Shown here piece after piece: positions 1-64,000 of a stretch of DNA of 64,000 nucleotides. The notes under the pieces were generated by a model. That model was not told the DNA's origin. It searched no databases and saw nothing but the letters and a program-made list of their open reading frames with translations. Position 1 is the stretch's first letter. Each line of letters starts with the position of its first letter. The translations under genes and the position numbers were made by a program. Origin of the DNA: Patescibacteria group bacterium (lineage in GTDB: Bacteria > Patescibacteriota > Patescibacteriia > UBA9570 > JAHJKD01); contig JBAZVM010000004.1 in assembly GCA_041660885.1 (NCBI GenBank), positions 22,423 to 86,422 of the forward strand, in the 5' to 3' direction.

Positions 1-1482
1 CGGCCCGGGTGCTTGGCGTTCGCAATAATTTTCCGGCGCTTTTAATACCCAATTCGGATCCACTAATTTACAAAAAGGGGAGTAAGTATCCGTCGTAGTA
101 GAATTTCCGTCATCGAATATATATTGGCATTCACCTACGCTGGTCGCGTCTCCGCCGCAAGCATCGTAACAATCCGTCACCTGTTTTAAACTGGGATTGT
201 CCGTAAGCTGCCCGCTACGAATAAATTCCGCGGCCAATTGCCAACCTACGGGTACGATTCTAAATTTTTTCAAAACTATGATGCCTCTATAGGAGATGCC
301 TTCCTCGGGATTAGTTACCTCGTCATCAGCCAATTTATACTCGGTATTTCCTTGCACTTCACTCATGTAATCTAAAAATTCTTGCACGCTCCATTTATTT
401 TCCGTGGCCACCTGCAAAGTAGAACCCATTACGCAATTATTGGAAGTAGCGCCATCCTCGGGGCAGCTACTTAGTTCGCTTAGCACATCATAAGTGCCGG
501 AAGTTACAAAATTAGGTTGCGCCAAAGAAGCGTAAACAGCCGTAGCCGCGCTTATACCTGAAGTGGTTCCTCCACTTGAACCGGCTACCAACGAAGCTAA
601 GTCCGCGCCTTGCGGGCTTAAGAAGCCCTCTTGAATGCGGTCTTCCAGCTTTGAAAACAAAGTATTCATGAAAATACTAGCCGCATCAGCTAAGGGCTGA
701 CCATATAATTTAAAAGAGTTTTCCGAAGCCACGCTTTGCGTTTGCGTCCACTGCTGTTCCACCATTTTACCGGGAGTTAAAATATATCCGCTTACTAATT
801 CCGTTTTTGCTTTAAAGTCGCCCATCTGTCTTTCTAATTTCGATTCTTCTTCCGCAGCGCTCATTTGTTCCACCACATAAGAAGATGACATAATGGCTTG
901 GCCCAAAGGATTGGCATTGGGATCCCATTGCGCGTTAACATATTTATCAAATTCCGGATCTTGGAAGAATTCATCCCAATTTCCGGAAAATTCAGAAAAT
1001 GTACAGGTGGGTTCATAAACATCAGACGGACCAAACTGATCTTCCAAAGAAAGGCCTAAAGATATTTGAAATGCTTCTGATGGTGGTTGGCATAGTTTAG
1101 CCGCGTCAAAACCAAACCCTTGTGCAAATGAATCTAGGGCCGCACCGCCAGCGGCGTCTGCCATACTACTCACATAATCTCCCGGGGAGGTATTAAAAAC
1201 CAAAGCTTCCTGGCCGTTGCCTCCGGACGCTATCCATGTGGCGCTATCATAAGCAAGCTTGCCCAATACGGCATTCATTACATTGCGCACTAAAGCATAG
1301 CCGGTTTGCGTTAAAGCTTTTTCAAGTTTGCTCCATATAGTATCGGTTGTCCCTTTTGCCAAATTAGCCGCATCAATAACAGGGAAGCCCTGCGCTTCGG
1401 TTACTTTTGGAATTAGAACCCCAGCTGATGTTGTACTGAACAATATTGCGATTATAAGTAAGCCGAGGATATTTTTTTTCAT
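1..1482 (-). CDS. secreted hypothetical protein, 3' end beyond window edge
   Basis: Absent from ORF track because there is no stop in the window. ATG at 1482..1480. Hand translation gives MKKNILGLLIIAILFSTTSAGVLIPKVTEAQG (Sec-type signal peptide) and stays open to nt 1 (494 codons). No family recognised. Confidence 0.6.
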   Translation of the reverse strand, partial: MKKNILGLLIIAILFSTTSAGVLIPKVTEAQGFPVIDAANLAKGTTDTIWSKLEKALTQTGYALVRNVMNAVLGKLAYDSATWIASGGNGQEALVFNTSPGDYVSSMADAAGGAALDSFAQGFGFDAAKLCQPPSEAFQISLGLSLEDQFGPSDVYEPTCTFSEFSGNWDEFFQDPEFDKYVNAQWDPNANPLGQAIMSSSYVVEQMSAAEEESKLERQMGDFKAKTELVSGYILTPGKMVEQQWTQTQSVASENSFKLYGQPLADAASIFMNTLFSKLEDRIQEGFLSPQGADLASLVAGSSGGTTSGISAATAVYASLAQPNFVTSGTYDVLSELSSCPEDGATSNNCVMGSTLQVATENKWSVQEFLDYMSEVQGNTEYKLADDEVTNPEEGISYRGIIVLKKFRIVPVGWQLAAEFIRSGQLTDNPSLKQVTDCYDACGGDATSVGECQYIFDDGNSTTTDTYSPFCKLVDPNWVLKAPENYCERQAPGP

Positions 1483-1488
1483 AATATA

Positions 1489-2307
1489 TTATTGATTTTG
1501 TTGTTGTAATGATTGCTGGAATATCGCCTGCAGCTGTTCATCGCTGACACCTTCAAAATCATTTTCTGTAAAATCTCCTGTGGCTATGAGCAACTCCTTT
1601 ATTTCCGCAGCTGATAATGCGCTTAAATCCTTTTCGCTGGTGGCATCGGATATACCATTGGTGTTTTCCGGTAATAATTCAGAATAGTCGCCATTGGTAT
1701 TTAAATTGGTTGCGGAAGTATTGCTGTTGGTGTCTTCACTGCCCACGGTTGACCCTGTTTCCGTTATTACTTCTTTATATAATTGCAATAAAGTGGCATC
1801 ATCCATACTATCTAGGGTAGCTTGTGGAACGCCATTTCTGGCAAGAACATCCCGAAGCTGCTCCGCTGTCATATCTTCCGCTTTCATCAGACCGTTGATA
1901 TTACTGTTCGCGTCTACAGTTTCCGTACGCGTTTGCAAGCATTCTTTGCCTTCCGGGCAGTTGGGATTAGTGCCATTTCTGATTTCTTCCGTATCGTTGA
2001 TATCATCGGAATCAGAATCAACTATATAGGGGCTTGTTTCATATTGATAAAGTTCATCGTAATCCGTTAAACCGTCTCCATCGGAATCTTGAGTTTTTAA
2101 AGCTAGCAATTCCTGCATTTGCAGTTCCTCGTTGGTTTTCTTATTTAAATCCGGAGAATATACACTGAAAGGATCTTTCAAACTCTGCTTAAAGTGCAAA
2201 AAGCCGAAAATTAACGCGACGATACCGATAAATGCGAAGATTCCCACTATTTGTTTATCGGTTTTGTCTATTTTTCCTTTTTTTTGTTTTTCTATACCGT
2301 ATTCCAT
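1489..2307 (-). CDS. membrane-anchored protein with thrombospondin type-3-like acidic repeats
   Basis: TM segment IVGIFAFIGIVALIFGFL. Acidic repeats DSDGDGLTDYDE and DSDSDDINDTEE. Low-complexity T/N/S-rich tail. Confidence 0.6.
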   Translation of the reverse strand: MEYGIEKQKKGKIDKTDKQIVGIFAFIGIVALIFGFLHFKQSLKDPFSVYSPDLNKKTNEELQMQELLALKTQDSDGDGLTDYDELYQYETSPYIVDSDSDDINDTEEIRNGTNPNCPEGKECLQTRTETVDANSNINGLMKAEDMTAEQLRDVLARNGVPQATLDSMDDATLLQLYKEVITETGSTVGSEDTNSNTSATNLNTNGDYSELLPENTNGISDATSEKDLSALSAAEIKELLIATGDFTENDFEGVSDEQLQAIFQQSLQQQNQ

Positions 2308-2358
2308 GAAAAGAAAAAGATATATTGTTCAAAGTTATGGCTATTATAGCACAAATTA

Positions 2359-3171
2359 CTATAGCTGGTCAAACAATAATATCCAATCTTTTAAACTTAA
2401 TTCCTGGGCGCGGCAATTGCTATTCAATTTGGCTGAAATTAGCATTTTTTCCACTTGTTTTTTATCCAATTTAAGGCCATTTTGCAGATTATTGCTTAAC
2501 TTTTTTCTTTTCGCGGAGAATCCCACGCGCAAAAGCTGGAAAAACTTTTTTATATCCTTGATATTCTCAGGCTGTTTAATGTTTTTTATCAACAGAATGG
2601 CACTGTCCACCTCCGGAACAGGTTGAAAGTCGTCTCGCGGAATGATATGCGCAATTTTCGGCTCACCGAACAATTGGACGGATAAAGAAAGCAAAGTATG
2701 GTGCCCGGGTTTGGCGCAAATGCGTTCGGCCACTTCCTTTTGCACTATTACGGCCATTAACTGGGGTCTTGGGCCAGTTTCCAGGAAATAGCGAAACACT
2801 AAAGAGGTAATATTATATGGCAAACTGGATACTATTTTAAAATTATTTAATCCAATTTCTTTGAAGTTAACTTTAAATATATCAGAATTAATCACTTCCA
2901 AGTTTTTATTGACTCCAGATAAATTTTTTAAAATGGGTAAAAAATTTCTATCCAGCTCCACGGCTAATACTCTTTTCGCTTGAGCGCATAAATCCGGGGT
3001 TAAGGCACCCAAACCCGGCCCAATTTCTAAAACAGTATCGTCTTTGGTTAATTCAGCCGAATCTATCAGCTTTTTCACCATTAAATCGTTCACTAAAAAA
3101 TTCTGGCCGCTTTCGCGCCGAGGTTTTATATGGTATTTACTAAGAAGATATTTTAACGCTGATCGGTCCAT
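2359..3171 (-). CDS. rsmA: 16S rRNA (adenine1518/1519-N6)-dimethyltransferase
   Basis: SGQNFL motif and SAM-binding VLEIGPGLGALT. Length 270 aa is typical of KsgA/RsmA. Confidence 0.9.
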   Translation of the reverse strand: MDRSALKYLLSKYHIKPRRESGQNFLVNDLMVKKLIDSAELTKDDTVLEIGPGLGALTPDLCAQAKRVLAVELDRNFLPILKNLSGVNKNLEVINSDIFKVNFKEIGLNNFKIVSSLPYNITSLVFRYFLETGPRPQLMAVIVQKEVAERICAKPGHHTLLSLSVQLFGEPKIAHIIPRDDFQPVPEVDSAILLIKNIKQPENIKDIKKFFQLLRVGFSAKRKKLSNNLQNGLKLDKKQVEKMLISAKLNSNCRAQELSLKDWILLFDQL

Positions 3172-3724
3172 GGCGTAGTACCCTTATAACCCCACATTTA
3201 AAATGTGGGGTTTTAGATGTTAAACATTCCACTATTGTTGATGGTTTTTGCTTTTTTAACGGGCCGACATCTAAAACAAAATCGACCCCATATAACCCCC
3301 CATTTAAAATGGGGAGTTTTCTGCCATCCTGTTTTATATGGTATATCGCCGGCTGGCCGGAAATATTCAGGCTGGTAGCCAGCAACGGCATGCCAACACC
3401 GCACGCCAATTGGCGTGCTATTTTATTCTTTGGCACGCGCACGGAATATTTCGGTGAAACCACAATGGAAACCGGGCCCGGCCAATATTTTTTGGCGATT
3501 TTTATCTGGCAGGCGTTTAATTTAAAATATTTTCTTACCTGCGCCAAGCTCGAAGCAATAATGGTAAATTTATCGTCTTTTCTTTTTTTTAAGCGTATTA
3601 TTCTTTCAATGGCTTTTATACTGGTAAATTTACAGCCAATAGCATACGCCGTGTCTGTGGGATAAACCGCCACGCCATTCTTTTTCAAGACCATAATAGC
3701 TTTGTTTATTGCGCTTTTTTGCAT
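3140..3724 (-). CDS. tsaC: L-threonylcarbamoyladenylate synthase, YrdC/TsaC family
   Basis: VAVYPTDTAYAIGC, KPSTIVE and IRVLRHGPIS motifs. Start moved to the internal ATG at 3724 (MQKSAINK). The longer ORF-track N-terminus runs into the neighbouring promoter region. The 3' end overlaps rsmA by 32 nt. Confidence 0.75.
   Translation of the reverse strand: MQKSAINKAIMVLKKNGVAVYPTDTAYAIGCKFTSIKAIERIIRLKKRKDDKFTIIASSLAQVRKYFKLNACQIKIAKKYWPGPVSIVVSPKYSVRVPKNKIARQLACGVGMPLLATSLNISGQPAIYHIKQDGRKLPILNGGLYGVDFVLDVGPLKKQKPSTIVECLTSKTPHFKCGVIRVLRHGPISVKISS
3185..3216. repeat. 32-nt hairpin repeat, copy A (inside tsaC)
   Basis: TATAACCCCACATTTAAAATGTGGGGTTTTAG. The core CCCCACATTTAAAATGTGGGG is a perfect inverted repeat. 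About 27/32 identical to copy B. Confidence 0.6.
3291..3322. repeat. 32-nt hairpin repeat, copy B (inside tsaC)
   Basis: TATAACCCCCCATTTAAAATGGGGAGTTTTCT. It is read in a different codon phase from copy A. Confidence 0.6.
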
Positions 3725-3752
3725 GTGTTTATTGTATCTAACAGATACGATT

Positions 3753-3780
3753 TTGTATAGATTAAAGCTTATGCTATAAT
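3753..3780 (+). promoter_or_regulatory. sigma70-like promoter of small GC-rich gene
   Basis: TTGTAT (3753-3758), 16 nt spacer, TATAAT (3775-3780). GGAGGA at 3795-3800 precedes the ATG at 3804. Confidence 0.5.
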
Positions 3781-3803
3781 CCTGTCGCTTCTTTGGAGGA
3801 AAC

Positions 3804-4067
3804 ATGATGGAAAGAAGGGATCTATTGAGGATTATCTGGGCCATTACGGCAAATGGTCCATGGGAAACTCTTGCAAAGGCAAGGGAGCTACTTCACATAC
3901 AAGGGGTAAATTCTGGCGATTTAGTGAATGCCGTTAACAACACCGCTACTCAGGACGAAGTCGCAGAGGCGCTCGTCAGGATGGCGGAACTGCTGATCGA
4001 AAATCGAGACCGGCTCCGGAGGAAGAGGGTTCGGTTCAAGGTGACGATCGAGGAGGTCGAAGAATGA
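3804..4067 (+). CDS. GC-rich small hypothetical protein (87 aa)
   Basis: Has its own promoter, a strong SD (GGAGGA) and a downstream stem-loop. Hand GC count is 37/60 for nt 3961-4020. Helical-looking sequence with a basic/acidic tail RDRLRRKRVRFKVTIEEVEE. No family recognised. Confidence 0.55.
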   Translation: MMERRDLLRIIWAITANGPWETLAKARELLHIQGVNSGDLVNAVNNTATQDEVAEALVRMAELLIENRDRLRRKRVRFKVTIEEVEE

Positions 4068-4083
4068 CAGGGGGGACAGAATC

Positions 4084-4111
4084 ACGAAGGCGCAAAGACA
4101 GGCCTTCGTGG
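4084..4111. terminator. GC stem-loop shared by convergent small gene and leuS
   Basis: CACGAAGGC (4084-4092) pairs with GCCTTCGTG (4103-4111). It lies between the stop at 4065-4067 and the leuS stop at 4114-4116. The U-tract is weak. Confidence 0.5.
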
Positions 4112-4113
4112 TT

Positions 4114-6498
4114 CTATACAACAATATTTAATAGCCTGCCTTTTACGTAAAATATTTTTTTCACTTTATTGCTGCCAATAAACTTTTGCACTTTTTCCGA
4201 AGCCATGGCCAATTCCTCTATTCTTTTCTGGTCAGAAATATGTTTGGCGTCTATCATAATCTTATCGCGTAGTTTGCCGTTTATTTGAATAATAATTTGC
4301 GCTTCTTTATCTTGAATCAAGGCTTTATCGTAATCCGGCCACCTTTCCAAGAAGATGCTTTTTTTATTTCCCAATAGTTCCCAAAGCTCTTCGGCCATGT
4401 GCGGGGCAAAAGGGGATAAAATTATTAAAAATTTTTCAAAATCCGATTTATATATTTTGTCTAAAGCCGACATCTCGTTGGTGAGAATCATCATTTGAGA
4501 AATGGCCGTATTAAAACCGAACCTTTCAATATCTTCGGACACTTTTTTTATGGTCTTATGCAGTATATTGCCCACAGCCTTGCCTTGCGCGTCTACCTTA
4601 TCTTGCAAGTGCCATACCCTATCTAAAAACCGATAAACGCCTTTAATGCTTTTCGTGTCCCATGGTTTTACCTCGGAAAAAGTGCCCATAAACATTTCAT
4701 AAAGCCGCAAAGTATCAGCGCCGTATTCTTTGATAACATCATCAGGATTAATCACATTCCCGCGGGACTTGCTCATTTTTTGGTGGTCTTCTCCCAAAAT
4801 CATGCCCTGGTTCATTAATTTCTGGTAAGGTTCGTTATGGTCTGCTTTTTCATCGATCTTTACATATCCTAAATCTTTTAAAACTTTATAAATAAAACGG
4901 GCGTAAATTAAATGCATGCAGGCGTGCTCCGCGCCGCCCACGTATAAATCCACGGGCATCCACTTTTTTAATTTCTCGTTGCTGGCGAACTCTTTTTCAT
5001 TGTGCGGATCGCAATAGCGTAGATAATACCAAGAAGAGCAGACAAAAGTGTCCATCGTGTCTACCTCGCGCCTAGCATCTTGCCCGCATTTCGGGCATTT
5101 TACCTGATGAAAAGTTTTAGATTTAACCAAAGGGGATTCGCCTTTCGGCTTGAAATCCACATCATCTGGCAGCTCTACGGGCAAATCTTTCTCCAGAACC
5201 GGCACTTCGCCGCATTTTTCACAATAAATTATAGGAATCGGCGCGCCCCAGTATCTTTGCCTGGAAATCAGCCAATCTTTTAATTTATATTGCGTTGTTA
5301 ATTTTCCGCCAACTTTTTCCGTAATATTTTTCTTGGCAATATTATTATCTAAATCATTAAATTCATCTGAATTAATAATTTTTCCTTCACCAGAATAACA
5401 ATCTTCCGAGCTATCTAAAACTTTTATAATTTCCAGTTTATATTTCTTGGCAAATTCAAAATCGCGCTCATCATGCGCGGGAACGGCCATAATGGCGCCG
5501 GTACCGTAAGAGGAAAGCACATAATCCGCCACCCAGATGGGAATCTTTTTTTTCGTGGCCGGATTAATGGCGTAAGCGCCGGTAAACACGCCGGTTTTTT
5601 CTTTGGCTAAATCGGTTCGCTCTAGCTCTGTTTTTTTTCTGGATTTTTTTAAATATTTTTCTACTTCTTTTTTTTGTTCTTGCGAAGTTATTTTAGAAAC
5701 CAGCTCATGTTCCGGAGCCAACACCATATAAGTAGCGCCGTAAAGCGTATCCGGTCTGGTGGTAAATACTTTAATTGAAAATTGAAAATTAGAAATTGAA
5801 AATTCTATTTCCGCGCCCTCTGATTTCCCGATCCAATTCTCCTGCATTAATTTAATGGGTTGGGGCCAATCTACATGTTTTAAGCCGTCTAATAATTTTT
5901 GCGCGTAAGCCGTGGTTTTGAAAAACCATTGCTCCAAATCTTTTTGCACCACGATATTTTTACAGCGTTCGCATTTGCCATCCTGCACTTGTTCGTTGGC
6001 CAGCACGGTTTTGCAAGACTCGCACCAGTTCACGGCCGCCTTTTTTTTGTACGCCAAACCGTTTTCATAAAGCTTTAAAAATATCCATTGCGTCCATTTA
6101 TAATATTCCGGATCAGCCGTGGATATTTCTCTATCCCAATCATAACTTAATCCTAAAGATTGAATCTGCTTTTTAAAGGTGGCAATGCTCTTTTTAGTGG
6201 TTTCTTTGGGGTGAATATGGCTTTTTATGGCAAAATTCTCTGCGGGCAAGCCAAAAGCGTCCCATCCCATGGGGTGGATAACCTCAAAACCCTTCATTCT
6301 TTTATAGCGGGAAACGATATCCGTGGCTGTGTATCCTTCCGGGTGGCCCACATGCAACCCGTAAGAAGAAGGATAGGGAAACATATCTAAACAATAAAAC
6401 TTCTCTTTTTTTGATGAGTCCAAAGCGCTAAAAGACTCGGTTTTAAGCCACTTTTTCTGCCATTTTCCTTCGATTTTCTGCGGGTTATATTTCTTCAT
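4114..6498 (-). CDS. leuS: leucyl-tRNA synthetase
   Basis: HIGH-type motif HVGHPEGY, KMSKS motif KMSKSRGN and the editing-domain signature TTRPDT. 794 aa. Confidence 0.97.
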   Translation of the reverse strand: MKKYNPQKIEGKWQKKWLKTESFSALDSSKKEKFYCLDMFPYPSSYGLHVGHPEGYTATDIVSRYKRMKGFEVIHPMGWDAFGLPAENFAIKSHIHPKETTKKSIATFKKQIQSLGLSYDWDREISTADPEYYKWTQWIFLKLYENGLAYKKKAAVNWCESCKTVLANEQVQDGKCERCKNIVVQKDLEQWFFKTTAYAQKLLDGLKHVDWPQPIKLMQENWIGKSEGAEIEFSISNFQFSIKVFTTRPDTLYGATYMVLAPEHELVSKITSQEQKKEVEKYLKKSRKKTELERTDLAKEKTGVFTGAYAINPATKKKIPIWVADYVLSSYGTGAIMAVPAHDERDFEFAKKYKLEIIKVLDSSEDCYSGEGKIINSDEFNDLDNNIAKKNITEKVGGKLTTQYKLKDWLISRQRYWGAPIPIIYCEKCGEVPVLEKDLPVELPDDVDFKPKGESPLVKSKTFHQVKCPKCGQDARREVDTMDTFVCSSWYYLRYCDPHNEKEFASNEKLKKWMPVDLYVGGAEHACMHLIYARFIYKVLKDLGYVKIDEKADHNEPYQKLMNQGMILGEDHQKMSKSRGNVINPDDVIKEYGADTLRLYEMFMGTFSEVKPWDTKSIKGVYRFLDRVWHLQDKVDAQGKAVGNILHKTIKKVSEDIERFGFNTAISQMMILTNEMSALDKIYKSDFEKFLIILSPFAPHMAEELWELLGNKKSIFLERWPDYDKALIQDKEAQIIIQINGKLRDKIMIDAKHISDQKRIEELAMASEKVQKFIGSNKVKKIFYVKGRLLNIVV

Positions 6499-6506
6499 AT
6501 TTATTA

Positions 6507-6534
6507 ATTCTATCAGATTTCCACAGATTGTCTA
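6507..6534 (-). promoter_or_regulatory. putative leuS promoter (near-leaderless)
   Basis: On the minus strand: TAGACA (6534-6529), 16 nt spacer, TAGAAT (6512-6507). The -10 box ends 8 nt before the leuS ATG at 6498. Confidence 0.45.
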
Positions 6535-6537
6535 TTA

Positions 6538-6586
6538 TTGGCTAACTTTAGCCAAATTTTTTCCAAGCAATGGCTAATATTAGCCA
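6538..6586. promoter_or_regulatory. two GGCTAA/TTAGCC palindromes (candidate operator)
   Basis: TTGGCTAA-CT-TTAGCCAA at 6538-6555 and the perfect 16-nt palindrome TGGCTAATATTAGCCA at 6571-6586. The first lies 3 nt upstream of the putative leuS -35. Confidence 0.4.
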
Positions 6587-6614
6587 AAAAAAGCGCAAAA
6601 AGTGGATATAATGA

Positions 6615-6643
6615 TTGACATTTAGAGTTTACGATGATATTAT
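6615..6643 (+). promoter_or_regulatory. sigma70-like promoter for LysM/M23 peptidase gene
   Basis: TTGACA (6615-6620), 17 nt spacer, TATTAT (6638-6643). This implies a leader of about 185 nt before the GTG at 6833. Confidence 0.5.
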
Positions 6644-6832
6644 ATCGGCTGCTCTTCTATAAACGGAAGAGTTTATTAATAAATAAGGTGGTAGTTTTGG
6701 CTCGGTTTAAAGCTTAATTCCAGTACCGGAGTAACCAAGGCAGAGCTGCTGCTAACAAAGGATAATAATACGAGTATCCATATCAAGAAGTTTATCCTTG
6801 AGCTAACCATAAAATTAATTGCCATTTTAAAA

Positions 6833-8110
6833 GTGGCGGTTAAGTACGGGAAGATTGTGCTTGTTTTGATTTTCAAACCCTTCTTGGGGTTATGGAAATT
6901 CATATTAAAGCCCATTACTTTGCGCGCTTACCAATCTTATTTAAAATTAAAAAGTAAAATAGATAAATCCCCCATCTTGAAAAGCAAAATCGGATTTGTC
7001 TTATATAACCGCAACGTCATTTACGTCATATTAGTGATTATCACCCTTTTCGTGGCCAGCACCAATTTAATTTTGGCTAAAGACACAAAAAGAGAAGACG
7101 TCGCTAAAAAAAGCAACTTATACAAATTAGTGCAGCCCACCTTGGGCGTTGGCGACGAAGAAATCGTGGAAAAAGCCAACATGAACAAACAGCAAACCAA
7201 TTATGTGGACACCAGTTCCAACTTGGTGGCGGTTATTCCTGAAATCGCGGAAAAGGACGAGACCAACAGCCAAGTAATGCTTTTAGGCGAAGGCACCACG
7301 CTGGCCAGTTCTACTGTATTGGAAAAAGACTATTCTTTAAAACGCTCCGGTATTATTGAATATACCATTGAAGATGGAGACACCATCAGCATGATCGCGG
7401 AAAGATTCAGCGTTTCCGTAAGCACTCTTTATTGGGCTAATAATTTAAATAGCTCAAGTTATATCCAACCGGGAAAAACTTTAAAAATTCCTCCTGGTTC
7501 CGGTGTTATTCATAAAGTTGTTTCCGGAGACACTTTGGATTCTATTATCAATAAATATAGCGGTAATAAGGAATTAACCATAAAATATAACGATATCGGC
7601 AGCGATGAAATGATTGCCGTGGGCACGGAATTACTTGTGGCCGATGGCACCCCTCCGCCCCCTCCGACTCCCGTGGTTAAAACTCCTTCTACTACTATCA
7701 GCAATTCTTGGGGCAGTTTCTTCCAGCCGACCAACAATTCCAATGTAACTACTGGAACTTTAAACTGGCCTTCCGCTTGTCATTCTATCAGCCAGAACCC
7801 GAGATGGGGCCATATCGCTATCGATGTTAATTGCGCTTCCGGCACTCCTATATACGCGGCTGAATCCGGTACGGCTACCGTTATCCCGAACAGGGGCAAT
7901 GGCTATGGCAACTATATAATCATCAACCATGGCAACGGCATGCAAACATTATATGGCCACATGACAGGCTTTGCCGTAAGCAATGGCCAATATGTTACCA
8001 GGGGCCAACAAATCGGTTATGAAGGATCAACCGGTTGGTCTACTGGACCGCACTTGCACTTCGAGGTAAAAATAAACGGCGCCAATCAAAATCCTTGGAA
8101 CTATTTGTAA
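6833..8110 (+). CDS. LysM-domain M23 family metallopeptidase
   Basis: N-terminal TM anchor and two LysM-like segments (YTIEDGDTISMIAERF, HKVVSGDTLDSIINKY). M23 motifs HIAIDV, YGNYIIINHGNGMQTLYGHM and GPHLHFEV. GTG start. Confidence 0.9.
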   Translation: MAVKYGKIVLVLIFKPFLGLWKFILKPITLRAYQSYLKLKSKIDKSPILKSKIGFVLYNRNVIYVILVIITLFVASTNLILAKDTKREDVAKKSNLYKLVQPTLGVGDEEIVEKANMNKQQTNYVDTSSNLVAVIPEIAEKDETNSQVMLLGEGTTLASSTVLEKDYSLKRSGIIEYTIEDGDTISMIAERFSVSVSTLYWANNLNSSSYIQPGKTLKIPPGSGVIHKVVSGDTLDSIINKYSGNKELTIKYNDIGSDEMIAVGTELLVADGTPPPPPTPVVKTPSTTISNSWGSFFQPTNNSNVTTGTLNWPSACHSISQNPRWGHIAIDVNCASGTPIYAAESGTATVIPNRGNGYGNYIIINHGNGMQTLYGHMTGFAVSNGQYVTRGQQIGYEGSTGWSTGPHLHFEVKINGANQNPWNYL

Positions 8111-8116
8111 GATAAA

Positions 8117-8148
8117 CAAAAACCCCGCCATCGTGGCGGGGTTTTTTA
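8117..8148. terminator. bidirectional intrinsic terminator
   Basis: A-run, ACCCCGCCA-TCG-TGGCGGGGT, then a T-run, between convergent genes. Confidence 0.8.
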
Positions 8149-8160
8149 TTTTCGAAATAA

Positions 8161-8544
8161 TTATTTTCCTTTGGAAAGAACGTCTTTAATTTTCTGGACG
8201 ATTTCTCCGGTGGTGAAGTTGGCTTTAACCAAATAATCTGCCGCACCGAGTGATAAGCCTTTTTCCACTTTTTCTTCCTGGCCGAAGTTGGAAAGAATAA
8301 TTACGGGGATGTCTTTCGTGCCGGAAGCCGGATCCTTCTTTAAATTTTCCAATACCTCAAAACCGTCCATGCCGGGAAGCATGATGTCTAATAAGATAAT
8401 GTTCGGCTTGTCTTCTTGCGCTTTCTTAAGACCCGTTTCACCGTCATTGGCCGCGACCACGGAATAGCCTTCTTTGTCGAGCTTAGTGGAGATCAATTCA
8501 GCTAGGAATTTGTCGTCTTCTACTATGAGTACTTTGGTAGCCAT
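8161..8544 (-). CDS. stand-alone response regulator receiver domain (CheY-like)
   Basis: KVLIVEDD, ILLDIMLPGMDG and a conserved K in YLVKANF. 127 aa with no output domain. Confidence 0.85.
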   Translation of the reverse strand: MATKVLIVEDDKFLAELISTKLDKEGYSVVAANDGETGLKKAQEDKPNIILLDIMLPGMDGFEVLENLKKDPASGTKDIPVIILSNFGQEEKVEKGLSLGAADYLVKANFTTGEIVQKIKDVLSKGK

Positions 8545-8615
8545 AAAATAGTTGTTAGTTTTAACTTTTTAGTCTATTGTTATTATATAATAAATTAATT
8601 TAGAAGTAAACAATT

Positions 8616-9278
8616 ATGGGTATTCTTTACATTGTAGCCACTCCTATAGGTAATCTGGACGATATCACTCTCCGGGCTTTAAAAACATTAAAACAAGCCG
8701 ATTTTATTGCCTGTGAAGACACTCGGCAAACTGCTAAACTGCTGCAAAAACACTCAATAAATAAGCCTTTAATCTCCTATCACCAGCATTCCAAACTTAC
8801 GAGAATAGATTATATTATTAATTTACTGAAAGAGGGAAAAACCATAGCTTTAGTATCCGATGCCGGTACCCCGGCCGTATCTGACCCTGGATCTATTTTA
8901 GTCAGTAAAGCTATCGATAATAATATAACCGTTTCCCCCATACCCGGTCCTTGCGCCGCCATTTGCGCGTGGCAAGCAGCGGGCTTAGCCAGCCATCAAT
9001 TTACTTATTACGGGTTTCTGCCTAATAAAAAAGGTAGGCAGACTATGCTTAAAAAAATATTAAACGAAGATAAACCAGTAATCGTTTACGAATCATGCCA
9101 TCGCATTAATAAACTCCTTTCCGAATTAGGCGAAACCCAAGTGATCGTAGCCAAAGAACTAACGAAAATTCATGAAACCTTTTTTCGCGGCAAGGCTAAT
9201 GAAATAAAAATTGAAGTGCCTAAAGGAGAATATGTCGTCCTCATCCCCGATACTGCAGAGCCTCAGCCACATGGCTAG
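8616..9278 (+). CDS. rsmI: 16S rRNA (cytidine1402-2'-O)-methyltransferase
   Basis: LYIVATPIGNLDDITLRAL, CEDTR and DAGTPAVSDPG motifs. Confidence 0.9.
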   Translation: MGILYIVATPIGNLDDITLRALKTLKQADFIACEDTRQTAKLLQKHSINKPLISYHQHSKLTRIDYIINLLKEGKTIALVSDAGTPAVSDPGSILVSKAIDNNITVSPIPGPCAAICAWQAAGLASHQFTYYGFLPNKKGRQTMLKKILNEDKPVIVYESCHRINKLLSELGETQVIVAKELTKIHETFFRGKANEIKIEVPKGEYVVLIPDTAEPQPHG

Positions 9279-10749
9279 TTAATATTTTTTCTTTTCCTTC
9301 CAAGTCCGCTATGGTGCGAGAAATTTTCAATATGCGGAAATAAGCTCTCGGAGACAGGTTTAATTTAATAACAGCATCCTTGAGCAAAGAAAGGCTTGAT
9401 TGATCCAAAGCGCAAAATTTTTCTATTTCTTTATTCCCCATCTCGGAATTTACTATGATTTTTAAATTACTAAATCTTTCTTTTTGCCGCATTCGAGCTT
9501 TTTCCACGCGCGCTCTAATTTGCTTAGACGGTTCTTCCAGCTCTTTTTGCGATAGCTTGCTGAACTTTAATCGAGGCACGGTTATATGCAAATCGATTCT
9601 ATCTAATATCGGACCGGATATTTTTTTCTGATAGTTTATAACTTGCAAAGGCGTGCATTGGCATTCCTTTTGTGGATCTCCCTTATATCCACATGGGCAT
9701 GGGTTCATGGAAGCCAGCAAAATAAACTTGGCCGGATAGCAAACAGAACCTTGCACGCGGCTGACATGGATGATTCCTTCTTCCAAGGGCTGGCGCAATG
9801 CTTCCAACACGGCGCGCGGGAATTCCGGAAACTCGTCCAAGAATAATAAGCCTCTATGGGCCAGAGAAATCTCGCCGGGTTTGGGAACACGGCCTCCGCC
9901 CACAATGGAAGGCGCCGAGGCCGAGTGATGGGGCGCGCGAAACGGGCGAAAATTTATCAGGGGCTGGGTTTTGCTTAACAAGCCGGCTACGCTGTAAATG
10001 CGCGTAGTTTCCAACATCTCTTCGTAGGTCATCATGGGCAGAATGGAAGCGGAGGTTTTAGCCAGCAAGGTTTTACCGGACCCGGGCGGGCCGCTTAATA
10101 AAACATTATGCCCGCCCGCGGCCGCGATTTCCAAAGCGCGCTTGGCCGTTTCTTGGCCGCGAATATAAGCCATATCCAAATTACTTTTTATATCGTAATT
10201 CAATAGCTTTATATTTTTACTTTGATACTGCGTGATTTTTTTTGCATTAGTTAAATGCTCATAAATTTCCTGCAAACATGGCACGGGAAAAACAGTTAGT
10301 CCCGGTATCAGCGAGGCTTCATCGGCATTTTCTTTGGGAACATATAATATTTTATAGCCCTTTTCCTTGGCCATCATGGCGCAGGCTAAAACGCCAGCCA
10401 CGGGCCGCACTTCTCCGCGCAGGGAAAGTTCTCCAATAAATAGAGACTTGTCTTCAATTGTCTTAAAATGGCCGTCTGCCGCCAGTACGGCCAAAGCTAT
10501 GGGCAAATCGAACCCCGGGCCTTCTTTTTTTAAATCCGCGGGCGCTAAATTGATCAGCACGCGGAATTCGGGGAAAGGTATGCCCGAATTCTTAATAGCC
10601 GCACGCACGCGTTCTTTCGCTTCTTGTATGGCAGTGTCCGGCAGGCCAACTACGGTAAAATTGGGCAAACCATGGGTAATATCGGCTTCCACTTGCACGG
10701 GCTCGCAGTTTAACCCAACAACGGCGGCCGTGAATATTTTTTTTGTCAT
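9241..10749 (-). CDS. comM: Mg-chelatase-like AAA+ protein YifB/ComM
   Basis: Lon-like N-domain, Walker A LLSGPPGSGKTLLAK, and the LFLDEFPEF and PCPCGY motifs. Start moved to MTKKIF (ATG 10749). Confidence 0.9.
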   Translation of the reverse strand: MTKKIFTAAVVGLNCEPVQVEADITHGLPNFTVVGLPDTAIQEAKERVRAAIKNSGIPFPEFRVLINLAPADLKKEGPGFDLPIALAVLAADGHFKTIEDKSLFIGELSLRGEVRPVAGVLACAMMAKEKGYKILYVPKENADEASLIPGLTVFPVPCLQEIYEHLTNAKKITQYQSKNIKLLNYDIKSNLDMAYIRGQETAKRALEIAAAGGHNVLLSGPPGSGKTLLAKTSASILPMMTYEEMLETTRIYSVAGLLSKTQPLINFRPFRAPHHSASAPSIVGGGRVPKPGEISLAHRGLLFLDEFPEFPRAVLEALRQPLEEGIIHVSRVQGSVCYPAKFILLASMNPCPCGYKGDPQKECQCTPLQVINYQKKISGPILDRIDLHITVPRLKFSKLSQKELEEPSKQIRARVEKARMRQKERFSNLKIIVNSEMGNKEIEKFCALDQSSLSLLKDAVIKLNLSPRAYFRILKISRTIADLEGKEKILTSHVAEALQYRG

Positions 10750-10822
10750 ATAAATAAAAAACGCCCCAACAAAGGGGTCACCTGAAAACAATATTATATT
10801 AATTCATTAAAAAACGCAAATT

Positions 10823-11140
10823 TTATTGTTTGGTAATTTTTTCGTTGATTTCTTTTTGCAATTTTATCAGATTATCCATATTATCTTCTTCGGCTACTTT
10901 ATTTCTCTTTAACTCGCCGCATTTTTCGCATCTGCTAATAATGCTGTATTTCTGCCGTTGAAATTCTATGGCTACGGGACGCATCATTCCTTGGCAATCA
11001 TTTTTCCGATCTCCGGGAACTATATCCACGTGTTTGGAATAAAAGCACTGTGGACAATGATTGGTATAACCCGTGCCTTTTACGCTAAAGCCGCAATGCT
11101 CGCATTTAAAGTCTTCAATGATTTTTTGAAAATTTTTCAT
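10823..11140 (-). CDS. RNHCP-domain zinc-ribbon protein
   Basis: FKCEHCGFSVKGTGYTNHCPQCFYSKHVD plus a second Cys pair, CEKCGE. Confidence 0.6.
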   Translation of the reverse strand: MKNFQKIIEDFKCEHCGFSVKGTGYTNHCPQCFYSKHVDIVPGDRKNDCQGMMRPVAIEFQRQKYSIISRCEKCGELKRNKVAEEDNMDNLIKLQKEINEKITKQ

Positions 11141-11576
11141 GCTTAAATAAAATTATTGTCCAAAGGATAACGGCGATCACAATATAAATATCGGCCAAAT
11201 TAAAAACAGACCAAAAAGGCACATTAATAAAATCAACCACTCCGCCATATTTTATTCTATCCAATAAATTACTAACCGCGCCGATAATAATAAAAACCAA
11301 ACAGCAAAACAAATAATAATTATTCTTTCTGACGTTATCCACTAATAAATAAAATAGTATGAGAGAAATTACAGAAAACAAAACATAATATAGAATATCG
11401 TTCTCGATAAAGCCGAAGGCCATGCCTTTATTTTTACACAATTCAAAAATTAATATTTTAGGGAAAACCACAAAGGAATTGTCCGGTTGATTGATAAACA
11501 AATATTTAGTCAGCCGATCGATCGTGAATGCTATAAATGATAGCGCCAATATTAAATAGTATTTTTTATTAGCCAC
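11115..11576 (-). CDS. lspA: lipoprotein signal peptidase II
   Basis: Four TM segments. Motifs NKGMAFGF, VVDFI and FNLADIYI. Confidence 0.85.
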   Translation of the reverse strand: MANKKYYLILALSFIAFTIDRLTKYLFINQPDNSFVVFPKILIFELCKNKGMAFGFIENDILYYVLFSVISLILFYLLVDNVRKNNYYLFCCLVFIIIGAVSNLLDRIKYGGVVDFINVPFWSVFNLADIYIVIAVILWTIILFKHEKFSKNH

Positions 11577-11967
11577 ACTTAACGCAAGTTAAAGCGGAGG
11601 GATTTACCTGCAATCTTTTAATATCGATTTCTTTCCCGCACTTCTCGCATTTGCCGTATTCTCCGGATTCCATTTTTTTCAAAGCTTCGTCGATCAAATC
11701 TAATTTGCTTTCCAACTCGCCGGTGAGATTCAGGTTGATGCTGTAGTCTTCCACTTCGGAGGGCGATGAGTCTCCGGTTTCGATATCAGAGTCGTCGCCG
11801 TAGTCTGGAAAGTTCGGCGCGTATTTTCCCGGAACGTGGTCTCCTTTATCCGGCTTGGCCACGGATGATAAAGCTTCGATGATTTCTTCTTTTTCTTTTT
11901 GTAATTTATTTTTCAATTCCTCTAAAGTTTTCTTTTCCATGGCTTTGTGATTAATTTTATTGTTCAT
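11569..11967 (-). CDS. DksA/TraR-family C4 zinc-finger protein
   Basis: Coiled-coil N-terminus and C-terminal CEKCGKEI...CVKCG. Confidence 0.8.
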   Translation of the reverse strand: MNNKINHKAMEKKTLEELKNKLQKEKEEIIEALSSVAKPDKGDHVPGKYAPNFPDYGDDSDIETGDSSPSEVEDYSINLNLTGELESKLDLIDEALKKMESGEYGKCEKCGKEIDIKRLQVNPSALTCVKCG

Positions 11968-12002
11968 ATTATAGCAGAAAGAAAATAATAAAAAAAGATA
12001 GG

Positions 12003-12040
12003 AAAAAAAACAAATATAAAGCCCGGAATTAATTCCGGGC
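12003..12040 (-). terminator. intrinsic terminator of orphan transcription unit
   Basis: Perfect palindrome GCCCGGAATTAATTCCGGGC (12021-12040). On the minus strand it is followed by TTTATATTTGTTTTTTTT. Confidence 0.7.
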
Positions 12041-12427
12041 TAAAAGTTGTGAAGTTTGAAAGAGGGGCGCAAACGCCCCACTTCTTATTAAAAAGAATGT
12101 GATAATAGCGTAGCGCCCCAAACCCTTAAGCTAACCTTGTATTCGCCTCTTTTTTCAAAGAGGAAAACGCAAAGGATTTCCACTTAAGAGCAAGGTGCTC
12201 TTATTGTACATACCAGGAGTCGTACATATCCCCATAAGCGTAGCGGGGTTTCTCTACCATACCGCTGTCCCTCAGCTCTTCCGCAAGGGAAGAATAATCG
12301 AGGGCTCGCGAAACTTTTATTTTTGTTTTTTTCCTGGAATTTTGCACAGCAGAGAAAAATCTGTTTTCAATATGGCTTATTAAAAACAATTTTCTCGCCG
12401 CTCTTTTTCAATGTACTTTAGTGTACA
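12041..12427 (-). other. orphan transcript: structured GC-rich RNA and/or micro-ORF
   Basis: Bounded by a consensus promoter and a terminator. It contains several GC hairpins (GGGGCG-CAAA-CGCCCC at 12064-12079, CCTCTTT-TTTC-AAAGAGG at 12146-12163). The track ORF 12201..12389 starts with TTG. The only SD-led ATG gives MVEKPRYAYGDMYDSWYVQ (19 aa). Confidence 0.4.
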
Positions 12428-12433
12428 TATATA

Positions 12434-12462
12434 AGTATAACAAATTTTTCGGCTTTGGTCAA
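12434..12462 (-). promoter_or_regulatory. sigma70-like promoter
   Basis: On the minus strand: TTGACC (12462-12457), 17 nt spacer, TATACT (12439-12434). Confidence 0.6.
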
Positions 12463-12481
12463 TCATCTACATTCAATAATC

Positions 12482-12497
12482 GCTAACTTTAGCCAAA
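12482..12497. promoter_or_regulatory. third copy of GCTAA..TTAGC motif
   Basis: GCTAACTTTAGCCAAA is identical to 6541-6556. It lies about 20 nt upstream of the -35 at 12457-12462. Confidence 0.35.
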
Positions 12498-12563
12498 ATG
12501 AATGTTGATAACCTCGTTTGACACGCGTAAAAAATATTTGTCCACATGTGTATAACTTCTAAC

Positions 12564-12588
12564 AAAAAACCCCGCCGCGACGGGGTTT
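12564..12588 (-). terminator. gmk terminator
   Basis: CCCCG-CCGCGA-CGGGG, with a T-run on the minus strand (A-run 12564-12569). Confidence 0.8.
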
Positions 12589-12609
12589 GATTGTTATGAG
12601 AAAAATTAT

Positions 12610-13167
12610 TTACGAATTATTCTCTATCGTCTCTTTTACTTCCATAGCCGCGTCTTTTAATTTCCCTTCTTCGTTAACAACGAGATAATCCCAATCCAAC
12701 AAATTCTCTAATTCTTTCTTGGCCGTGTCTAATCTTTGTTTGATTACTTCTTTGGTATCTGTTTCGCGATTAACCAATCTTTTTTCCAAGTATTCATACG
12801 AAGGCGGCATGATAAAAATGGTTACGCAATCCGGACGCATACGTTTGAATGTCCTGGCGCCTTGCGGATCCACCTTTACCACGACTACTTTATGGTTTTT
12901 TAATTTGTCATCCACTTCTTGTTTGCCGCTGCCGTAATAATTTCCGTAAACTTGAGCCCACTCGATCATGTCTCCCGCGTCGATATTCTTTTTAAAATCA
13001 GCCACGGAAATAAAATGATACGGATGGCCTTCGCTTTCTCCGTTTCTCACTTCCCGAGTACTAGTTGTGATCACCTGAACAAAATTTAATCCAAGATCTT
13101 TGGCTTTATAAATTACGGAATCTTTTCCGGCGCCGGAAGGACCGGTAATGACAAATAACTTTCCCAT
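12610..13167 (-). CDS. gmk: guanylate kinase
   Basis: P-loop GPSGAGKDS and TTSTREVRNGESEGHPYHF. Confidence 0.95.
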   Translation of the reverse strand: MGKLFVITGPSGAGKDSVIYKAKDLGLNFVQVITTSTREVRNGESEGHPYHFISVADFKKNIDAGDMIEWAQVYGNYYGSGKQEVDDKLKNHKVVVVKVDPQGARTFKRMRPDCVTIFIMPPSYEYLEKRLVNRETDTKEVIKQRLDTAKKELENLLDWDYLVVNEEGKLKDAAMEVKETIENNS

Positions 13168-13170
13168 AAA

Positions 13171-15390
13171 TTAATTTTTATTATTATAATTATTAAATCT
13201 TTTTCTCGGCGCGAACGGTCGTCTGGGTGGCGGCGGCACGTAATTAGCCGGGGGTTCAAGCAGAGCTTTGCGGGAAAGTTCAATGCGATTCTTTTCTTTA
13301 TCCACGCCCATTACTTTAACTTTTATCTTGTCGCCTATTTTGATATAGTCTTCTATTTTTTCCACGCGCTCGTAGGCGATGGCGGAAATGTGCACCATGC
13401 CGTCGTGGTTCGGGGTAAGCTGTACGATGGCGCCGATTTCACTGCCCGTGTTTCTATCTTTTATTATTTGCATTACTTCGCCTTCATAAACTTCGCCTAC
13501 TAATATTTCTTTGGTAATGCCTTTTACCAATTCCAGAGCTTTCTTCATGGCTTCGGGTTTTTCCGCGGTGATGTAAACCAAACCATCATCTTCTATGTCT
13601 ATAGCCACGCCGGTTTCATCAATAATGCCGTTGATTACTTTTCCGCCCGGTCCGATCAATTCTCTGATTTTATCCGGATCGATTTGCAATTTCTCAATGC
13701 GCGGGGCGTAAGGAGACATTTCTTTTCTAACTTCCGGCAACACGCTTAACATTACTTCTAATATTTTTATGCGCGCCACTTTGGCTGCTTCCAAAGCTTC
13801 TTTCACCACATCCATGGCAATGCCACCTAATTTAATATCCAGCTGAATGCCGTTGATGCCATCTTTGGTTCCGGCAATTTTAAAATCCATATCTCCGGCG
13901 TGATCTTCCACTCCTTGAATGTCCGTTAGAATAGTATGCTTGCTGCCGTCTTCGCTGGTGATCAAACCAATGGCAATGCCGGCCACGGGTTTTTTAATGG
14001 GTACGCCCGCGTCCATCAAAGCCAAAGTGGATCCGCAAGCCGAAGCTTGAGAAGAAGAACCGTTGGAAGCAAGCACTTCGGAAACCACGCGGATGGTATA
14101 AGGGAACTCTTCTTTCGGAGGAATCATGGGCACTAAAGATTTTTCCGCCAAAGCGCCATGGCCGATTTCTCTTCTGCCCGGGCCGCGGAATGGGGAAATT
14201 TCTCCCACGGAAAAACCGGGGAAATTATAATGGTGCATATAGCGTTTTTTGCCTTCTACTTCCATGCCGTCTAATATTTGTTCGGCGCCGGGAGAAGCTA
14301 AAGTGACAATGCTCATTACCTGTGTTTCACCGCGTTGGAATATGGCGCTGCCGTGCGTGCGAGGCAATACTCCTACCATAGCGCCAAGAGGCCTAATTTC
14401 ATCGGGCTTGCGGCCGTCAATGCGCTCGCCCTTTTCTATTACCAAGCGGCGGGCTTCTTTTTCCATCAGTAAATCAAATAAAGAAAAAGCGTAGGCTTCA
14501 TCTTCTTGAGCCATTATTAGCTTTAGATCTTTCTTTAATTGGTGTTCTTTATCGCGGCGTTCGTGTTTATCGGCTATTCCGTACATTTTAGGCAATTCTT
14601 TATTTAAAAAATCCTGCACTTGCTTTTCCACATCAACCCTGTGTTTCTTTTCTTCTTCGGTATATTCAGGCTCTTTTATCACTTGTTTTTTCTTGCCTAA
14701 TTCTTGTTTAATTTTAGCTAGCAATTCTATAATCGGCTTGGTGTTTTCTATGGCCAATTCAATGGCTTTATATATCTCATCTTCCGTGGCCTCATTGGCA
14801 TCGGTTTCTATCATTACCACTTCTTTGCCATTGTTGGAAACGAACAAGTTTGCCTTAGCCTCCAGCTTTTGAGTGAAGGTGGGGTTCACAATCATCTTGC
14901 CTTCTTTGTCTATGCTGACGCTGGCGCCAGCCAGAGATCCATTGAAAGGAATGTCGGATAAATGCAAAGCGCACACAGCGCCGATCAACCCCGGCAAATC
15001 CGGATCGTTATCTTCGTCCAAGGAGAGGACAGAAGATACTACTTGGATATCGTTTCTTATTTCTTGATTAAAAAGCGGACGAATGGAGCGGTCAATAATG
15101 CGCGCGGTTAAAATGGCTTCTTCCGAAGGGCGGCCTTCTCTTTTAATGAAACGAGAGCCGGAAATTTTTCCCGCGGCGTATAAATTTTCCCGATACTCCA
15201 CGGAAAGCGGAAAATAGCTCATGCCCGGCTTCGGTTCCAAACCCATGCAAGCGGTGGCTAAAATTACCGTGTCGCCATACTGCACGCGGCAAGAACCGCC
15301 GGCCAGACCGGCGAGCAAGCCCGTTTCAATAGTTAGCTTTCTTCCTCCCCATTCCAATTCGTACTTTTTTGGTTGGTTCATAATGATCAT
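13171..15390 (-). CDS. pnp: polyribonucleotide nucleotidyltransferase (PNPase)
   Basis: Two RNase PH domains (GRREIGHGALAEKSL), KH and S1 domains. 739 aa. The start may be the second ATG at 15378. Confidence 0.97.
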   Translation of the reverse strand: MIIMNQPKKYELEWGGRKLTIETGLLAGLAGGSCRVQYGDTVILATACMGLEPKPGMSYFPLSVEYRENLYAAGKISGSRFIKREGRPSEEAILTARIIDRSIRPLFNQEIRNDIQVVSSVLSLDEDNDPDLPGLIGAVCALHLSDIPFNGSLAGASVSIDKEGKMIVNPTFTQKLEAKANLFVSNNGKEVVMIETDANEATEDEIYKAIELAIENTKPIIELLAKIKQELGKKKQVIKEPEYTEEEKKHRVDVEKQVQDFLNKELPKMYGIADKHERRDKEHQLKKDLKLIMAQEDEAYAFSLFDLLMEKEARRLVIEKGERIDGRKPDEIRPLGAMVGVLPRTHGSAIFQRGETQVMSIVTLASPGAEQILDGMEVEGKKRYMHHYNFPGFSVGEISPFRGPGRREIGHGALAEKSLVPMIPPKEEFPYTIRVVSEVLASNGSSSQASACGSTLALMDAGVPIKKPVAGIAIGLITSEDGSKHTILTDIQGVEDHAGDMDFKIAGTKDGINGIQLDIKLGGIAMDVVKEALEAAKVARIKILEVMLSVLPEVRKEMSPYAPRIEKLQIDPDKIRELIGPGGKVINGIIDETGVAIDIEDDGLVYITAEKPEAMKKALELVKGITKEILVGEVYEGEVMQIIKDRNTGSEIGAIVQLTPNHDGMVHISAIAYERVEKIEDYIKIGDKIKVKVMGVDKEKNRIELSRKALLEPPANYVPPPPRRPFAPRKRFNNYNNKN

Positions 15391-15459
15391 GGACCTAACC
15401 TGCAGACTGCAGACTCCTGTTTTTACAGAGTCTAATTGTCTACAGGCTAGATTTAATAG

Positions 15460-16041
15460 TTAATTAAATTTAATAAAACTATCCAAACTATTTAAAAAAC
15501 TTTCATTGCCGCTGAAATGATAAAGCCGATTATTATTTGTAACTATTATCAAGCTGACTTCTGAGCCGTCTTTGGCGCTTCCGCCGGTTAGTTTTGTTCC
15601 TTTCACGCCGTCGATATAGATCGCTTCTTCTTTTTCTATGCCAATGCTGTTGCGCACCATGCCTTCGTAATCGGTTGGCATTACATTAACGTAATTGCCA
15701 TCTCCCATATCCAAATTAATAATGTCTCCATTTTCGCTCCGCACTAAATCTGGGTAGCCAAAAATTTCAATACCTAATTCGCTGACGTTTTGATTTAAAT
15801 TTTCACCACCCGTGCCCGAGCTAATGTTGGCGTTCTCATTCGCGGACACTGAATTTTTATTGGCATTATTTTTTGTCTTCGCGTTGGCGTTCAGATTGGC
15901 CGGCTGTTCTATATTAGTGTTCACCTCGTCCGAGCCGGGATTAACCGCGAAATAATAAACTAAAATGCACGCGACGATGACGACGAAAATGATAAAATAA
16001 AGACCTGATTTTTTATCAAATGAAAATTTGGAACGCGGCAT
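15460..16041 (-). CDS. membrane-anchored hypothetical protein, Asn-rich linker
   Basis: TM segment LYFIIFVVIVACILVYYFA, then a low-complexity ANLNANAKTKNNANKNSVSANENAN tract and a C-terminal globular part. Confidence 0.6.
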   Translation of the reverse strand: MPRSKFSFDKKSGLYFIIFVVIVACILVYYFAVNPGSDEVNTNIEQPANLNANAKTKNNANKNSVSANENANISSGTGGENLNQNVSELGIEIFGYPDLVRSENGDIINLDMGDGNYVNVMPTDYEGMVRNSIGIEKEEAIYIDGVKGTKLTGGSAKDGSEVSLIIVTNNNRLYHFSGNESFLNSLDSFIKFN

Positions 16042-16055
16042 TTTATTTTTGTTTA

Positions 16056-16331
16056 TTAAACAATCGTATCTTTAAGCTTGAGAGATTTTATCAGTTTTTG
16101 ATAGGCTTCCAATTCTTCTTTCTTTAAATAGCGCAGCAAGCGGCGGCGTTGGCCGACTTTTTTTAATAAACCGCGGCGGGAAGAATGGTCTTTCTTGTGT
16201 TGTTTTAAATGTTCGCCCAATTCAGAAATTTCAAACGATAAAATGGCGATTTGCACTTGCGGAGAACCGGTGTCGCCATCGTGCGTTTTAAATTTCTTGA
16301 TAATGTCTTCTTTTTTTTCTTTGCTGATCAT
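16056..16331 (-). CDS. rpsO: 30S ribosomal protein S15
   Basis: [11 protein letters not shown] and [22 protein letters not shown]. Start moved to MISKEKK (ATG 16331). Confidence 0.95.
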
Positions 16332-16439
16332 AAGATCGTTGCACCACGATGCCCGAGTCAAGCGTTTTTCTTAGTATAACCGCAAGCCAAGGCAACGTTG
16401 TTTAATGTTATAAGTAAAAATAATATAGCACTATTATTT

Positions 16440-17585
16440 TCAAAGGTCAACCCCGGCCGCGCTTAAACTGCTGGGCAAATAAATGTTTAAATCTTTCATA
16501 TTAAGCGGCACATAAGACGTGTTCTGCGCATTAACCAATATACACGCTTCCGCAAAAGGACTGTTGATTTGCACCAATCTGCCGCCAAATTGTTTGCGCA
16601 CCAATTCATATGGGTCTGTCTGCCTGTGGCCGATAAACCACCATGCATGCTTCTCCGCACCGATATTGCTTCTCGTCCCTTCTAGGCATCTTTCATTGGT
16701 TCCTCGATTTTTACTCATTTTAAACCATTCATTCCCTTCGTCGCCGTCTTTTGTTTCATCCCCTTCTGAAAGATCATGATGAACATTATCAACCCAAGTA
16801 AGATTATAAAAAGCGCTTTCAGTTCTATTTCTTATTTCTTGCTCTGTTAAAATTCTACCGGGCGCCGCGTGAGAAGCAACGAAATTTTTTCCCTTTACAA
16901 GCAAAGGTAAAGCTTTTTCCCAATTAATATATTCTTTAGAAAAATCTTCGCCAAAAATTTTTCTAACATTTCTAGAAAAAATTTCTCCTTGTTGCACACA
17001 ATGATTCCCGCTTTTTTTAAAAAGGGTCAAGGGGTCGGCGGAAAAATCATGATTGCCTCTTAAATAAACAGCTCTCCCTTTAAAAGACGCAACCAGTTCC
17101 ATAATCATTTTCATGGTGTTAAGGGAAGCCACGACATCCCATTCTTGCACAGTTTCATCATCATACGTTCCCATAATATCCGGGGTTTCTAAGTGCATAC
17201 CGTCTCCCAAAAAAACAATATTTACCCAACCTTCTTTTAATAGATCGTATACGGTTTTTTCTTCTTTCATCTCCGGCGGCATTAATACTTTTGTTTCTAG
17301 AAGATGGAGAATAAAATCCTTCCGGCCATGAAGGTCCGGAATAATTATAGTGGGCCGCGGAGTAGGTTCTAATTCCGCTATGCCTTCGGTGCCGCGCAAA
17401 GCTTCCAATGCCCGATGCAAAGAAGACAAGTAAGATTCCTTGCTTTCCGGACTATGCCTGTTAGCCGTTTCTCTTAATTCTTCCAAAGTAATTTCATCGG
17501 GAAGCTGCTCCAGATTTTTATCCGGCAAATTCATAGGCTCGCCAATTGGTGTTGGCGATTTTGTTGGTTCTCGTCTTCCGGGCAT
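16440..17585 (-). CDS. calcineurin-like metallophosphoesterase, possible PPP-type protein phosphatase
   Basis: PDLHGR (DxHG), LGDGMH (GDxx) and LRGNHD (GNHD) motifs, with an N-terminal extension of about 85 aa. Confidence 0.75.
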   Translation of the reverse strand: MPGRREPTKSPTPIGEPMNLPDKNLEQLPDEITLEELRETANRHSPESKESYLSSLHRALEALRGTEGIAELEPTPRPTIIIPDLHGRKDFILHLLETKVLMPPEMKEEKTVYDLLKEGWVNIVFLGDGMHLETPDIMGTYDDETVQEWDVVASLNTMKMIMELVASFKGRAVYLRGNHDFSADPLTLFKKSGNHCVQQGEIFSRNVRKIFGEDFSKEYINWEKALPLLVKGKNFVASHAAPGRILTEQEIRNRTESAFYNLTWVDNVHHDLSEGDETKDGDEGNEWFKMSKNRGTNERCLEGTRSNIGAEKHAWWFIGHRQTDPYELVRKQFGGRLVQINSPFAEACILVNAQNTSYVPLNMKDLNIYLPSSLSAAGVDL

Positions 17586-17593
17586 AATGATGA

Positions 17594-17929
17594 TTATTCT
17601 ATTATTCTGTTTATTTCATTAACAGATAAACGAGGAATTTTCATATCGGGCAACAATCTGATAAATATACCTTCATTATCAAACATTTTAGTCGCTTCTA
17701 TTTCGAATACTCTATTGCCAATTTCTTTTATTACCCCTTGAAAAAGTTGGCCAACAAATCTTACTTCCACCGTGTCCCCCACTTTTAAAGTTCTTTTTTC
17801 CCATTTTAAAATATTACTATCTTCCGCGGTTACGGGATTATCCTGCATGACTACATTAGCAACAAACTCCTCTGGTTTTGATTTCATAGGGCCTCCACGA
17901 ACTAAATCCCAAACTTCTTCTCTTCCCAT
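17594..17929 (-). CDS. hypothetical protein (111 aa), co-oriented 8 nt upstream of the phosphoesterase
   Basis: ORF only. Beta-rich sequence (KVGDTVEVRFVGQLFQGVIKEIGNRVFEIE). No family recognised. Confidence 0.5.
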   Translation of the reverse strand: MGREEVWDLVRGGPMKSKPEEFVANVVMQDNPVTAEDSNILKWEKRTLKVGDTVEVRFVGQLFQGVIKEIGNRVFEIEATKMFDNEGIFIRLLPDMKIPRLSVNEINRIIE

Positions 17930-17980
17930 ATTTTTTTTATTTTAACCAATGTTTTAATTCTTCCAGCATCCAACACTATA

Positions 17981-18010
17981 CTCAAAATAAAAATCCCGTT
18001 GTAACGGGAT
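17981..18010 (-). terminator. terminator of 31-aa peptide gene
   Basis: TCCCG-TTGTAA-CGGGA, followed on the minus strand by TTTTTATTTT. Confidence 0.6.
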
Positions 18011-18105
18011 TATTTGATAGCCTGCACTAAGCTGTAGAAGACCACTAATGCTCCGGTGCCAAACATCATAGAAATTAAATAATACAATTTATTTGCATTT
18101 TCCAT
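18010..18105 (-). CDS. 31-aa hydrophobic peptide (below ORF-track cutoff)
   Basis: Hand translation gives MENANKLYYLISMMFGTGALVVFYSLVQAIK*. It has its own consensus promoter and terminator. Confidence 0.5.
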   Translation of the reverse strand: MENANKLYYLISMMFGTGALVVFYSLVQAIK

Positions 18106-18149
18106 ACTTTTTGTTTTTATTTTTTATTTTTTTTATTTATCTATATATA

Positions 18150-18178
18150 ATTATAGCAAAAAAAAACGCTTTTGGCAA
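18150..18178 (-). promoter_or_regulatory. sigma70 consensus-like promoter
   Basis: On the minus strand: TTGCCA (18178-18173), 17 nt spacer, TATAAT (18155-18150). Confidence 0.6.
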
Positions 18179-18190
18179 GTCCTAATTAAA

Positions 18191-18228
18191 AATAAAATAG
18201 GGAACGCACGCGTGCGTTCCCTATTTTT
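18191..18228 (-). terminator. RNase J terminator
   Basis: 26-nt palindrome TAGGGAACGCACG/CGTGCGTTCCCTA (18198-18223), with a U-rich tract on the minus strand. Confidence 0.75.
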
Positions 18229-18241
18229 CATTGTTGGTTCA

Positions 18242-20002
18242 TTAAACTTCTATTACCACCGGCAGAATCATGGGCCGGCGCTGAGTTTTATGGAAAAGGA
18301 ATTGTCCGATTTCGTCGCGAAGCTTGTTTTTCAAATACATGGGATTGGCCGCGTCTTTGGGATTTTTATCCACGCAGACTTTTTTTACTTTCTCTCGCGC
18401 TTCTTCTATGAGAGTCTTGTTGCCTTTCATGTAAACGAATCCGCGGGAAATAATATCCGGGCTGCCGATTAGCGCGCCGGTTTTAGCGTCCACCGTGGCA
18501 ATGATCACGAACATGCCGTCTTCACTCATCACTTGCCTGTCGCGCAATACCACGTTGGAAACATCGCCCACGCCAAGGCCGTCCACCATCACGTAATCCG
18601 TGGTCAGCTTTTTCTTAAGGGGCCGGGCTTCTCCGCCGCAGAATTCTATCACTTGGCCGTTCTCGGTAAGGATCACTTGTTCTTTGGGCCAGCCTAAAGT
18701 TTTAGCCACATTGCCCGCGGCTTGCAACATGAAGGCGTTGCCTTCTATGGGAATAATGTATTTTGGCTTTACCAATCTATATAATAATTTTAAATCTTCG
18801 GACATGGCATGGCCGCCGGCGTGCACATCCATCATTTTATAATGAATCACTTCGGCTCCGGCTTTTACCAAGGTGTCTTTCAGGCGCTGTACCGTGCGTT
18901 CGTTGCCCGGCACCACGGAGGAAGAAAATATTACCGTATCATTTGGCTGGATGCGGAAGAAGCGGTGTTCCCTGGCCGCGATGCGCATCAAAGCGGCATT
19001 GCCTTCGCCTTGCGCGCCTGTGCACATGATCACTAATCTGTTTTCCGGCAAGCTGGTTGCCTCTTCGGCGCTGACTATGGTTTTGGGATGAAATTTCAAA
19101 TAGCCCAGCTCTTTGCAAATGGCCACGTTCGTTTTCATGCTATAGCCTTCTATGGCCACTCGGCGGCCGTATTTTTCCGCGGCCCAAATCACTTGCTGCA
19201 CGCGGGTGAGCAAAGAAGCGAAGGTGCCGATAATCAAGCGGCCTTTGGCATGTTGGAATATTTGATCCAGAGTGTCGCCAATGGCGCTTTCCGAAAGCTG
19301 CTGGCCAGCGGTATCGGCGTTGGTGGAATCGGAGCATAAGGCTAGCACGCCTTCATCTCCCAATTTAGCGATCTTGCTGAATTCGGTTACTTTATCCATT
19401 ACCGGAGTGTAATCGAATTTAAAGTCGCCGGTGTGCACGATAGTTCCTTCCGGCGTGCGCACGATAATGCCCACGCAATCGGGAATGTTATGGTTCACGC
19501 GGAAAAATTCCACGCGGAACTGTCCGAGGTGCAAAGTTTCATCCGGATTGATTTCGCGCAAATCCAAAGCACCCTTATCCGGAAAATCTTCCTGGCGCTT
19601 TTTAATGATACCCATGGTCAACCGCGTTCCGTAAATCGGAGGGTTGTGCAATTCCGGGGCAATGTGCGGTATGCCGCCGATGTGGTCGTAATGGGCGTGG
19701 GTAATGATAATGCCCTTCACATTTCTTTCTTTTCCTTTTAAATAGGAGATGTTCGGAATGATATAATCTATTCCGGGTTGGTCTTCTTCCGGAAACTGCA
19801 AACCGCAGTCTATGAGGATAATATCCTCTCCGTACTCGACCATAGTCATGTTGCGTCCGACTTCTTCGGCTCCGCCCATAACGGTTAATCTTAATTTGGC
19901 GTGAGAGGATTTGTAAACTACTTCTCTTTCTCTCTCCGGCCTTCTTTTGTTAAACACCCTTCTGCGGGGGCTTAACAGCTTAAACCTTCTTTTTGGTTTC
20001 AT
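18242..20002 (-). CDS. rnj: ribonuclease J
   Basis: Metallo-beta-lactamase motif ITHAHYDHIGG plus beta-CASP and C-terminal domains. 586 aa with a basic N-terminal extension. Confidence 0.95.
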   Translation of the reverse strand: MKPKRRFKLLSPRRRVFNKRRPEREREVVYKSSHAKLRLTVMGGAEEVGRNMTMVEYGEDIILIDCGLQFPEEDQPGIDYIIPNISYLKGKERNVKGIIITHAHYDHIGGIPHIAPELHNPPIYGTRLTMGIIKKRQEDFPDKGALDLREINPDETLHLGQFRVEFFRVNHNIPDCVGIIVRTPEGTIVHTGDFKFDYTPVMDKVTEFSKIAKLGDEGVLALCSDSTNADTAGQQLSESAIGDTLDQIFQHAKGRLIIGTFASLLTRVQQVIWAAEKYGRRVAIEGYSMKTNVAICKELGYLKFHPKTIVSAEEATSLPENRLVIMCTGAQGEGNAALMRIAAREHRFFRIQPNDTVIFSSSVVPGNERTVQRLKDTLVKAGAEVIHYKMMDVHAGGHAMSEDLKLLYRLVKPKYIIPIEGNAFMLQAAGNVAKTLGWPKEQVILTENGQVIEFCGGEARPLKKKLTTDYVMVDGLGVGDVSNVVLRDRQVMSEDGMFVIIATVDAKTGALIGSPDIISRGFVYMKGNKTLIEEAREKVKKVCVDKNPKDAANPMYLKNKLRDEIGQFLFHKTQRRPMILPVVIEV

Positions 20003-20040
20003 AAATAAAAATTGTTAATAATTAAAAGAAGAAAAAATTG

Positions 20041-20125
20041 TGGGGATGGAGAGATTTGAACTCTCACAACCTTGCGGTTACTAGCTCCTGAAGCTAGCGC
20101 GTCTACCAAATTCCGCCACATCCCC
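20041..20125 (-). tRNA. tRNA-Leu (anticodon CAG)
   Basis: Hand fold: acceptor GGGGATG/CATCCCC, anticodon arm CTAGC-TTCAGGA-GCTAG, a 15-nt variable arm, and T-arm GAGAG-TTCAAAT-CTCTC. No CCA encoded. Confidence 0.9.
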
Positions 20126-20161
20126 TCTTTACTTACTTAAATATATCTTAAGCAGTGATAA

Positions 20162-21928
20162 TTATTTCTTTTTGCGAATGCGCTGCGTTTCTATATACCA
20201 ATCTTCAATGCCGGCAAAACGGCCGCTGGGCAGAGGAATATTATTCACGGTTACGCCCTTAATTTTTTTGTTTACCGCGTAAATATAAGTGGGCTGATAC
20301 AGGAATATCGCCGGGATCTCTTCAGCCAATACATTTTGGAAATGAAAATATTTTAAGCGTCTTTGTTCGGCATCGGTTGTCTGCCTGGCGGTTTCCAGCA
20401 AATTATCAATGTCTTTTTGGTAAAATATGGACAAAGCCAAGCCGGGATGCTCTTGCTGGGAAGAATGCCAGAAAGCGTACGGATCGGGATCCGTTCCCGC
20501 GATTTCTCCGAATAGCAGGGCTTCGTAATTGCGGTCTTTGATAACGGTATCGGTAATATCTTGCACCGCGTAAGAATCAATATTGATTTTAAAGCCCATG
20601 CTTTCCCAATTCTTCTTTAAAATATCTAAAGTGTCTAGATATTCAGGTTGGTCCACCGTTACTATGGTAAACTCTAATACTTGGTCTCCCTTTTTGCGAT
20701 ACTGTTCTCCTTCGGGCACTTTCCAGCCGCCTTCTTCTAAAATAGATTTTCCTTTTTCAATCTCAAACCCGTATTTTTCCACGTCGGCATTGTGTCCGAT
20801 ATAGCCTTTTAATATTGGCGTATAAACCGGCTCGCCCGCGCTGTTTAATACATCGTTGATTATTTGCGTGCGATCCACTCCCCAGACCAATGCTTGGCGC
20901 ACGCTGTCGTTATCTAAAACATCTGAGCGGTCCTGATTAAAGAATAAAGCGGTATATTGAGGCAGTTTCACGTTATAGATTTGTTCCTTCCTGTTTCTTT
21001 TCACCAAATCTTCTTTGCTTTCCAACGGCACGGAGAATAAACCGTCTATTTTTTTATTGGCTAAAGCGTCTACGGCTTCAAAAACATCGAAATAGAAAGT
21101 AAAATTCAGCTTCTGCAAATTAGGTTTGGCGCCGTAGTAATCGGGAAACGGAATAAGCTGGTAAGATTTAATATTCCCGGTTTTATCTTTCACCAAAGAA
21201 TCAAACATATACTGCCCGCTGCCGATCGGCTGAATGTTATATTCCGTTAGAAAAACATTTTGCGGGGAAATTTTATAAATATCGTACCAGATGTGCTTGG
21301 GTAAAATGCCGAAAGTCATGCTGGAAAGAAAAGGAGAGAAAGGATCCTGCAAAGTCATTTTAAAAGAATAGTCGTCGATCTTTTCCGCCGTGGCTCCACG
21401 CAAGCTGGGCTCTAAGGGGGATTGGTAATTCACATCCTGAATGGAAGCAATAGTGAAAAGGACATCGTCTACATTTAAAGGTTCGCCATCGTGCCATTTG
21501 GCATCGCGCCTTAAATAAAAAGTGTAAGTTTTTAAATCTTCGGAAATTTCATAATTAGTTGCCAGATCGTTTTCCAATTCCTGATTCTCGTTATACTTGA
21601 ACAATCCGGAGAAGACCAAATAAGATAAGTCCATATCCACATCGTTGGTTTGAGCCAGAATCGGATTAATCTTTTCCGGCATACCCACCAAGCCTTCGGA
21701 ATATTCTCCGCCTTTTTGCGGCACTTGTTCGGTGTTGAAAAAATAAGTGTAGACGGCTCCGGTGAGCAAAGCGAGAATTAATATGCCGCCGCAAACATCT
21801 AAAATCCACCTTTCTTTAAGGCTCAAAACGCTTCCTAAATATTTGAATTGCTGAAAAGATGGTATCTTTTTTTTCGCAATGCCGAAAACCAAATCGGCCT
21901 TGTTGTTCGTTTCTTTTGGATTATCCAT
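20162..21928 (-). CDS. ABC transporter substrate-binding protein, family 5 (peptide/nickel type), membrane anchored
   Basis: N-terminal TM anchor. Size of 588 aa and overall pattern are typical of OppA/DppA-like SBPs. Confidence 0.8.
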   Translation of the reverse strand: MDNPKETNNKADLVFGIAKKKIPSFQQFKYLGSVLSLKERWILDVCGGILILALLTGAVYTYFFNTEQVPQKGGEYSEGLVGMPEKINPILAQTNDVDMDLSYLVFSGLFKYNENQELENDLATNYEISEDLKTYTFYLRRDAKWHDGEPLNVDDVLFTIASIQDVNYQSPLEPSLRGATAEKIDDYSFKMTLQDPFSPFLSSMTFGILPKHIWYDIYKISPQNVFLTEYNIQPIGSGQYMFDSLVKDKTGNIKSYQLIPFPDYYGAKPNLQKLNFTFYFDVFEAVDALANKKIDGLFSVPLESKEDLVKRNRKEQIYNVKLPQYTALFFNQDRSDVLDNDSVRQALVWGVDRTQIINDVLNSAGEPVYTPILKGYIGHNADVEKYGFEIEKGKSILEEGGWKVPEGEQYRKKGDQVLEFTIVTVDQPEYLDTLDILKKNWESMGFKINIDSYAVQDITDTVIKDRNYEALLFGEIAGTDPDPYAFWHSSQQEHPGLALSIFYQKDIDNLLETARQTTDAEQRRLKYFHFQNVLAEEIPAIFLYQPTYIYAVNKKIKGVTVNNIPLPSGRFAGIEDWYIETQRIRKKK

Positions 21929-21934
21929 GCAAAA

Positions 21935-22162
21935 TTATTTTTGGATTAAGAAGCTGGCTAAGCTTAGCCCCAGGAAAATTACTGATAAAGCTATGGAAGA
22001 AATAAATATAAATTTTTCCGCTCCGCGCTTGGTGGCGTAAATATCGTTTCCGCCGCCAAAAACAGCACCTAAACCAGAGCCTTTTTGCTGCAATAATATG
22101 GTAACCACTAATAAAGCTACCACCACTATTTCTGCTATTTGTATTGTCAGTTCCCAATTCAT
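21935..22162 (-). CDS. secG: preprotein translocase subunit SecG
   Basis: MNWELTIQIAEIVVVALLVVTILLQQKGSGLGAVFGG. 75 aa with two TM segments. The longer track ORF (to 22339) overlaps the pcrA start and is rejected. Confidence 0.8.
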   Translation of the reverse strand: MNWELTIQIAEIVVVALLVVTILLQQKGSGLGAVFGGGNDIYATKRGAEKFIFISSIALSVIFLGLSLASFLIQK

Positions 22163-22217
22163 AAAAATAAGACTACAACATTTACAAAAAAATGTCAACA
22201 TGATATCCTCATAATCT

Positions 22218-24263
22218 ATGCATAAAATATTAGCCTCGTTAAACAAGAAACAAAGAGAAGCGGCCGAAGCCTTGGAAGGTCCGGTGCTGATTTTGGCCGG
22301 AGCCGGATCGGGAAAGACCAAAACCTTAGTGCACCGCATCGCTTACTTGATAGATTACAAAGAAATCAAGCCGCAAAACATTTTAGCGGTTACTTTTACC
22401 AATAAAGCCGCTCAAGAAATGAAGGCGCGCATAAAAAAGCTGTTGCCCAAGAACGCCAAGGACATGCCCATGATGGGAACATTCCACGCGGTCTGCGCCC
22501 AGATACTAAGGAAAGAAATTTCCGTATTGGGTTACAGCAAGAATTTCGTGATCTTCGACGAGCATGACTCCATGCATCTTATTAAAAAGGTCATTAAAGA
22601 TTTAGGCTACGATATAAAAGATATTTCCCCGCGCGCCATTGCGGTGCTTATTTCCCGCGCCAAGAACGAGCTGCTTTCCGAGGATACTTTTTCCAAGCAA
22701 GCCGGAGATACCATAGAAAAAATCGCGGCCGAAGCCTACCACCAGTATCAAGCGGAATTAAAAGAGCATAACGCGCTGGATTTCGACGACCTGATACTTA
22801 AAACCGTTTTTATCATGGAAAAATATCCGGAAGTGCTTAAAAAATACCAAAAATTATTCAAATATATTTTGGTAGACGAGTATCAAGACACGAACCAAGC
22901 GCAATACATTTTAATAAAGCTTTTAGCCATGGCTCATAGAAATATTTGCGTGGTGGGAGACGATTACCAATCCATTTACGCTTGGCGCGGCGCCAATATG
23001 CGCAATATTCTAAATTTTGAAAAAGATTATCCCGATGCCAAAGTGATATTATTGGAACAAAACTACCGTTCCACGAAAAACATTTTGTACGCGGCCAACG
23101 AAGTTATAAAATACAACATCAATCAGAAGGATAAAAAATTATGGACGGAAAACCCCACCGGCTCCAAGCTGACTATTAAAGAAGCCAGCGACGAGAAAGA
23201 TGAAGGCGAATACATTATTAAGGAGATTCTGGGCATGGATACCAAGCCGAAAAAAGAAGAAGAAATAGTTTATGAAGCCGAGGATACTTTAATAGATAAA
23301 ATTTTAAAAAGCGCGGCTTTTAAAGTGAAGAAAAAGGACACCAAATTGTTGAATGAAGTAAAAGATAAATTAAAAAAAGTGGATCTGGCCGAATACGTGA
23401 TACTTTACCGCACCAACGCGCAATCGCGCGCTTTGGAAGAGTCATTCTTAAAATACGGAGTGCCCTACCGCATTATCGGCGGCATAAAATTTTACGAGAG
23501 AAAAGAAATCAAAGACATGATTTGCTATATGCGCGTGCTCATCAACCCGAACGACTGGGTGAGCTTGGAACGCGTGGTAAATGAACCAACCAGAGGACTC
23601 GGGCATGCTTCGTTTATTAAGATAGAAAAGCAATGCCGGGAAAAAGGGAAAAATTTTCTTGATATCACGGAAAAAGATTTACCCCCGCTCACGCCCAGAA
23701 CATTAAACTCTTTCTTAACTTTTCAAAAAACTTTAAAAGAACTGCACCAAGCTTTGAAAAAAAGCACGGCCACAAAAATGCTGGATTTGATTTTAGAAAA
23801 AACCGGCTATAAAAAAGCGCTGGAACAAGATGCGGAATTCGGCGAAACCAGATTGGAAAATATCTTGGAAATAAAAACCGTCACAAAAAAATTCGACCAC
23901 CTAAAAAGCGAAGAGGGCATTAACCGCTTTTTGGAAGAAGTGAGCTTGGTTTCGGACCAAGATGAAATAGACGAAAACTTGCCGGCTGTAAATTTAATGA
24001 CCATCCACGCGGCCAAAGGTTTGGAGTTTCCAAAAGTATTCATTGCCGGAGCCGAAGAAGGCCTCTTCCCCCACTCCCGCTCGCTTTTCGAGCCGGAACA
24101 GCTGGAAGAAGAACGCCGCCTTTGCTATGTGGCGATCACTCGCGCCAAACAAAAAGTATATATAGTATACGCCTCCCAGCGCCAAATTTACGGCTCCACC
24201 CAAGTGAATTCCCCTTCGCGTTTTATCGACGACTTGCCCGAAGACGCGATTGCCAAAGAATAG
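22218..24263 (+). CDS. pcrA: ATP-dependent DNA helicase PcrA/UvrD family
   Basis: Walker A AGAGSGKT, VDEYQDTN, YRS and IHAAKGLEF motifs. Confidence 0.95.
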   Translation: MHKILASLNKKQREAAEALEGPVLILAGAGSGKTKTLVHRIAYLIDYKEIKPQNILAVTFTNKAAQEMKARIKKLLPKNAKDMPMMGTFHAVCAQILRKEISVLGYSKNFVIFDEHDSMHLIKKVIKDLGYDIKDISPRAIAVLISRAKNELLSEDTFSKQAGDTIEKIAAEAYHQYQAELKEHNALDFDDLILKTVFIMEKYPEVLKKYQKLFKYILVDEYQDTNQAQYILIKLLAMAHRNICVVGDDYQSIYAWRGANMRNILNFEKDYPDAKVILLEQNYRSTKNILYAANEVIKYNINQKDKKLWTENPTGSKLTIKEASDEKDEGEYIIKEILGMDTKPKKEEEIVYEAEDTLIDKILKSAAFKVKKKDTKLLNEVKDKLKKVDLAEYVILYRTNAQSRALEESFLKYGVPYRIIGGIKFYERKEIKDMICYMRVLINPNDWVSLERVVNEPTRGLGHASFIKIEKQCREKGKNFLDITEKDLPPLTPRTLNSFLTFQKTLKELHQALKKSTATKMLDLILEKTGYKKALEQDAEFGETRLENILEIKTVTKKFDHLKSEEGINRFLEEVSLVSDQDEIDENLPAVNLMTIHAAKGLEFPKVFIAGAEEGLFPHSRSLFEPEQLEEERRLCYVAITRAKQKVYIVYASQRQIYGSTQVNSPSRFIDDLPEDAIAKE

Positions 24264-24283
24264 ATAAAAATATAAATAATTTA

Positions 24284-24317
24284 CAAAAAATCCCCCTAAA
24301 GAATAGGGGGATTTTAT
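24284..24317. terminator. bidirectional terminator
   Basis: A-run, TCCCCCTA-AAGAA-TAGGGGGA, then TTTTAT. Confidence 0.7.
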
Positions 24318-24360
24318 AATGGCAAAATGCGCGCCATATTTTTTTATTATTGGTAAGGCT

Positions 24361-24411
24361 GAGAAAGGGCAGCGAAGCATTTGTGTTTTGCTCCGCCGCC
24401 CTCTCTCTTCC
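24361..24411 (-). other. long imperfect 3' stem-loop after GC-rich ORF A
   Basis: GAGAAAGGGCAGCGAAGCA-TTTGTGTTT-TGCTCCGCCGCCCTCTCTC lies directly downstream of the stop at 24413. There is no U-tract. Confidence 0.5.
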
Positions 24412-24412
24412 C

Positions 24413-24853
24413 CTACTTCCTTAGCCAGATCTCCCCTTCGATAAATCGGGGGGAGCCCGACTGGACCCACGTAACCTTGTACGTAGTTTCGCAATCAAGG
24501 GGTCGAGACCCCAAGATCCGAATCCACAGTACAAGGGTGCCGGGATCAGCGGGAAGCCAGGTGTATTTTTCAACAACCTGTTCTTCTTCGCCAACCCACA
24601 CTCGTGGGTTAAAAAAGTAGGGCGCCAACCCAAACATGACAACCATCTTATGGCCCCAATCGCTGAGGGGCAGGTTGATTGTCAGGGTTGACGTTTCCCC
24701 GTTCCATCTCGCCTGCTCGACGCAAGCGAAGAGTGCATGGTGCAGAGCGCGAAGCTCTCCACCAACACTCTCGCCCACGGAAGGCGGATGGTCAGGGGAA
24801 GCCTTATCATCCCGAGCCGAAGATCGGGAGGGGAAAGGTAGAGCTCTCCCCAT
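24413..24853 (-). CDS. GC-rich hypothetical protein A (up to 146 aa)
   Basis: Hand GC count is 38/60 for nt 24721-24780, against 22/60 for nt 25021-25080. The SD-like AGGGGGTG precedes the ATG at 24853. The C-terminal half looks protein-like (KYTWLPADPGTLVLWIRILGSRPLDCETTYKVTWV). All six frames are fairly open here, so coding is unproven. Confidence 0.45.
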   Translation of the reverse strand: MGRALPFPSRSSARDDKASPDHPPSVGESVGGELRALHHALFACVEQARWNGETSTLTINLPLSDWGHKMVVMFGLAPYFFNPRVWVGEEEQVVEKYTWLPADPGTLVLWIRILGSRPLDCETTYKVTWVQSGSPRFIEGEIWLRK

Positions 24854-25033
24854 TTGGCACCCCCTGTTTCGGGGTTGAATGCGGCGTAATTGCCGACCGC
24901 ATAATGTATAACATTATTTTGATTTTGTCAATAGATATATGGAGATTTATAGCGTTTTTATTGACTTTTTTGAAAAAATATGATAAACTTATAATAGTTC
25001 AAATAATTTTTTAATCATTAAATTACTAAAAAT

Positions 25034-25621
25034 ATGAAAGAACCAGGATTCAATCCAGGAACAATCCCTGGCCAAGACAAAGAATCATTAGTAAACGAAG
25101 TCCAGACCGGTAATAAATTAGACATATCCGGACGAGGCACGGGCGTGGAAGAACCAACCGATATTGGGATATCTACAGAAGAAGCCGAACAATTTGTTGA
25201 GCTGCAAAAACAAATAGGGCAAATAAATGAAGAACAAGCAGCTGCATATCAGGTAAAATTAGACTATCTGAAAAAAAATGCTTCTAAACCTATAGATATC
25301 CGACATTTGGAAGATATCGATAGAATTTATCGACAAGTCCAAACGGGAGTCGAGCAGGAAGATATAGATGAGGGTCCGATTGCTGGGCCACCCAGCGATG
25401 AAGTATCTTCTGATCCCTATACAGTACCCCATGGCGATTCAGATCCAGGCCCCATTGAAACACTCCCTGATGACAATGAACAAGTTCAGCGAATAAACGA
25501 AAATGAAATTAAAGGGTCTGATATTACCTATGGGGAGCAGGCAGAATTGAGTGCTTTAGCGGCAAAACAAAGAGAAGAATCACAAAAACTTAGAATTAAA
25601 AAAAAACAGCTAGACAACTAG
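25034..25621 (+). CDS. acidic, probably disordered hypothetical protein (195 aa)
   Basis: ORF with an E/D/Q/P-rich composition and a C-terminal basic tail KLRIKKKQLDN. No family recognised. Confidence 0.55.
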   Translation: MKEPGFNPGTIPGQDKESLVNEVQTGNKLDISGRGTGVEEPTDIGISTEEAEQFVELQKQIGQINEEQAAAYQVKLDYLKKNASKPIDIRHLEDIDRIYRQVQTGVEQEDIDEGPIAGPPSDEVSSDPYTVPHGDSDPGPIETLPDDNEQVQRINENEIKGSDITYGEQAELSALAAKQREESQKLRIKKKQLDN

Positions 25622-25696
25622 CTGAGCAAGAGGCAGACAGAAAATCTTGGCAATTAGACTAAAATCAGATATAGATGCTCGCAATTAATTACTTCT

Positions 25697-25724
25697 AAAC
25701 CCCGCCTCGGCGGGGTTTATTTGT
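25697..25724. terminator. terminator between convergent genes
   Basis: ACCCCGCC-TC-GGCGGGGT followed by TTATTTGTTT. It overlaps the stop codon of kinase 1. Confidence 0.75.
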
Positions 25725-27723
25725 TTGCCGGGGGTTGTTCACCTAATTCTGTTGAAGCTTCTTTCTTTTGTTGCATCTTTCTTAATTCTCTAGCTCTTTT
25801 CCTTGCAGGATCTAAAAATGATTTAATAATATGATTCAAACCACCGGCTACCTGCATAATATCCGGCCTTGCATGTTGGGGGCCTATCATACTCTGGAAT
25901 AATATCTTTAATTGTCTTTTTGCCTCTGCTTCTTCTTTGGCGTCTTCTGTTTCTTGAGTATTTATTTCTATCTCTCCGGTGTTTTCAAGTACAGTATTAT
26001 GGCTCACCACCCACTCTGCATCTTCAGTATTATCAGGATCTAAAGTTATCGCTCCTCGGTTATGAAAGTCATCCAAGCCGAAAAACATGGCATACAAAGT
26101 AACTCCCAAAGAATAAATATCTTGTTTTTTATTATCGATTGCTTCCTGCGGCCTTAACTGTTTTTCAAACGGTAAAAATTTATTTATTTTTTCAGGAGAA
26201 GCATACCTTGGAGTAAAAGCTGCGCTTTCACTATCACTTTCACTTAAAGCATGCCCTTGCATCAATTCGGACGTATTAAAATCAAAAAAAGTAACTGCTA
26301 TTTGCGGATTTTCTAATCCGGGATATTTTCTCGCCGGATCAACCATAATATTTGCAGGTTTAATATCTAAATGAGCGAACCCCCGCTGGTGTATCCTAGC
26401 CAGCGCTATGGAGATTTTCCGCGCTATCAATAATTTTTGACTCAACTTTCTGGGAGTTTTTTCTCGCATTATACCAAACAAACTTTTAATCTTATCTTCT
26501 TCTCTCCTGTTTTCATTTTCGGCGACTATATTCTCCATTAATTCAAAAACTTGCGTAAATTTCGGCTTACCTTCTTGATTCTGAACAACCTGCGAGCCAT
26601 AAGTAAGGGGCATGGCTCTATCCGCGCTGCGCGTCTGCCCTTTTTTAGCCATAAAATAATCTTTTAAAACCTGCGGGTGCACTTTATGTTCGTATTCTCT
26701 GATTACTAAAGATAAAAGTTGTTCATCCTGCGCTTCCGCGGCTTTATCAAGATATCGCAAAATAATCGTATCCAACGGTTGGCCCACTTCTTTTATTCTA
26801 TCTTCGGTTCTTTTGAGTATTGCTTGTCTTTCTGTATCATGAGGCGCATAATTTTCCAATAACGTTCCCTGGCTTAGTATATCTTGGATAAATATTTCCT
26901 GATAAGTGCCAGCGATTATTGTTTTATTTCTATCAGAATCTCCTTCAGCGCTCGTAATCTTTAAAGCGTATTGGTTTCCTTCCGCATCACTAACCGCCCA
27001 CACTTCGGCTATTCCACCTTTACCAATGGGTTCAAGCAGTGTTATCTTTTTCCCCTGAACGATAAGAGATAAATTAGGTTCCGGAACATATGGTTGCTCC
27101 CGATGTTCACTACTGGATTCTTTTCGCCTGACAAACTGTTCAAAAGTTTTTTTTGGCGATACAATATTCCTTTCTTTTTCCCTGGCGGTCCTTTCCACAT
27201 AAAAACTGCTTGGCGGCGGAACAAAGCCCGTTGGTTCTTCGTCTCTTTGCGCTATTCTTTGCTGCAAATCAATCACATTGCCCTTCAGTTCTTCTTCCGC
27301 AGCCAATCTTTCGATGTTTCGATCGAGCGAGCGAATCTCTGTCGGCTCTCCTGTTTCAGTTTCAGCAGGAAGTATCTGAGTATCCAGTTCTTCGTTCGTA
27401 ATTTCTTTTCGCGCTATTCTTTCCTGCAAATCAATCACATTGTCTCGCGCTTTATCCGGCGCAACTTCTTCTGCTTGTTCCGGTTTTGTTTCGTTTAATA
27501 TTTCTTCTTCTTCTTTTTCTACAAGTCTAAAAAATTCCAATAATCTTCTTACCCCAAATTTTTTGGCTATTTGCCAGGCTTTTTCTTTTATCCCCGCCCA
27601 TCTTTCGTTTATTTCCAATCTTTCTTGTTCAGATATTGGTTGTTTACTCTCTTCAATTTCAACATCTTCAGCCTGAACTCTTCGCCCATTTCGTTTTCGT
27701 TCTACATCTGGATGAATTGCCAT
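25717..27723 (-). CDS. Hanks-type Ser/Thr protein kinase 1 (non-RD, large N-lobe insert)
   Basis: G-loop IGKGGIAEVW, YALKI (beta3 Lys), hinge ELMEN, catalytic loop HLDIKPAN, DFN in place of DFG, FTPRYASPE and DIYSLGVTLY. Confidence 0.85.
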   Translation of the reverse strand: MAIHPDVERKRNGRRVQAEDVEIEESKQPISEQERLEINERWAGIKEKAWQIAKKFGVRRLLEFFRLVEKEEEEILNETKPEQAEEVAPDKARDNVIDLQERIARKEITNEELDTQILPAETETGEPTEIRSLDRNIERLAAEEELKGNVIDLQQRIAQRDEEPTGFVPPPSSFYVERTAREKERNIVSPKKTFEQFVRRKESSSEHREQPYVPEPNLSLIVQGKKITLLEPIGKGGIAEVWAVSDAEGNQYALKITSAEGDSDRNKTIIAGTYQEIFIQDILSQGTLLENYAPHDTERQAILKRTEDRIKEVGQPLDTIILRYLDKAAEAQDEQLLSLVIREYEHKVHPQVLKDYFMAKKGQTRSADRAMPLTYGSQVVQNQEGKPKFTQVFELMENIVAENENRREEDKIKSLFGIMREKTPRKLSQKLLIARKISIALARIHQRGFAHLDIKPANIMVDPARKYPGLENPQIAVTFFDFNTSELMQGHALSESDSESAAFTPRYASPEKINKFLPFEKQLRPQEAIDNKKQDIYSLGVTLYAMFFGLDDFHNRGAITLDPDNTEDAEWVVSHNTVLENTGEIEINTQETEDAKEEAEAKRQLKILFQSMIGPQHARPDIMQVAGGLNHIIKSFLDPARKRARELRKMQQKKEASTELGEQPPANK

Positions 27724-27740
27724 AATATTTATTGTTTTAT

Positions 27741-29966
27741 TTATTGTTCTTGGGCTCTTTGTCTTCTTGCTTCTTCACTTTGTTGTTGTGACTCTTGTCT
27801 TTTTCGGGATTCTTCATTTTGTGCTTCTCTTGCAGCTATTTGTTCAGATCTATAAGGTGCATAAATAGCATAAAATTCGCGAGCTACATCGTCGATATTC
27901 GGACGCGATTCTACCGGACCGATCATTCTGGCAATTAAAACGGCTATTTTTCCTTCTGGTGACGATGGATCAACTTCCAATGCTTTCGGCTCACATTTTC
28001 TTTTTAATATTGAACCATGTTCAACTATATATTTTTTTACTTGTTCAATTGAAACTTGCGCTATTTTCGAATCAGTTCCTTTTCTTTGTTCTTGAGGCTT
28101 CTTTCCACTGCTATCGTAGAGATTATCACTACCGAAAAAAAGTCTGTACATTGTTATTCCTAAAGAATAAATATCGCGCTTTAAAAAGTCATCCTCACTT
28201 ATGTCTTTTTTAGCATCTTGGGCAAGAGCTTCCGGCGGCATATATCGGAAAGTACCGGTATTATAGTTTCGATCCTCCGGCAATAATAATTGGAATGTTT
28301 CGGCAAGGCCGGTATCTAATATCCTGGCATCCATGTTCTTTGGGTCAACCATCACATTAGCCGGTTTGATGTCGCGATGAGCAATGTGCCGCTGATGGAT
28401 TCTTCTTAAACCTAGCATCATTCCCATAGTTGCTCGCAGTCTCTGTTCTAAATTCAAATGATCTTCTATCTCTTCCAAATTCTGTATTTTTTCATTTTTC
28501 TCTCTATCCTTATTTTCCGCTGATACGTTTTCCATAAGCATAGCTATCTGAGTAACTCTCACTTCTGTTCCTAGTGTATATGATTTTAGCTGCTCTTTTA
28601 TTGCATTTATTATTTCCTTGCTATATAAAACCTTTTTAATCGGATCTTTTTCTTTATCTGCTTCGATAACTCCGGATGCTACTTTGCTAGACAGATCATT
28701 TATACTATTTAAATAATCACGAAAAACTTCTTTTGTTAAACTGCGCGGATTAATGCCTTCTCTGCTTAATGCTTTATATACTTGAGTGGCGACCGTTTTA
28801 GCTATAATAGCATCATTTTTCTCTGAACTGCGCGATTCCGTTACTCGCTGAATACCGGTTAATTCATCATAATAATCCCAAACAAAATTAATACCTTCAT
28901 TGGAAACAGCGTTAATATCCGATTTGATTATCTGGCTTTCATGAGCTTCTGGCACTCCTGTTACTTTTCTAGTTCTTCCGCTTTCAGCATCAGCATATCG
29001 ACGCACTAAAACTCTCGTATGAGGGTATTTTGCTTCGTGCGCTTGTAAAATTCTTTCTTTTTCCGTTTCATCTTCGCATTCTAACAATTTCAAAACCGTG
29101 CTTTCTGTGTCTGCTAAAGCTTTTTCGGAATATTCCGGATGGCTCTCGGCTATCTTTTCTCTTAAACTGCTGATTATCCCTCTTCGTTCTGTTTCATTAA
29201 AAATTTGGCCGCTAGATAAATAACTATTAATCATAGATTCGCGGCCTACTCTTACATATTCGCTTCTTCTGCGTAAATCTTCCTCTAGATTGCCTTTAAA
29301 CTCAACTAATTTTACGGCAAAAATTTGGCCAGATTTATCTCTGACTGAAAAGACGCTCCCAAAGCCGCCGCTTCCCAACAGACCAATTACTTCATAATTA
29401 TTACCGGCTATGGCAATACTTGATCCCGGTTCCATTATTACAGGGCCAGCATCCTCTCCTCTGATTTCTTTATGCGACTCTAAATTACGCATGTAATCTT
29501 GCAGAGGTTTTTCTATTCTTTCGCTACTTAATCTTATTTCTGAACTAGTATCCGTATACTGATCTTGTTTTGTTATTTCTTCGGCGTTTGGTTCATTGTC
29601 TGCCGCTTCTATTTCTCTTACAGTTGTCTCTAAATCTTCATCGGTTTCCTCTTCATTTAAACCGCCTGGCAGCACTTGTAAATCCGGCTGATCTGGCGCT
29701 TGTGCATCTTCGAGTACTTTATCTTCTGCTTGTTCTACTTTGAGCACTTCATCTTCTGCTTGTTCTACCAGACCGAAAAACTCCATTAATTTATTATACC
29801 CTAAAGCAGCAATTTTTCTTGCTTTCTCCATGATGCGCGCCCAGCGCTTATTTACTTCTTTTTTTTCTTGCTCGGAAATTGGCTGGCCCGCTTCTTCAAT
29901 TACAACACCTTCAGCAGGTACCCTGGGGCGAGCTGATTGTCTTTTTAAATCTGGATTTTGAGGCAT
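27741..29966 (-). CDS. Hanks-type Ser/Thr protein kinase 2 (very large N-lobe insert)
   Basis: G-loop LGSGGFGSVF, FAVKL, hinge MLMEN, HRDIKPAN, DTG in place of DFG, GTFRYMPPE and DIYSLGITMY. Confidence 0.9.
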   Translation of the reverse strand: MPQNPDLKRQSARPRVPAEGVVIEEAGQPISEQEKKEVNKRWARIMEKARKIAALGYNKLMEFFGLVEQAEDEVLKVEQAEDKVLEDAQAPDQPDLQVLPGGLNEEETDEDLETTVREIEAADNEPNAEEITKQDQYTDTSSEIRLSSERIEKPLQDYMRNLESHKEIRGEDAGPVIMEPGSSIAIAGNNYEVIGLLGSGGFGSVFSVRDKSGQIFAVKLVEFKGNLEEDLRRRSEYVRVGRESMINSYLSSGQIFNETERRGIISSLREKIAESHPEYSEKALADTESTVLKLLECEDETEKERILQAHEAKYPHTRVLVRRYADAESGRTRKVTGVPEAHESQIIKSDINAVSNEGINFVWDYYDELTGIQRVTESRSSEKNDAIIAKTVATQVYKALSREGINPRSLTKEVFRDYLNSINDLSSKVASGVIEADKEKDPIKKVLYSKEIINAIKEQLKSYTLGTEVRVTQIAMLMENVSAENKDREKNEKIQNLEEIEDHLNLEQRLRATMGMMLGLRRIHQRHIAHRDIKPANVMVDPKNMDARILDTGLAETFQLLLPEDRNYNTGTFRYMPPEALAQDAKKDISEDDFLKRDIYSLGITMYRLFFGSDNLYDSSGKKPQEQRKGTDSKIAQVSIEQVKKYIVEHGSILKRKCEPKALEVDPSSPEGKIAVLIARMIGPVESRPNIDDVAREFYAIYAPYRSEQIAAREAQNEESRKRQESQQQSEEARRQRAQEQ

Positions 29967-30044
29967 ATTGATTTTCTATAATTTTTTTTATTTTAACATT
30001 TTTTTTCTTAAAAAACAATAATATTGAAGATGATAATTTATGGA

Positions 30045-30118
30045 AGGCGGGAGAGAGAGGTGCCAACCCAGACTTTCGTCTACGACGCTTGCGCGCCGTC
30101 TCTCTCCTTAAGCCGCCC
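30045..30118 (-). other. long imperfect 3' stem-loop after GC-rich ORF B
   Basis: GGCGGGAGAGAGAGG (30047-30061) pairs with CCGTCTCTCTCC..GCCGCC (30096-30118). It overlaps the ORF B stop and lies between ORF B and the start of kinase 2. Confidence 0.5.
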
Positions 30119-30584
30119 TGAACGGGACGGGTCCGCAGTTTTCCCCGAGGGGAACCTTCCCGCTCGCGCGGAAATATTGCGAACCTGCCCACTGCAGAGT
30201 GAAACTCCTCTCGGCGTCAGAGCCCGTTTCCACGGAGGAAAAGATCGGCTCTGCAGAGCAGAAACCGAACCCAATCCATCCATCAACGGACTCGAGGATC
30301 TGTATGTTTTCCTCGCGGAATTCATAAGACCCTAACCGACCAATCAGATCTGGGAACGCAACAGACCGAACGTCCCTGACCCAAATGATCAGACAATAAG
30401 CCGAGAAAAACTCGATTTCCACCCTTGGGAGGGCTTCCTTCGAGCTGGAGTCTTCACCCCGAGCCCTTTCTTCGCTGGCGCTTGCCCAACGCTCAGCGAG
30501 AAAAACCACATTGCTGTGGCAGGGCTCCGCGGGGGCGGCCTTCTTTTCCTTCCGGCTCCGAAGGAGCCAATCGAACCAACACAT
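30108..30584 (-). CDS. GC-rich hypothetical protein B (158 aa)
   Basis: Strong SD: GGAGGGAG, then CC, then ATG (30594-30582). Hand GC count is 40/60 for nt 30481-30540. The sequence looks protein-like (VEIEFFSAYCLIIWVRDVRSVAFPDLIGRLGSYEF), whereas the other frames give R/P/S-rich junk. Confidence 0.5.
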   Translation of the reverse strand: MCWFDWLLRSRKEKKAAPAEPCHSNVVFLAERWASASEERARGEDSSSKEALPRVEIEFFSAYCLIIWVRDVRSVAFPDLIGRLGSYEFREENIQILESVDGWIGFGFCSAEPIFSSVETGSDAERSFTLQWAGSQYFRASGKVPLGENCGPVPFRAA

Positions 30585-30602
30585 GGCTCCCTCCAGGAGT
30601 TA

Positions 30603-30655
30603 GAAAAAATTGAAAACCAACCCCCTCGCGGGGGCGATTGACCCGTGTGGGCCAA
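30603..30655 (-). promoter_or_regulatory. leader with two hairpins, the second terminator-like (candidate attenuator)
   Basis: Minus-strand RNA: TTGGCCC-ACAC-GGGTCAA, then GCCCCC-GCGA-GGGGGT, followed by TGGTTTTCAATTTTTTC about 10 nt before the SD of ORF B. Confidence 0.45.
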
Positions 30656-30767
30656 CGAATGACCCTAACACATTAGTTTTAAAAAGTCAAGCTAATTATA
30701 TAGAATATCCCCTATTTTATTGATTTTTTAGCAATTTTATGCGAGAATTATATTGAATTTAAATAAT

Positions 30768-32294
30768 ATGCCTCAAGAAAGACAATTAGATAAAAAATTA
30801 TTAAGTGAAAAACATGTTAAACCGGAAGATTTAGATATTACAGAAGCTACAGATGATGAAATAGCACCTAAAGAAGAAGCCGGTAAAGTTCTTGAATTTA
30901 GGCGTGCGGCTGAAAGGGCAGAAGCGGAAGCGGCGCATCAAGCCGATGCTTTAAGCGCGGAAATTTCGCAAAGCATGGAAGTGCCCGGAGAGCCCTGGCT
31001 TGATCAATATCAAGATCCTCATCTTAGAAGATACGCCCATGAAAAATATACTCGGCTGATGCAACAGATTGCGGAATTAAAGCCGAAGCACGATAGCAAA
31101 GGTTTTTTACGCCGCCTATGGGAACGAACCACGGGAGCATACCAAGCCGAAGAAAGCCGGCTTGAGCAAATGAACCAAGCGCTGGCTGAGATATTAGAAG
31201 GAAGATTGGAAACATTAGTGAGAGCTGAGCAGAGCGGTCAAGCTAGATACACGAAAAAACAAGAAAGCACCGTAGATAGATTTGGACAACCGTTAGAAGC
31301 ATACGGGGAAGATGTCGTGTCTATAGATGAAATAGCCGGTACTGCTATTATTATTGATGGCATGTCTGGCATGAAAAAGGGAGGAATTGATAAATCTACT
31401 GCCGCTTTGATGGAAGCGGCTGGAACAAAACAAGAAATAACTGACGATTCATTGCCCATAGCAAAAGAAATCGCTTCGCGCTTAAACCGAGCTTTGCAAG
31501 AAATACCATCCGATATTTCAGGAGACCAAGCAGTGGCCGAATTAACGAAGAGCTTTAAAAATGTATTAAACAATATAGAGCTTGAAGTTACCGGTGGAGC
31601 CATGATTTTAGCTGTGAAATATTTGCCAGATACTGATGAATTATTAATCATAGATATTGGTAACTGCCAGTTAGCGCTTCAAGGCGTGGATAAATTTAGC
31701 GATATAAAATTAGACAGGGGTGGTATTTCTGCTTTCCAAACTTTTTACGACAAAAAAAATAAAAAAATTGGCATTTATGATAATAGACCGAATAATAAAA
31801 AAACTCCTTATATTTATTCTGTCCCTTTAGCGAATTTTAGAACTGACTCTAGCCAACCGATTACTTTATTTATGGGTTCAGACGGGTTGAATGAAACGAA
31901 TTCTCATATGACCCGAATACATGATTTAGAACAACAAGTGCAGCGTACTATAGAATTAATAGAAAAAGATGAGGCGCATATCACGGAGTTCCGAGAAAAA
32001 ATGAACGCCACTAACGACCCAAAAATAAGGGAGGGTATTTCCAAGCAAATAATGCGCAAGGAATTACGTTTAAGCGGCCGTCAAAAAACATTGGCCGTCC
32101 TACAAAGTAATTTAGAAGCTGGGGCCGGAAGAGAAAATCATTTTGGCAGTGCAAAAAACTTAACGGAATGTGCTCCTGTTTTACTAGAACGTGGCACAAG
32201 CGCTATTTCTGCTTTACCAAATACTGTGGATGATATATCTATAATACGCTTGGATATTCCGCCAAAAAAAGAAACGAGGGAATTAACTCATTAA
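30768..32294 (+). CDS. PP2C-family Ser/Thr phosphatase with ~190-aa N-terminal coiled-coil extension
   Basis: IIDGMSGMKKGG (DGMGG-like), LFMGSDGLNE (SDGL) and VDDISIIRLDI (DN/DI-T/S-vv) motifs. Start set at ATG 30768; the track uses TTG 30753. Confidence 0.8.
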   Translation: MPQERQLDKKLLSEKHVKPEDLDITEATDDEIAPKEEAGKVLEFRRAAERAEAEAAHQADALSAEISQSMEVPGEPWLDQYQDPHLRRYAHEKYTRLMQQIAELKPKHDSKGFLRRLWERTTGAYQAEESRLEQMNQALAEILEGRLETLVRAEQSGQARYTKKQESTVDRFGQPLEAYGEDVVSIDEIAGTAIIIDGMSGMKKGGIDKSTAALMEAAGTKQEITDDSLPIAKEIASRLNRALQEIPSDISGDQAVAELTKSFKNVLNNIELEVTGGAMILAVKYLPDTDELLIIDIGNCQLALQGVDKFSDIKLDRGGISAFQTFYDKKNKKIGIYDNRPNNKKTPYIYSVPLANFRTDSSQPITLFMGSDGLNETNSHMTRIHDLEQQVQRTIELIEKDEAHITEFREKMNATNDPKIREGISKQIMRKELRLSGRQKTLAVLQSNLEAGAGRENHFGSAKNLTECAPVLLERGTSAISALPNTVDDISIIRLDIPPKKETRELTH

Positions 32295-32374
32295 CTTTAA
32301 ATTTATTCTGTTGTTTGACAAACAAAGCCTAAATAGCTTAAGATTATATAATTTTATAATTCCACTAAACTATT

Positions 32375-32941
32375 ATGGACAATAAAAATATAGATTGGGA
32401 CGACATATATAGAGACCCGCAAATACGCGCCGTGGCGCAAAGCCGCTATGCCGAGCTTAATAAAGAACGCGAAGATTTAGGCGCGCAGATGAAAGAAATA
32501 GAAGAAGAGATGAGAACCTGGCAAAAAGCCTGGAAAAATATTTTAGAGCGCCGGCTGATTATGGAACAAAAAATTCGCGCCAAAGATAAAATGATTCGCC
32601 ATGTTTTTCCCGTACAGCCGCCAGCCATAACAACCAACCAGCAACCAGTCATAAAAAATCAACAACTATTTTCCAACACGGAAAAATTTATCGTAAAAAA
32701 CGAACAAAAAAAAACCGTCAGCCAGCAGCCGATAGCTCCTAGCCAACCTTCCGCTAATGTAAATTTAAAGCCCGTTCCCAAAGTAGGAAGCAACACCGCG
32801 TTGGATGAATTAAAAGCCGCCAAGCTGGAAGAAGCCAGTTTAAGGCAAAGCCCCACGGCCACGGCCTTGGATATTGCCACGCTTCAAGAAAAAATTAAAT
32901 CTCTCACACAAAAATTAAACACGCAGACTTCTACGGTGTAG
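32375..32941 (+). CDS. hypothetical protein (188 aa) sharing an N-terminal motif with the PP2C
   Basis: WDDIYRDPQIRAVAQSRYAEL compares with WLDQYQDPHLRRYAHEKYTRL in the phosphatase. Q/P/T-rich C-terminal half. Confidence 0.6.
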   Translation: MDNKNIDWDDIYRDPQIRAVAQSRYAELNKEREDLGAQMKEIEEEMRTWQKAWKNILERRLIMEQKIRAKDKMIRHVFPVQPPAITTNQQPVIKNQQLFSNTEKFIVKNEQKKTVSQQPIAPSQPSANVNLKPVPKVGSNTALDELKAAKLEEASLRQSPTATALDIATLQEKIKSLTQKLNTQTSTV

Positions 32942-34174
32942 TTTTCTATAATAAGTAATGGCAAAACGGTGCGCTTCATCGCGCATGCGCTGGAGCAAAA
33001 AATATCCGGCGGTATTCGGCTTCAGCCTCAGTGTGTCTTTCTGCTCCGCCTGATAAATTTCCTCTTCCCTTTTGGCCAAAGCGATAACCGGTATGTTGGC
33101 TTTTTTTATTAAGGACAGGCAAGCGGAAAGCTGGCCCGCGCCGCCATCGAGCATTATCAAATCCGGCCTGCCCCATTCGTTATGGCGCAGCCTTCTTTTT
33201 ATTACCTCTTTCATCATGGCCGTGTCATTGCTTTGGAAGACTGTTTTAATTTTGAACTTTCTATAATTATTTTTATCCGGCAAACCATTGGTAAAAACCA
33301 CCATGGAGCCAACCGCGAATTTTCCTTGAATATTGGAAATATCAAAAATCTCTACGCGCTTTAAGTTATTAAGCCGCAAACCAGCTGCCAATTGTTTTAA
33401 CCCTTGCGGAATATTCAAGTGCTTTTGCTCGTAATATTTTTTTAAGTAGTCTTCCGGCGTTTTTATTATTTCTTTTAAACGGTCTATGGCTTGGAGCTGA
33501 TTCCGATAAAGCGCCGCTTTTTCAAATTGCTCATGATGGGCGGCCGTGCGCATCTTTTTTTCCGTAATTTTATAGATAGCCTGATTTTTTCCTTCAAAAA
33601 AATCTATAGTTTTTTTAATCATGTTCTGGTACTGCTTTTGGCTGATTTTATTTTTGCATGGCGCGCTGCACCGGTTCATGTAAAATTCCAAGCATGGCTT
33701 CTTGGGCAATTTGTGGCAAGTGCGGAAAGGAAAAACGCGATGCAAAAGCTTATGTACTAAGCGCAGACTCTTGGCCGAAGGGTATGGCCCGAAAAAAGCC
33801 GAGCCATTCTTAAAGTTGGGTTGGCGTACCAACAATACTCTGGGATAATCCTCGGCCGTTATTTCCACGTATAAATAACCTTTATCGTCTTTGAGCATGA
33901 TATTAAAGCGCGGCTTGAATTTTTTAATGAGCTCATTTTCCAAAACTAAGGCGTCGTCTTCCGATTCCACTTTAATAATTTCCAAATCGTTAATCTGCCG
34001 GCGCATTATAATTTGCCAAGCGGTAGTTTCGCGGCTTTTTTGAAAATACGAACGCACGCGAGAACGCAGATTCTTGGCTTTTCCCACATATAATATATTC
34101 CGCTGCTTATTTTTAAATATATAAACACCGGGCGTTTTCGGCAGATTCTTTAGTTTTTTAGCCAGTTTATCCAT
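32915..34174 (-). CDS. uvrC: excinuclease ABC subunit C, short form lacking C-terminal (HhH)2
   Basis: GIY-YIG (GVYIFKNKQRNILYVGKAKNLRSRVRSY), UVR-like HEQFEKAALYRNQLQAI, and an endonuclease domain ending RDEAHRFAITYYRKLHRR, followed shortly by the stop. Start set at ATG 34174. Confidence 0.88.
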   Translation of the reverse strand: MDKLAKKLKNLPKTPGVYIFKNKQRNILYVGKAKNLRSRVRSYFQKSRETTAWQIIMRRQINDLEIIKVESEDDALVLENELIKKFKPRFNIMLKDDKGYLYVEITAEDYPRVLLVRQPNFKNGSAFFGPYPSAKSLRLVHKLLHRVFPFRTCHKLPKKPCLEFYMNRCSAPCKNKISQKQYQNMIKKTIDFFEGKNQAIYKITEKKMRTAAHHEQFEKAALYRNQLQAIDRLKEIIKTPEDYLKKYYEQKHLNIPQGLKQLAAGLRLNNLKRVEIFDISNIQGKFAVGSMVVFTNGLPDKNNYRKFKIKTVFQSNDTAMMKEVIKRRLRHNEWGRPDLIMLDGGAGQLSACLSLIKKANIPVIALAKREEEIYQAEQKDTLRLKPNTAGYFLLQRMRDEAHRFAITYYRKLHRRSLRV

Positions 34175-34202
34175 ATATATATTGTAGCACATCCGGCCAT
34201 GC

Positions 34203-34231
34203 TTGACCCTTTGCGCCAGATCGCGTATAAT
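34203..34231 (+). promoter_or_regulatory. consensus sigma70 promoter of uvrA
   Basis: TTGACC (34203-34208), 17 nt spacer, TATAAT (34226-34231). Confidence 0.6.
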
Positions 34232-34262
34232 ATCTTAGTTCAAAAATAAATATAACATTTCC

Positions 34263-37091
34263 ATGTCCAACAAAATATCCATAAAGGGCGCTCGAGTCAA
34301 CAACCTAAAAAACATTGACGTAGACATACCGAGAGACAAGCTCGTTGTTCTTACCGGCCTTTCAGGCTCGGGAAAATCCTCTTTGGCATTCGATACCATC
34401 TATGCCGAAGGCCAGCGCCGCTATGTGGAAAGCCTTTCTTCATACGCCAAGCAATTCTTGGGGCTTATGGACAAACCGGACGTGGATCAAATCGACGGCC
34501 TTTCCCCTGCCATTTCCATAGACCAAAAAACCGCTTCGCATAATCCGCGCTCCACCGTGGGCACGGTTACGGAAATTTACGATTACATGCGCTTGTTGTT
34601 CGCCAGAGTAGGCACGCCCCATTGCCCGCAATGCGGCCAGGAAATCAAACGCCAAACCAGGCAACAGATTATGAATAAGGTGATGCAAATCAACGGCGCG
34701 ATTTTAATTTTATCTCCTATTATCCGCGATAAAAAAGGCGAGCATAAAGCCGTGATCATGGAAGCAAGAAAAGCCGGATACACTAGATTGCGCATAGATG
34801 GCAATTTGTACCCCATTGAAGAAGCGGAAGAATTGAATTTGGACAAACAAAAAAAACATACCCTGGAAATGGTCATTGATCGCTTAACCATAGATAAAAA
34901 AATCGACAAAGAAAGATTGCACGAGTCCATTGAAACCGCTCTTGAGCTGGCCAACGGCCTGATTATCATTCATGATGTGGCCCACACTAAAGATGTCTTG
35001 TTTAGCGAACATTTTTCCTGCCCGAAATGCGATATCAGCATTGAAGAAGTGGAGCCGCGCTTGTTTTCCTTCAACAGCCCGCACGGCGCTTGCCCGGAAT
35101 GCACGGGTTTGGGCACCAAATTGGAAGTAGACGAAAATTTGGTGATACCCAATAAAAAACTTTCCATTGCCGAAGGCGCCATACGCCCTTGGTCGCGCAC
35201 TTCTTCCAGCCAAACCTGGATGATGCGCATTTTGGAAACCGTGGCTCAAGATAACGGTTTCTCCACGCGCACCGCGGTTAAAGACTTAGATAGAAAATCT
35301 TTAGACATTATATTACATGGCAGCGGAGATAAAAATTACGATGTGAACGCGCCTTTTGCCGCGGGCAAAGTAAAACAATTCTACACCAACTACGAAGGAG
35401 TAATCCCGAATTTGGAGCGCCGCTATAAAGAAACAGATTCCGAATATATGCGCGCGGAAATAGAACGCTACATGCGCATTTACGAATGCCCCTTATGCTT
35501 GGGCAAACGTTTAAAAAAAGAAGCTCTTTCCGTAACCATAGACAGCATAAATATTTATGATATCACTTCTTTACCTATTGAAAAAATTATTGCTTTTTTC
35601 AAGACTATAAAATTAGACGAGCGCTCTAAAAAAATCGCCAGCCAAATTTTAAAAGAAATTAACGAGCGTTTGCAATTCCTTTCCAAAGTTGGTCTTTCTT
35701 ATTTAACCTTAGACAGATCCGCTTCTACCCTTTCCGGCGGAGAAGCGCAAAGAATCCGCTTAGCCACGCAAATCGGCTCTTCTTTAATGGGCGTGGTTTA
35801 TATTTTAGACGAACCGTCTATCGGCTTGCACCAAAAAGACAACGCCAAATTAATTGATACTCTTAAAAAATTAAAGAATTTGGGCAATACGGTTATAGTA
35901 GTGGAGCACGACGAAGAAACCATTCTGGCGGCAGACTGGGTGATAGACATCGGCCCCGGAGCCGGCCATGACGGCGGAAAAATAGTGGCTGAAGGCACGC
36001 CCAATGACATTAAAAAGAACAGAAACTCTTTAACCGGAAAATATTTAGCGGGAAAATTAAGCATTCCCGCGCCGAAAAAATACAGAAACGGAAACAAGAA
36101 AGCCATTATCATCAAAGGCGCGGAAGAGTTTAATCTTAAAAAGATTGACGTATCTATACCGTTAGGAAAACTGGTTTGCATTACCGGCGTTTCCGGTTCG
36201 GGTAAGTCCACTTTAATGACTGAGATCCTGGCCAAAGCTTTGGCCCAGCATTTTTATAATGCCAAAGACGCGCCGGGACATCACCAAGAAATATTAGGGC
36301 TTGATAATTTGGATAAAATAATTCATATCGACCAATCGCCCATTGGACGCACCCCCCGTTCCAACCCCGCCACTTACACGGGCGTATTCACTTACATCCG
36401 CGATTTATTCACGCAAATACCCGAGGCGAAAATGCGCGGTTACAAAGCCGGCCGCTTTTCGTTTAATGTTAAGGGTGGCAGGTGCGAAGCTTGCCAAGGA
36501 GATGGCGTACAAAGAATTGAAATGCACTTCTTGCCTGATGTTTATATAAAATGCGACGAATGCAATGGCCAGCGCTATAACAAGCAAGCTTTGGACATTC
36601 ATTATAAAGGAAAAAATATTTCCGATGTGCTGAACATGCCCGTGGAAGAAGCTTATCAATTCTTCAGCAATGTGCCGAACATTCGGGAGAAGCTGAAAAC
36701 TTTACGCGATGTGGGATTGGGTTATATCAAGCTCGGGCAAAACGCCACCACTCTTTCCGGCGGTGAAGCCCAGCGCGTAAAATTGGCCGCGGAACTTTCT
36801 CGCCGTTCCACGGGAAAAACTCTTTACTTGCTGGATGAGCCGACCACTGGTTTGCATTTCGACGATGTAAAAAGATTACTTAGTGTTTTAGACAAGCTGG
36901 TAGATAAAGGCAACAGCGTACTGATTATTGAACACAATTTAGATGTGATAAAATCCGCTGATTGGATTATCGATTTAGGCCCGGACGGCGGAGACAAGGG
37001 CGGTTATTTAGTAGCCGAAGGCACGCCCATCACGGTGGCTAAAAACCCGCGCTCCTACACCGGACAATATTTAAAAAAATGTCTAGCCTAG
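34263..37091 (+). CDS. uvrA: excinuclease ABC subunit A
   Basis: Two ABC modules ([28 protein letters not shown]; [10 protein letters not shown]), zinc-finger Cys clusters and LSGGEAQR twice. 942 aa. Confidence 0.97.
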
Positions 37092-38002
37092 AACAATCAA
37101 TTTATAAGACTCTCGCTTTTTTTGATATTTTTGAATACCCCCTTTCCCTCATGGAATTACATAAATGGCTGTGGTGTGATGATAATGTAAAGACGCATTG
37201 CAATGCGTCTTTATCGGAGATCCAAACAATCGCAGACGCGATGCCTCAAATCAGTAAAAAAAACGGTTTTTATTTTTTGTTAGGAAAAGAAAAAAACATT
37301 GCCACGCGCCAGCAGCGCTATTTGATCGCGGAAAAAAAATTCAAAAAACGCGCGCTTGTTTTGCGCTTGCTTTGTTTGATGCCGCAGGTAAAAATGCTGG
37401 GCATATGCAACTCTTTGGCTTTCAGCAACGCGCGGGAAGAAAGCGATATTGATATTTTCATTATCACGGAAAAAAATAAAATTTATACGGCGCGCCTTTT
37501 TACAGCGGGCTTGTTGAGCCTTTTTCGCTTAAGGCCGAATAAAAATAAAACCAAGAATACTTTATGCTTGAGCTTTTTCGCGGATAGCGAACATTTAAAC
37601 ATGGAAAAATTGCAATGTCTGCCGAACGACATCTATTTAAAATATTGGGTTACGCAGATTTTTCCCATGTATGATGCGAAAAATTATTTCCAAAGTTTTA
37701 TTGAGGCCAATGTCTGGATAAAAAAATTCTTGCCTAATTGGCTGCCCAAACACCCGGTTTATCGCCGAAGAATAGAACTCTCCGGCTTGGAAAAATTTAT
37801 GAAAAAGATATTATCTTTATTTTCTTTTGAGAGTTTCTATAAAAAAATCCAGCTGAAAATTCTTTCCCCGGAATTAAAAAAAATGCAGAATAAAGATACG
37901 CGCGTAATTATCTCTGACAGTATTTTAAAGCTGTATCCGCTGGATAGGAGAGAAAAATATTTCAAAGAATGGGAAAACAGATGCTTGACATCAAGCAAAT
38001 AA
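37079..38002 (+). CDS. hypothetical protein with nucleotidyltransferase-fold-like motif
   Basis: [23 protein letters not shown] resembles the GS-x(n)-D-x-D motif of Pol-beta-type NTases. Otherwise unrecognised. Overlaps uvrA by 13 nt. Confidence 0.5.
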
Positions 38003-38024
38003 TTGCCTAATATAGCTTATACAT

Positions 38025-38096
38025 CGCGGGGTAGAGCAGTGGCAGCTCGGCTGGCTCATAACCAGCAGGTCGGTGGTTCGACTCCACCCCCCGCAA
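38025..38096 (+). tRNA. initiator tRNA-fMet (anticodon CAT)
   Basis: The 5' end is CGCGGGG and the 3' end CCCCGCA-A, giving the C1xA72 mismatch typical of bacterial initiators. Anticodon loop CTCATAA, T-arm GGTGG-TTCGACT-CCACC. No CCA encoded. Confidence 0.9.
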
Positions 38097-38101
38097 CATT
38101 C

Positions 38102-38128
38102 AAAAATCCCGCCATGGCGGGATTTTTT
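38102..38128 (+). terminator. tRNA terminator
   Basis: ATCCCGCC-AT-GGCGGGAT followed by TTTTT. Confidence 0.8.
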
Positions 38129-38157
38129 AACTTAATTATTTAAACGAATAATTTTTT

Positions 38158-38198
38158 GGCGGCGGGAACTGAGTGTGATGTGTCACTCTCCCGCGCCC
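38158..38198 (-). other. 3' stem-loop after GC-rich ORF 38202..38483
   Basis: GGCGGCGGGAACTGAGTG-TGATGTGT-CACTCTCCCGCGCCC (imperfect), directly after the TAG stop. Confidence 0.5.
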
Positions 38199-38201
38199 TC
38201 C

Positions 38202-38483
38202 CTACTTCTTCCTCCTCCTCTTCCACGCGATCTCAACCCTCTGGAGGGTCAAGAGGAGCCCTCCGAGCTCGGTGTCCCTTTCATCTCGTCTGTCGATCAG
38301 ATGTTGATAGATTTCCGTCCAGTTGAAGTTCCCGAACTGATCCTTGCCCGGGAGGAACTCCGGATCGATCTGTCCGACAGCGGCATAGGCCGCGTCGAAC
38401 AGCTCCTCCAGTTCGGGCAGCGCCAGCCGCGCAATTACACTAGACTCGATGCCAATAATCTGTGGGATCGTGAACGCCATCAT
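38202..38483 (-). CDS. GC-rich small hypothetical protein (93 aa)
   Basis: SD-like AAAGGGGTGAT precedes ATGATG (38483). Hand GC count is 39/60 for nt 38341-38400. Sequence MMAFTIPQIIGIESS...WKRRRKK. No family recognised. Confidence 0.55.
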   Translation of the reverse strand: MMAFTIPQIIGIESSVIARLALPELEELFDAAYAAVGQIDPEFLPGKDQFGNFNWTEIYQHLIDRRDERDTELGGLLLTLQRVEIAWKRRRKK

Positions 38484-38590
38484 ATCACCCCTTTGGTTAG
38501 ATGGTTGATAAAATATAACCATAATAATAAAAATGCCGCAAGTTTATAATTGCGGACATTCATATTAAAAGTAATAAATTTTGAACTGCT

Positions 38591-38624
38591 GCCGGGATCG
38601 TAGTTGTGATGCTACTTACCCGGC
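38591..38624 (-). other. 3' stem-loop after GC-rich ORF 38639..38836
   Basis: GCCGGGATCGTAG-TTGTGATG-CTACTTACCCGGC. The loop shares TGTGATG with the 38158-38198 hairpin. Confidence 0.5.
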
Positions 38625-38638
38625 TCCCCCTTGATGTT

Positions 38639-38836
38639 CTACCCCTCGTACCACTCGGACTCACTGTATGGGACAAGGCTGGCACTCATGCCGAGATGGT
38701 CGACAAGCTCCCTTTTTTCCCTCGCAGTCATGTCGCGCCACTCCTCCAGACCGCCAGCCATTTCCTCGAGATACTCCTGGTCTATGAGATCATCGGCGAC
38801 CAGTTCCTCGTCCGAGTAATTTCTCGTTCTTTGCAC
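38639..38836 (-). CDS. GC-rich small acidic hypothetical protein (65 aa)
   Basis: GGAGGTGA, then GCC, then GTG start (38847-38834). Acidic sequence ending PYSESEWYEG. Confidence 0.55.
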   Translation of the reverse strand: MQRTRNYSDEELVADDLIDQEYLEEMAGGLEEWRDMTAREKRELVDHLGMSASLVPYSESEWYEG

Positions 38837-38900
38837 GGCTCACCTCCTATTGTATGGAGCGCCGCGGGTATAAACTACTATTTATATGCAATCTGGTCAA

Positions 38901-38930
38901 CTGTAGACGCGATTAATCGCGTCTCTACAG
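38901..38930. promoter_or_regulatory. 13-bp-arm palindrome in divergent intergenic region (candidate operator)
   Basis: CTGTAGACGCGAT-TA-ATCGCGTCT(CT)ACAG. The right arm lies about 16 nt upstream of the TAGAAT at 38947-38952, where a -35 would sit. Confidence 0.45.
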
Positions 38931-38958
38931 AAATCATAATTTATTGTAGAATATATAC

Positions 38959-39849
38959 ATGGCTGACTTTAAGAATATCCTCATAATCTATAACCCTATT
39001 TCCGGGCATATGTTCCGCCATTGGAATGATAGAAAAATCATCCAAAAGTTTTTTGACAGAAAAAAAATATCATACACTTGGTTGGAAACCAAAGCGGAAA
39101 GCAACAAAGAAATAGAAGCGGAATTATTAAAAGAATACGATCGCGTGCTGGTGGCGGGCGGAGACGGAACAATTCGCTCGGTAGCGCACTATATTATAAA
39201 AAACCATATTAACACCCCTTTGGGCATTATTCCTTTCGGTACCATGAATTTCTTCGCCTTGGCCTTGGGCATTCCCCTGCCTTTAAAATGGGCGCTGGAG
39301 TTTTTTTATAAAAATGAACCGGTGGCGTTTGACGCGGGTTTGGTAAACAACGAAAAATATTTTTTCGTGGCTTGCGGCGCGCATTTCGATGCCAAATTCA
39401 TAAAAGCCACTACCAGAAATATGAAAAAATTTTTTGGCGCCTTGGCTTATTTTATTATTGCTACGAGTAAAGCCTATAATAAAGACCGAGTTTCCGGAAA
39501 ATTAAAGATCGATGGACAAGATAGAAATATAACCTTTTCCACCTTCGTGGTTTTCAATATCCGTTCCGCCATCAGCCGCCGCAAACATTTTATTTTAAAA
39601 ATTCATCCCGGATATTTTGATGTACTGATCGCGGATATGGTTACCGTGCCGACAGCTCTAAGATTGATTCACAAACTGTTAAGAAGAAACAAGCCTCAAT
39701 ATAAAGACCTGGAATTACTGCAAGGAAAAAACATTGATTTAGTTCTAAAAAGAGAAGTGCTGTTTCAAATGGATGGGGAAGTTTGGCAGGGAGATCATTT
39801 AGACATCCGTATCATTCCTAATGCCATAAAAATAATCGGCCATCGCTAA
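38959..39849 (+). CDS. diacylglycerol kinase-family lipid kinase (YegS/BmrU-like)
   Basis: ILIIYNPISG, VLVAGGDGTIRSVA and LGIIPFGTMNFFA motifs. Confidence 0.85.
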   Translation: MADFKNILIIYNPISGHMFRHWNDRKIIQKFFDRKKISYTWLETKAESNKEIEAELLKEYDRVLVAGGDGTIRSVAHYIIKNHINTPLGIIPFGTMNFFALALGIPLPLKWALEFFYKNEPVAFDAGLVNNEKYFFVACGAHFDAKFIKATTRNMKKFFGALAYFIIATSKAYNKDRVSGKLKIDGQDRNITFSTFVVFNIRSAISRRKHFILKIHPGYFDVLIADMVTVPTALRLIHKLLRRNKPQYKDLELLQGKNIDLVLKREVLFQMDGEVWQGDHLDIRIIPNAIKIIGHR

Positions 39850-39850
39850 T

Positions 39851-41155
39851 ATGTTTATAAAAAAGCTTAAAAATTCCCCTTTCTGGTACAGAACTCTCAC
39901 TGAATCTTTATTCTATTTATTTTTATTTCTGCTTCCTTGGCAAACGCGCTATATCGTGGAACAAGGATATTTGAACGGAGGTATGTGGGAATATGGCACC
40001 TTTAGCTTATATGGCACGGATATTTTATTATTACTGATTTTTCTTTTAGCGATTTTTTATCATTATTACGCAACCAACCATAAGCCGCGGCCGATTGCTA
40101 ATTACCTTCCCTTTCTGGCTTTTTTGCTTATTTCTTTTTTATCTTTATATTGGTCCATTAATCAAGAAATAGCTTTTTATTATTGGCTAAGATTATTAGG
40201 AGCAGCGATTTTGCTATATATAATTTTTAAAATCAATATAAATTTCCGAAAAGCCGGAGCCAGCTTGGTGATTGCCGGGTTGGTGCAAGCGGAACTGGCA
40301 ATTTTTCAATTTTTCCAACAAAATGTTTTTGCTAATAAATGGCTGGGCATGAGCGAACATTCCCCGGATGTTTTAGGCGATCAAGTGGTGGAAACCCTGG
40401 AAGGCAGATACCTCCGCGCCTATGGTTCATTGCCACACCCTAATATGCTGGCCGGACTTTTAGTGCTTAGCCTTTTTTTATTGGTGTTCTTTTATTTAAC
40501 CAGCAAACAAAGATACCAAAAAATATTTTGCTGCGTGGCTTTGCCCCTGTTAAGCGCCGGCTTATTTTTTACCTTTTGCCGCGCGGCGTTTATCGGTTTT
40601 GGCGTGGCTTGGGTGTTTGCCTTTTTATTAATATTTTGGAAGCAGAAAAAATATCGCGTGGATTTTTTAAAGCTCACTGTTTTTATCACCTTGGTTATTG
40701 GCGTCTTGGCCATTATTTATCCCAGCTTGATTTTCAGCCGCGTGGGCGAAATCACCAGATTGGAAAAAAAATCTATCACGGAAAGAGCTTCGTACCAGCA
40801 GGAAAGTTTGGAAATTATAAAAAACAATTGGCCCACGGGTATTGGTTTGGGAAATTATACACAATACACTCATGACAACACCCAAGAAAATCTGAAAGCC
40901 TATGCTTATCAGCCGGTGCATAATATTTATTTATTGATTATGTCGGAACTGGGAATTTTCGGTTTTATAATCTTTATCTTGATAATAACCGGCGCTTTTA
41001 GAAATTTTAATTTTAAGAAGATAGAAACAATCATCGTCGGCATTTCGGTTGTGGCCATGCTGGCCGCCGGATTTTTTGACCATTATTTTTTTACCTTATA
41101 TTTTGGCATGTTGCTTTTTTGGCTGCCCATTGGTTTATTGTATAAATCGCAATAA
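39851..41155 (+). CDS. polytopic membrane protein, O-antigen ligase/polymerase-like
   Basis: At least 10 hydrophobic segments. A central loop plus the FTFCRAAFIGFG region resembles Wzy_C-type proteins. This is a pattern-level call only. Confidence 0.6.
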   Translation: MFIKKLKNSPFWYRTLTESLFYLFLFLLPWQTRYIVEQGYLNGGMWEYGTFSLYGTDILLLLIFLLAIFYHYYATNHKPRPIANYLPFLAFLLISFLSLYWSINQEIAFYYWLRLLGAAILLYIIFKININFRKAGASLVIAGLVQAELAIFQFFQQNVFANKWLGMSEHSPDVLGDQVVETLEGRYLRAYGSLPHPNMLAGLLVLSLFLLVFFYLTSKQRYQKIFCCVALPLLSAGLFFTFCRAAFIGFGVAWVFAFLLIFWKQKKYRVDFLKLTVFITLVIGVLAIIYPSLIFSRVGEITRLEKKSITERASYQQESLEIIKNNWPTGIGLGNYTQYTHDNTQENLKAYAYQPVHNIYLLIMSELGIFGFIIFILIITGAFRNFNFKKIETIIVGISVVAMLAAGFFDHYFFTLYFGMLLFWLPIGLLYKSQ

Positions 41156-41176
41156 AATTGTGGATTAAGGGGGGTC

Positions 41177-41205
41177 TTGACCAGTTTTTAACTTTGCATT
41201 AATAT
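41177..41205 (+). promoter_or_regulatory. groESL promoter
   Basis: TTGACC (41177-41182), 17 nt spacer, TAATAT (41200-41205). Confidence 0.6.
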
Positions 41206-41208
41206 ACA

Positions 41209-41235
41209 TTAGCACTCTCAATACTTAAGTGCTAA
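41209..41235 (+). promoter_or_regulatory. CIRCE operator (HrcA binding site)
   Basis: TTAGCACTC-N9-AAGTGCTAA, one mismatch from the consensus TTAGCACTC-N9-GAGTGCTAA. It lies immediately after the -10 box. Confidence 0.85.
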
Positions 41236-41263
41236 TTTAATAATAATTAACCAATAAATACGT

Positions 41264-41542
41264 ATGAAAATCCAACCATTGGGTGATCGCATTTTAGTAA
41301 AACCCATGACCGAAGAAGAAACCACCAAATCCGGAATAATTTTACCGGACACGGTAGATAAAGAAAAAAAAGCCCAAGGCGAAATACTAGCCATTGGCAA
41401 AGGAGAAAAAATCGCCAAATTGGAATTAAAAGAAGGCGATAAAGTGATATTCGGAAAATACGCCGGCGATGAAATAGAGCTGGACGATAAAAAAGAATAT
41501 AAATTTTTAAAGTACGATGAAATCTTAGCAGTCATTAAATAA
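41264..41542 (+). CDS. groES: co-chaperonin GroES
   Basis: [14 protein letters not shown]...GIILPD. 92 aa. Confidence 0.97.
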
Positions 41543-43222
<1,680 letters not shown>

Positions 43223-43240
43223 TTTTTATTAAACTTTCTT

Positions 43241-43272
43241 AAAACCCCGTTTAAAAAGCGGGGTTTTATTTT
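43241..43272 (+). terminator. groEL terminator
   Basis: CCCCGTTT-AAA-AAGCGGGG followed by TTTTATTTTT. Confidence 0.75.
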
Positions 43273-43274
43273 TA

Positions 43275-43715
43275 TTGTTTTTTTGGTATAATACAGAAGT
43301 GATAAAACAGGAAACTAAAATCAATTACTATGTTAATCTGCTTTGGTGGCCTATTTTATTGGCTTTAGTGTTTGAGGTGGCTTCCTTATTTACCGCCAAC
43401 GCTGATTCATTGATACTGGCGGCCGATATTATCCTGATATTTTACTTGCTCGTTAAAACAAAAGTATCCGATTACAAACTGGCGATTTGGCTGAACGGTT
43501 TAATTATATTCTTTATCGCCTTGGCCGTGGCTATTGTGGAATTTTTAATAAATTTAAAATTCTATAATCTGTTTAATATAATTGTCGAGCCGATTATCTA
43601 CGGATCCGGAGCCGCGTTAATGAGTAGCTGTTTAATTTTGATATTAAATAAATTTAAATTACGCCCCCTAGCCGGTGGCGTCAAGAAAGGAGGTGAAGAA
43701 CATGGCCGAAAATAA
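43275..43715 (+). CDS. small polytopic membrane protein
   Basis: Four hydrophobic segments. The true start may be GTG 43299, 6 nt after an extended -10 box TGGTATAAT (43284-43292). Confidence 0.6.
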   Translation: MFFWYNTEVIKQETKINYYVNLLWWPILLALVFEVASLFTANADSLILAADIILIFYLLVKTKVSDYKLAIWLNGLIIFFIALAVAIVEFLINLKFYNLFNIIVEPIIYGSGAALMSSCLILILNKFKLRPLAGGVKKGGEEHGRK

Positions 43716-44022
43716 AGTAGAAGAAAAATTTGATGCGAAAGATGTGGAAGAAAACAAAGCGATTGCTTGTTTAAGCTACATCGGTATCTTATTTTTAATT
43801 CCGTTGCTCGCGAAAAAAGAATCTAAATTTTGCCAAGCCAACGCTAAACAAGGCATGGCTCTATTCATATGCGAGGTGATATTAGCTATTATCCCTTACT
43901 TAGGTTGGTTAGCAGAATTGGCTTTAATCGTGGTAGCTATCATCTGCATTATCAATACCCTTCAGGGCAAATTATGGCAGATTCCGGGATTATATAATCT
44001 ATCCAAAAAGTGGAATTTTTAA
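43702..44022 (+). CDS. small membrane protein (DUF4870-like pattern)
   Basis: AAAGGAGGTGA SD before ATG 43702. KAIACLSYIGILFLIPLL followed by a second TM segment. Confidence 0.6.
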   Translation: MAENKVEEKFDAKDVEENKAIACLSYIGILFLIPLLAKKESKFCQANAKQGMALFICEVILAIIPYLGWLAELALIVVAIICIINTLQGKLWQIPGLYNLSKKWNF

Positions 44023-44038
44023 AAACACGGATATATAA

Positions 44039-44068
44039 CAAAAACCCCGCCGATGGCGGGGTTTTTTA
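44039..44068. terminator. bidirectional terminator
   Basis: A-run, CCCCGCC-GAT-GGCGGGG, then a T-run, between the convergent membrane-protein gene and recA. Confidence 0.8.
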
Positions 44069-44080
44069 TTTGTGTGTGAG

Positions 44081-45091
44081 TTATTTGCTCTTTTCTACGG
44101 CGACCATGACGTCTTTTCTTATTTCTTTTATCAATTTCGGATTTTCCTTTAAAAAGGCTTTGGCGTTTTCTCGACCCACGCCCAATTTATTTTCTTTATA
44201 GGCATAGGTGTTTCCGGTTTTGGTAATTACGCCGAATTGCACGCCGGTATCCAGTATGTCCCCGGTTACGGAAATTCCTTCGTTGTACATGATATCGAAT
44301 TCGGTTAGGCGGAAAGGAGCGGCCACTTTATTTTTAACAATTTTTGCTTTTACGCGGTTGCCAATAATGCGATCTCCCTGCTTAATTTGGGCCGCACGGC
44401 GCACTTCTATTCTCACGGAGGAATAAAATTTCAAAGCCGTGCCTCCGGTGGTTGTTTCCGGATTGCCGAACACTATTCCGATTTTCATTCTGATCTGATT
44501 GATGAAAATAATGACCGTGCGCGATTTGGAAACAATGCCCGCGAGCTTTCTTAAAGCTTGGCTCATGAGCCTGGCTTGCAAGCCCATGTGCGAATCTCCC
44601 ATATCTCCTTCTATTTCCGCTTTAGGCGTTAGAGCAGCCACGGAATCGACAACGATTACATCCACCCCGTTAGAGCGCACCAAAGTTTCCACGATTTCTA
44701 AGGCTTGCTCGCCCGTATCCGGCTGAGAAATAAGCATATCATTGATATTCACGCCGATCCTCTTGGCGTATTCCGGATCAAGCGCGTGTTCCGCGTCTAC
44801 GAAAGCGGCTGTGCCGCCGGCTTTCTGCACTTCCGCCACAATGTGCTGGGATAAAGTGGTTTTGCCCGAGGCTTCCGGACCGTATATTTCAATAATGCGG
44901 CCTCGCGGTACGCCGCCGACGCCTAAGGCTATGTCTAGCGACAAACAACCGGTAGAAACCGATTCCACATTCATTTGCTTGGCCTCGCCCAGACGCATAA
45001 TAGCGCCATCGCCAAAGCGTTCTTTGATCTGCTCTATGGCAGTGATAGCCGCTTTATTTCTGCTATCTTTTTCTTCTGATTTTTTTGTCAT
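44081..45091 (-). CDS. recA: recombinase RecA
   Basis: Walker [11 protein letters not shown] and [10 protein letters not shown]. Confidence 0.98.
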
Positions 45092-45099
45092 AATTTTTT

Positions 45100-45768
45100 T
45101 TATTGATTAGTTTCCACTAAAATTTGCTTATAAATTATTCTTTCTTTGCTATGCGTTTTCTTGGCTACTATTTTTATGGTGTTCAACCCCGTGCGCAGAG
45201 AAATAGTTTCTTCAAAATTGCCTTCTTTATCCGTAAGAATGACCTGGCCATTGATAAATACTTGGGTATCGGCTTCGGTTTGGCCGGCAATGGTGATAGC
45301 ATGCTCCTTAGTGGTTAATTGATCAGGCAAGTTATTGACGATTAGATCGGGAGGCTGAACAAAATTGCCCACTTCATAAATTAAATACGAGCTTAAAGCC
45401 ACCAGCCCAAAAATAATCAAAAGAGCAACTAGCAATTTAGGAATGACCAAAGCTTTTTGGTTGTACTTGGTAGCGGGTTTGGCCGGATGCTTTTCTTTAT
45501 AAATTACCATTTCCCTGGCCAGCAGACGCTCCATAGTAAACCAATTCAAGCGCAAGAATTGGGAGTATTTTTTTAAATAATTTTTAATGAACAAAGGGCT
45601 GGGCAATTGATTATACTGCCCATTTTCTAAAAAACCAAGATATTCCTTATTTATTTGTATTTTTTTTGCGACTTGTTCCAAAGATAATCCGCTATCTTTT
45701 CTGGCGCGCTTTAATTTATCGCCCAGAGTGCGGTTGCTTAGTATCTGCTTGCTGCTGAATTCGGACAT
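45100..45768 (-). CDS. HTH (XRE-type) membrane protein, RodZ-like
   Basis: N-terminal HTH ([25 protein letters not shown]), a central TM segment and a C-terminal beta domain. Confidence 0.7.
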
Positions 45769-45772
45769 AAGC

Positions 45773-48022
45773 TTAAGCTTTTGGTTGTTCTATCTCTTCT
45801 TCCGGCTCTTCTTCTTTTTCTTCGGCTTCCGCAGCTTCCGCTGGGGCTTGCTCCTCTTCTTCTTTTTCCGATTCTTCCGGCGTTTCATCAGCTGCTCCGG
45901 AAACCAATATTTCGCGCGGCTTGGCGCCATCAGCCGGGCCGATAAATCCTTGTTCTTCCAATATATCTAAAATCCTCGCAGCTCTGGCATAACCAACGCG
46001 CAAACGGCGTTGCAACAAAGAAGCGGAAGCTTTTTTCGCTTGCAAAATTATCTGTTTGGCTTCTTCCAATAATTCATCTTCTGCTTCACCGTCTTGATAA
46101 ACATAAGATGAATTGGCGTGAGCCGGCTTTTCCGTTACTTCCTCGGTATATTCCGGTTTGGCTTTGTTCTTCAAATAACCAACGACTCGGCTTATTTCTT
46201 CTTCCGTCAGGAAAGCACCCTGTAAACGCTTGGGCTTAGCCAAGCTCGCGGATATGTAAAGCATATCTCCCTTGCCAAGCAACTTTTCCGCGCCAGAATG
46301 ATCTAATATGGTGCGAGAATCTATCAAGGATGCCACATTAAATGCCACGCGGGAAGTAATATTCGCCTTGATAAGGCCGGTGATGACATCCACGCTGGGC
46401 CTTTGCGTGGCCAACACCAAATGGATACCCACGGCGCGAGCCATTTGCGCCAAACGGGTAATGGCCGCTTCCACTTCGCGTGCGGAGACGGACATAAGAT
46501 CGGCTAATTCATCAATCACCAATACGATATAAGGCATTTCTCCGCCATTTTTAATGTAATCATGGATATTGCGCTTGCCGGATTGAGAAAGCAGCTCGTA
46601 TCTTCTATCCATTTCATTGACTATCCATTTTAAAGCGTTAATGGTTTTGGTAACATCGGTAATAACCGGTGTTAGCAAATGAGGTATGCCATTATATAAA
46701 GTGAACTCCACTCTTTTCGGATCCACTAAAATTAATTTGAGGTCATCCGGACCATTTTGAAACAGCAAACTCATGATGATAGTGTTGATGCATACGGATT
46801 TTCCCGAACCAGTAGCGCCGGCAATAAGCAAATGGGGCATGGTATCTAAATCGGCTTGATAAGATTTTCCAGCTACGTCTCTGCCTAAACATAAAGTTAA
46901 ATTGTTTTTTCTTTTTTTAAATTCCGGCATCTTGAATATTTCCTTCAAACCAACCATAGCCACGGATTCGTTCGGCACTTCAATGCCAACCAAAGACTTT
47001 CCCGGAATGGGCGCTTCTATTCTTATGGGATGCGCGGCCAAGGCTAAGGAAAGGTCGTTAGAAAGAGTGGTGATCTGGGCCAGCTTCACGCCTTCGGAAG
47101 GCTTAAGCGTATATTGCGTGACTGTAGGGCCGACGCTGACATCTCCCAAGGTGGTTTCTATGCCGAAACTCGCCAAAGTATGGTGGATTACCTCTTTATT
47201 CTTATTGATATCGCCGCTGGTGGGCTTTTCATTTTTGTTGTTTAGAAGCTCCAAAGGAATGGCAATATGGCGATGCTGGCGTTTAGGAGGAACGAGTTCC
47301 ATTTGTTTGGGTTTTCCGCTCTCTTCCGTACCGTTATCGGCTATTTCGCGTTGATTAAACGAAGGATTTTCCTCTCCTTCTTCATTTACTTCCTCATATT
47401 CTTCATATTCACTTTTTTCTCGAATGCTGGAAATGCCATCTTTGGCGCGGCCGAATAAATGTAAAATAAATTGGCCGATTTTTCCCAAAAAGCTGGTAGC
47501 GGGAAATTTGTTAAGCATGGCGGCTAAAGAAGTGTTAAACATGAGCAGCAAAGAAGTAACGCCTAAAGCGATAATAACTACCCAAGCCACCCAGACCGAA
47601 GAAATTTTTAACAATGGATAACTTAAAACCATGCCTAAACGGCCTCCGGCGGATTGATCACCGTCTAAAGAATTAAGGAAAGCCAGAAAACTTAAAGTGA
47701 ATAAACCAATACCTAAATAATTGGCAATGGTAATACGGTACTTTTCCGGATAAATTAACAAATAACCAATAATTATAAGAAACACGGGTAAAATATATTT
47801 GCCATAGCCAAAAACATACATCAGTACGCTATCCAGTTTATTGCCAATCTGCCCGGCGAGATCAAACATGGAAAGGAGGGATATGGCAGCCAAAGCGAAG
47901 AGCACGACAATCACAATGCCCTTTTGCGTTTCCGCGGGCATGGATTTTGATTTCCTGCTTTTCTTTGGTTCTTCTTCCAATTCTTCCTCTATTTTCTTGT
48001 TTTTTGCTTTCTTTTTTGACAT
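45773..48022 (-). CDS. ftsK: DNA translocase FtsK/SpoIIIE
   Basis: N-terminal TM segments, Walker A AGATGSGKSV, and a C-terminal winged-helix gamma domain (LLQRRLRVGYARAARILD). Confidence 0.95.
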   Translation of the reverse strand: MSKKKAKNKKIEEELEEEPKKSRKSKSMPAETQKGIVIVVLFALAAISLLSMFDLAGQIGNKLDSVLMYVFGYGKYILPVFLIIIGYLLIYPEKYRITIANYLGIGLFTLSFLAFLNSLDGDQSAGGRLGMVLSYPLLKISSVWVAWVVIIALGVTSLLLMFNTSLAAMLNKFPATSFLGKIGQFILHLFGRAKDGISSIREKSEYEEYEEVNEEGEENPSFNQREIADNGTEESGKPKQMELVPPKRQHRHIAIPLELLNNKNEKPTSGDINKNKEVIHHTLASFGIETTLGDVSVGPTVTQYTLKPSEGVKLAQITTLSNDLSLALAAHPIRIEAPIPGKSLVGIEVPNESVAMVGLKEIFKMPEFKKRKNNLTLCLGRDVAGKSYQADLDTMPHLLIAGATGSGKSVCINTIIMSLLFQNGPDDLKLILVDPKRVEFTLYNGIPHLLTPVITDVTKTINALKWIVNEMDRRYELLSQSGKRNIHDYIKNGGEMPYIVLVIDELADLMSVSAREVEAAITRLAQMARAVGIHLVLATQRPSVDVITGLIKANITSRVAFNVASLIDSRTILDHSGAEKLLGKGDMLYISASLAKPKRLQGAFLTEEEISRVVGYLKNKAKPEYTEEVTEKPAHANSSYVYQDGEAEDELLEEAKQIILQAKKASASLLQRRLRVGYARAARILDILEEQGFIGPADGAKPREILVSGAADETPEESEKEEEEQAPAEAAEAEEKEEEPEEEIEQPKA

Positions 48023-48046
48023 GATAATGCTAATTAATGCCTAATT

Positions 48047-48075
48047 ATAATAGCATATTTTCCTTAAATTTTCAA
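48047..48075 (-). promoter_or_regulatory. putative ftsK-rodZ-recA promoter
   Basis: On the minus strand: TTGAAA (48075-48070), 17 nt spacer, TATTAT (48052-48047). Confidence 0.55.
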
Positions 48076-48090
48076 AGAGCTTTTTTTACA

Positions 48091-48114
48091 ACAAAAAAGG
48101 GCTTCTCGCCCTTT
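48091..48114 (-). terminator. terminator ending the pur/gua operon
   Basis: AAGGGC-TTCTC-GCCCTT, with TTTTTTGT on the minus strand. Confidence 0.6.
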
Positions 48115-48170
48115 CTGTTTATAATTTTAGACTACTATTATTGTATTGTCAAAATTTAGAATTAGGTTAT

Positions 48171-49379
48171 TTAGCTACCTGCATTCGGTTCCATCATGCC
48201 GAATTGCTTAACAAACATTTTTTTTGCGTTTTCCACTACAGCGATTAATCCTTTATATAATACTCTGGTATTATCCGGATTATGATATTTCGTTAAATAA
48301 TTTTCATTAGTAGCTTTATCTGTTTCAATCAACCAGCCATAGACTTGTTGAACGTTGTTTTCTCCAAAAAAACGTTGGGCAAAGTGCTCCTGAAAACGGC
48401 TAATAGCATAAGAACGCTGTTCAGCAGGTAGGTCGTGATTTATTCTCTCTACGAAATCTTGAAAATCAGTGCTAAATGATTGGGTAAAGTCATCCACTAA
48501 TTCGGAATAATTATCCAAAGTCGTTTCTCGATTATTCATTCGGTTGATAAAACCGATCAAATCCGTAAATAAACGAATACTGGCATAATTAATAATAATG
48601 TCAGCTTGTTCTTCCGGAGAAAACTGTCTTGTTTTTTCCCAAATATTAAAATTATGAGAGCTCCCTTGGCTGTAATTAAGCAGACCGCCCGCGTCTCCTA
48701 CTTTTAAAGAGTCTAAACCAATATTTCCTTTTAACAATCTAAATCCGCAATCTTCTAAACTTCTCACGCCTGCCGGATGATTTATAAAATTTTGTGCTCT
48801 ATTTTCCGGAGCGTCAATTATATATAATCCAGATTCTTTTAATTTTTTCAAAACTTCCGGATTAGGTTCAGTAGAAATAAAATTAGTATATATTGCGTCT
48901 AAATCCTCTGGAACGGACTCATTTTGCTGAGCCGGTTCAGCTATCCATTCAATAGCTGATCCGTCCGTTAATTCAGTATGCAATCCCTTTTCTCTGTCCT
49001 CGTGCGTGATATCAGAACTTTTTCTTAAAAATGACGATTCCAATCTTTGTCTGAGATTGTTTTGTCCATTAACCTCTTCATGGTAAATAGGATCAACAAA
49101 AGAATGTTTTGTTCCTTCCGGAGAAATTAGCAACGGCACAACATCATAGCCGGAAGCCGGGTAGTACCATTTTTGATTCTTTCCCCTTCTTTCAAAAGCG
49201 GTTCTTAAAGTATAAATTAAATTTTTATCCTTATCCGACATACCATCCAGAACATGATCAAATTGCCTCACCTTTTTTTCAGGTTCAGGTGGTGGTGGCA
49301 TTTCTATTTTTACCCAAGATGGTCTTGGCCCATTTACTCCAGATTCTCCCATGTAATTAAAATATTTAATTATTCCCAC
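48171..49379 (-). CDS. hypothetical protein (402 aa; possibly 393 aa from ATG 49352)
   Basis: ORF only, the last gene of the purine operon. It overlaps the guaA 3' end by 10 nt if the start is 49379. The WYYPASGYDVVPLL segment is unassigned. Confidence 0.55.
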   Translation of the reverse strand: MGIIKYFNYMGESGVNGPRPSWVKIEMPPPPEPEKKVRQFDHVLDGMSDKDKNLIYTLRTAFERRGKNQKWYYPASGYDVVPLLISPEGTKHSFVDPIYHEEVNGQNNLRQRLESSFLRKSSDITHEDREKGLHTELTDGSAIEWIAEPAQQNESVPEDLDAIYTNFISTEPNPEVLKKLKESGLYIIDAPENRAQNFINHPAGVRSLEDCGFRLLKGNIGLDSLKVGDAGGLLNYSQGSSHNFNIWEKTRQFSPEEQADIIINYASIRLFTDLIGFINRMNNRETTLDNYSELVDDFTQSFSTDFQDFVERINHDLPAEQRSYAISRFQEHFAQRFFGENNVQQVYGWLIETDKATNENYLTKYHNPDNTRVLYKGLIAVVENAKKMFVKQFGMMEPNAGS

Positions 49380-51160
49380 TCAATAGTTCCCGGCGGTTTA
49401 TTGGTGATGTCGTAAAAAATATAATCAATACCTTTAAGCTTCTTTATTTTTTTCAACAGTGATTGCAAAACCGTCTTTTTCATTTGATAAAAATTTACAG
49501 TCATGGCTTCTTGCGATTCTATGGGGCGAAGTACCAAAGATTCTCCTCTATCTCCCATCGGCACCAAAACCGAAGGGAATTGCCAAATTTCTTTATCAAT
49601 TTTATTTTTAGCAATATGATTCATGACAATATCATCGGCTTGTTTTAATAAATTCATTCTTTCTTTAATTAAAAAAGCTATTTTCGTGCGGAAGATTAAT
49701 TTTTTATTTTTTGCCGACACCAAATAAAGCACTCTGTTAACCTGATGAACTTTATTGGTTATTAAAACGGATAATTCATTTAATATTTTAAAATTCGCCT
49801 TGCCCATGAGAACCACGGGGTGCTTGTAGGAACGCTCGTCTCCTTGCACGCCCACGCTTTTAATGGGCAATACATGAGCTCGCAAACGATATTTTGCCAC
49901 CAATTTATTTATTCTAGCCTCTATCTCGTGCTGTCTATGAACTTTTTCCCGGCCCATAGAGCACAAGGCGCGGATAGCCAAGCCCGGCCCGGGAAAAGGA
50001 TGGCGCTCTAATAATTTTTCCGCCAAACCAAGCGAACGACCCAAAGCGCGCACTTCGTCTTTATATAAATCTTTCAGCGGTTCTATTATCCTGCCTTTTT
50101 TTATCATTTCCTGGATCAAATCCACGCGATTATGATGCGTTTTAATTTTATCCGCGTGCGCCGTACCGCCGGATTCTATGGTATCGGGATAAATGGTTCC
50201 CTGCCCCAAAAGATATTCATCAATATTCAGTTTTCTCATTTCCTCGTTGGCAATGGTTACGAAAAGCTCGCCAATAATTTTTCTTTTTTCTTCCGGTTCC
50301 GCCACTCCTTCCAAATCTCGCATGAACCTTCCGGAAGCGTCGTATACTTTCAAGTCTTTAAACCCGGCCTCGGCCAATCCCTTCTTAACTTTGGCCGATT
50401 CGTTTAATCTCATAAAACCTGTATCCACGTGAAAACCATACACGCGTTCTTTGCCCAAAGCTTTTTCCAAAAGCGCGTAAGCCACGGTGGAATCCACGCC
50501 CCCGGAAACCAACAGAAAAACTTTCTTGTCTTTGGCTTGTTCTTTGATGTCTTTAATTATTTGGTCTTTCAAATCGGCCGCGTTCCAATTTTTTTGCGCT
50601 TCGCAAATAGAAAAAACAAAATTGGAAATTATTTTTTGCCCGTTTTTCGTGTGAAAAACTTCAGGATGGAATTGAAAGCCGTAGCGCTTGTTTTTTTCAT
50701 CAGCCATGGCGGAAACCGCGCAATCGCGGCTTTTCCCCACCAGTTTAAACCCAGCAGGAAGCTTGCTGACATAATCTCCGTGGCTCATCCAGACTACTTC
50801 TTCTTTCTTTAAACCTTGAAAAATTTTAGATTTACTAATTTTAATTTTTGCTTCGCCGTATTCTTTGGTATCTCCCTTACCCACTTTTCCTCCCAAATAA
50901 TAAGCCATTAATTGATGGCCGTAGCATAAACCCAATAAGGGTTTTTTTAATTTAAAAATAACGGGATTGTAAGGTATCTTTTCCTGGTAAACGCTTTTGG
51001 GGCTGCCGGATAAAATAATGCCCCAAGATTCTTTTAACACGCTTTCCTCAACATCCGGGGAATATATTTTCGCCAGCACGCCCAATTGGCGTATGCGCCG
51101 AGCGATAAGGTGTGTATACTGTGAACCGAAATCTAAAATGGCGATGTATTTTTTTTCCAT
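49370..51160 (-). CDS. guaA: GMP synthase (glutamine-hydrolysing), long form
   Basis: GATase domain (GLCYGHQ, HPE), ATP-PPase P-loop SGGVDSTV, and C-terminal ...PPGTIEWE. 596 aa. Confidence 0.95.
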   Translation of the reverse strand: MEKKYIAILDFGSQYTHLIARRIRQLGVLAKIYSPDVEESVLKESWGIILSGSPKSVYQEKIPYNPVIFKLKKPLLGLCYGHQLMAYYLGGKVGKGDTKEYGEAKIKISKSKIFQGLKKEEVVWMSHGDYVSKLPAGFKLVGKSRDCAVSAMADEKNKRYGFQFHPEVFHTKNGQKIISNFVFSICEAQKNWNAADLKDQIIKDIKEQAKDKKVFLLVSGGVDSTVAYALLEKALGKERVYGFHVDTGFMRLNESAKVKKGLAEAGFKDLKVYDASGRFMRDLEGVAEPEEKRKIIGELFVTIANEEMRKLNIDEYLLGQGTIYPDTIESGGTAHADKIKTHHNRVDLIQEMIKKGRIIEPLKDLYKDEVRALGRSLGLAEKLLERHPFPGPGLAIRALCSMGREKVHRQHEIEARINKLVAKYRLRAHVLPIKSVGVQGDERSYKHPVVLMGKANFKILNELSVLITNKVHQVNRVLYLVSAKNKKLIFRTKIAFLIKERMNLLKQADDIVMNHIAKNKIDKEIWQFPSVLVPMGDRGESLVLRPIESQEAMTVNFYQMKKTVLQSLLKKIKKLKGIDYIFYDITNKPPGTIEWE

Positions 51161-51163
51161 AAA

Positions 51164-52666
51164 TTAGTGTTTGAAAGCGCGATTACCGGTAAACACCATG
51201 GCAATGCCGTATTCATCGCACGCTTTAATGACTTCCGCGTCGCGGATGGAACCGCCGGGCTGAATAATGGCCTTAATGCCTTCGGAAGCCAGCTTGTCAA
51301 TGGAATCTCTAAAGGGAAAATAGGCGTCTGAAGCCAGAACGCAGCCAAAAATATTTTTGCCCGCCTTTTTTAAAGCGATGTCCGTGGCATCCACGCGGGA
51401 AACCTGGCCGCAGCCCACGCCAACCGTAGTATTATTTTTAGTGATCAATATGGCGTTAGATTTAACATGTTTAATGATTCTCCACGCGAATAATAATTCT
51501 TTTATTTGTTCCAGATTTGGCTTGGCCCTGGTCACAACTTTCAAATCTTTCTTCTCAACCAATAATCTATCCAAGTCTTGCACGAGCAAACCGCCAACCA
51601 CTTTGCGCAGATCGCGAATTTTTTTTGTTCTGGTCAATTTTCCAGTTTCCAATAATCTTAAATTTTTCTTAGCTGATAATATTTTTAAGGCTTGAGCGGA
51701 AAATTTAGTAGCAATCACGATTTCCGCGAATACTTTGCTGATTTTCAGAGCGATTGCCTCATTGCATTCTCGGTTCAGCGCAATTATTCCGCCGAACGCA
51801 GATAATTTGTCTGCATTATAGGCTTGTTGAAAAGCCGTAGTAATATCTTTATTAGTGGAAGCGCCGCAAGGATTAGCATGCTTGATTACGGCGCAGGCTG
51901 GCTCTGCAAAATCGCGCACGATATTAATGGCCGCGTCCGCGTCCATAATATTATTGTACGAAAGCTGTTTGCCTCCCAACACTTTAGCCGTGGCCACGCA
52001 AGGTTCGGGAATGTGCGGTTCCGTGTAAAAACAAGCGGCTTGGTGCGGATTCTCGCCGTATCTTAATTCGTAAGCTTTTTTAAAGCCAAAGCTTATTTCT
52101 TTGGTAAATTTTTTCTCCTCATTCAAATAATCGGCGATTAATGAATCGTAATATCCGGTATGAGCAAACGCTTTTTGCGCCAAATATTTTTTCGTGTCTA
52201 AACTTAATTTCTTTTTTTCTTTTAATTCCTTAATAATCAAAGAATAATCTTCCGGATCAACCACCACGCCCACATCTTGATGATTCTTCGCGGCCGCGCG
52301 TACCATGGTCGGGCCGCCGATATCTATATTCTCTATGCCCGGCTTTTCTTCAAAAGGATATAAATTCACGATCACTAGATCGATCATCTGAATCTTGTGC
52401 TTCTTGGCCGCGGCCATATGCTTTTTATTTCCACGAATGGCTAAAATTCCGCCGTGCACTTTGGGATGCAGAGTTTTCAAGCGGCCATCCAACATTTCCG
52501 GAAACCCCGTATATTCGGAAATTTCTTGAACTTTAATTTTATTCTTTTTAAGTAAAGCGTATGTGCCGCCCGTGGAAATAATTTCCACTTTTAATTTATT
52601 CAGTTCTCTAGCCAGTTCAATAATGCCTTCTTTATTGGACACGGAAATTAATGCGCGTTTGATCAT
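51164..52666 (-). CDS. purH: bifunctional AICAR transformylase / IMP cyclohydrolase
   Basis: MGS-like N-terminus ([11 protein letters not shown]...STGGT) and the AICARFT domain. Confidence 0.97.
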
Positions 52667-52667
52667 A

Positions 52668-53243
52668 TTATTTTTTATATTCTTTTAAAGCTTCTACTAT
52701 TATTTCTTGCTCAGCCGCCTGCACTTTGGCTTTTAATCTATCAGGCGTTTCGCCTTTAACTATGGCAACTTTTTTTTGCTTGATAATCGGTCCGCTATCG
52801 GGAATCTCCGTGACATAATGCAAAGTACAGCCGCTTTCGGTTTCATGATTCTTTAAAACTTCTTCATGCACGTTTAAATCCATGCCTCCGGCGTATTTCG
52901 GCAATAGCGAAGGATGAATATTCATCATGCGGTTCTCGTATTTTTTTACAAAAGGCTTGGATAAAATTCTCATCCAGCCTAATAACAAAATTAAATCAAT
53001 CTTATACTCATCAAGTATAGCCATTAATTTTTTATCATACTCTTCCCTGTCCTTTATCCCCTTGGAAGGCAGGGCTCTGGTTTCAATCTCGGCAATTTCC
53101 GCCCTTTCTAAAATAAAAGCTTCAGGCTTATTGGAAATCACTACTTTTAAATTTATATTGGGAAGCTCCCCAGCTTTAATGGCATCTATCACGGCTTGCA
53201 GATCCGAACCTTTGGTTGATCCCAATACGGCAAGATTAACCAT
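52668..53243 (-). CDS. purN: phosphoribosylglycinamide formyltransferase
   Basis: NIHPSLLPKYAGG and the ...SGCTLHYV... motif. Confidence 0.9.
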   Translation of the reverse strand: MVNLAVLGSTKGSDLQAVIDAIKAGELPNINLKVVISNKPEAFILERAEIAEIETRALPSKGIKDREEYDKKLMAILDEYKIDLILLLGWMRILSKPFVKKYENRMMNIHPSLLPKYAGGMDLNVHEEVLKNHETESGCTLHYVTEIPDSGPIIKQKKVAIVKGETPDRLKAKVQAAEQEIIVEALKEYKK

Positions 53244-54531
53244 TTCTGATTTCCTCCATCATTTTTACGCGTTTGTCTATTAAAGCATTAGTGCCAATAT
53301 CTTCCCTATGAAAAACCGGGCCTTTAATTTTAATTATTTCCTGCTCCACGATTTTTTCCGCTTCCTCTAGCGTATCTGCTTTGGCAATGACGCCAATGGC
53401 ACGAGAGCCTTTTAAAATTATTTGATTATCTTTCAAATCTACTGAAGCGTAAAATAATTTAACTTTATTTTGGTCAACCTTTGACACATCAATGGCTTGA
53501 TTCTTTACCGGCTTTTCCGGATAACCTTCAGGCACCACATATTTGCAGACCGTAGCTTTATTTTCAAACTCCACATTTAGTTTATCTAATGCCCCATCGA
53601 CTATTGCTTGGCCTATTTGTGCCAGATCAGTTTTTAAAACTAACAGCACATTCATGGCTTCGGGATCTCCCAAGCGGGCATTATACTCGATAATTTTCAA
53701 CCCATTTTTCGTGGTGATAAAATTACCGTACAACACTCCGCGATAATCGCCTAAAGCTTCCAAAACCTGCTGATTAATTTTCTGCGCCTCTTCAATATCA
53801 CCAACTTTCAAAAAAGGCATGCTAGAATTAGCGCAAGAATAAGAGCCCATGCCCCCGGTATTTGGTCCTTTATCGCCGACCAGCGCTCTTTTGTGATCCT
53901 GCACCGCGGGCATGTGCGCTAAATGCTTGCCGTCCGCGAAACTCATCAAAGAAAATTCTTGGCCGATTAATTTTTCTTCTATAATTACTTTGCCATCTTT
54001 TTGCAAACACTCTTTTGCATAATTAATTCCTTCATTCGCAGATTGAAAATGATCATCTTGTACTTTCACGCCTTTGCCGCCAGTTAAGCCATCCGGCTTT
54101 ACAACAAATTTTTCCAAACTAGAACAAAATTCTTCCAAGCCTTCTTCTGATACAAAAGTTTTATATTTTGGATAAGCTAAAATATTGTTCTTTACCAATA
54201 AATCACGAGTAAAAGATTTTGAAGTTTCTAATTTTGCCAATTCTTTTACTGGGCCGACAGCCGGTATGTTAATTTTAGCTAATTCGTCTACCACGCCTGC
54301 GGCGAGCGGCGCTTCGGGGCCGATCCAAGCGTAGTTCGGCTTTATTTTTTTAGCATAATCTAAAATAGCTGGAACATCTTCCAGATCCCCGATTTTGATT
54401 TCCGTGGCCAGTTTTAAAATGCCTGGATTATTAGCTGAAGCAAAAACGAATAATTCTACTTCCTTATTTTCTTTTAATTTATAAGCAATGGCGTGTTCCC
54501 TCGCCCCATTGCCGATCAATAAAATTTTCAT
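53236..54531 (-). CDS. purD: phosphoribosylamine-glycine ligase
   Basis: ATP-grasp fold with GPNTGGMGSYS. Confidence 0.95.
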   Translation of the reverse strand: MKILLIGNGAREHAIAYKLKENKEVELFVFASANNPGILKLATEIKIGDLEDVPAILDYAKKIKPNYAWIGPEAPLAAGVVDELAKINIPAVGPVKELAKLETSKSFTRDLLVKNNILAYPKYKTFVSEEGLEEFCSSLEKFVVKPDGLTGGKGVKVQDDHFQSANEGINYAKECLQKDGKVIIEEKLIGQEFSLMSFADGKHLAHMPAVQDHKRALVGDKGPNTGGMGSYSCANSSMPFLKVGDIEEAQKINQQVLEALGDYRGVLYGNFITTKNGLKIIEYNARLGDPEAMNVLLVLKTDLAQIGQAIVDGALDKLNVEFENKATVCKYVVPEGYPEKPVKNQAIDVSKVDQNKVKLFYASVDLKDNQIILKGSRAIGVIAKADTLEEAEKIVEQEIIKIKGPVFHREDIGTNALIDKRVKMMEEIRNG

Positions 54532-54532
54532 A

Positions 54533-56014
54533 TTAACAACCGCATTTATTATCGTTTAAACGCATTTTTTCATTGGCGTCTATAACCGCTTTGGTCACTT
54601 CCTTGGTGGGATATTTTCCGGTAAAGCAGGCGGTGCAATAATTCTTGGAAAGCGCTTTGGGTACGCGAACCGCTTTTAGCATGTCTTCCACGGTTTGATA
54701 GATTAAAAAATCCGCGCCCATGAATTTTCTGATTTCTTCGTGCGATTTTGTGTTCGCGATCAATTCGGCTCTGGTGGGAATGTCCACCCCGTATAAACAA
54801 GGGCTGACTACCGGAGGTGAAGCTGAAGCAAAATATACTTTTCTCGCGCCGGCGTCGCGCAGCATTTGCACTATTTCTTTTCCCGTGGTTCCGCGCACGA
54901 TGGAATCGTCCACCAACAATACATTCTTTCTTTTAATTTCCAAAGGCTGCGGATTTAATTTATATTTCACGGATTTTTTTCTTCGTTCTTGGCCCGGCAT
55001 TATAAAGGTGCGGCCGATAAAATGATTTTTCACTAATCCTTCCCTATACTTTACGCCTAATTCATGCGCCAAGGCCAAAGCCGCGGTGTTGGAAGTGGAA
55101 GGAGCGGGAATCACCACGTCTATTTTTAACTTTTTCTGTAAATTTTTTATACGCCGTCCGAGCATCTGCCCCATTCTTAAACGCGCCTTGTAAACGGAAA
55201 CGTTATTTTCCATGGAATCCGGACGAGCAAAATAAACATATTCAAATATGCACGGGCGTAAATCCGGTTTGGCTATTTGTTTGGTGTGCACCTGATGTTT
55301 GTTATCGATAAAAATGCATTCGCCGGCGTTCACGTCTTTCACGTAATCCAAACCCATCATATAGAACATGACCGATTCCGAAGTGAATACGTATTCTTTG
55401 TTTTTTCCCGCTCCTCTGGCTCCAAAAATAAGCGGACGAATGCCGTGCGGATCGCGGAAGGCAAACATGCCCTGGCCCGCGATAATGCCGATCACGGAAT
55501 AAGCCCCTTTGCATCTTTTATAAACCATTTCCACGGCTTTGAATATTTTTTCTGGCAAATGATTATTTCTGTTGCGTCCGATCTGCTTAGCCAACTCTTT
55601 GGCAAACACGGCCAAAATCACTTCCAAATCGCAACCGGAATTAACTTGCCATAAATCTTTTTCAAACAACTCTTTTTTAAGCTCCAAATAATTGGAAAGA
55701 TTGCCATTATGCGCCATGGAAATGCCATAGGGTGATTGCACGTAAAAAGGCTGGGCGTCTTTGGCGTCACCGCTGCCCACGGTGGCGTAGCGGATATGGC
55801 CGATGCCTATATTGCCGGGCAAGCGCTGAATGGACCCCGGATGAAAAATGTCGCGCACAAAACCCAAGCCTTTTTTCAGATGAAAGCCGTTTTTATCGTA
55901 GGTGGCGATGCCGCAAGCGTCGTGCCCGCGGTGCTGAAGGGTAATTAAACCATCATAAACTTCCGGCGCGACGTTCCTTCCATCCGTGCCGTAGAGCCCA
56001 AATATTCCACACAT
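54533..56014 (-). CDS. purF: amidophosphoribosyltransferase
   Basis: N-terminal nucleophile MCGIFG and PRTase motif VLLVDDSIVRGTT. Confidence 0.95.
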   Translation of the reverse strand: MCGIFGLYGTDGRNVAPEVYDGLITLQHRGHDACGIATYDKNGFHLKKGLGFVRDIFHPGSIQRLPGNIGIGHIRYATVGSGDAKDAQPFYVQSPYGISMAHNGNLSNYLELKKELFEKDLWQVNSGCDLEVILAVFAKELAKQIGRNRNNHLPEKIFKAVEMVYKRCKGAYSVIGIIAGQGMFAFRDPHGIRPLIFGARGAGKNKEYVFTSESVMFYMMGLDYVKDVNAGECIFIDNKHQVHTKQIAKPDLRPCIFEYVYFARPDSMENNVSVYKARLRMGQMLGRRIKNLQKKLKIDVVIPAPSTSNTAALALAHELGVKYREGLVKNHFIGRTFIMPGQERRKKSVKYKLNPQPLEIKRKNVLLVDDSIVRGTTGKEIVQMLRDAGARKVYFASASPPVVSPCLYGVDIPTRAELIANTKSHEEIRKFMGADFLIYQTVEDMLKAVRVPKALSKNYCTACFTGKYPTKEVTKAVIDANEKMRLNDNKCGC

Positions 56015-56025
56015 ATTTTATTAGG

Positions 56026-57369
56026 TTATCTTAATAATTTAGTTAGATGGGCGGATAAGCCGGTGTATAAAGCCGGCGATAATTTTTGCAATTTTTGTTT
56101 TTCGCTTTTTGGCAAATCCAAACTATCGATAAACAAAGACATAGATTCTTTGGTAATTTCTTGGCCCCTGGTCAGTTCCTTTAATTTTTCATACGGAGCT
56201 TCCACCTGATATTTTCTAAGTACTGTTTGTATGGCTTCGGCTAAAACCTCCCAATGTTTATTAAGTTCTGTCGCGCATGTTTCTTTATCCACTTCCACTC
56301 TGTCTAAAGCCTTTAAAGTATTTTTATAAGCCAATATACTATAAGATACGGCCGACCCCTGATTACGCAAAACCGTAGAATCGGTTAAATCTCTTTGCAT
56401 TCTGGAAACGGGCAACTTATCGCTTAAGAAACTCAAGATTGCATTGGCCATACCCGCGTTGCCTTCGCTATTTTCAAAAAATATGGGATTAATTTTATGC
56501 GGCATGGCGGATGATCCGATTTCTCCTTTTTTATTTTGCTGTTTAAATATACCGCGCGAGATATACAGCCACATGTCTTGGTCTAAATCTCTTACTATAT
56601 TATTGATTCTTCTGACGGCATCATAGGTTTCAGCCAAGCTATCGTGATTTTCTATTTGCGTGGTAAGAAAATTAGGTTCCAAGCCAAGGGAAGTAACGAA
56701 TTTTCTTGAAAAATTCAGCCAATTTACATTGGGGCAAGCAACTGTATGGGCAGCCCAATTGCCAGTGGCTCCGCTGAATTTTCCCTGTAATTTTATGGTT
56801 TTTAAATTTTTAATCTGCCTGTTTAAGCGAGAAGCAAAAACCGCCAGTTCTTTGCCAATAGTGGTGGGAGTGGCTGGTTGGCCATGGGTTAATGCCAATA
56901 AAGAAACGCTTCTATATTTTGTTGCTAATTCCTTAAGCTTTTTCTGTAATTTTATAATGGTCGGCAATAAAACATTATTTATGCCGTCTTTCAGCATTAA
57001 AGAATAAGCCAAGTTATTAATATCTTCGGAAGTTAGAGCAAAGTGAACAAATTCGGAGTTTACTTTTGACTTTATAAAATATTCTACGGCTTTTACATCG
57101 TGATTGGTGGTTTTTTCTATTTCTTTGATTTTTTTGGCATCGGCTTCTGTAAAATTTTCGTAAATTTTTGCCAGCTTGTTTTTATCGGAAGAAGAAAGCT
57201 TTAATTCTTTAATGCCTTTTTCTTTGGATAAAGCGAGTAAATATAAAACCTCTATCTTTACCCGGTATTTCATCAGCGCCATTTCGCTGTAATAGGCGGC
57301 CAGCTCTTCCAAGTTCTTTCTGTAGCGGCCGTCTAGCGGGGAGATAGAGGTTAAAGTGTTTAATGCCAT
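56026..57369 (-). CDS. purB: adenylosuccinate lyase
   Basis: Fumarate-lyase signature GSSAMPHKINP. Confidence 0.95.
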   Translation of the reverse strand: MALNTLTSISPLDGRYRKNLEELAAYYSEMALMKYRVKIEVLYLLALSKEKGIKELKLSSSDKNKLAKIYENFTEADAKKIKEIEKTTNHDVKAVEYFIKSKVNSEFVHFALTSEDINNLAYSLMLKDGINNVLLPTIIKLQKKLKELATKYRSVSLLALTHGQPATPTTIGKELAVFASRLNRQIKNLKTIKLQGKFSGATGNWAAHTVACPNVNWLNFSRKFVTSLGLEPNFLTTQIENHDSLAETYDAVRRINNIVRDLDQDMWLYISRGIFKQQNKKGEIGSSAMPHKINPIFFENSEGNAGMANAILSFLSDKLPVSRMQRDLTDSTVLRNQGSAVSYSILAYKNTLKALDRVEVDKETCATELNKHWEVLAEAIQTVLRKYQVEAPYEKLKELTRGQEITKESMSLFIDSLDLPKSEKQKLQKLSPALYTGLSAHLTKLLR

Positions 57370-57407
57370 TTATTGGTTGTTTTTCTTTATCTATTAGGTG
57401 CCTAGAT

Positions 57408-57416
57408 ATTATAACA
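57408..57416 (-). promoter_or_regulatory. possible internal extended -10 promoter before purB
   Basis: TGTTATAAT on the minus strand, in the 55-nt purE-purB gap. Confidence 0.35.
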
Positions 57417-57424
57417 GATTTTTT

Positions 57425-57817
57425 CTAATTGTCCAATATTTTCTGTGCGCCCAAGGCGGCATTGGCTGGATCAATAACTGTCAGCACTGGAGTCTTTGAG
57501 GGCATCATCAAAGTGGAGTTGATGTTGATGATAAAATCTTCCTTAGTTTTAAAAGGCGGGCAAGCGATAACTGGCTGTTTAGCATTGGCCGCGCAAAACC
57601 CGGAAAGCGCGTTGCTGCGTCCGGCTACGGTAATATAGCAAATTTTATCTTTGCTTTTATTGTTTTTCTCTAGAATAGCCAAAACTTTCTTTGGATCTTT
57701 ATGCGCCGAAGCTACATGTTCTTCGTGCTTTACTTTAAGATTGTTTAATTCTTTAGTAATTTTCTCTACAAATTCTTTATCCGAGCTTGAACCCATGATA
57801 ATGATGGCTTTTTTCAT
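57425..57817 (-). CDS. purE: AIR carboxylase/mutase PurE-family protein (short, 130 aa)
   Basis: IIIMGSSSD and VAGRSNALSG motifs. Confidence 0.8.
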   Translation of the reverse strand: MKKAIIIMGSSSDKEFVEKITKELNNLKVKHEEHVASAHKDPKKVLAILEKNNKSKDKICYITVAGRSNALSGFCAANAKQPVIACPPFKTKEDFIININSTLMMPSKTPVLTVIDPANAALGAQKILDN

Positions 57818-58785
57818 ATTTTGTATTTTGCTAAATTATTTATTATTCTATCGCGTACGGGAATTTTGGCATCCGGAAATTGAAACTGCTTGCTAGTAAT
57901 CATTTCATATAACTGAATGTAGCGGCTGGATAATTCCACCACCAATTCTTCCGGGGCTTGGGGTAGAACTTTATCTTTATAAGGATCACAGTGATCAACA
58001 AACCAAAGGCGTAAAAATTCCTTATCAATATTTTCCGGCTCTTCGCCTTTATTATACCTTTCTTCATAAGTGGCCGCAATCCAATAGCGAGAAGAATCCG
58101 GCGTGTGCACTTCGTCTATCAAAAGCACATTACCATTTTCGTCTTCGCCAAATTCATATTTGGTATCTACTAATATTAAACCGTTTTTCATGGCAATTTC
58201 CTGACCGCGTTTGAATATGGTTAAAGCAGCGCTGGCTATTTTATTCCATTTCTCTTCCGCCACTATTTTTCTGGTTACAATATCTTTGGCTGATATTTTT
58301 TCATCATGTTTATCGGATTTTGTAGTGGGTGTAATAATGGGTTCTGAAAATTTTTGGTTTTTCTTCATGCCTTCGGGCAGAACATTGCCGCAAAAATTCC
58401 TCTCCCCGTTTTTATATGCCATCCAAGCCGAAGTATCCGTGCTGCCCGTGATATATCCGCGCACCACTACTTCCACGGGAAATACCTTGCACTTTTTGGA
58501 AACCATAACATTCGGATCCGGCACTTCTAACATAGCGTTTCCAATAATATCTTTGGTTTCATTAAACCAAAACTCGGAAACTTGATTCAACACCTGTCCT
58601 TTAAAGGGCACGGAAGCCAAAATTCTATCGAAAGCCGATTGTCTGTCGGTCGTTACCAATATTAATTTATCCGGCTGTTCGTAAGTATCGCGCACCTTTC
58701 CTTTTTTAAAATTGCCCAAATCAGAAAAATTAGTTTCGGTAAGACAATTTTTTAGATTCGCTTTGATTATTTCTTTTTTGTTCAT
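57814..58785 (-). CDS. purC: SAICAR synthetase (long form)
   Basis: GKVRDTY, LILVDTKYEFG and HTPDSSRYW motifs. Confidence 0.9.
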   Translation of the reverse strand: MNKKEIIKANLKNCLTETNFSDLGNFKKGKVRDTYEQPDKLILVTTDRQSAFDRILASVPFKGQVLNQVSEFWFNETKDIIGNAMLEVPDPNVMVSKKCKVFPVEVVVRGYITGSTDTSAWMAYKNGERNFCGNVLPEGMKKNQKFSEPIITPTTKSDKHDEKISAKDIVTRKIVAEEKWNKIASAALTIFKRGQEIAMKNGLILVDTKYEFGEDENGNVLLIDEVHTPDSSRYWIAATYEERYNKGEEPENIDKEFLRLWFVDHCDPYKDKVLPQAPEELVVELSSRYIQLYEMITSKQFQFPDAKIPVRDRIINNLAKYKI

Positions 58786-58806
58786 AATATTATTATATAC
58801 TTCTAA

Positions 58807-60315
58807 TTATATATCGTCATCAGCTGTTGATGAAACTGCTTGGTCAAAATCAATAAGATACACTCGAGGCGGCTTTGTTAAGTCGATTTGCCCATCTTCA
58901 GTTCTTTCAAAGACCAGGCAAAAATTACCTGCGTGAAGATGACCATGTCGTATATCTAATTCAGATAAAGCACCTATAAGACTATCTATTTGATTGTCAA
59001 TTTGTAATTTGTAAAGTCCTGTAATCCTTCTCCATGTTGCAACGTTTATTCCTAAAACCCTGGTAAACACTGAAACAACATTTTTTTTTAAATCTTTTAC
59101 TTCAGCCGCTACTCTAATTATCGGCTCAACAGGGATATAAGTAAATCCTTTTTCTTGCCAAAATTTCCAGTTTTCAAAAGCTTTTTGCCAAGCGAGGAAA
59201 GAAAGGAGGTGTATTCGCCGAATGATCACTCTGCTTTTTAATGATTTTTCCGGTTGTCCCGGCACCATATCCAACAGCATTGTTTCAGATCCGGTTTTGT
59301 TGAATCTTGCAGATAAAAATCTTTTATCTTCTATGTCTTCATACAGAGGAGTGCTGTTCGCCAATTCATCTAGATTAATGCTAGTTCTTTTTTGATAAGC
59401 AGCAACTAATTCGGACATATCCTGTTCTGCAATATTAGAATCTAATTTTAGACCCTTATCACTTACAATTAGTCTTTCTGACAAATCATCCCGTTTAGAC
59501 GGTGATAAGTTTATCTGTGCTGCCGCGCTTCGAACAGCGGAAATGGGATCATTTATAACTTTATTAATCAGCGCGTCATGCACGGCTTCAGGCGTATCGG
59601 GAATCATGTATACCGCATCCAACCGGACGCGAGGATTGGGATGATCCAGCCCCTTAGCAAGTAATGCGTCACCTTCGGCTTCAGATACATATGCAATTGA
59701 TTTTATTGTTTCCGAAGAAACATCTGGAGCATCTAATTCCTTATTGATTGCCGCAACTAGAAAATCGCCAAGCCGATCTTGTTCAGCTTGCGGCGCGAAG
59801 GCGATCATTCGAGCCGCATTTTCTCGGACAATTGGACTTGGATCATTTAATCCTATTTCAATCAGTCTGGTACGCTCTGCCTGAGGCGCTTTAAATATTA
59901 TACGAGCGGCGATACTTCGAATATAAGGACTTGAATGATGTAATCCTGCGTTAATCAAATTTGTACGCTTTGCTTCGGGTAAATACACTATGGATTTTAT
60001 TGCTTTTTGACTAATATCTTCATTATTACCATCTAATCCACACTGTATAACATCAATAAGCAAATCACACAAACAATTTTGATCTGCTTCAGAGGCCAAG
60101 GCGATCACGTCCAGAATGAACTCAATGCTATGAAGATCTCCTCTTTTAAATATACTGGGCAACAAACCTATCAACTTTTTTTTTGCTTTGTCGTATCTAT
60201 CAATATCCTCCTCATTGAGGGGCGGGAAACCAGGCACTTCATACATCGACCAGCATTCTCTTGGTAAAGAAGGGTGTTCCTTGCGAGCTAAAGTTCTTTC
60301 TGAAATTGGTTCCAT
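58807..60315 (-). CDS. HEAT-repeat protein fused to RIO/Kdo-kinase-like (probable pseudokinase) domain
   Basis: Four repeats: GLHHSSPYIRSIAARI, GLNDPSPIVRENAARM, GLDHPNPRVRLDAVYM, VINDPISAVRSAAAQI. The C-terminus has IRHGHLHAGNFCL and VYLIDFDQAV, matching the HGDLxxxN ... IDFxQA pattern but with His at the catalytic Asp position. Confidence 0.7.
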   Translation of the reverse strand: MEPISERTLARKEHPSLPRECWSMYEVPGFPPLNEEDIDRYDKAKKKLIGLLPSIFKRGDLHSIEFILDVIALASEADQNCLCDLLIDVIQCGLDGNNEDISQKAIKSIVYLPEAKRTNLINAGLHHSSPYIRSIAARIIFKAPQAERTRLIEIGLNDPSPIVRENAARMIAFAPQAEQDRLGDFLVAAINKELDAPDVSSETIKSIAYVSEAEGDALLAKGLDHPNPRVRLDAVYMIPDTPEAVHDALINKVINDPISAVRSAAAQINLSPSKRDDLSERLIVSDKGLKLDSNIAEQDMSELVAAYQKRTSINLDELANSTPLYEDIEDKRFLSARFNKTGSETMLLDMVPGQPEKSLKSRVIIRRIHLLSFLAWQKAFENWKFWQEKGFTYIPVEPIIRVAAEVKDLKKNVVSVFTRVLGINVATWRRITGLYKLQIDNQIDSLIGALSELDIRHGHLHAGNFCLVFERTEDGQIDLTKPPRVYLIDFDQAVSSTADDDI

Positions 60316-60324
60316 AAATACTTG

Positions 60325-61401
60325 CTAAGTAGATGCTTTTTCTATCGCTCTAGAAACAACATTCTTTAACCTCGCATCAAACGGCTTTGGTACCAAATAA
60401 TCGCGTTTTGGATGTCTAACTAAATTTGCTAAAGATTTGGTCGCAGCCATCTGCATCTTAAGGGTAATTTTTTTCGTACCTGCATCCAGAGCGCCGCGGA
60501 AAATATAAGGAAAGCCTAAAACATTATTGATTTGATTAGGATAATCGGAACGGCCCGTGGCGAAAATAATGTCCGGCCGAGATTTCATGGCCAGCTCATA
60601 TTTTATTTCCGGATTCGGATTGGCCAAGGCGAAAACCAACGGATCTTTGGCCATTGTTTTTATCATCTCTATTGTTAAAACATTAGCTACGGATAAACCC
60701 ATAAACACATCAGCGTCTTTTATATAATCTTCTAATTTATTTATGGTAAATTTATCCACTCGCTTCACATTTTCTTTTTTCACTCCCAGTTTTAAAAAAT
60801 AATCGTAGCAAGCTGTGCCTGCCGCGCCCATTCCGGAAAATATTATTTTTATTTTTTTAATATCTTTTTTAACAAGCTTTAAAGCATTCAATAAAGCCGC
60901 ACCCGCGATAATAGCTGTACCGTGCTGATCATCATGAAAAACGGGAATGTCTAATCTTTTCTGTAATTCTCTTTCAATGTAAAAACACTCTGGTGCTTTT
61001 ATATCTTCCAAATTAATTCCACCAAAACCAGTGGCAATTTTTGAAACTATTTCCACGAATTTCTTGGGATCTGTTTCGTCTACCTCGATATCTATGGCAT
61101 CAATATTCGCGAACTTTTTAAATAATACGGCTTTTCCTTCCATCACCGGCTTGCTTGCAGCCACGCCTATATTTCCCAAGCCTAAAACCGCGGTGCCGTT
61201 AGTAATAACCGCGACCGTATTTTTTTTATTAGTGTATTTATAAAGATTTTTTTTATTCTTTTTGATCTCTAGGCAAGGCAAAGCCACGCCCGGAGTATAG
61301 GCCATAGAAAGTTCTTTTTGCGTAGCGCACGGCTTTGTTACGGCCAAGCCCGTTTTCCCGCCAAGATGATATTTCAAAATTTCTTCCTTAGATATCTTCA
61401 T
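60325..61401 (-). CDS. NAD(P)-dependent malic enzyme (short form)
   Basis: AYTPGVA, NGTAVLGLGNIG and FSGMGAAGTA motifs. Start set at MKISKEE (ATG 61401). Confidence 0.85.
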   Translation of the reverse strand: MKISKEEILKYHLGGKTGLAVTKPCATQKELSMAYTPGVALPCLEIKKNKKNLYKYTNKKNTVAVITNGTAVLGLGNIGVAASKPVMEGKAVLFKKFANIDAIDIEVDETDPKKFVEIVSKIATGFGGINLEDIKAPECFYIERELQKRLDIPVFHDDQHGTAIIAGAALLNALKLVKKDIKKIKIIFSGMGAAGTACYDYFLKLGVKKENVKRVDKFTINKLEDYIKDADVFMGLSVANVLTIEMIKTMAKDPLVFALANPNPEIKYELAMKSRPDIIFATGRSDYPNQINNVLGFPYIFRGALDAGTKKITLKMQMAATKSLANLVRHPKRDYLVPKPFDARLKNVVSRAIEKAST

Positions 61402-61954
61402 GTAAAAATTGTTTAGTGATTTTTCTGGATTTTTTATAAACATCATGATAAATGCTTCTCCCCTGGCTATCCATAGTAACAATCAATGGCATGTCTTTCA
61501 CTTCCAGCTCGCAAATGGCATCGGCCATACCCAGCTTTTTCAAATAAATTTTTTTAATTTTCATGGCATTGGCGTAAACCACTCCAGCGCCGCCCACGGC
61601 CGCCAAATAAACGGTCTTTCCTTTCATGGCCTTTTTCACCGCGTCATCATCCATGCCGCCTTTTCCAATAAAAGCTTTGATGCCGTATTTTTGAATCAGC
61701 TTTATGCTTTTTAAACTAAAACGGGAACTGGTTGTTGGCCCGGCGGAAACCGGAATTGTTTTTCCTTTTTTTTCCAGAACAATGGGCCCGGCGTGATAAA
61801 TCACGCCATTTTTTATTTTAGAAAAATTATTTTTCAATAAATAATTATATGCTTGATCGCGCGCGGTAAAAATCGTGCCGGAGAGCAAAACTTGGTCCCC
61901 GACTTTTAATTTTTTTATCTGGTCTGATACTAATGGTGTGTGTAAATTAATCAT
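61388..61954 (-). CDS. Fe-S hydro-lyase beta subunit (class I fumarate hydratase / tartrate dehydratase type)
   Basis: GTIFTARDQAYN, IYHAGP and GKGGM motifs. ATGA start/stop overlap with the alpha subunit at 61951-61954. Confidence 0.8.
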   Translation of the reverse strand: MINLHTPLVSDQIKKLKVGDQVLLSGTIFTARDQAYNYLLKNNFSKIKNGVIYHAGPIVLEKKGKTIPVSAGPTTSSRFSLKSIKLIQKYGIKAFIGKGGMDDDAVKKAMKGKTVYLAAVGGAGVVYANAMKIKKIYLKKLGMADAICELEVKDMPLIVTMDSQGRSIYHDVYKKSRKITKQFLHEDI

Positions 61955-62787
61955 GACAATTTTAAAGTTCTTCTTCTTAATGCCCAACAGGTTAAAGAAA
62001 CGCCCACGAACATGGAAGCGGGGTGGCTGTAACGACCGCTAAATTTAACGCTTAGAGCTGTGGTGTTTCCGCCCAAACCTAAAGGGCCAATTTTTAACGC
62101 ATTAACTTTATTTAATAATTGTTTTTCAAATTGCGCGAACTTGGCGATTTTATTATGTTCGTTTAAATTTTTTAAGTGCCGGTTTTTCGCGCGGTAAGCG
62201 GCTTCCTCGATATTCCCGCAGACGGCCACGCCAATGATATAAGGCGGGCAGCCTTTGCCTTGCGCTTTATAAACTGCGTGCAACACCACTTTTTCCACGG
62301 AAGAAAGATCACGGCCCTTGGCGCCGATCTTCGGGTTGGGCAACTGGTAAACCGCGCTGACATTTTCCGAACCGCCGCCTTTAAGCAAAAGCGTAATTTG
62401 ATTTTTGTTGCTTTCCTTAAAATAAATTATGGGATAATTGCCAATGGCTTTGCCCGTGGCAAAATCAATGGCATTCGGTCGAAGTGGCACTTCTTTGGTG
62501 GCAATGTTGGTGGCGTCTTTGATCGCTCTCTTTAATTTTAAATGGGAATATTTTTTCCTTTGATATTGCACGTAAAACAAAGGAATGCCAGTGTCTTGGC
62601 ACAGAGGCCTTTTTTCCGATCGAGCTAATTTTATATTAGCGAGAATAGTACTCAAAACATTCTTGGCTTGGGGAGATTTTTCCTTTTTATATGCTGCTAG
62701 CAAAGCCTGCTCTACGTCTTTCGGCAGATTACAAGAAGTTTGCCGGTAGAGTTCGACTATTTGTTTTTTAATTTTCTGATAATTCAT
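61951..62787 (-). CDS. Fe-S hydro-lyase alpha subunit (class I fumarate hydratase / tartrate dehydratase type)
   Basis: LCQDTGIPLFYV and the GGGSEN motif. Confidence 0.8.
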   Translation of the reverse strand: MNYQKIKKQIVELYRQTSCNLPKDVEQALLAAYKKEKSPQAKNVLSTILANIKLARSEKRPLCQDTGIPLFYVQYQRKKYSHLKLKRAIKDATNIATKEVPLRPNAIDFATGKAIGNYPIIYFKESNKNQITLLLKGGGSENVSAVYQLPNPKIGAKGRDLSSVEKVVLHAVYKAQGKGCPPYIIGVAVCGNIEEAAYRAKNRHLKNLNEHNKIAKFAQFEKQLLNKVNALKIGPLGLGGNTTALSVKFSGRYSHPASMFVGVSLTCWALRRRTLKLS

Positions 62788-62790
62788 GTG

Positions 62791-64000
<1,210 letters not shown>

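Follow-up and report, generated by a model that had tools for sequence, protein, structure and literature searches.

In PknB-PstP of Mycobacterium tuberculosis, PrkC-PrpC of Bacillus subtilis and Stk1-Stp1 of Staphylococcus aureus, a Ser/Thr kinase gene adjoins a gene for a PP2C-fold protein. The island described here shares this arrangement, and its kinases resemble PknB, PrkC and Stk1 in that their Ser/Thr kinase domain is eukaryotic-like and its catalytic loop intact. Two described classes of RNA also bear on the locus. Ornate RNAs such as OLE, ROOL and GOLLD, whose function is unknown, are an element type of long GC-rich intergenic regions (PMC12286853, PMC9723947, PMC8723152), and structured non-coding RNAs in general are enriched in such regions (PMC8723152, PMC11109978). 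Dual-function RNAs join an RNA-level function and an ORF in one transcript (PMC12612679, PMC12310071, PMC8672173), their peptides usually being shorter than 50 aa and the RNAs mostly 150-500 nt (PMC12310071).

The island belongs to the genome of an uncultured Patescibacteria bacterium and lies within the 64-kb stretch of DNA that was analysed as a whole (the window). An earlier note had described seven ORFs between pcrA (22218-24263) and uvrC (32915-34192), and all seven were found there at the positions and on the strands given. A single relative was found, on the Logan contig L003, which carries a kinase gene, element B, a PP2C-like gene, a gene for a 170-aa homologue of the 188-aa protein, and uvrC, in that order. 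The features of the island are as follows.

24292..24310, no strand assigned: bidirectional terminator hairpin (CCCCC...GGGGG, U-runs on both strands; terminator scan of both strands)
24330..24896, minus strand: element A, GC 0.55, predicted very stably folded transcript of ~570 nt, ends approximate (MFE)
24413..24853, minus strand: ORF A, candidate of 146 codons inside element A, SD-like GGGGGUG 5 nt upstream of the AUG (ORF list)
24903..24931, minus strand: promoter-like site of element A, TTGACA-17-TACATT, alternatively TGT-TATACA as an extended -10 (consensus match only, by eye)
25034..25621, plus strand: acidic 195-aa protein (ORF list)
25696..25719, no strand assigned: hairpin terminator between the convergent acidic-protein and kinase 1 genes (terminator scan)
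25717..27723, minus strand: kinase 1, 668 aa, Hanks-type (Pfam Pkinase 1.8e-19; paralogy; motifs)
27741..29966, minus strand: kinase 2, 741 aa, Hanks-type (Pfam Pkinase 1.4e-26; PDB alignment)
29990..30018, minus strand: promoter-like element upstream of kinase 2, TTGTTT-N14-TGT-TAAAAT, conserved in the alignment with L003 (coordinates from sequence)
30030..30655, minus strand: element B, GC 0.57, predicted very stably folded transcript of ~625 nt, conserved in L003 (folding z, alignment)
30050..30107, minus strand: 3′ domain of B, 58-nt four-way junction (B/L003 alignment)
30108..30584, minus strand: ORF B, candidate of 158 codons, SD GGAGGGAG at ~30587-30594
30596..30655, minus strand: 5′ leader of B, hairpin P1, then P2 (GCCCCC-GCGA-GGGGGU), then a U-rich tract (terminator scan, alignment)
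30662..30690, minus strand: promoter-like element of B, TTGACT-N14-TGT-TAGGGT, conserved in L003 (coordinates from sequence)
30768..32294, plus strand: PP2C-like protein, 508 aa from ATG or 513 aa from an upstream TTG (AF2 model, Foldseek)
32375..32941, plus strand: 188-aa protein with the motif W..Y.DP..R..A...Y, 70% identical to the L003 170-aa protein

Both kinases match Pfam Pkinase and are paralogous, as had been proposed (BLASTP 1e-25 and 7e-24); the N-terminal module common to them lies inside the second BLASTP alignment, and their first 100 aa are 53% identical. The motifs recognised in the sequence are GKGGIAEV...ALK, HLDIKPAN, DFN and SPE in kinase 1, in which the N-terminal module is accompanied by two repeats (DNVIDLQ/GNVIDLQ), and GSGGFGSV...AVK, HRDIKPAN, DTG and PPE in kinase 2. 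The inserts noted earlier were recovered in both proteins (roughly 150-215 aa). In the PDB alignment of kinase 2 the N-lobe spans 189-236 and the C-lobe 516-618, with ~280 aa separating the N-lobe and catalytic-loop matches vs ~66 aa in a solved kinase, and the insert is therefore roughly 215 aa. The kinase 2 gene also contains a 30-nt tandem duplication (29708-29768). As kinase 2 ends only 17 nt upstream of kinase 1, the two genes probably form one operon. A single transcript running from ORF B through kinase 1 is possible from the layout, but a conserved promoter-like element lies between B and kinase 2, and B has a conserved one of its own.

The phosphatase gene was harder to place. The PP2C-like protein has a helical N-terminal region of ~170 aa, which bears a W..Y.DP motif, and a core resembling PP2C; a helical stretch at ~residues 377-482 forms a long insertion. 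The protein matched nothing in Pfam or NCBIfam, nor in a sequence search of the PDB, even at E up to 10. The label given in the earlier note was not confirmed as it stood: the protein is invisible to sequence models, but its low-confidence AF2 model (pLDDT 53.6) retrieved only PP2C, SpoIIE, RssB and PppA structures among its top 15 Foldseek matches against the PDB, and the catalytic-type motifs seen by eye (GED, IDG(M/I)S, GSDGL and VDD(I/V)S) are kept in P0004. PstP, Stp1 and StkP were among the structural or sequence matches of the island proteins. An N-terminal motif common to the PP2C-like and 188-aa proteins, W..Y.DP..R..A...Y, was likewise upheld (pairwise E 6e-4); each genome has it in both proteins, and the rest of the window lacks it. 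The 188-aa protein is under clear purifying selection (pN/pS 0.27 in frame vs 1.1-1.3 out of frame), and no family was detectable for the acidic 195-aa protein in Pfam/NCBIfam-type searches. No TM segment was seen in any product, the highest Kyte-Doolittle mean of any 19-aa window being 1.32. Taken together, these results support a cluster of Ser/Thr kinase and PP2C-like genes in which the kinases are paralogous and short modules recur between proteins.

Amino acid identity to L003 falls from 80% for uvrC and 70% for the 188-aa protein to 44% for the PP2C-like protein and ~31% for the kinase N-terminus, and GC3 of the island protein genes is 0.28-0.31 vs 0.47-0.58 in the flanking genes. This low GC3 and fast divergence are the only hints of a separate history. 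From the sequence comparison the island is not a recent insertion, because L003 shows the same arrangement abutting uvrC, including a 27-nt convergent overlap of uvrC with the 188-aa gene (+). The PP2C-like protein has one relative, on the same L003 contig as the relative of ORF B, and kinase 2 has no other match at E<=1e-10. The statement that the combination matches no described system therefore held: kinase 2, ORF A, ORF B and the PP2C-like protein have no relatives outside L003 at the cut-offs searched.

The two "GC-rich mini-genes" of the earlier note are indeed GC-rich (0.53-0.57 vs a mean of 0.41 for the window), but are better described as exceptionally structured RNAs with candidate ORFs. 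The note did not remark that both regions are extreme RNA-folding outliers; on the minus strand, no other 580-nt segment of the window is as over-folded as elements A and B. Folding z-scores were taken relative to dinucleotide shuffles, so composition is controlled. Element A has an MFE of -300 kcal/mol vs -204 for shuffles (z -14.1; plus strand z -8.4). When folding energy is regressed on GC and G+T, it deviates further than any other 580-nt window of the 64 kb (residual -100 kcal, z -7.7). Element B gives z -9.7 on the minus strand vs -4.3 on the plus strand, and its L003 homologue z -10.2. The ORF parts alone reach z -8.5 (ORF A by itself), -6.6 and -7.7, whereas coding segments of similar GC, used as controls, range from +0.9 to -4.1. 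Neither element matched Rfam, even at E up to 10, or a Pfam family. Their architectural likeness was judged by eye only, and covariance models of the 5′ and 3′ domains of B failed to detect A. Element B is known in two genomes and element A in one.

Comparison of B with L003 locates the conserved structure mainly at its ends. These are 83-85% identical, far above ORF B, while synonymous sites of the neighbouring genes differ at 62-71%, so that promoter, 5′ leader and 3′ domain are nearly invariant though synonymous sites are saturated. P2 and the U-rich tract are terminator-like, and the leader is identical in L003 except for the P1 loop. The 3′ domain begins directly after the ORF B stop codon and consists of an 8-bp stem (GGAGAGAG/CUCUCUCC) plus three hairpins, two of which have GCAA and GAAA loops. 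All 10 substitutions between the two sequences fall within 5 pairs, every one of them compensatory and none broken, vs 0.35+/-0.5 compensatory pairs expected from column-shuffled alignments. GNRA/UUCG hairpins are in excess both in B (7 vs 0.98 expected) and in its homologue (9 vs 0.87). The consensus fold of the two reaches -170 kcal vs -108.6+/-5.8 for column-shuffled alignments (z -10.6; central part -5.9, 3′ domain -6.2). In the central region MFE pairs are kept at ~43%, the same as in slid controls, and the alignment as a whole contains 21 compensatory pairs vs 20.5 in the column-shuffle null. RNAalifold pairs the SD GGAGG of B with a conserved 3′ CCUUC (5 bp, one side only varying), and the terminator scan revealed no canonical terminator after B. 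The near-invariant structured ends, the compensatory changes in the 3′ junction, the GNRA/UUCG excess and the conserved consensus fold argue that what selection maintains in B is its RNA secondary structure; the reading preferred below extends this to A.

The ORFs themselves, annotated as hypothetical proteins in public records, gave a mixed picture. ORF B is open in both genomes from one conserved AUG with a conserved SD, its internal indels relative to L003 (6, 3, 36 and 9 nt) are all multiples of 3, and its staying open has a permutation P of 0.02; the 36-nt insertion in L003 is a complete UUCG hairpin. Weak 3-periodicity was present in both B homologues (p=0.019 and p=0.0036) and was not significant in ORF A (p=0.19). 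Frame-specific purifying selection was not found in ORF B (pN/pS 0.70 vs 0.67-0.83 in the five other frames), nor did its amino acid identity and BLOSUM score differ from those of other frames. ORF B yielded no confident AF2 fold (pLDDT 39.9) and a single relative, in L003, among 1.84 billion representatives. ORF A had no match in Pfam, NCBIfam or PADLOC, and only itself among 5.8 billion proteins, with nothing else at E<=1. The claim that the two ORFs are genes was consequently not sustained: they lack a family, their lengths are marginal (ORF A, P=0.0085 on the minus strand and 0.03 on any strand; ORF B, 0.094 and 0.17), and ORF B is without frame-specific constraint. GC2 is ~0.5 in both, unlike any real gene in the window. 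The ORF B product contains a [DGS]NV[VIL]x[FL] motif that is also present in kinase 1 and in the L003 kinase and PP2C, and is enriched in the island proteins of both genomes; it may be a by-product of the RNA, since a conserved GCAA hairpin encodes its SNVV residues.

We tentatively prefer to see the island as a fast-evolving, lineage-restricted cytoplasmic Ser/Thr module, with A and B as structured, translated transcripts of the same circuit. Its protein core would be the two tandem Hanks-type kinases and the divergently transcribed, highly diverged PP2C-type phosphatase, to which small helical or acidic partner proteins would be tied through short shared motifs. Kinases and phosphatase together would most likely make up a switch that reversibly phosphorylates soluble partners. 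The A and B transcripts are probably structure-selected and translated: each would be a minus-strand RNA of ~0.6 kb that seems to start at an extended -10 promoter of its own, with an SD-AUG ORF of ~150 codons, that of B being kept open without amino-acid-level constraint. With their SD in predicted alternative pairings, they may act as structure-gated or dual-function mRNAs, and their products, small and fast-evolving, would be part of the kinase/phosphatase circuit.

A possible, if doubtful, alternative is that A and B are purely non-coding members of a narrowly distributed class of large structured RNAs, with ORFs incidental to GC-rich sequence; they would then scaffold or regulate the kinases and phosphatase next to them, or serve an unrelated role. 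The extreme and strand-asymmetric folding, the loop excess and 3′ compensatory changes in B, the unusual GC2, the lack of a protein family for either ORF and of a confident fold or frame-specific constraint in ORF B, the insertion in L003 that is itself a whole hairpin, and the known enrichment of structured RNAs in long GC-rich intergenic regions would all be expected. Less easily accommodated are the retention of ORF B in both genomes with 4/4 indels in multiples of 3, its good SD at the correct spacing, the weak but significant periodicity of both B homologues and the length of ORF A.

It is unlikely that B serves the kinase 2-kinase 1 operon as a long translated leader, or attenuator. In this reading P2 and the U-tract would stop transcription early, and ribosomes passing through the ORF, whatever its sequence, would rearrange the 3′ junction at the stop codon and thereby determine how strongly the kinases are expressed. 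B lies immediately upstream of kinase 2 in the same orientation, its leader conserves a terminator-like hairpin, its ORF is open without amino acid constraint, its 3′ domain abuts the stop codon and no canonical terminator follows. Yet a promoter-like element kept in both genomes separates B from kinase 2, and element A, of comparable build, has no downstream gene, just the hairpin at 24292..24310, predicted as a terminator for both pcrA (+) and element A (-). To our knowledge, known leader peptides are also all far shorter than 158 codons.

Distinctly improbable is an accessory island of polymorphic effectors whose N-terminal modules serve docking or trafficking, for example delivery to a host cell by an episymbiont. 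Fast evolution, low GC3 and short motifs common to otherwise unrelated proteins fit such an island, as do a weak match of the kinase domains to the NCBIfam model of the Legionella effector kinase LegK1 and the presence of the Legionella PP2C-fold effector SidD among low-ranked fold matches of the PP2C-like protein. Secretion-system genes, signal peptides and TM segments were, however, looked for at the island and none was found, the uvrC-adjacent position is fixed in both genomes, and any phage or defence link is limited to generic kinase-domain matches. Both modules were seen only on island proteins and their L003 counterparts, and the pattern of one module on many bodies is therefore absent from the data. 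That ORFs A and B are ordinary small protein genes from a GC-rich donor, folded incidentally, is very improbable and already disfavoured, for although they are open, preceded by SD-like sequences and annotated, composition was controlled, coding controls matched for GC lie around z 0, B is conserved in its untranslated ends far above its ORF and has compensatory pairs in its 3′ UTR, and no homologue occurs in any GC-rich organism among the 1.84 billion representatives.

Compared with PknB-PstP-type pairs, the preferred cytoplasmic module lacks a TM segment, PASTA or other sensor domain, and has two tandem paralogues with ~150-215 aa inserts within the kinase domain and a private N-terminal module. 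Its phosphatase is too divergent for any HMM, with a ~170 aa helical N-terminal region and a ~100 aa helical insertion, and two large structured RNA elements accompany the cluster. The kinases also resemble those of anti-phage systems (PADLOC mad6/MADS, PD-T4-6 and MkoA; kinase-domain HMM matches of 1e-16 to 1e-31). The matches cover the generic C-lobe only, however, and NCBIfam MAD6 scores 56-65 bits vs a cutoff of 460; their partner genes are absent from the island.

Elements A and B resemble OLE (~600 nt), ROOL and GOLLD in their length of ~600 nt, GC-richness relative to the genome and dense stable hairpins with GNRA loops, but match no Rfam model and are known from 2 genomes only; B further differs in its retained SD-AUG ORF over ~75% of the RNA and in a central structure that is not demonstrably conserved pair by pair. 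The combination of an RNA-level role and an ORF in one transcript, proposed for A and B, recalls RNAIII/hld, SgrS/SgrT, SR1/SR1P, VcdRP and AzuCR, from which A and B are set apart by ORFs of ~150 codons. The product of the hok mRNA is a hydrophobic toxin of ~50 aa, and an antisense RNA acts as its partner; neither feature was seen at the island. Element B is nevertheless like hok-type type I toxin mRNAs in that it is highly structured and its 5′ initiation region is predicted to pair with distant or 3′-terminal sequence.

Seven open reading frames (ORFs) lie between pcrA and uvrC, and a mechanical ORF list reproduced the coordinates and strands that the earlier note had given for them. As had also been claimed, TM segments are lacking from all seven products, a TM-like hydrophobic stretch being absent throughout. 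GC content is 0.50-0.57 across ~24330-24900 and ~30030-30660, compared with 0.41 on average in the window, and these two GC-rich regions, elements A and B, contain ORF A and ORF B, respectively. The features discussed here are listed below together with two tRNAs, the sole RNA genes found by Rfam (at gathering score) and ARAGORN in the 64-kb window; L003 is a 5.1 kb Logan contig (SRR22388163) carrying the only relative of the locus that we found.

Features of the island and its surroundings (coordinates, strand, description)
20040-20125, -, tRNA-Leu(CAG), Rfam/ARAGORN
22218-24263, +, pcrA
24330-24896, -, element A, containing ORF A
24903-24931, -, promoter-like site of element A, with an extended -10 box
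25717-27723, -, kinase 1, 668 aa
27741-29966, -, kinase 2, 741 aa
29990-30018, -, promoter-like site of kinase 2, TTGTTT-N14-TGT-TAAAAT, conserved in L003
30030-30655, -, element B, containing ORF B
30662-30690, -, promoter-like site of element B, TTGACT-N14-TGT-TAGGGT, conserved in L003
30768-32294, +, PP2C-like protein, 508 aa from ATG or 513 aa from TTG
32915-34192, -, uvrC
38025-38097, +, tRNA-Met(CAT), Rfam/ARAGORN

The arrangement on L003 is as in the window: a kinase N-terminus (-), a GC-rich region (-), a PP2C-like gene (+) encoding protein P0004, a 136-aa gene, a 170-aa gene (+) homologous to that of the window 188-aa protein, and uvrC (-). The 136-aa gene (L003 2798-3208) is an addition absent from the window, with no credible Pfam match. 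In both genomes the 188-aa gene or its homologue is convergent with uvrC and overlaps it by 27 nt (window 32915-32941; L003 3812-3838). No relatives or domains were detected for the acidic 195-aa protein.

Amino acid identity between window and L003
uvrC, 80%
188-aa protein, 70%
PP2C-like protein, about 42-44%
kinase N-terminus, about 31%

Since the arrangement is the same, amino acid identities spread widely and synonymous sites are saturated between the two sequences (pS 0.62-0.71), the island has kept one fixed position in the two genomes, yet is fast-evolving. GC3 is 0.28-0.31 in the island protein genes versus 0.47-0.58 in pcrA, uvrC, uvrA, RNase J and ribosomal-protein-like ORFs, a split that suggests another origin or another expression level. 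The "accessory" origin proposed previously is compatible with the fast evolution and low GC3 of the island, without being proven by them.

Elements A and B are distinguished by extreme folding of the minus strand, which the earlier note had missed. The minimum free energy (MFE) of region A is -300 kcal/mol against -204±7 for dinucleotide shuffles (z -14.1), and that of region B is -310, where shuffles give -248 (z -9.7). Folding is much poorer on the plus strands (z -8.4 for A and -4.3 for B), as expected if G-U pairs matter. When MFE was regressed on GC and G+T over 580-nt windows on both strands of the 64 kb, A and B were the two strongest outliers, with residuals of -100 kcal (z -7.7) and -69 kcal (z -5.3), while the next unrelated window reached z -3.4. 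The ORF portions alone gave z -8.5 (A), -6.6 (B) and -7.7 (L003 copy), compared with +0.9 to -4.1 for eight control coding segments, five of which were GC-matched (0.49-0.56). Both elements therefore have a strand-specific thermodynamic stability beyond composition. The scans also drew attention to two places outside the island. An ORF-free stretch of ~640 nt (11967-12610) contains several hairpins, has no Rfam match and could harbour terminators or a small RNA; for the 580-nt window at 11891-12470 (-) the MFE residual stands at z -3.2, while local windows of 150 nt go down to z -6 to -8. The top local folding score of the 150-nt scan (z -8.7) falls at 8101-8250 (+), between ORFs 6833-8110 and 8161-8544, where it probably reflects a terminator hairpin.

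Nothing credible was found over A or B in Rfam 15 at E≤10, OLE, ROOL, GOLLD, HEARO, RNase P, tmRNA, 6S and introns included, and BLASTN with A as the query revealed no similarity to B or to the window. Covariance models of the 5′ leader and 3′ domain of B, run unfiltered on the window, recovered only B itself, so homology between A and B is without statistical support. A metagenome scan with the B 5′ motif returned L004, which is this sequence once more, and a chance match, L005. Several candidate identities were set aside: tmRNA, RNase P, 6S RNA and introns for want of an Rfam or ARAGORN match; TIGR or CRISPR-like arrays because repeats are absent; omega-RNA, bridge RNA and retron because no adjacent transposase or reverse transcriptase was noticed when the ORFs at 20-38 kb were read by eye; a hok-like type I toxin because the ORF is overlong and non-hydrophobic; and an endogenised RNA-phage coat gene, a purely speculative idea, on the absence of a Pfam match.

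Window and L003 copies of B can be aligned over their full length, with 83-85% identity over ~110 nt at the 5′ end and ~120 nt at the 3′ end, and 57% in the middle. Because synonymous sites of the neighbouring genes are saturated, the ends of B are, judging from this alignment, under strong nucleotide-level selection. The AT-rich flanks of B are also conserved in L003 and contain promoter-like elements with extended -10 boxes. All three minus-strand promoter-like sites have the form TGT-TAnnnn at the extended -10, and the two that can be compared are both conserved in L003. The L003 copy is over-folded to the same degree (z -10.2), and the RNAalifold consensus of the two sequences reaches -170 kcal versus -108.6±5.8 for column-shuffled alignments (z -10.6), or z -5.9 for the central part of B alone. 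Directly after the stop codon, a 58-nt 3′ domain (30050-30107) is predicted to form an 8-bp stem around three hairpins, two of which have GCAA and GAAA loops. Between the two sequences this domain differs by ten substitutions, which all fall in five pairs, every one compensatory and none broken, against 0.35±0.5 in shuffles. Hairpins with GNRA or UUCG loops and stems of at least 4 bp number seven in B and nine in its L003 copy, compared with about one in shuffles (P<1/300), 0-1 on the plus strands and 0.4-1.3 per kb in neighbouring mRNAs; element A has just one. Counted along the full alignment, compensatory pairs equalled the column-shuffle null, and central single-sequence MFE pairs were no better kept than slid controls (~43% in both). 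A separate set of pair-count controls is biased, its structure having been derived from these very sequences. Between the two copies, structuredness is thus conserved throughout B, and a specific structure is supported for its ends only. A and B appear to be structure-selected minus-strand elements, each with a promoter-like site of its own, from which we infer that both are transcribed.

The earlier note had called these elements GC-rich mini-genes. Their GC enrichment is real, but ORF B is without frame-specific constraint. Its pN/pS is 0.70 in frame and 0.67-0.83 in the five other frames, so no frame-specific purifying selection was detected, whereas three control genes gave 0.20-0.52 in frame and 0.86-1.3 out of frame. 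Nor could its frame be told from the other five by amino acid identity or BLOSUM score. Substitutions are spread 62/61/79 over the three codon positions, and GC2 is ~0.5 in the ORF A and ORF B regions, unlike the real genes of the window. ORF A found only itself among 5.8 billion proteins, and ORF B only itself and the L003 ORF among 1.84 billion cluster representatives (full HMMER); neither matched Pfam, NCBIfam or PADLOC, and an AF2 model of ORF B had no confident fold (pLDDT 39.9) and was uninformative. On these grounds A and B might be pure non-coding RNAs, which we regard as a real if minority possibility. On the coding side, ORF B begins in both genomes at an identical AUG after GGAGG(G)AG and stays open for 158 and 165 codons, with internal indels of 6, 3, 36 and 9 nt; the frame remained open in only 2% of trials in which mismatched bases were permuted (P=0.02). 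Nucleotide-by-codon-position tables revealed periodicity, albeit weak, in the two copies of ORF B (p=0.019 and p=0.0036), and the length of ORF A exceeds that expected from shuffles (P=0.0085-0.03). The balance of these signals tips towards ORF B being translated, under a selection that in our reading would be mainly blind to protein sequence.

Within the leader of B, the P2 hairpin (30620-30635, -), GCCCCC-GCGA-GGGGGU, is followed by UGGUUUUCAAUUUUUU and is 100% conserved in L003. Because the hairpin precedes UGGUUUUCAAUUUUUU, the two together look like an intrinsic terminator some 35-50 nt past the presumed transcription start, and P2 may serve as an attenuator or mark where a short RNA ends. 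This conserved hairpin favours a reading in which B is the translated leader, or an attenuator, of the kinase operon, which we nevertheless judge unlikely; kinase 2 has a promoter-like site of its own. Our preferred, though tentative, reading of A and B is as dual-function or structure-gated transcripts; the SD of ORF B is paired in every predicted fold, either locally or with a conserved 3′ CCUUC.

Both kinases exceed the Pfam PF00069 (Pkinase) cutoff of 31.7, at 70.6 and 93.9 bits, and the NCBI record of kinase 2 is titled "MAG: protein kinase [Patescibacteria group bacterium]". Translation and PDB alignment identify the catalytic signatures GSGGFGSV/AVK, HRDIKPAN, DTG and PPE in kinase 2 and GKGGIAEV/ALK, HLDIKPAN (non-RD), DFN and SPE in kinase 1, so that the catalytic-loop motifs appear intact in both while DFG and APE take variant forms. 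The claim that they are paralogues held over their full length, N-terminal module included (BLASTP 7e-24 and 1e-25; the first 100 aa are 53% identical), and with a gap of 17 nt the pair probably forms one operon. The N-lobe (189-236) and C-lobe (516-618) of kinase 2 align with residues 15-63 and 129-227 of solved kinases, leaving ~215 extra residues between the lobes; in kinase 1 the insert is ~150 aa as estimated by eye, the Lys motif of the N-lobe lying at ~255 and the Pfam match beginning at 413. The acidic N-terminal region of kinase 2 contains an in-frame 30-nt tandem duplication (29708-29768; two copies, 90% match) that encodes VEQAEDxVL twice.

At a cutoff of 1e-10, kinase 2 found only itself among the best 8000 word-similar candidates from 5.8 billion proteins, a search in which weaker relatives were possibly missed, and a scan of genome contigs returned a single, irrelevant locus (L001). 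Phage BLAST of kinase 1, element A and element B was without match, as were viral-contig pattern scans. PADLOC and NCBIfam matches of the kinases (mad6, PD-T4-6, LanL and LegK1) cover the generic kinase core only and lie far under family cut-offs; no full-length match to a PADLOC defence system was found, and the five non-kinase products gave nothing but marginal, unrelated JetB and ZorA matches (E ~0.01) for the PP2C-like protein. A lanthipeptide synthetase context was dropped, the NCBIfam matches being confined to the kinase domain.

The PP2C assignment made in the earlier note is without a sequence-profile match: neither the window protein (P0003) nor P0004 matched the Pfam PP2C, PP2C_2 or SpoIIE profiles at E≤10, and the window protein had no match in NCBIfam (E≤0.1) or among PDB sequences (E≤10). 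It is favoured by structural comparison, on a poor AlphaFold model built from two sequences (pLDDT 53.6). The best 15 Foldseek PDB matches of this model are all PP2C-fold proteins (prob 0.84-1.0, with target-normalised TM-scores of only 0.23-0.43), including 5mqh (9e-4), 2j82, 3f7a and 6jkv, and SpoIIE, tPphA, RssB, PppA, PstP and Stp1 are represented among them. P0003 shares GED181-182, IDG197-198, SDG371-373 and DD488-489 unchanged with P0004, the latter keeping GED, IDG(M/I)S, GSDGL and VDD(I/V)S; by eye, we tentatively assign these Asp positions to PP2C metal motifs I (ED), II (DGxxG), VIII (DG) and XI (D[DN]). Because the best PDB matches are exclusively PP2C-fold and the motifs are conserved in P0004, we accept the 513-aa protein as probably, though not provably, PP2C-like.

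The motif W..Y.DP..R..A...Y proved, as claimed, to be common to the PP2C-like and 188-aa proteins, in both genomes, and occurs nowhere else in the window. A second motif, [DGS]NV[VIL]x[FL], precedes a helix rich in Ala and Arg. Kinase 1 has two copies (aa ~111 and ~165) and the ORF B product has it at aa ~24-29, while in L003 it is present once in the kinase, once in the PP2C-like protein and also in ORF B; it is rare in the remainder of the window. It may be a docking motif, and its presence in the ORF B product speaks for translation; in ORF B it may instead be a by-product of the conserved GCAA hairpin, which encodes its SNVV and so counts against. The earlier idea of an effector island, built on shared N-terminal modules, seems to us improbable: the kinase module was seen on the two paralogous kinases and weakly on the L003 kinase (E 0.12), and on no other bodies. 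The earlier note was largely right in what it observed and finds partial support for its interpretation.

Together, the kinases and phosphatase would act as a switch that reversibly phosphorylates soluble partners with short motifs in common. A long shot is that A and B are founders of a new class of ~0.6-kb GNRA-rich RNAs coupled to CPR Ser/Thr kinases, perhaps as scaffolds or activators of the insert-bearing kinases by a logic like that of PKR, a dsRNA-activated kinase, or else "superfolder" transcripts in which translating matters and not the product. The apparent RNA nature of the "mini-genes", on an evidence base of two genomes, is to us the most interesting component of the locus. Kinase/PP2C pairs are common, and the physical and evolutionary link of one to two very stable 0.6-kb RNAs without a family would be a new regulatory arrangement, in a phylum whose RNA biology has hardly been approached by experiment. 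Element B combines near-invariant structured ends, a fast-changing hyper-structured middle and an open ORF without amino acid constraint, and so offers a concrete, testable case of overlapping selection at the RNA and translation levels. That both elements are deposited in public records as "hypothetical proteins" is a warning for annotation.

In their size and ornateness, A and B are reminiscent of OLE, ROOL and GOLLD (PMC12286853, PMC9723947), yet match no Rfam model. In principle they are also like dual-function RNAs, whose encoded peptides are usually <50 aa (PMC12612679, PMC12310071). The protein core of the island can be likened to PknB/PstP-type pairs; unlike these, it is without sensor and TM parts and carries unusual inserts.

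What the first reader, a model, noticed from the sequence alone, without database searches (positions are those of the whole stretch)
25717..29966. Hanks-type kinases with 100-200 aa inserted between the beta3 lysine and the hinge, and non-canonical DFG/HRD motifs
- Kinase 1: the G-loop is at about aa 233-241, the Lys in YALKI at about aa 255, the hinge ELMEN at about aa 394 and HLD at aa 451-453. Lys to catalytic Asp is therefore about 198 aa.
- Kinase 2: the Lys in FAVKL is at about aa 219 and HRD at aa 530-531, so Lys to Asp is about 312 aa.
- In canonical kinases this distance is about 90-100 aa (PKA K72 to D166). The alphaC/beta4 region is therefore replaced or expanded by roughly 100 and 200 extra residues.
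- Kinase 1 is a non-RD kinase (HLD) with DFN in place of DFG. Kinase 2 has DTG in place of DFG.
- Both have long acidic, repeat-containing N-terminal regions and basic Q/E/R-rich C-terminal tails.
Basis: partly seen in the sequence, partly recalled or inferred. Interest (0 to 1): 0.6.

Follow-up and report, generated by a model that had tools for sequence, protein, structure and literature searches.

The report
Patescibacterial kinases with N-lobe helical insert
Two neighbouring genes of an uncultured Patescibacteria (CPR) bacterium encode genuine Ser/Thr protein kinases of a small, previously undescribed family that carries a conserved helical module of about 85 residues inside the small lobe, an unusual but not unprecedented variation on a very well-known enzyme.

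Summary

- **Distance.** The beta3 Lys to catalytic Asp distance is 198 aa in K1 and 313 aa in K2. The median in 247 ordinary kinase domains is 94.
- **Lysine assignment.** It is not misassigned. Profile, PDB-sequence and fold evidence all place G-loop and Lys in a normal N-lobe.
- **First insert.** Helix alphaC and its Glu are retained. The extra residues lie between alphaC and beta4. In the K2 model they form four confidently predicted helices followed by a conserved 'PPxLVKxY..GxTRK' return segment.
- **Second insert.** K2 alone has a further ~115 aa inside the beta4-beta5 hairpin, modelled with low confidence.
- **Family.** An exhaustive search found seven more cluster representatives with the same architecture. 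All named ones are Patescibacteria or Kerfeldbacteria. Nothing turned up in the JGI metagenome or viral contigs.
- **Catalytic residues.** The catalytic Asp, Lys and Asn residues are invariant. HRD-His, DFG-Phe and DFG-Gly vary across the family, so HLD/DFN/DTG are family drift rather than loss of function.
- **Known analogues.** PINK1 Ins2/Ins3 and the eIF2alpha-kinase insert.

Verdict: a new variant of a known kind, of moderate interest. Function is inferred, not shown. Two extremely structure-prone GC-rich blocks flank the locus and remain unexplained.

The parts
27741..29966 (-). K2, a 741-aa Ser/Thr protein kinase (NCBI MFA6027713.1, 'protein kinase', Patescibacteria MAG)
   Evidence: ORF. 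Pfam Pkinase 93.9 bits. Name and accession. Model and fold match.
29412..29966 (-). K2 N-terminal acidic region, aa 1-185. The first ~75 aa are a module shared with K1 (53% identity), followed by the short repeat VEQAED(E/K)VL.
   Evidence: tblastn K1_N against K2. Repeat D4. 24.6% D+E. Low pLDDT.
29295..29402 (-). K2 N-lobe strands beta1-beta3, aa 189-224, with G-loop GSGGFG 198-203 and beta3 Lys K219
   Evidence: Pfam profile positions 1-42, E=5e-5. TNIK alignment. Model strands 20-55.
29211..29276 (-). K2 helix alphaC, aa 231-252, with the family-conserved Glu E243 ('RE' motif)
   Evidence: Model helix 62-83. Family alignment. Lys-to-Glu spacing of 24 residues.
28947..29210 (-). K2 insert 1 (alphaC to beta4), aa 253-340. 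It has four helices and ends in the conserved segment Y-P-x-x-x-L-V-x-x-Y..G-R-T-R-K.
   Evidence: Model helices 89-106, 108-127, 131-144 and 149-159, with 10-residue block means of pLDDT 81-95. Family conservation. A profile of the insert hits only family members.
28911..28946 (-). K2 strand beta4, aa 341-352
   Evidence: Model strand 172-183.
28566..28910 (-). K2 insert 2 (inside the beta4-beta5 hairpin), aa 353-467. It is predicted helical but with low confidence. An insert at the same position is present only in the syntenic orthologue P0013.
   Evidence: pLDDT 38-54. Alignment. Weak similarity to the P0013 insert, with 2 of 500 shuffles reaching the score.
28527..28565 (-). K2 strand beta5 and hinge, aa 468-480 (TQIAMLMEN)
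   Evidence: Model strand 299-310. Family motif Q...LMEN...EN..R.
27867..28526 (-). K2 C-lobe, aa 481-700: HRD 530-532, K534, N537, DTG 551-553, PPE 577-579, D598, R688
   Evidence: Pfam 473-643. PDB alignments. Invariant columns.
27744..27866 (-). K2 C-terminal Q/E/R-rich helical tail, aa 701-741
   Evidence: Model helix 522-571. Composition.
25717..27723 (-). K1, a 668-aa paralogous kinase (NCBI MFA6027712.1, 'hypothetical protein WC752_02195')
   Evidence: ORF. Pfam Pkinase 70.6 bits. BLASTP against K2, E=1e-25 and 7e-24. Name.
27064..27723 (-). K1 N-terminal acidic region, aa 1-220, with the direct repeat NVIDLQ(E/Q)RIA (nt 27242-27280 and 27404-27442, 92% identical)
26944..27060 (-). K1 strands beta1-beta3, aa 222-260: G-loop GKGGIA 234-239 and Lys K255
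   Evidence: Alignment to K2. Weak Pfam hit, E=0.047.
26608..26934 (-). K1 alphaC (about aa 264-285, E276) and the alphaC-beta4 insert (aa 286-371). Boundaries are taken by alignment to K2.
   Evidence: Alignments.
26530..26607 (-). K1 beta4-turn-beta5-hinge, aa 372-398 (short hairpin, no second insert; ELMEN 394-398)
25804..26529 (-). K1 C-lobe, aa 399-640: HLD 451-453, K455, N458, DFN 481-483, SPE 509-511, D535, R619
   Evidence: Pfam 413-612..
25607..25624 (-). Terminator-like hairpin plus T-run downstream of K1, the probable end of the K2-K1 transcript
   Evidence: consensus scan only.

Best explanation
K2 and K1 are co-oriented genes 17 nt apart and probably co-transcribed. They are paralogous, soluble, probably catalytically competent Ser/Thr kinases of the eukaryotic-like (Hanks) fold. 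They belong to a small family so far seen only in Patescibacteria.

Shown or predicted here:
- The N-lobe is canonical: beta1-3, Lys, alphaC with Glu, a beta4-beta5 hairpin and the hinge.
- After alphaC the chain leaves the lobe, forms a four-helix module of about 70 residues, and returns through a conserved segment ((Y)PPxLVKxY..GxTRK) to beta4.
- K2, and its syntenic orthologue in a related genome, carry a second insert of about 115 residues in the beta4-beta5 hairpin.
- The catalytic Asp, Lys and Asn, the Mg-binding Asp, the APE Glu, the alphaF Asp and the alphaH-I Arg are invariant across members that share only 25-33% identity.
- HRD-His, DFG-Phe and DFG-Gly vary across the family. K1 is a non-RD kinase.

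Inferred, not shown:
- By analogy with PINK1, the conserved return segment takes over the anchoring role of the normal alphaC-beta4 loop.
- The helical module packs beside alphaC as a built-in, cyclin-like support and/or a docking surface for substrate or partner.
- The beta4-beta5 insert contributes to substrate recognition, as PINK1 Ins3 does.

The substrates and the biological role are unknown. The gene evolves much faster than its housekeeping neighbours, which fits an interaction or arms-race role.
For: Kinase identity:
- Pfam 70.6 and 93.9 bits against a cutoff of 31.7.
- The N-lobe piece of K2 hits profile positions 1-42, E=5e-5.
- Two-segment alignment to TNIK.
- Foldseek TM-scores normalised to target of 0.72-0.76 against AAK1, STK40 and TGFBR2 over about 535 columns.

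Topology:
- AlphaFold2 model built on a 9-sequence family alignment: pLDDT 74, pTM 0.68.
- Helices at model residues 62-83 (alphaC), then 89-159 (10-residue block means of pLDDT 81-95).
- Strands at 172-183 and 299-310, enclosing a low-confidence stretch at 184-298.

Family:
- Exhaustive HMMER search of 1.84 billion representatives.
- Alignment.
- Lys-to-Asp distances of 197-200 in K1, P0010, P0011 and P0014, 313 in K2 and 446 in P0013, against a generic median of 94.
- Invariant catalytic columns.
- Taxonomy.

Fast evolution: in the syntenic locus L084, UvrA is 82%, UvrD 67% and UvrC 61% identical, but the kinase only about 31%.

PINK1 analogy: TcPINK1 Ins2 (221-253) follows the alphaC Glu217 and packs on alphaC like a cyclin. 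Its conserved distal loop is essential for activity. [quoted passage not shown]
Against: - No coordinates or PAE were available, so I could not check whether the helical module contacts alphaC or stands apart.
- The model rests on only 9 sequences, and a first model built on 2 sequences failed (pLDDT 43).
- K1 was not modelled. Its boundaries are taken by alignment.
- K2 has Thr in place of the DFG Phe, a regulatory-spine residue, and K1 has Asn in place of the DFG Gly. Either could reduce activity.
- The family has no conserved partner gene, sensor domain or substrate clue across loci.
- The PINK1 analogy is topological only. No specific sequence relationship was found.
Confidence: 0.7

Rival explanations
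1. One or both proteins are pseudokinases. K1 (HLD, DFN, imperfect G-loop) would be a non-catalytic regulatory partner or scaffold of K2, and the tandem pair would work as a kinase/pseudokinase heterodimer.
For: - K1 deviates at three motifs: G-x-G-G-x-A, HLD and DFN.
- Its N-lobe piece scores poorly against Pfam (E=0.047).
- The genes are 17 nt apart and share an N-terminal module that is 53% identical, better conserved than their catalytic domains at about 30%.
Against: - K1 keeps every residue needed for chemistry: K255, E276, D453, K455, N458 and D481, plus SPE, D535 and R619.
- Non-RD kinases and DFG variants can be active. Family members also show DLG, DFS and MRD variants.
Confidence: 0.2
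2. The extra residues are merely tolerated, largely disordered spacer loops with no function of their own, like the ~130-aa unstructured kinase insert of HRI.
For: - K2 insert 2 (aa 353-467) has pLDDT 38-54 and is absent from K1 and most relatives.
- The HRI insert is large and disordered (PMC13181343).
- Insert lengths vary widely in the family: P0096 and P0013 carry further expansions.
Against: - Insert 1 is predicted as four helices with 10-residue block means of pLDDT 81-95.
- It carries motifs conserved at 25-33% overall identity: the Gly of 'GEI' is invariant, and PPxLVKxY and GxTRK are conserved.
- Its length is nearly constant at 80-83 aa in six of the seven aligned members.
Confidence: 0.15
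3. The kinases are components of an anti-phage defence system or are phage-derived, as suggested by hits to MAD6, PD-T4-6 and MkoA kinase models.
For: - PADLOC mad6 gives 74-107 bits and PD-T4-6 up to 81 bits.
- NCBIfam antiphage_MADS6 gives 55.9-65.1 bits.
- PHROG 2361 'serine-threonine kinase' gives 61-89 bits.
Against: - All hits cover only the generic C-lobe and lie far below the family cutoffs (56-65 bits against 460 for MADS6).
- No methyltransferase, nuclease, STAND or other defence partner lies nearby.
- No relatives were found in viral contigs.
- The loci sit among housekeeping genes.
Confidence: 0.05

Closest known systems
PINK1 (Ins2 and Ins3 insertions of the kinase N-lobe)
   Same: - The insertions are at the same two topological positions. 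One directly follows the alphaC Glu and precedes beta4 (TcPINK1 Ins2, residues 221-253). One lies between beta4 and beta5 (Ins3, 260-288).
- In PINK1 the proximal part of Ins2 is poorly conserved, while a distal loop just before beta4 is highly conserved and essential (PMC5679756). The same conservation pattern is seen here: a variable set of helices followed by conserved PPxLVKxY..GxTRK.
   Different: - There is no detectable specific sequence relationship. PINK1 is not among the best 60 PDB sequence hits or the best 50 fold hits.
- The inserts here are about 2.5-4 times longer: about 85 aa with four helices against 33 aa with one strand and one helix, and about 115 aa against 29 aa.
- These proteins are bacterial and cytoplasmic. 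They lack the PINK1 C-terminal extension and Ins1.
- The function is untested.
eIF2alpha kinases (HRI, PERK, GCN2, PKR) with a 'kinase insert' in the N-lobe
   Same: A large insert of 100 aa or more splits the kinase domain between the N-lobe strands and the hinge. HRI has a ~130-140-aa insert at about residues 240-370 (PMC13181343). Its position between beta4 and beta5 is stated from general knowledge of the family. K2 insert 2 is at that position and, like the HRI insert, is modelled with low confidence.
   Different: - The HRI insert is disordered. The family-wide insert here lies at a different site (alphaC-beta4) and is predicted to fold.
- There is no eIF2alpha-kinase-specific sequence signal. 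PKR is only one of about a thousand generic PDB hits.
Ordinary bacterial Hanks-type Ser/Thr kinases (PknB/Stk1-like)
   Same: Same fold, the same catalytic residues and the Ser/Thr-type catalytic loop HRDxKxxN. NCBIfam PknB_PASTA_kin aligns to the C-lobe.
   Different: - The scores are far below the family cutoff (45-55 bits against 450).
- There is no transmembrane segment and there are no PASTA or other sensor domains.
- The N-lobe carries the inserts, and the proteins have long acidic N-terminal regions.

Membership tests
Eukaryotic-like (Hanks-type) protein kinase, Pfam PF00069 | Whole-protein score above Pfam's gathering threshold | tested here: met
   K1 scores 70.6 bits and K2 93.9 bits against a cutoff of 31.7.
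Eukaryotic-like (Hanks-type) protein kinase, Pfam PF00069 | Gly-rich loop, followed by the beta3 Lys (A-x-K) and the alphaC Glu | tested here: met
   K2 has GSGGFG 198-203, K219 and E243. K1 has GKGGIA 234-239 (third Gly replaced by Ala), K255 and E276. K2 189-231 aligns to profile positions 1-42, E=5e-5. The Glu is assigned from the family alignment and the model helix.
Eukaryotic-like (Hanks-type) protein kinase, Pfam PF00069 | Catalytic loop (H/Y)RDxKxxN and Mg-binding DFG Asp | tested here: met
   K2 has HRDIKPAN 530-537 and D551 (DTG). K1 has HLDIKPAN 451-458 and D481 (DFN). The Asp, Lys and Asn are invariant in the 9-member alignment, while HRD-His/Arg, DFG-Phe and DFG-Gly vary.
Eukaryotic-like (Hanks-type) protein kinase, Pfam PF00069 | Bilobal kinase fold | tested here: met
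   The K2 model (pLDDT 74) matches AAK1, STK40, GAK and TGFBR2 with TM-scores normalised to target of 0.61-0.76 and E about 1e-9. K1 was not modelled.
Eukaryotic-like (Hanks-type) protein kinase, Pfam PF00069 | Phosphotransfer activity | not testable with these tools
   This needs a recombinant protein assay.
PINK1 family | Specific sequence similarity to PINK1, including the C-terminal extension packed on the C-lobe | tested here: not met
   PINK1 is absent from the best 60 PDB sequence hits and the best 50 fold hits. The C-terminal tail here is a single charged helix.
PINK1 family | N-lobe insertions after alphaC and between beta4 and beta5 | tested here: met
   The topology is the same (compared with PMC5679756). 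This is a resemblance in design, not evidence of membership.
MADS anti-phage kinase MAD6 (NF047741) and PD-T4-6 | Score at or above the curated cutoff, and a defence-gene neighbourhood | tested here: not met
   The scores are 55.9 and 65.1 bits against a cutoff of 460. The PADLOC hits cover only the C-lobe. The neighbours are uvrD, uvrC, uvrA and unknown ORFs.
PknB/Stk1 PASTA kinases (NF033483) | Score at or above the cutoff; transmembrane segment plus PASTA repeats | tested here: not met
   The scores are 45 and 55 bits against a cutoff of 450, and there are no PASTA hits.

The most novel reading that the evidence does not exclude
The four-helix alphaC-beta4 module may be a previously undescribed, autonomously folded regulatory or docking domain. 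In that reading it defines a Patescibacteria-specific kinase subfamily that evolves rapidly because it acts on, or is regulated by, components of the host-episymbiont interaction. In this genome its expression may also be coupled to the extraordinarily structured GC-rich RNA lying directly upstream of K2 (30020-30670, minus strand).
Probability: 0.12. Interest if true: 0.7.

Novelty: new variant of a known kind. Interest (0 to 1): 0.4.

Why it matters
The alphaC-beta4 loop is one of the most length-constrained parts of the kinase fold. It is the only N-lobe element tethered to the C-lobe. A family that threads a folded helical module of about 85 residues through this point while keeping all catalytic residues shows how much the N-lobe can tolerate. 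It also gives a bacterial, probably easily expressed, counterpart to the PINK1 type of built-in alphaC support.

For Patescibacteria biology, the family is a lineage-restricted, fast-diverging signalling enzyme with no sensor domain and no known substrate. That makes it a candidate for studies of how these reduced episymbionts regulate themselves or their hosts. It does not overturn anything known about kinases.

Tried and rejected
**Searches and models that gave little**
- The first AlphaFold2 run used only K1 and K2 as the alignment. It gave pLDDT 43 and was unusable.
- Word-indexed homologue searches with K2, K1 and a family profile returned almost only the queries themselves and generic TPR-kinases. 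Only the exhaustive search found the family.
- The search for related loci failed on a 9-sequence alignment.
- Two metagenome-contig scans and one viral-contig scan found no relatives.

**Insert sequences searched alone**
- Pfam and the PDB gave nothing significant. The best results were PDB E=0.058 and Pfam E=0.014, all unrelated helical proteins.

**Defence-system membership.** Rejected: the scores are far below the cutoffs and the context is wrong.

**PP2C idea for the neighbouring 508/513-aa ORF**
- The idea came from motifs seen by eye ('IIDGMSGMKKGG', 'GSDGL', 'VDDIS').
- Pfam does not support it, even with the coiled-coil stretch removed, and neither does the PDB.

**Small ORFs in the GC-rich blocks.** Protein-level homology among them was not significant.

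**Literature.** Searches found no description of this family.

Full report
**What is there.** The interval holds two ORFs on the minus strand, 17 nt apart: K2 (27741-29966, 741 aa) and K1 (25717-27723, 668 aa). In public records they are MFA6027713.1 'protein kinase' and MFA6027712.1 'hypothetical protein WC752_02195', from a Patescibacteria group MAG on a 105-kb contig.

The window is ordinary Patescibacteria chromosome. It carries RNase J, PNPase, an SBP_bac_5 protein, UvrD, UvrC, UvrA, GroEL and tRNAs.

**Check of the observation.**
- K1: G-loop 233-241, K255, ELMEN 394-398, HLD 451-453, DFN 481-483.
- K2: GSGGFG 198-203, K219, LMEN 477-480, HRD 530-532, DTG 551-553.

The Lys-to-Asp distance is 198 residues in K1 and 313 in K2. 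In 247 kinase domains taken from the same search output the median is 94, with an interquartile range of 94-98. The acidic, repeat-bearing N-terminal regions are real. K1's tail is basic, and K2's is mixed-charge.

**Is the Lys misassigned?** No.
- Pfam Pkinase matches the C-lobes strongly (K1 413-612, K2 473-643; 70.6 and 93.9 bits against a cutoff of 31.7).
- The isolated K2 stretch 189-263 matches profile positions 1-42, which cover the G-loop and beta3 (E=5e-5).
- phmmer against the PDB aligns K2 189-236 to TNIK 15-63 and K2 516-618 to TNIK 129-227. So 66 TNIK residues correspond to 280 K2 residues.
- K1 aligns with K2 across this region (E=7e-24).

**A family.** Word-indexed searches found essentially only the two proteins themselves.

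The exhaustive HMMER search of 1.84 billion cluster representatives found seven more with the same architecture: P0010, P0011, P0013, P0014, P0026, P0035 and P0096 (sequences). All the named ones are 'Patescibacteria group bacterium' or 'Candidatus Kerfeldbacteria', and their clusters hold 1-3 members each.

Their alignment shows these conserved blocks:
- the G-loop;
- A-x-K;
- 'RE..I.R.LS.GEI';
- '(Y)PP.LVK.Y..A..G.TRK';
- 'P..Y..Q.V';
- 'Q...LMEN...EN..R';
- 'IH.RGIAHRDIKPAN.MVDP';
- 'DFGLS';
- 'GTP.YMSPE';
- 'DIYSLG'.

Lys-to-Asp is 197-200 in four members, 313 in K2 and 446 in P0013. A profile of the insert alone recognises only family members among the 168 proteins held. It has no significant match in Pfam or the PDB. 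No relatives were found in JGI metagenome contigs or viral contigs.

**Anatomy.** An AlphaFold2 model of K2 residues 170-741 on the 9-sequence alignment reached pLDDT 74 and pTM 0.68. An earlier 2-sequence run failed. In K2 numbering:

| Element | K2 residues | Note |
|---|---|---|
| beta1-beta3 | 189-224 | |
| alphaC | 231-252 | Contains E243, 24 residues after K219 |
| Four further helices | 258-275, 277-296, 300-313, 318-328 | 10-residue block means of pLDDT 81-95 |
| GRTRK loop | 330-334 | |
| beta4 | 341-352 | |
| Helical stretch | 353-467 | pLDDT 38-54 |
| beta5 and hinge | 468-480 | |
| C-lobe | from 481 | Normal |

Foldseek against the PDB gives whole-kinase-domain matches (AAK1, STK40, GAK, BIKE, TGFBR2). 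TM-scores normalised to the target reach 0.76 over about 535 alignment columns, so both lobes superpose and the inserts are gaps. TM-score normalised to the query never exceeds 0.41 in the PDB or 0.39 in the viral set. No known structure therefore covers the inserts.

The extra length thus has two sources:
- **A family-wide alphaC-to-beta4 insert.** It is 80-83 residues in six of the seven aligned members, and alphaC itself is retained.
- **A ~115-residue insert in the beta4-beta5 hairpin, in K2 only.** P0013 has an insert of similar length at the same position. The two are weakly similar in sequence (local score 52 against 30.3 +/- 5.5 in shuffles; 2 of 500 shuffles reach it).

K1's boundaries follow by alignment. 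K1 was not modelled.

**Catalytic competence.** Across nine sequences that share 25-33% identity, the following K2 positions are invariant:
- G253;
- H524 and R526;
- D532, K534, P535 and N537;
- D541;
- D551 (the DFG Asp);
- E579 (the APE Glu);
- D598;
- R688.

Both window proteins keep all the residues needed for chemistry. The HRDxKxxN form and the GT/FT-x-x-Y-x-x-PE P+1 region indicate Ser/Thr specificity (established knowledge). Activity itself is untested.

**Context and evolution.** The locus of P0013 (L084) is syntenic with the window. Its order is uvrA - uvrC - unknown ORFs - kinase - small ORFs - uvrD - secG - SBP_bac_5 - RNase J.

The flanking proteins are 60-82% identical to the window's (UvrA 82%, UvrD 67%, UvrC 61%). 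The kinases are only about 31% identical. The kinase island therefore diverges much faster than its surroundings, and the window carries a tandem duplication. K1 and K2 share an N-terminal ~75-aa module at 53% identity but are only about 30% identical in their catalytic domains.

Other family members sit in different housekeeping neighbourhoods:
- tyrS-kinase-uvrB in Kerfeldbacteria, and the same dnaA...tyrS-kinase order in L088, whose contig ends just past the kinase;
- between rpsG and fusA;
- among paralogous unknown and beta-helix proteins.

No partner gene, sensor domain, transmembrane segment or defence gene is conserved. The defence-kinase model hits (MAD6, PD-T4-6) are generic C-lobe matches far below their cutoffs.

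**Mechanism.** The anatomy above is shown or predicted. The rest is inferred.

In TcPINK1, Ins2 (221-253) follows the alphaC Glu217. Its helix packs on alphaC in the way cyclin packs on CDK, and its conserved distal loop anchors to the C-lobe and the DFG Phe and is essential. [quoted passage not shown]

The family here has the same two insertion sites and the same conservation pattern: variable helices followed by a conserved pre-beta4 segment. I therefore consider the following most likely:
- the GxTRK segment replaces the normal alphaC-beta4 anchor;
- the helices support alphaC and/or dock a partner;
- K2's second insert modulates substrate access.

HRI shows that insertions of about 130 residues in the kinase domain are tolerated but can be disordered (PMC13181343). 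That is the main rival reading for insert 2.

**Comparison and novelty.** These proteins are members of the ePK superfamily. They are not members of the PINK1, eIF2alpha-kinase, PknB-PASTA or MADS families. They are a new, lineage-restricted variant: a folded multi-helix alphaC-beta4 insert. No description was found in the searchable literature.

**Side observation.** Two GC-rich blocks (51-54% GC in a ~41% GC window) flank the locus on the kinase strand. Both fold far better than shuffled controls:
- 24330-24900(-): z = -14.7.
- 30020-30670(-): z = -8.1.

The plus strands give -7.8 and -5.3. Eleven control regions gave z between -5.1 and +1.5, and the non-GC-rich ones were almost all between -2.4 and +1.5.

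There is no Rfam match. NCBI's annotation has no protein there, while other pipelines- and 158-aa ORFs. Their nature is unresolved.

Noticed in passing
window 24330-24900 (minus strand): A GC-rich (51%) block between uvrD and the 195-aa ORF folds extraordinarily well as RNA on the minus strand: MFE -298.6 against -203.1 +/- 6.5 kcal/mol for shuffles, z = -14.7. The plus strand gives z = -7.8. The fold is several long imperfect hairpins of up to about 35 bp. On the minus strand a promoter-like site (24931-24903) precedes it and a terminator-like hairpin (24309-24292) follows it. There is no Rfam match even at E<=10. A 146-aa ORF (24413-24853) is called by some pipelines, but NCBI's annotation has no protein there. 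The block is absent from the syntenic locus L084.
   Followed up: partly
window 30020-30670 (minus strand): A second GC-rich (54%) block lies directly upstream of K2 on the same strand. It gives z = -8.1 on the minus strand and -5.3 on the plus strand. Promoter-like sites on the minus strand lie at 30776-30734. It could be a ~700-nt structured leader of the K2-K1 operon, an independent RNA, or the 158-aa ORF 30108-30584, which has no Pfam hit and has no protein in NCBI's annotation. There is no Rfam match and no sequence similarity to the first block.
   Followed up: partly
L082 7351-7951; L086 7301-7901 and 9351-9801; L087 3601-4151 and 5601-6101: In two other, unrelated family loci the kinase gene is also directly flanked by GC-rich blocks on its own strand. 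One block (L086 7282-7887) reads as a Cys-rich protein with a lipoprotein-type signal ('LFVAAC', judged by eye). A short leader hairpin CCCC(C)-loop-GGGG(G)T before the start codon recurs in W_up, W_dn and L082_up. These blocks fold only modestly better than shuffles (z -1.1 to -4.9), and the encoded peptides are not significantly similar to each other.
   Followed up: partly
window 38100-38950 and 43223-44080: Two further ORF-poor intergenic stretches have elevated folding scores. Block 38100-38950 (GC-rich, next to tRNA 38025-38096) gives z about -5 on both strands, and by eye it carries two small GC-rich minus-strand ORFs with Shine-Dalgarno-like sites. Block 43223-44080 (36% GC overall) gives z = -5.0 on the plus strand only.
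   Followed up: partly
window 30768-32294 (plus strand; 508 aa from the ATG, 513 aa from the TTG at 30753): This unknown protein is transcribed divergently from K2. By eye it shows PP2C-like motifs (IIDGMSGMKKGG, IDIGNCQ, GSDGL, VDDIS), which would make a kinase/phosphatase pair. Pfam, NCBIfam and PDB sequence searches give no support, even with the coiled-coil stretch removed. Its first codons (MPQERQL) resemble K2's (MPQNPDL), which produces the inverted repeat 29936-29969 / 30765-30798.
   Followed up: partly
window 32375-32941 (plus strand, 188 aa); L084 5120-6061: The N-terminal ~70 aa of this coiled-coil protein are conserved (32% identity, E=1.5e-11) in a 313-aa Pro/Ala-rich protein at the same position of the syntenic island. 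A short related motif (Y-x-DP-x-[LI]-R) also occurs in the 508-aa neighbour (tblastn E=0.034). This is the only accessory gene of the island conserved between the two genomes.
   Followed up: partly
L086 6115-12126; L087 2391-8402: In the P0160/P0035 lineage the kinase and three small unknown ORFs lie between rpsG (S7) and fusA (EF-G). These two genes are normally adjacent in the str operon, which suggests that the kinase cassette was inserted there.
   Followed up: no
L082 16784-17734: The P0010 locus ends with a gene that has weak or faint hits to T4SS coupling-protein domains (TrwB_AAD_bind, T4SS-DNA_transf). It is surrounded by several paralogous 540-560-aa unknown proteins and by NosD/beta-helix proteins. 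This looks like a variable surface or secretion region near a family kinase.
   Followed up: no

Follow-up and report, generated by a model that had tools for sequence, protein, structure and literature searches.

A small orphan gene of a Patescibacteria group bacterium whose mRNA is predicted to be about as heavily folded as the genome of an RNA virus

ORF B, a 158-codon gene on the minus strand of a 64,000-nt stretch of DNA from a Patescibacteria group bacterium (hereafter the window), lies in a GC-rich transcription unit of its own (30656–30043, ~620 nt), and the whole of this transcript appears to be under selection for base pairing. Coding regions of bacterial mRNAs are normally weakly structured. 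The ORF B coding region holds much more structure than its amino-acid sequence and codon composition would demand, and the degree of folding of the mRNA is comparable to that of an RNA virus genome, an unusual property in a bacterial gene. An initial annotation had described hairpins on either side of the gene, and its hairpins, U tract, Shine-Dalgarno sequence (SD) and ATG, ORF and 3' stem-loop are all present where it had placed them on the minus strand, each being conserved in an orthologue. What it overlooked is that the whole coding region, and not the flanks alone, is GC-rich and hyper-structured and that the unit has a paralogue.

Results

The features discussed below are as follows.

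30662–30690, minus strand: ORF B promoter, with a -35 element TTGACT (30690–30685), a 17-nt spacer ending in TGT and a -10 element TAGGGT (30667–30662), read from the sequence.
30637–30656, minus strand: P1, a 5'-terminal hairpin, GUUGGCCC-ACAC-GGGUCAAU, predicted in the MFE fold of the 54-nt leader of both B and its orthologue B2.
30603–30635, minus strand: P2, a terminator-like hairpin, GCCCCC-GCGA-GGGGGU (30635–30620), with an interrupted U tract (30619–30603), called by a terminator scan.
30527–30631, minus strand: alternative long hairpin, the MFE fold of the 132-nt leader (-69.3 kcal/mol, z -5.3).
30108–30584, minus strand: ORF B, 158 codons, GC 56.6%, encoding an orphan, predicted beta-rich protein, recognised by its orthologue and by frame-specific conservation.
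30050–30107, minus strand: 3' four-way junction, with the base helix GGAGAGAG/CUCUCUCC and three hairpins, supported by fold z (-3.3) and covariation.
30043–30048, minus strand: P5, a proposed long-range 5'-3' helix pairing GCCUUC (30043–30048) with GAAGGC (30543–30538), moderately supported.
29990–30018, minus strand: putative promoter TTGTTT-17-TAAAAT, its spacer ending in TGT, before kinase 2, read in the same way as the ORF B promoter.
24354–24931, minus strand: paralogous unit A, recognised by nhmmer alignment with B and by its fold z.

ORF B is conserved in frame in a related species

The syntenic locus of a related uncultured bacterium (L012) carries the orthologue B2, whose protein (P0004, 165 codons) shares the SD and ATG of ORF B and has remained intact although ~47% of the nucleotides in the body have diverged. 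Within the ORF, the alignment gaps measure 6, 3, 36 and 9 nt, with a pair of 1 nt and 2 nt near the C-terminus that sums to 3. The amino-acid similarity of the ORF body is specific to the frame, scoring 85 in the ORF frame versus 33 and 40 in the other in-phase frames and 27 ± 4.8 in residue shuffles (z 11.9). Identity by codon position is.45/.59/.39 (position 2 > 1 > 3), different synonymous codons are used in B2 for 14 of the 33 conserved residues, and an ATG ORF of such length is rare in shuffles (P 0.0125 for B and 0.0055 for A). These data support the annotated ORF as a genuinely coding, rapidly evolving small-protein gene; the protein is only 30% identical between B and B2, where UvrC is 80% identical.

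The ORF B protein has no match in Pfam, PADLOC or PDB sequences, and ORF B, the ORF of unit A (ORF A) and kinase 2 match only themselves among 5.8 billion proteins, with no 90% cluster variants. Single-sequence AF2 modelling of ORF B gave an all-beta prediction of moderate confidence (pLDDT 61, pTM 0.58), for which a Foldseek search of the PDB returned nothing at E ≤ 0.001 and generic beta-sandwiches only (TM 0.36–0.43). Three other contigs with ORF B are 100% identical to the window and thus supply no population variation. Among viral contigs, DNA patterns built from positions conserved between A and B gave 0 or chance matches; such patterns would also have missed the true orthologue B2. When metagenomes were scanned with a 24-mer taken from the part of the leader that is 100% conserved, only the source organism was recovered, and a scan of genome contigs with UvrD found relatives (Bdellovibrionales and other MAGs) at ≤44% identity but no related element.

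The entire ORF B RNA is extensively base paired

The ORF B unit is a GC-rich island (56% GC versus ~39% for the genome), and GC is 53–60% at the equivalent locus in both species. Relative to dinucleotide shuffles, the fold z is -12.2 and -10.2 for B, -12.5 for A and -9.7 for B2. When codons were shuffled synonymously the z values were -6.9, -8.6 and, for A, -8.4, as opposed to -0.8 to -1.9 in three control genes, and the shuffling cost 45–55 kcal/mol of folding energy. The structure is strand specific, with 36 and 22 G·U pairs on the minus strand versus 6 and 7 on the plus strand. The particular fold of the coding body is weakly conserved, since 54–56% of pairs are kept between B and B2 versus 32–47% in slid controls. 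Nucleotide identity between the two is 83% in the leader, 86% in the 3' element and 53% in the ORF body, and the first 36 codons are conserved at the nucleotide level in all frames. B2 additionally contains a self-contained 36-nt UUCG hairpin, in frame. Several long ORFs are also present in other frames of the unit. Covariation statistics are thin because they rest on three sequences only (B, B2 and A).

The leader is predicted to fold into two hairpins or one

The ORF B promoter is nearly identical in B2 and aligns without gaps to the TTGACA-17-TACATT promoter of unit A. The RNA, with a start whose position we infer, would begin with P1. The core of P1, TTGGCCC (30655–30649)-ACAC-GGGTCAA (30644–30638), has 7 bp, one of them G·U; B and B2 have the same stem but different loops (ACAC and AUGGU, respectively), and unit A has a hairpin of different sequence at the equivalent place. 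P2 consists of GCCCCC (30635–30630), a GCGA loop and GGGGGT (30625–30620), followed by TGGTTTTCAATTTTTTC (30619–30603). The intrinsic-terminator geometry previously attributed to P2 was borne out by an independent consensus scan, which called it terminator-like: between the promoter and the ATG, a GC stem-loop runs straight into a U-rich tract on the sense strand. The initial annotation had staked its reading on conservation of the leader hairpins at a homologous locus, and in B2 the stem of P1 is indeed kept, as are P2 and the U tract, P2 being part of a 31-nt stretch of 100% identity. A GG interrupts the U tract (UUGGUUUUCAAUUUUUU), and the tract is absent in unit A, which at the P2 position has CCCC-GAAACA-GGGG. 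That P2 is conserved completely, loop included, points to recognition of its sequence more than to a plain terminator.

Both hairpins form in the predicted fold of the 54-nt leader (z -3.05; 1 of 200 shuffles as good). Downstream lie the SD GGAGGGAG (30594–30587), CC and the ATG (30584–30582). In the alternative hairpin the G-run and U tract pair with codons ~9–19, which include a second CGCCCCCGCG copy at 30537–30528, and its apical helix, P3 (30593–30584/30569–30560), is predicted to bury the SD and ATG. The same alternative fold is predicted for the B2 leader (-65.8 kcal/mol, z -4.7), with P3 again covering the SD and AUG, and the two leader states are predicted to lie 2.5–6.5 kcal/mol apart in B, B2 and A. 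The sole competitor found for the P2 G-run is a C-run 90 nt downstream; no upstream antiterminator was found in the 54-nt leader fold. Attenuation by the leader, as the initial annotation proposed, is a plausible hypothesis. The riboswitch-like control suggested alongside it found no support: cmscan against 4227 Rfam families gave no hit that reached the gathering score and none that is credible up to E ≤ 10, and the only ~45 nt that precede the U tract hold no aptamer-like domain.

A conserved four-way junction follows the ORF

The 3' element had been described as a stem around an internal structured loop, ~80 nt before the kinase-2 ATG (29966). The position holds, but the simple stem is replaced by a four-way junction. 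It begins after the ORF B stop codon and is built from an 8-bp base helix and hairpins at 30099–30082 (GCAA loop), 30081–30070 (GAAA loop) and 30069–30058 (UGGC loop). None of 200 shuffles folds as well as the element. B2 preserves every one of the 23 pairs, and each of the 5 that differ in sequence is compensatory. In 171 kb, a covariance model built on the junction recovered B and B2 and no other copy. All three loops are tetraloops, and neither ARAGORN nor the Rfam tRNA and tmRNA models detected a tRNA-like or tmRNA identity for the unit; their only hits in the window were tRNA-Leu (20040–20125) and tRNA-Met (38025–38097).

P5 would join this end of the RNA to the 5' region. It is short (5–7 bp), and forcing P2 and P5 together costs 2.5–6.5 kcal/mol relative to the long-hairpin state in B and B2. 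Its equivalent, UAAGGCU/AGCCUUA (24806–24800/24360–24354), is present in the MFE fold of element A, one flanking pair covaries between A and B (U-A versus G-C), and GAAGG/CCUUC is retained in B2.

A paralogous unit shares the architecture but not the protein

Unit A lies ~6 kb from the ORF B unit and aligns with it across the bidirectional promoter region and the first ~120 nt of the RNA (nhmmer E 1.8e-4). It comprises a promoter (24931–24903), P1 (24902–24879), P2 (24875–24859), P3 (24851–24830), P4 (24829–24810), a terminal 19-bp hairpin (24407–24361) and the closing helix given above, followed by a canonical terminator (24309–24292); no kinase lies downstream. ORF A (24853–24413, 146 codons) is presumed coding by analogy and its AF2 confidence is low. 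No similarity was detected between ORF A and either ORF B or a B/B2 profile. The two units have promoter, leader logic and terminal hairpin in common, but not the protein.

The ORF B unit looks autonomous

Sequence reading and a terminator scan found no terminator between ORF B and kinase 2, so that read-through into the kinases is possible. The putative promoter in the spacer before kinase 2 is kept in B2 as TGTTAAACT, within a well-conserved AT-rich spacer, and the kinases probably use a promoter of their own besides any read-through. The idea that the ORF B leader controls the kinases therefore survives as possible read-through and not as a dedicated kinase leader: the unit looks autonomous, given this spacer promoter-like sequence and a paralogue that has its own terminator and no kinase. 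In L012 the gene order, ORF followed by downstream gene, is conserved, and the downstream gene is truncated and weakly similar to kinase 2 (E 0.12).

The divergent gene (30768–32294, plus strand) had been labelled PP2C, a label we could not confirm, as the gene has zero Pfam matches even at E ≤ 1. Promoter-like sites on the plus strand (30008–30037 and 29993–30022) are directed into the 3' element. An antisense promoter at this place was considered but seems unlikely, because promoter-like matches in the AT-rich spacer occur at chance level (17 found versus 13.4 expected) and the plus-strand sites are poorly conserved in B2, where the -10 is, by eye, not kept. Elsewhere in the window, other GC-rich small genes with a fold z of ~-2 adjoin tRNA-Met. 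Extending the analysis past the window ends revealed a giant gene (>3984 aa), the contig end and no additional elements of this kind.

Discussion

We lean, with somewhat less than even confidence, towards a model in which the structured ORF B message is long-lived and its translation throttled, the leader serving as a leaky terminator and the 3' end as a protective cap. Transcription from the TTGACT-17-TAGGGT promoter would yield an RNA that starts with P1 as a 5'-end stabiliser. As a leaky terminator or attenuator, P2 with its U tract would halt part of the transcripts after ~50 nt. In the read-through RNA, the P2 G-run would exchange its upstream C-run for the identical C-run 90 nt downstream, forming a ~100-nt hairpin. 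P3 would bury the SD and AUG in both states, and translation would thereby be kept low. The 3' junction would stack on the short 5'-3' helix, cap the message, shield it from 3' exonucleases and separate it from the kinase cistrons. The net result would be a very stable, poorly translated message that supplies small, tightly gated amounts of an arms-race-type protein. The transcription start, the termination at P2, the translation of ORF B and the half-life of its mRNA assumed here are what we infer from sequence.

Several other readings share part of this evidence. The paired body could itself be active as a dsRNA-rich scaffold, a decoy or sponge, or an activator or ligand of the adjacent eukaryote-type kinases, with the ORF secondary or co-opted as in RNAIII/hld. 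Such a dual-function RNA would account for non-coding ends far better conserved than the protein, for structure strength kept in orthologue and paralogue though their proteins are unrelated, for the in-frame UUCG hairpin gained by B2, for the conservation of the first 36 codons in all frames and for GNRA tetraloops in the 3' junction, which are typical tertiary-contact elements. We nevertheless consider it unlikely, though not negligibly so, because the poorly conserved body fold speaks against a defined three-dimensional RNA machine, purifying selection on the protein sequence is detectable, no kinase lies next to element A and no known RNA family matches. A bolder form, which seems to us decidedly doubtful, takes the RNA body rather than the protein as the primary product, the units being a chromosomal family of virus-genome-like structured coding RNAs with conserved ends and a freely evolving, helix-rich interior. 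Its basis is that the ends are better conserved than the protein, that "structuredness" and not a fixed fold is kept, and that a hairpin was inserted in frame; the RNA might then be a dsRNA-rich effector or scaffold, for example a ligand or regulator of the eukaryote-type Ser/Thr kinases nearby, or be packaged or exported by its own small beta-sandwich protein. At the far end stands a purely non-coding large structured RNA of the OLE/ROOL/GOLLD type, in which ORF A and ORF B are chance frames of stop-poor GC-rich sequence. The GC island in an AT-rich genome, its own promoter, the z of ~-10 to -12, the long ORFs in other frames and two orphan ORFs unrelated to each other as proteins all fit this picture. 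This interpretation was dropped for B once the orthologue showed a frame-preserved ORF: an intact ORF of similar length from the same ATG, gaps that sum to multiples of 3, frame-specific similarity and a coding-like codon-position pattern largely refute it for B, no Rfam match appears even at E ≤ 10, and we judge it very unlikely.

The control model of the initial annotation, with the leader as a dedicated attenuator or riboswitch and the 3' stem-loop as a processing or attenuation site that jointly govern a two-kinase operon, gains from the conserved, terminator-like P2, the lack of a terminator before kinase 2 and the gene order in L012. It is improbable in our estimate, given that no aptamer is detectable, that the spacer holds a conserved promoter-like sequence, that unit A shares the leader logic yet has its own terminator and no kinase, and that the downstream gene of L012 is truncated and hardly resembles kinase 2. 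A type I toxin-like system would combine a stable, inert mRNA with 5'-3' fold-back, a harmful protein and 3' processing and/or an antisense RNA. The predicted sequestration of the SD and AUG, the possible 5'-3' helix with a near-isoenergetic alternative conformation, the predicted high stability of the RNA and the plus-strand promoter-like sites recall hok. The product is nonetheless a predicted beta-rich protein of 158 aa and not a hydrophobic peptide of <60 aa, the antisense -10 is not conserved in B2, promoter-like matches in the spacer are at chance level and PADLOC gives no match, so that there is little chance of this being right. Finally, ORF B could be an ordinary horizontally acquired GC-rich gene with incidental RNA structure, as its GC of 56% versus 39% and the GC-rich small genes beside tRNA-Met might suggest. 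This explanation is disfavoured and, we believe, extremely unlikely: the gene is syntenic in a species with 80% UvrC identity, where GC is still high, synonymous shuffles remove 45–55 kcal/mol, and the GC-rich genes near tRNA-Met have ordinary z values.

Known systems resemble the ORF B unit only in part. Like hok/sok mRNAs, it is predicted to be stable and highly folded, with the SD and start in a helix, refoldable 5' hairpins and a possible 5'-3' fold-back; it differs in having structure that spans the whole coding region of a larger protein that is not a small membrane peptide, and in lacking an evident conserved antisense RNA or overlapping leader ORF. S. aureus RNAIII (hld) and SgrS/SgrT are likewise multi-hairpin RNAs of ~500–600 nt with an ORF, whose non-coding parts are better conserved than the peptide, but ORF B takes up ~75% of its RNA, hairpins included, has no known target-pairing loops or regulon and lacks an Rfam match. 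As with OLE, ROOL and GOLLD, a GC-rich island of ~600 nt stands out from an AT-rich genome, has its own promoter and forms many helices capped by tetraloops, with an extreme folding z; what separates the ORF B unit is the lack of a covariance-model match at E ≤ 10, the conserved, frame-preserved ORF and a body fold that is not conserved. Attenuator leaders similarly place a GC hairpin and a U-rich tract between promoter and SD, although ORF B has no upstream antiterminator, leader peptide or aptamer. The operon stabilisers of the REP/malEFG and puf kind also set a stable structure without a U tail between an upstream cistron and downstream genes, whereas the 3' element of ORF B is a conserved four-way junction that is unique in the 171 kb searched. 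In ssRNA phage genomes and viroid-like RNAs (Obelisks), too, a frame runs through extensive selected structure and encodes a small orphan protein; ORF B, by contrast, is chromosomal and syntenic, has a sigma-70-type promoter and has neither a replicase nor a rod-like global fold.

ORF B thus combines an open frame with virus-like base pairing that has been kept across two species and a paralogue against a strong AT mutational background. The locus is a caution for ncRNA pipelines based on GC-rich intergenic islands, and for gene callers, in that it looks like an ornate ncRNA and yet is, by its conservation, coding. If the structure serves stability or translational gating, ORF B would be an extreme natural case of mRNA-level control and a natural model for designing long-lived mRNAs. 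Were the RNA itself functional, it would represent a new class of dual-function RNA beside eukaryote-type kinases in an uncultured, possibly host-dependent lineage.

Organization of the ORF B unit

The leader, reading-frame and 3′ features named in the initial annotation are all present on the minus strand, around a 158-codon gene (ORF B) that lies upstream of kinase 2.

Features of the ORF B locus and of its paralogue A, read from the sequence
30655–30638, minus: hairpin TTGGCCC-ACAC-GGGTCAA (P1)
30635–30620, minus: hairpin GCCCCC-GCGA-GGGGGT (P2), then TGGTTTTCAATTTTTTC
30584–30108, minus: ORF B, starting at GGAGGGAG-CC-ATG
30107–30050, minus: structured 3′ element past the ORF B stop, ~80 nt before the kinase 2 ATG at 29966
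25717–27723 and 27741–29966, minus: two Ser/Thr kinases
24961–24989 (A) and ~30700–30745 (B), plus: divergent promoter sites with TCAATAAA

An independent consensus scan agrees that P2 and the tract downstream of it are terminator-like. The proposed stem-loop after the ORF B stop is present but is not a simple hairpin; it is predicted to fold as a four-way junction, in which an 8-bp base helix carries three hairpins with GCAA, GAAA and UGGC loops. The naming of the divergent gene (30768–32294, plus) as a PP2C was not borne out, Pfam giving zero matches even at E ≤ 1. The kinases are tandem paralogues (~28–30% identity), 17 nt apart, with a common N-terminal region of no assigned function. PADLOC matches their kinase domains to the generic defence-kinase models mad6, PD-T4-6 and MkoA, which probably reflects the shared kinase fold only.

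Further afield, a purine-biosynthesis cluster (purA, purC, purE, purB, purF, purD, purN and purH) with fumarase and malic enzyme occupies window ~44000–64000 on the minus strand (L016), which was unexpected in a genome labelled 'Patescibacteria group bacterium' by NCBI. Among GTDB representatives, UvrD has its closest relatives in Bdellovibrionales MAGs, and these reach just 44% identity. A gene of >3984 codons with no Pfam match on record starts just beyond the window start (L014 4322–14315).

ORF B is a coding gene with conserved RNA ends

Among 5.8 billion proteins, ORF B, kinase 2 and ORF A (the reading frame of element A, a paralogous minus-strand unit at ~24354–24931) matched only themselves. 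One ORF B homologue, P0004 (165 aa; E 5.8e-6, pairwise E 8e-15), emerged when 1.84 billion representatives were searched exhaustively with HMMER. Its gene, B2, lies in contig L012 of a related uncultured bacterium, which is syntenic: UvrC and the orphans p170, p136 and p487 are followed by the ORF and a downstream gene, cut by the contig end, that weakly resembles the kinase 2 N-terminus (E 0.12). B and B2 share the same SD and ATG. MAFFT, run without codon awareness, places gaps of 6, 3, 36 and 9 nt within the ORF, plus a 1-nt and a 2-nt gap, closely spaced towards the C-terminus, that add up to 3. With the first 36 codons left out, the similarity score is 85 in the ORF frame, 33 and 40 in the other in-phase frames and 27 ± 4.8 in residue shuffles (z 11.9). 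Identity at codon positions 1/2/3 is.45/.59/.39, and 14 of the 33 conserved residues use different codons. Thus, the comparison of B with B2 settles the question: ORF B encodes a protein. By analogy, ORF A probably does too; ATG ORFs of such length arise in dinucleotide shuffles with P 0.0125 (B) and 0.0055 (A). Without an alignment, AF2 modelled ORF B as all-beta (pLDDT 61, pTM 0.58), for which Foldseek found generic beta-sandwiches and nothing more specific, and gave a poor model of ORF A (48.6 / 0.38).

The two ends of the unit are its most conserved parts, with nucleotide identities of 83% in promoter and leader and 86% in the 3′ element, against 53% in the ORF body. Between the two species, protein identity falls from 80% (UvrC) through 61% (p188/p170) and 42% (p508/p487) to 30% (ORF B). 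A 31-nt block spanning the P1 3′ arm, the entire P2 with its loop and the U-tract start is 100% identical, and in the 3′ junction 23/23 pairs are retained, all five changed pairs (5/5) being compensatory. A covariance model of this junction found B and B2 only in 171 kb. JGI metagenomes, viral contigs and GTDB genomes were also searched and added no members to the three available (B, B2 and A); other contigs of the same organism were identical to the window. The divergent gene (L012 2394–3857) and the next gene (32375–32941, plus; L012 1300–1812) are orphans, 42% and 61% identical, and L012 has between them an extra 136-aa gene not found in the window.

RNA structure under selection in addition to coding

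Across 30045–30660 GC is 52–60%, vs ~39% for the genome. The minus-strand RNA of B folds with z −12.2 (671 nt) or −10.2 (626 nt) and 36 G·U pairs, the plus strand with z −4.6 and 6 G·U pairs; since both measures differ between strands, the structure is RNA-level and strand-specific. Element A is a second minus-strand GC island (z −12.5; 22 G·U pairs vs 7 on the plus strand), and B2 is a GC island too (53–60% GC, z −9.7). Synonymous-codon shuffling, with protein and codon counts held constant, costs 45–55 kcal/mol of MFE (z −6.9 for B, −8.6 for B2 and −8.4 for A), while three control genes gave z −0.8 to −1.9. RNA structure is therefore selected on top of coding. Individual coding-body pairs are only weakly conserved (54–56% retained between B and B2 vs 32–47% in slid controls), and the body conserves a quantity of pairing without one defined fold. 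An in-frame 36-nt insertion in B2 is a perfect UUCG-capped hairpin (L012 ~4277–4312; alignment A3 columns 334–369), which suggests that hairpin modules can join the coding region without a frame break.

Two other GC-rich (~56%) small ORFs with good SDs (minus, 38150–38850) lie directly downstream of tRNA-Met (38025–38097) and its terminator; they fold ordinarily (z about −2) and resemble a short stretch of foreign DNA integrated at a tRNA gene. A coarse, noisy scan (240-nt windows, 8 shuffles each) also gave z of −6 to −10 at 57121–57360 (plus), 12001–12240 (both strands; terminator-like hairpins within a 1-kb region without an ORF of at least 150 aa) and 6481–6960 (plus), none of which resembles A or B.

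Paralogue A and the folding of the leader

The A/B alignment (nhmmer E 1.8e-4) takes in the bidirectional promoter region together with the 5′-most ~120 nt of the RNA; ORF A and ORF B have no protein similarity. Both have a −35 TTGAC, −10 hexamers that align, a hairpin at the 5′ end whose sequence differs, the C-run/G-run hairpin P2, a GGRGRGAGC motif and a UUCG hairpin, and in both AAGGC precedes a second C-run. From sequence reading and a promoter scan, the conserved upstream TCAATAAA reads, in reverse complement, as the TTGAYT −35 of a divergent plus-strand promoter, and the duplication therefore took in the whole bidirectional promoter. Both units terminate in a GA-repeat/CU-repeat helix abutting a short 5′–3′ closing helix (P5), UAAGGCU/AGCCUUA in A, where it is in the MFE, and GAAGGC/GCCUUC in B.

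The first 54 nt are predicted to form P1 and P2 in B and B2. At ~130 nt, the P2 G-run and U tract would re-pair with codons ~9–19, including the second CGCCCCCGCG copy, giving a long hairpin (−69 kcal/mol in B, −66 in B2) whose apex, P3, would hide the SD and AUG. Element A has the identical arrangement of C-run 1, G-run and C-run 2. We forced folding into state 1 (P2 with P5) or state 2 (G-run with C-run 2).

Forced-fold energies (kcal/mol)
B: state 1 −300.6; state 2 −307.1
B2: state 1 −317.8; state 2 −320.3
A: state 1 −289.7; state 2 −287.1

As these energies are close, the states are near-isoenergetic; P3 is kept in both.

Interpretation

A dual-function RNA with the body as its active part appears unlikely. 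The attenuator or riboswitch for the kinases put forward in the initial annotation appears still less likely. In its favour, no terminator lies between ORF B and kinase 2. Against it, the AT-rich spacer between these genes is conserved and holds a promoter-like TTGTTT-17-TGT-TAAAAT (TGTTAAACT in B2); no upstream antiterminator exists in the leader, and element A lacks a U tract after P2 and is followed by a canonical terminator (24309–24292) and no kinase. Rfam gave zero family matches at gathering score or E ≤ 10, and ARAGORN two tRNAs and nothing else. An ornate noncoding RNA with a chance ORF, the initial reading of B, was overturned by the comparison with B2; a pure noncoding RNA is now quite improbable, as is a hok-like toxin module, and an incidental horizontally transferred gene is more improbable still.

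The best-supported reading, a tentative one, is that ORF B is an autonomous gene for a small protein, carried on a hyper-structured mRNA that is long-lived and translationally throttled. Every step of this mechanism is inferred from the sequence, predicted folds and the three homologues. P1 would be a 5′ stabiliser, P2 with the U tract may work both as a leaky terminator and as an arm of a conformational switch, and P3 would mask the ribosome-binding site. The 3′ four-way junction, together with the 5′–3′ helix, would cap and protect the message and mark it off from the kinases.
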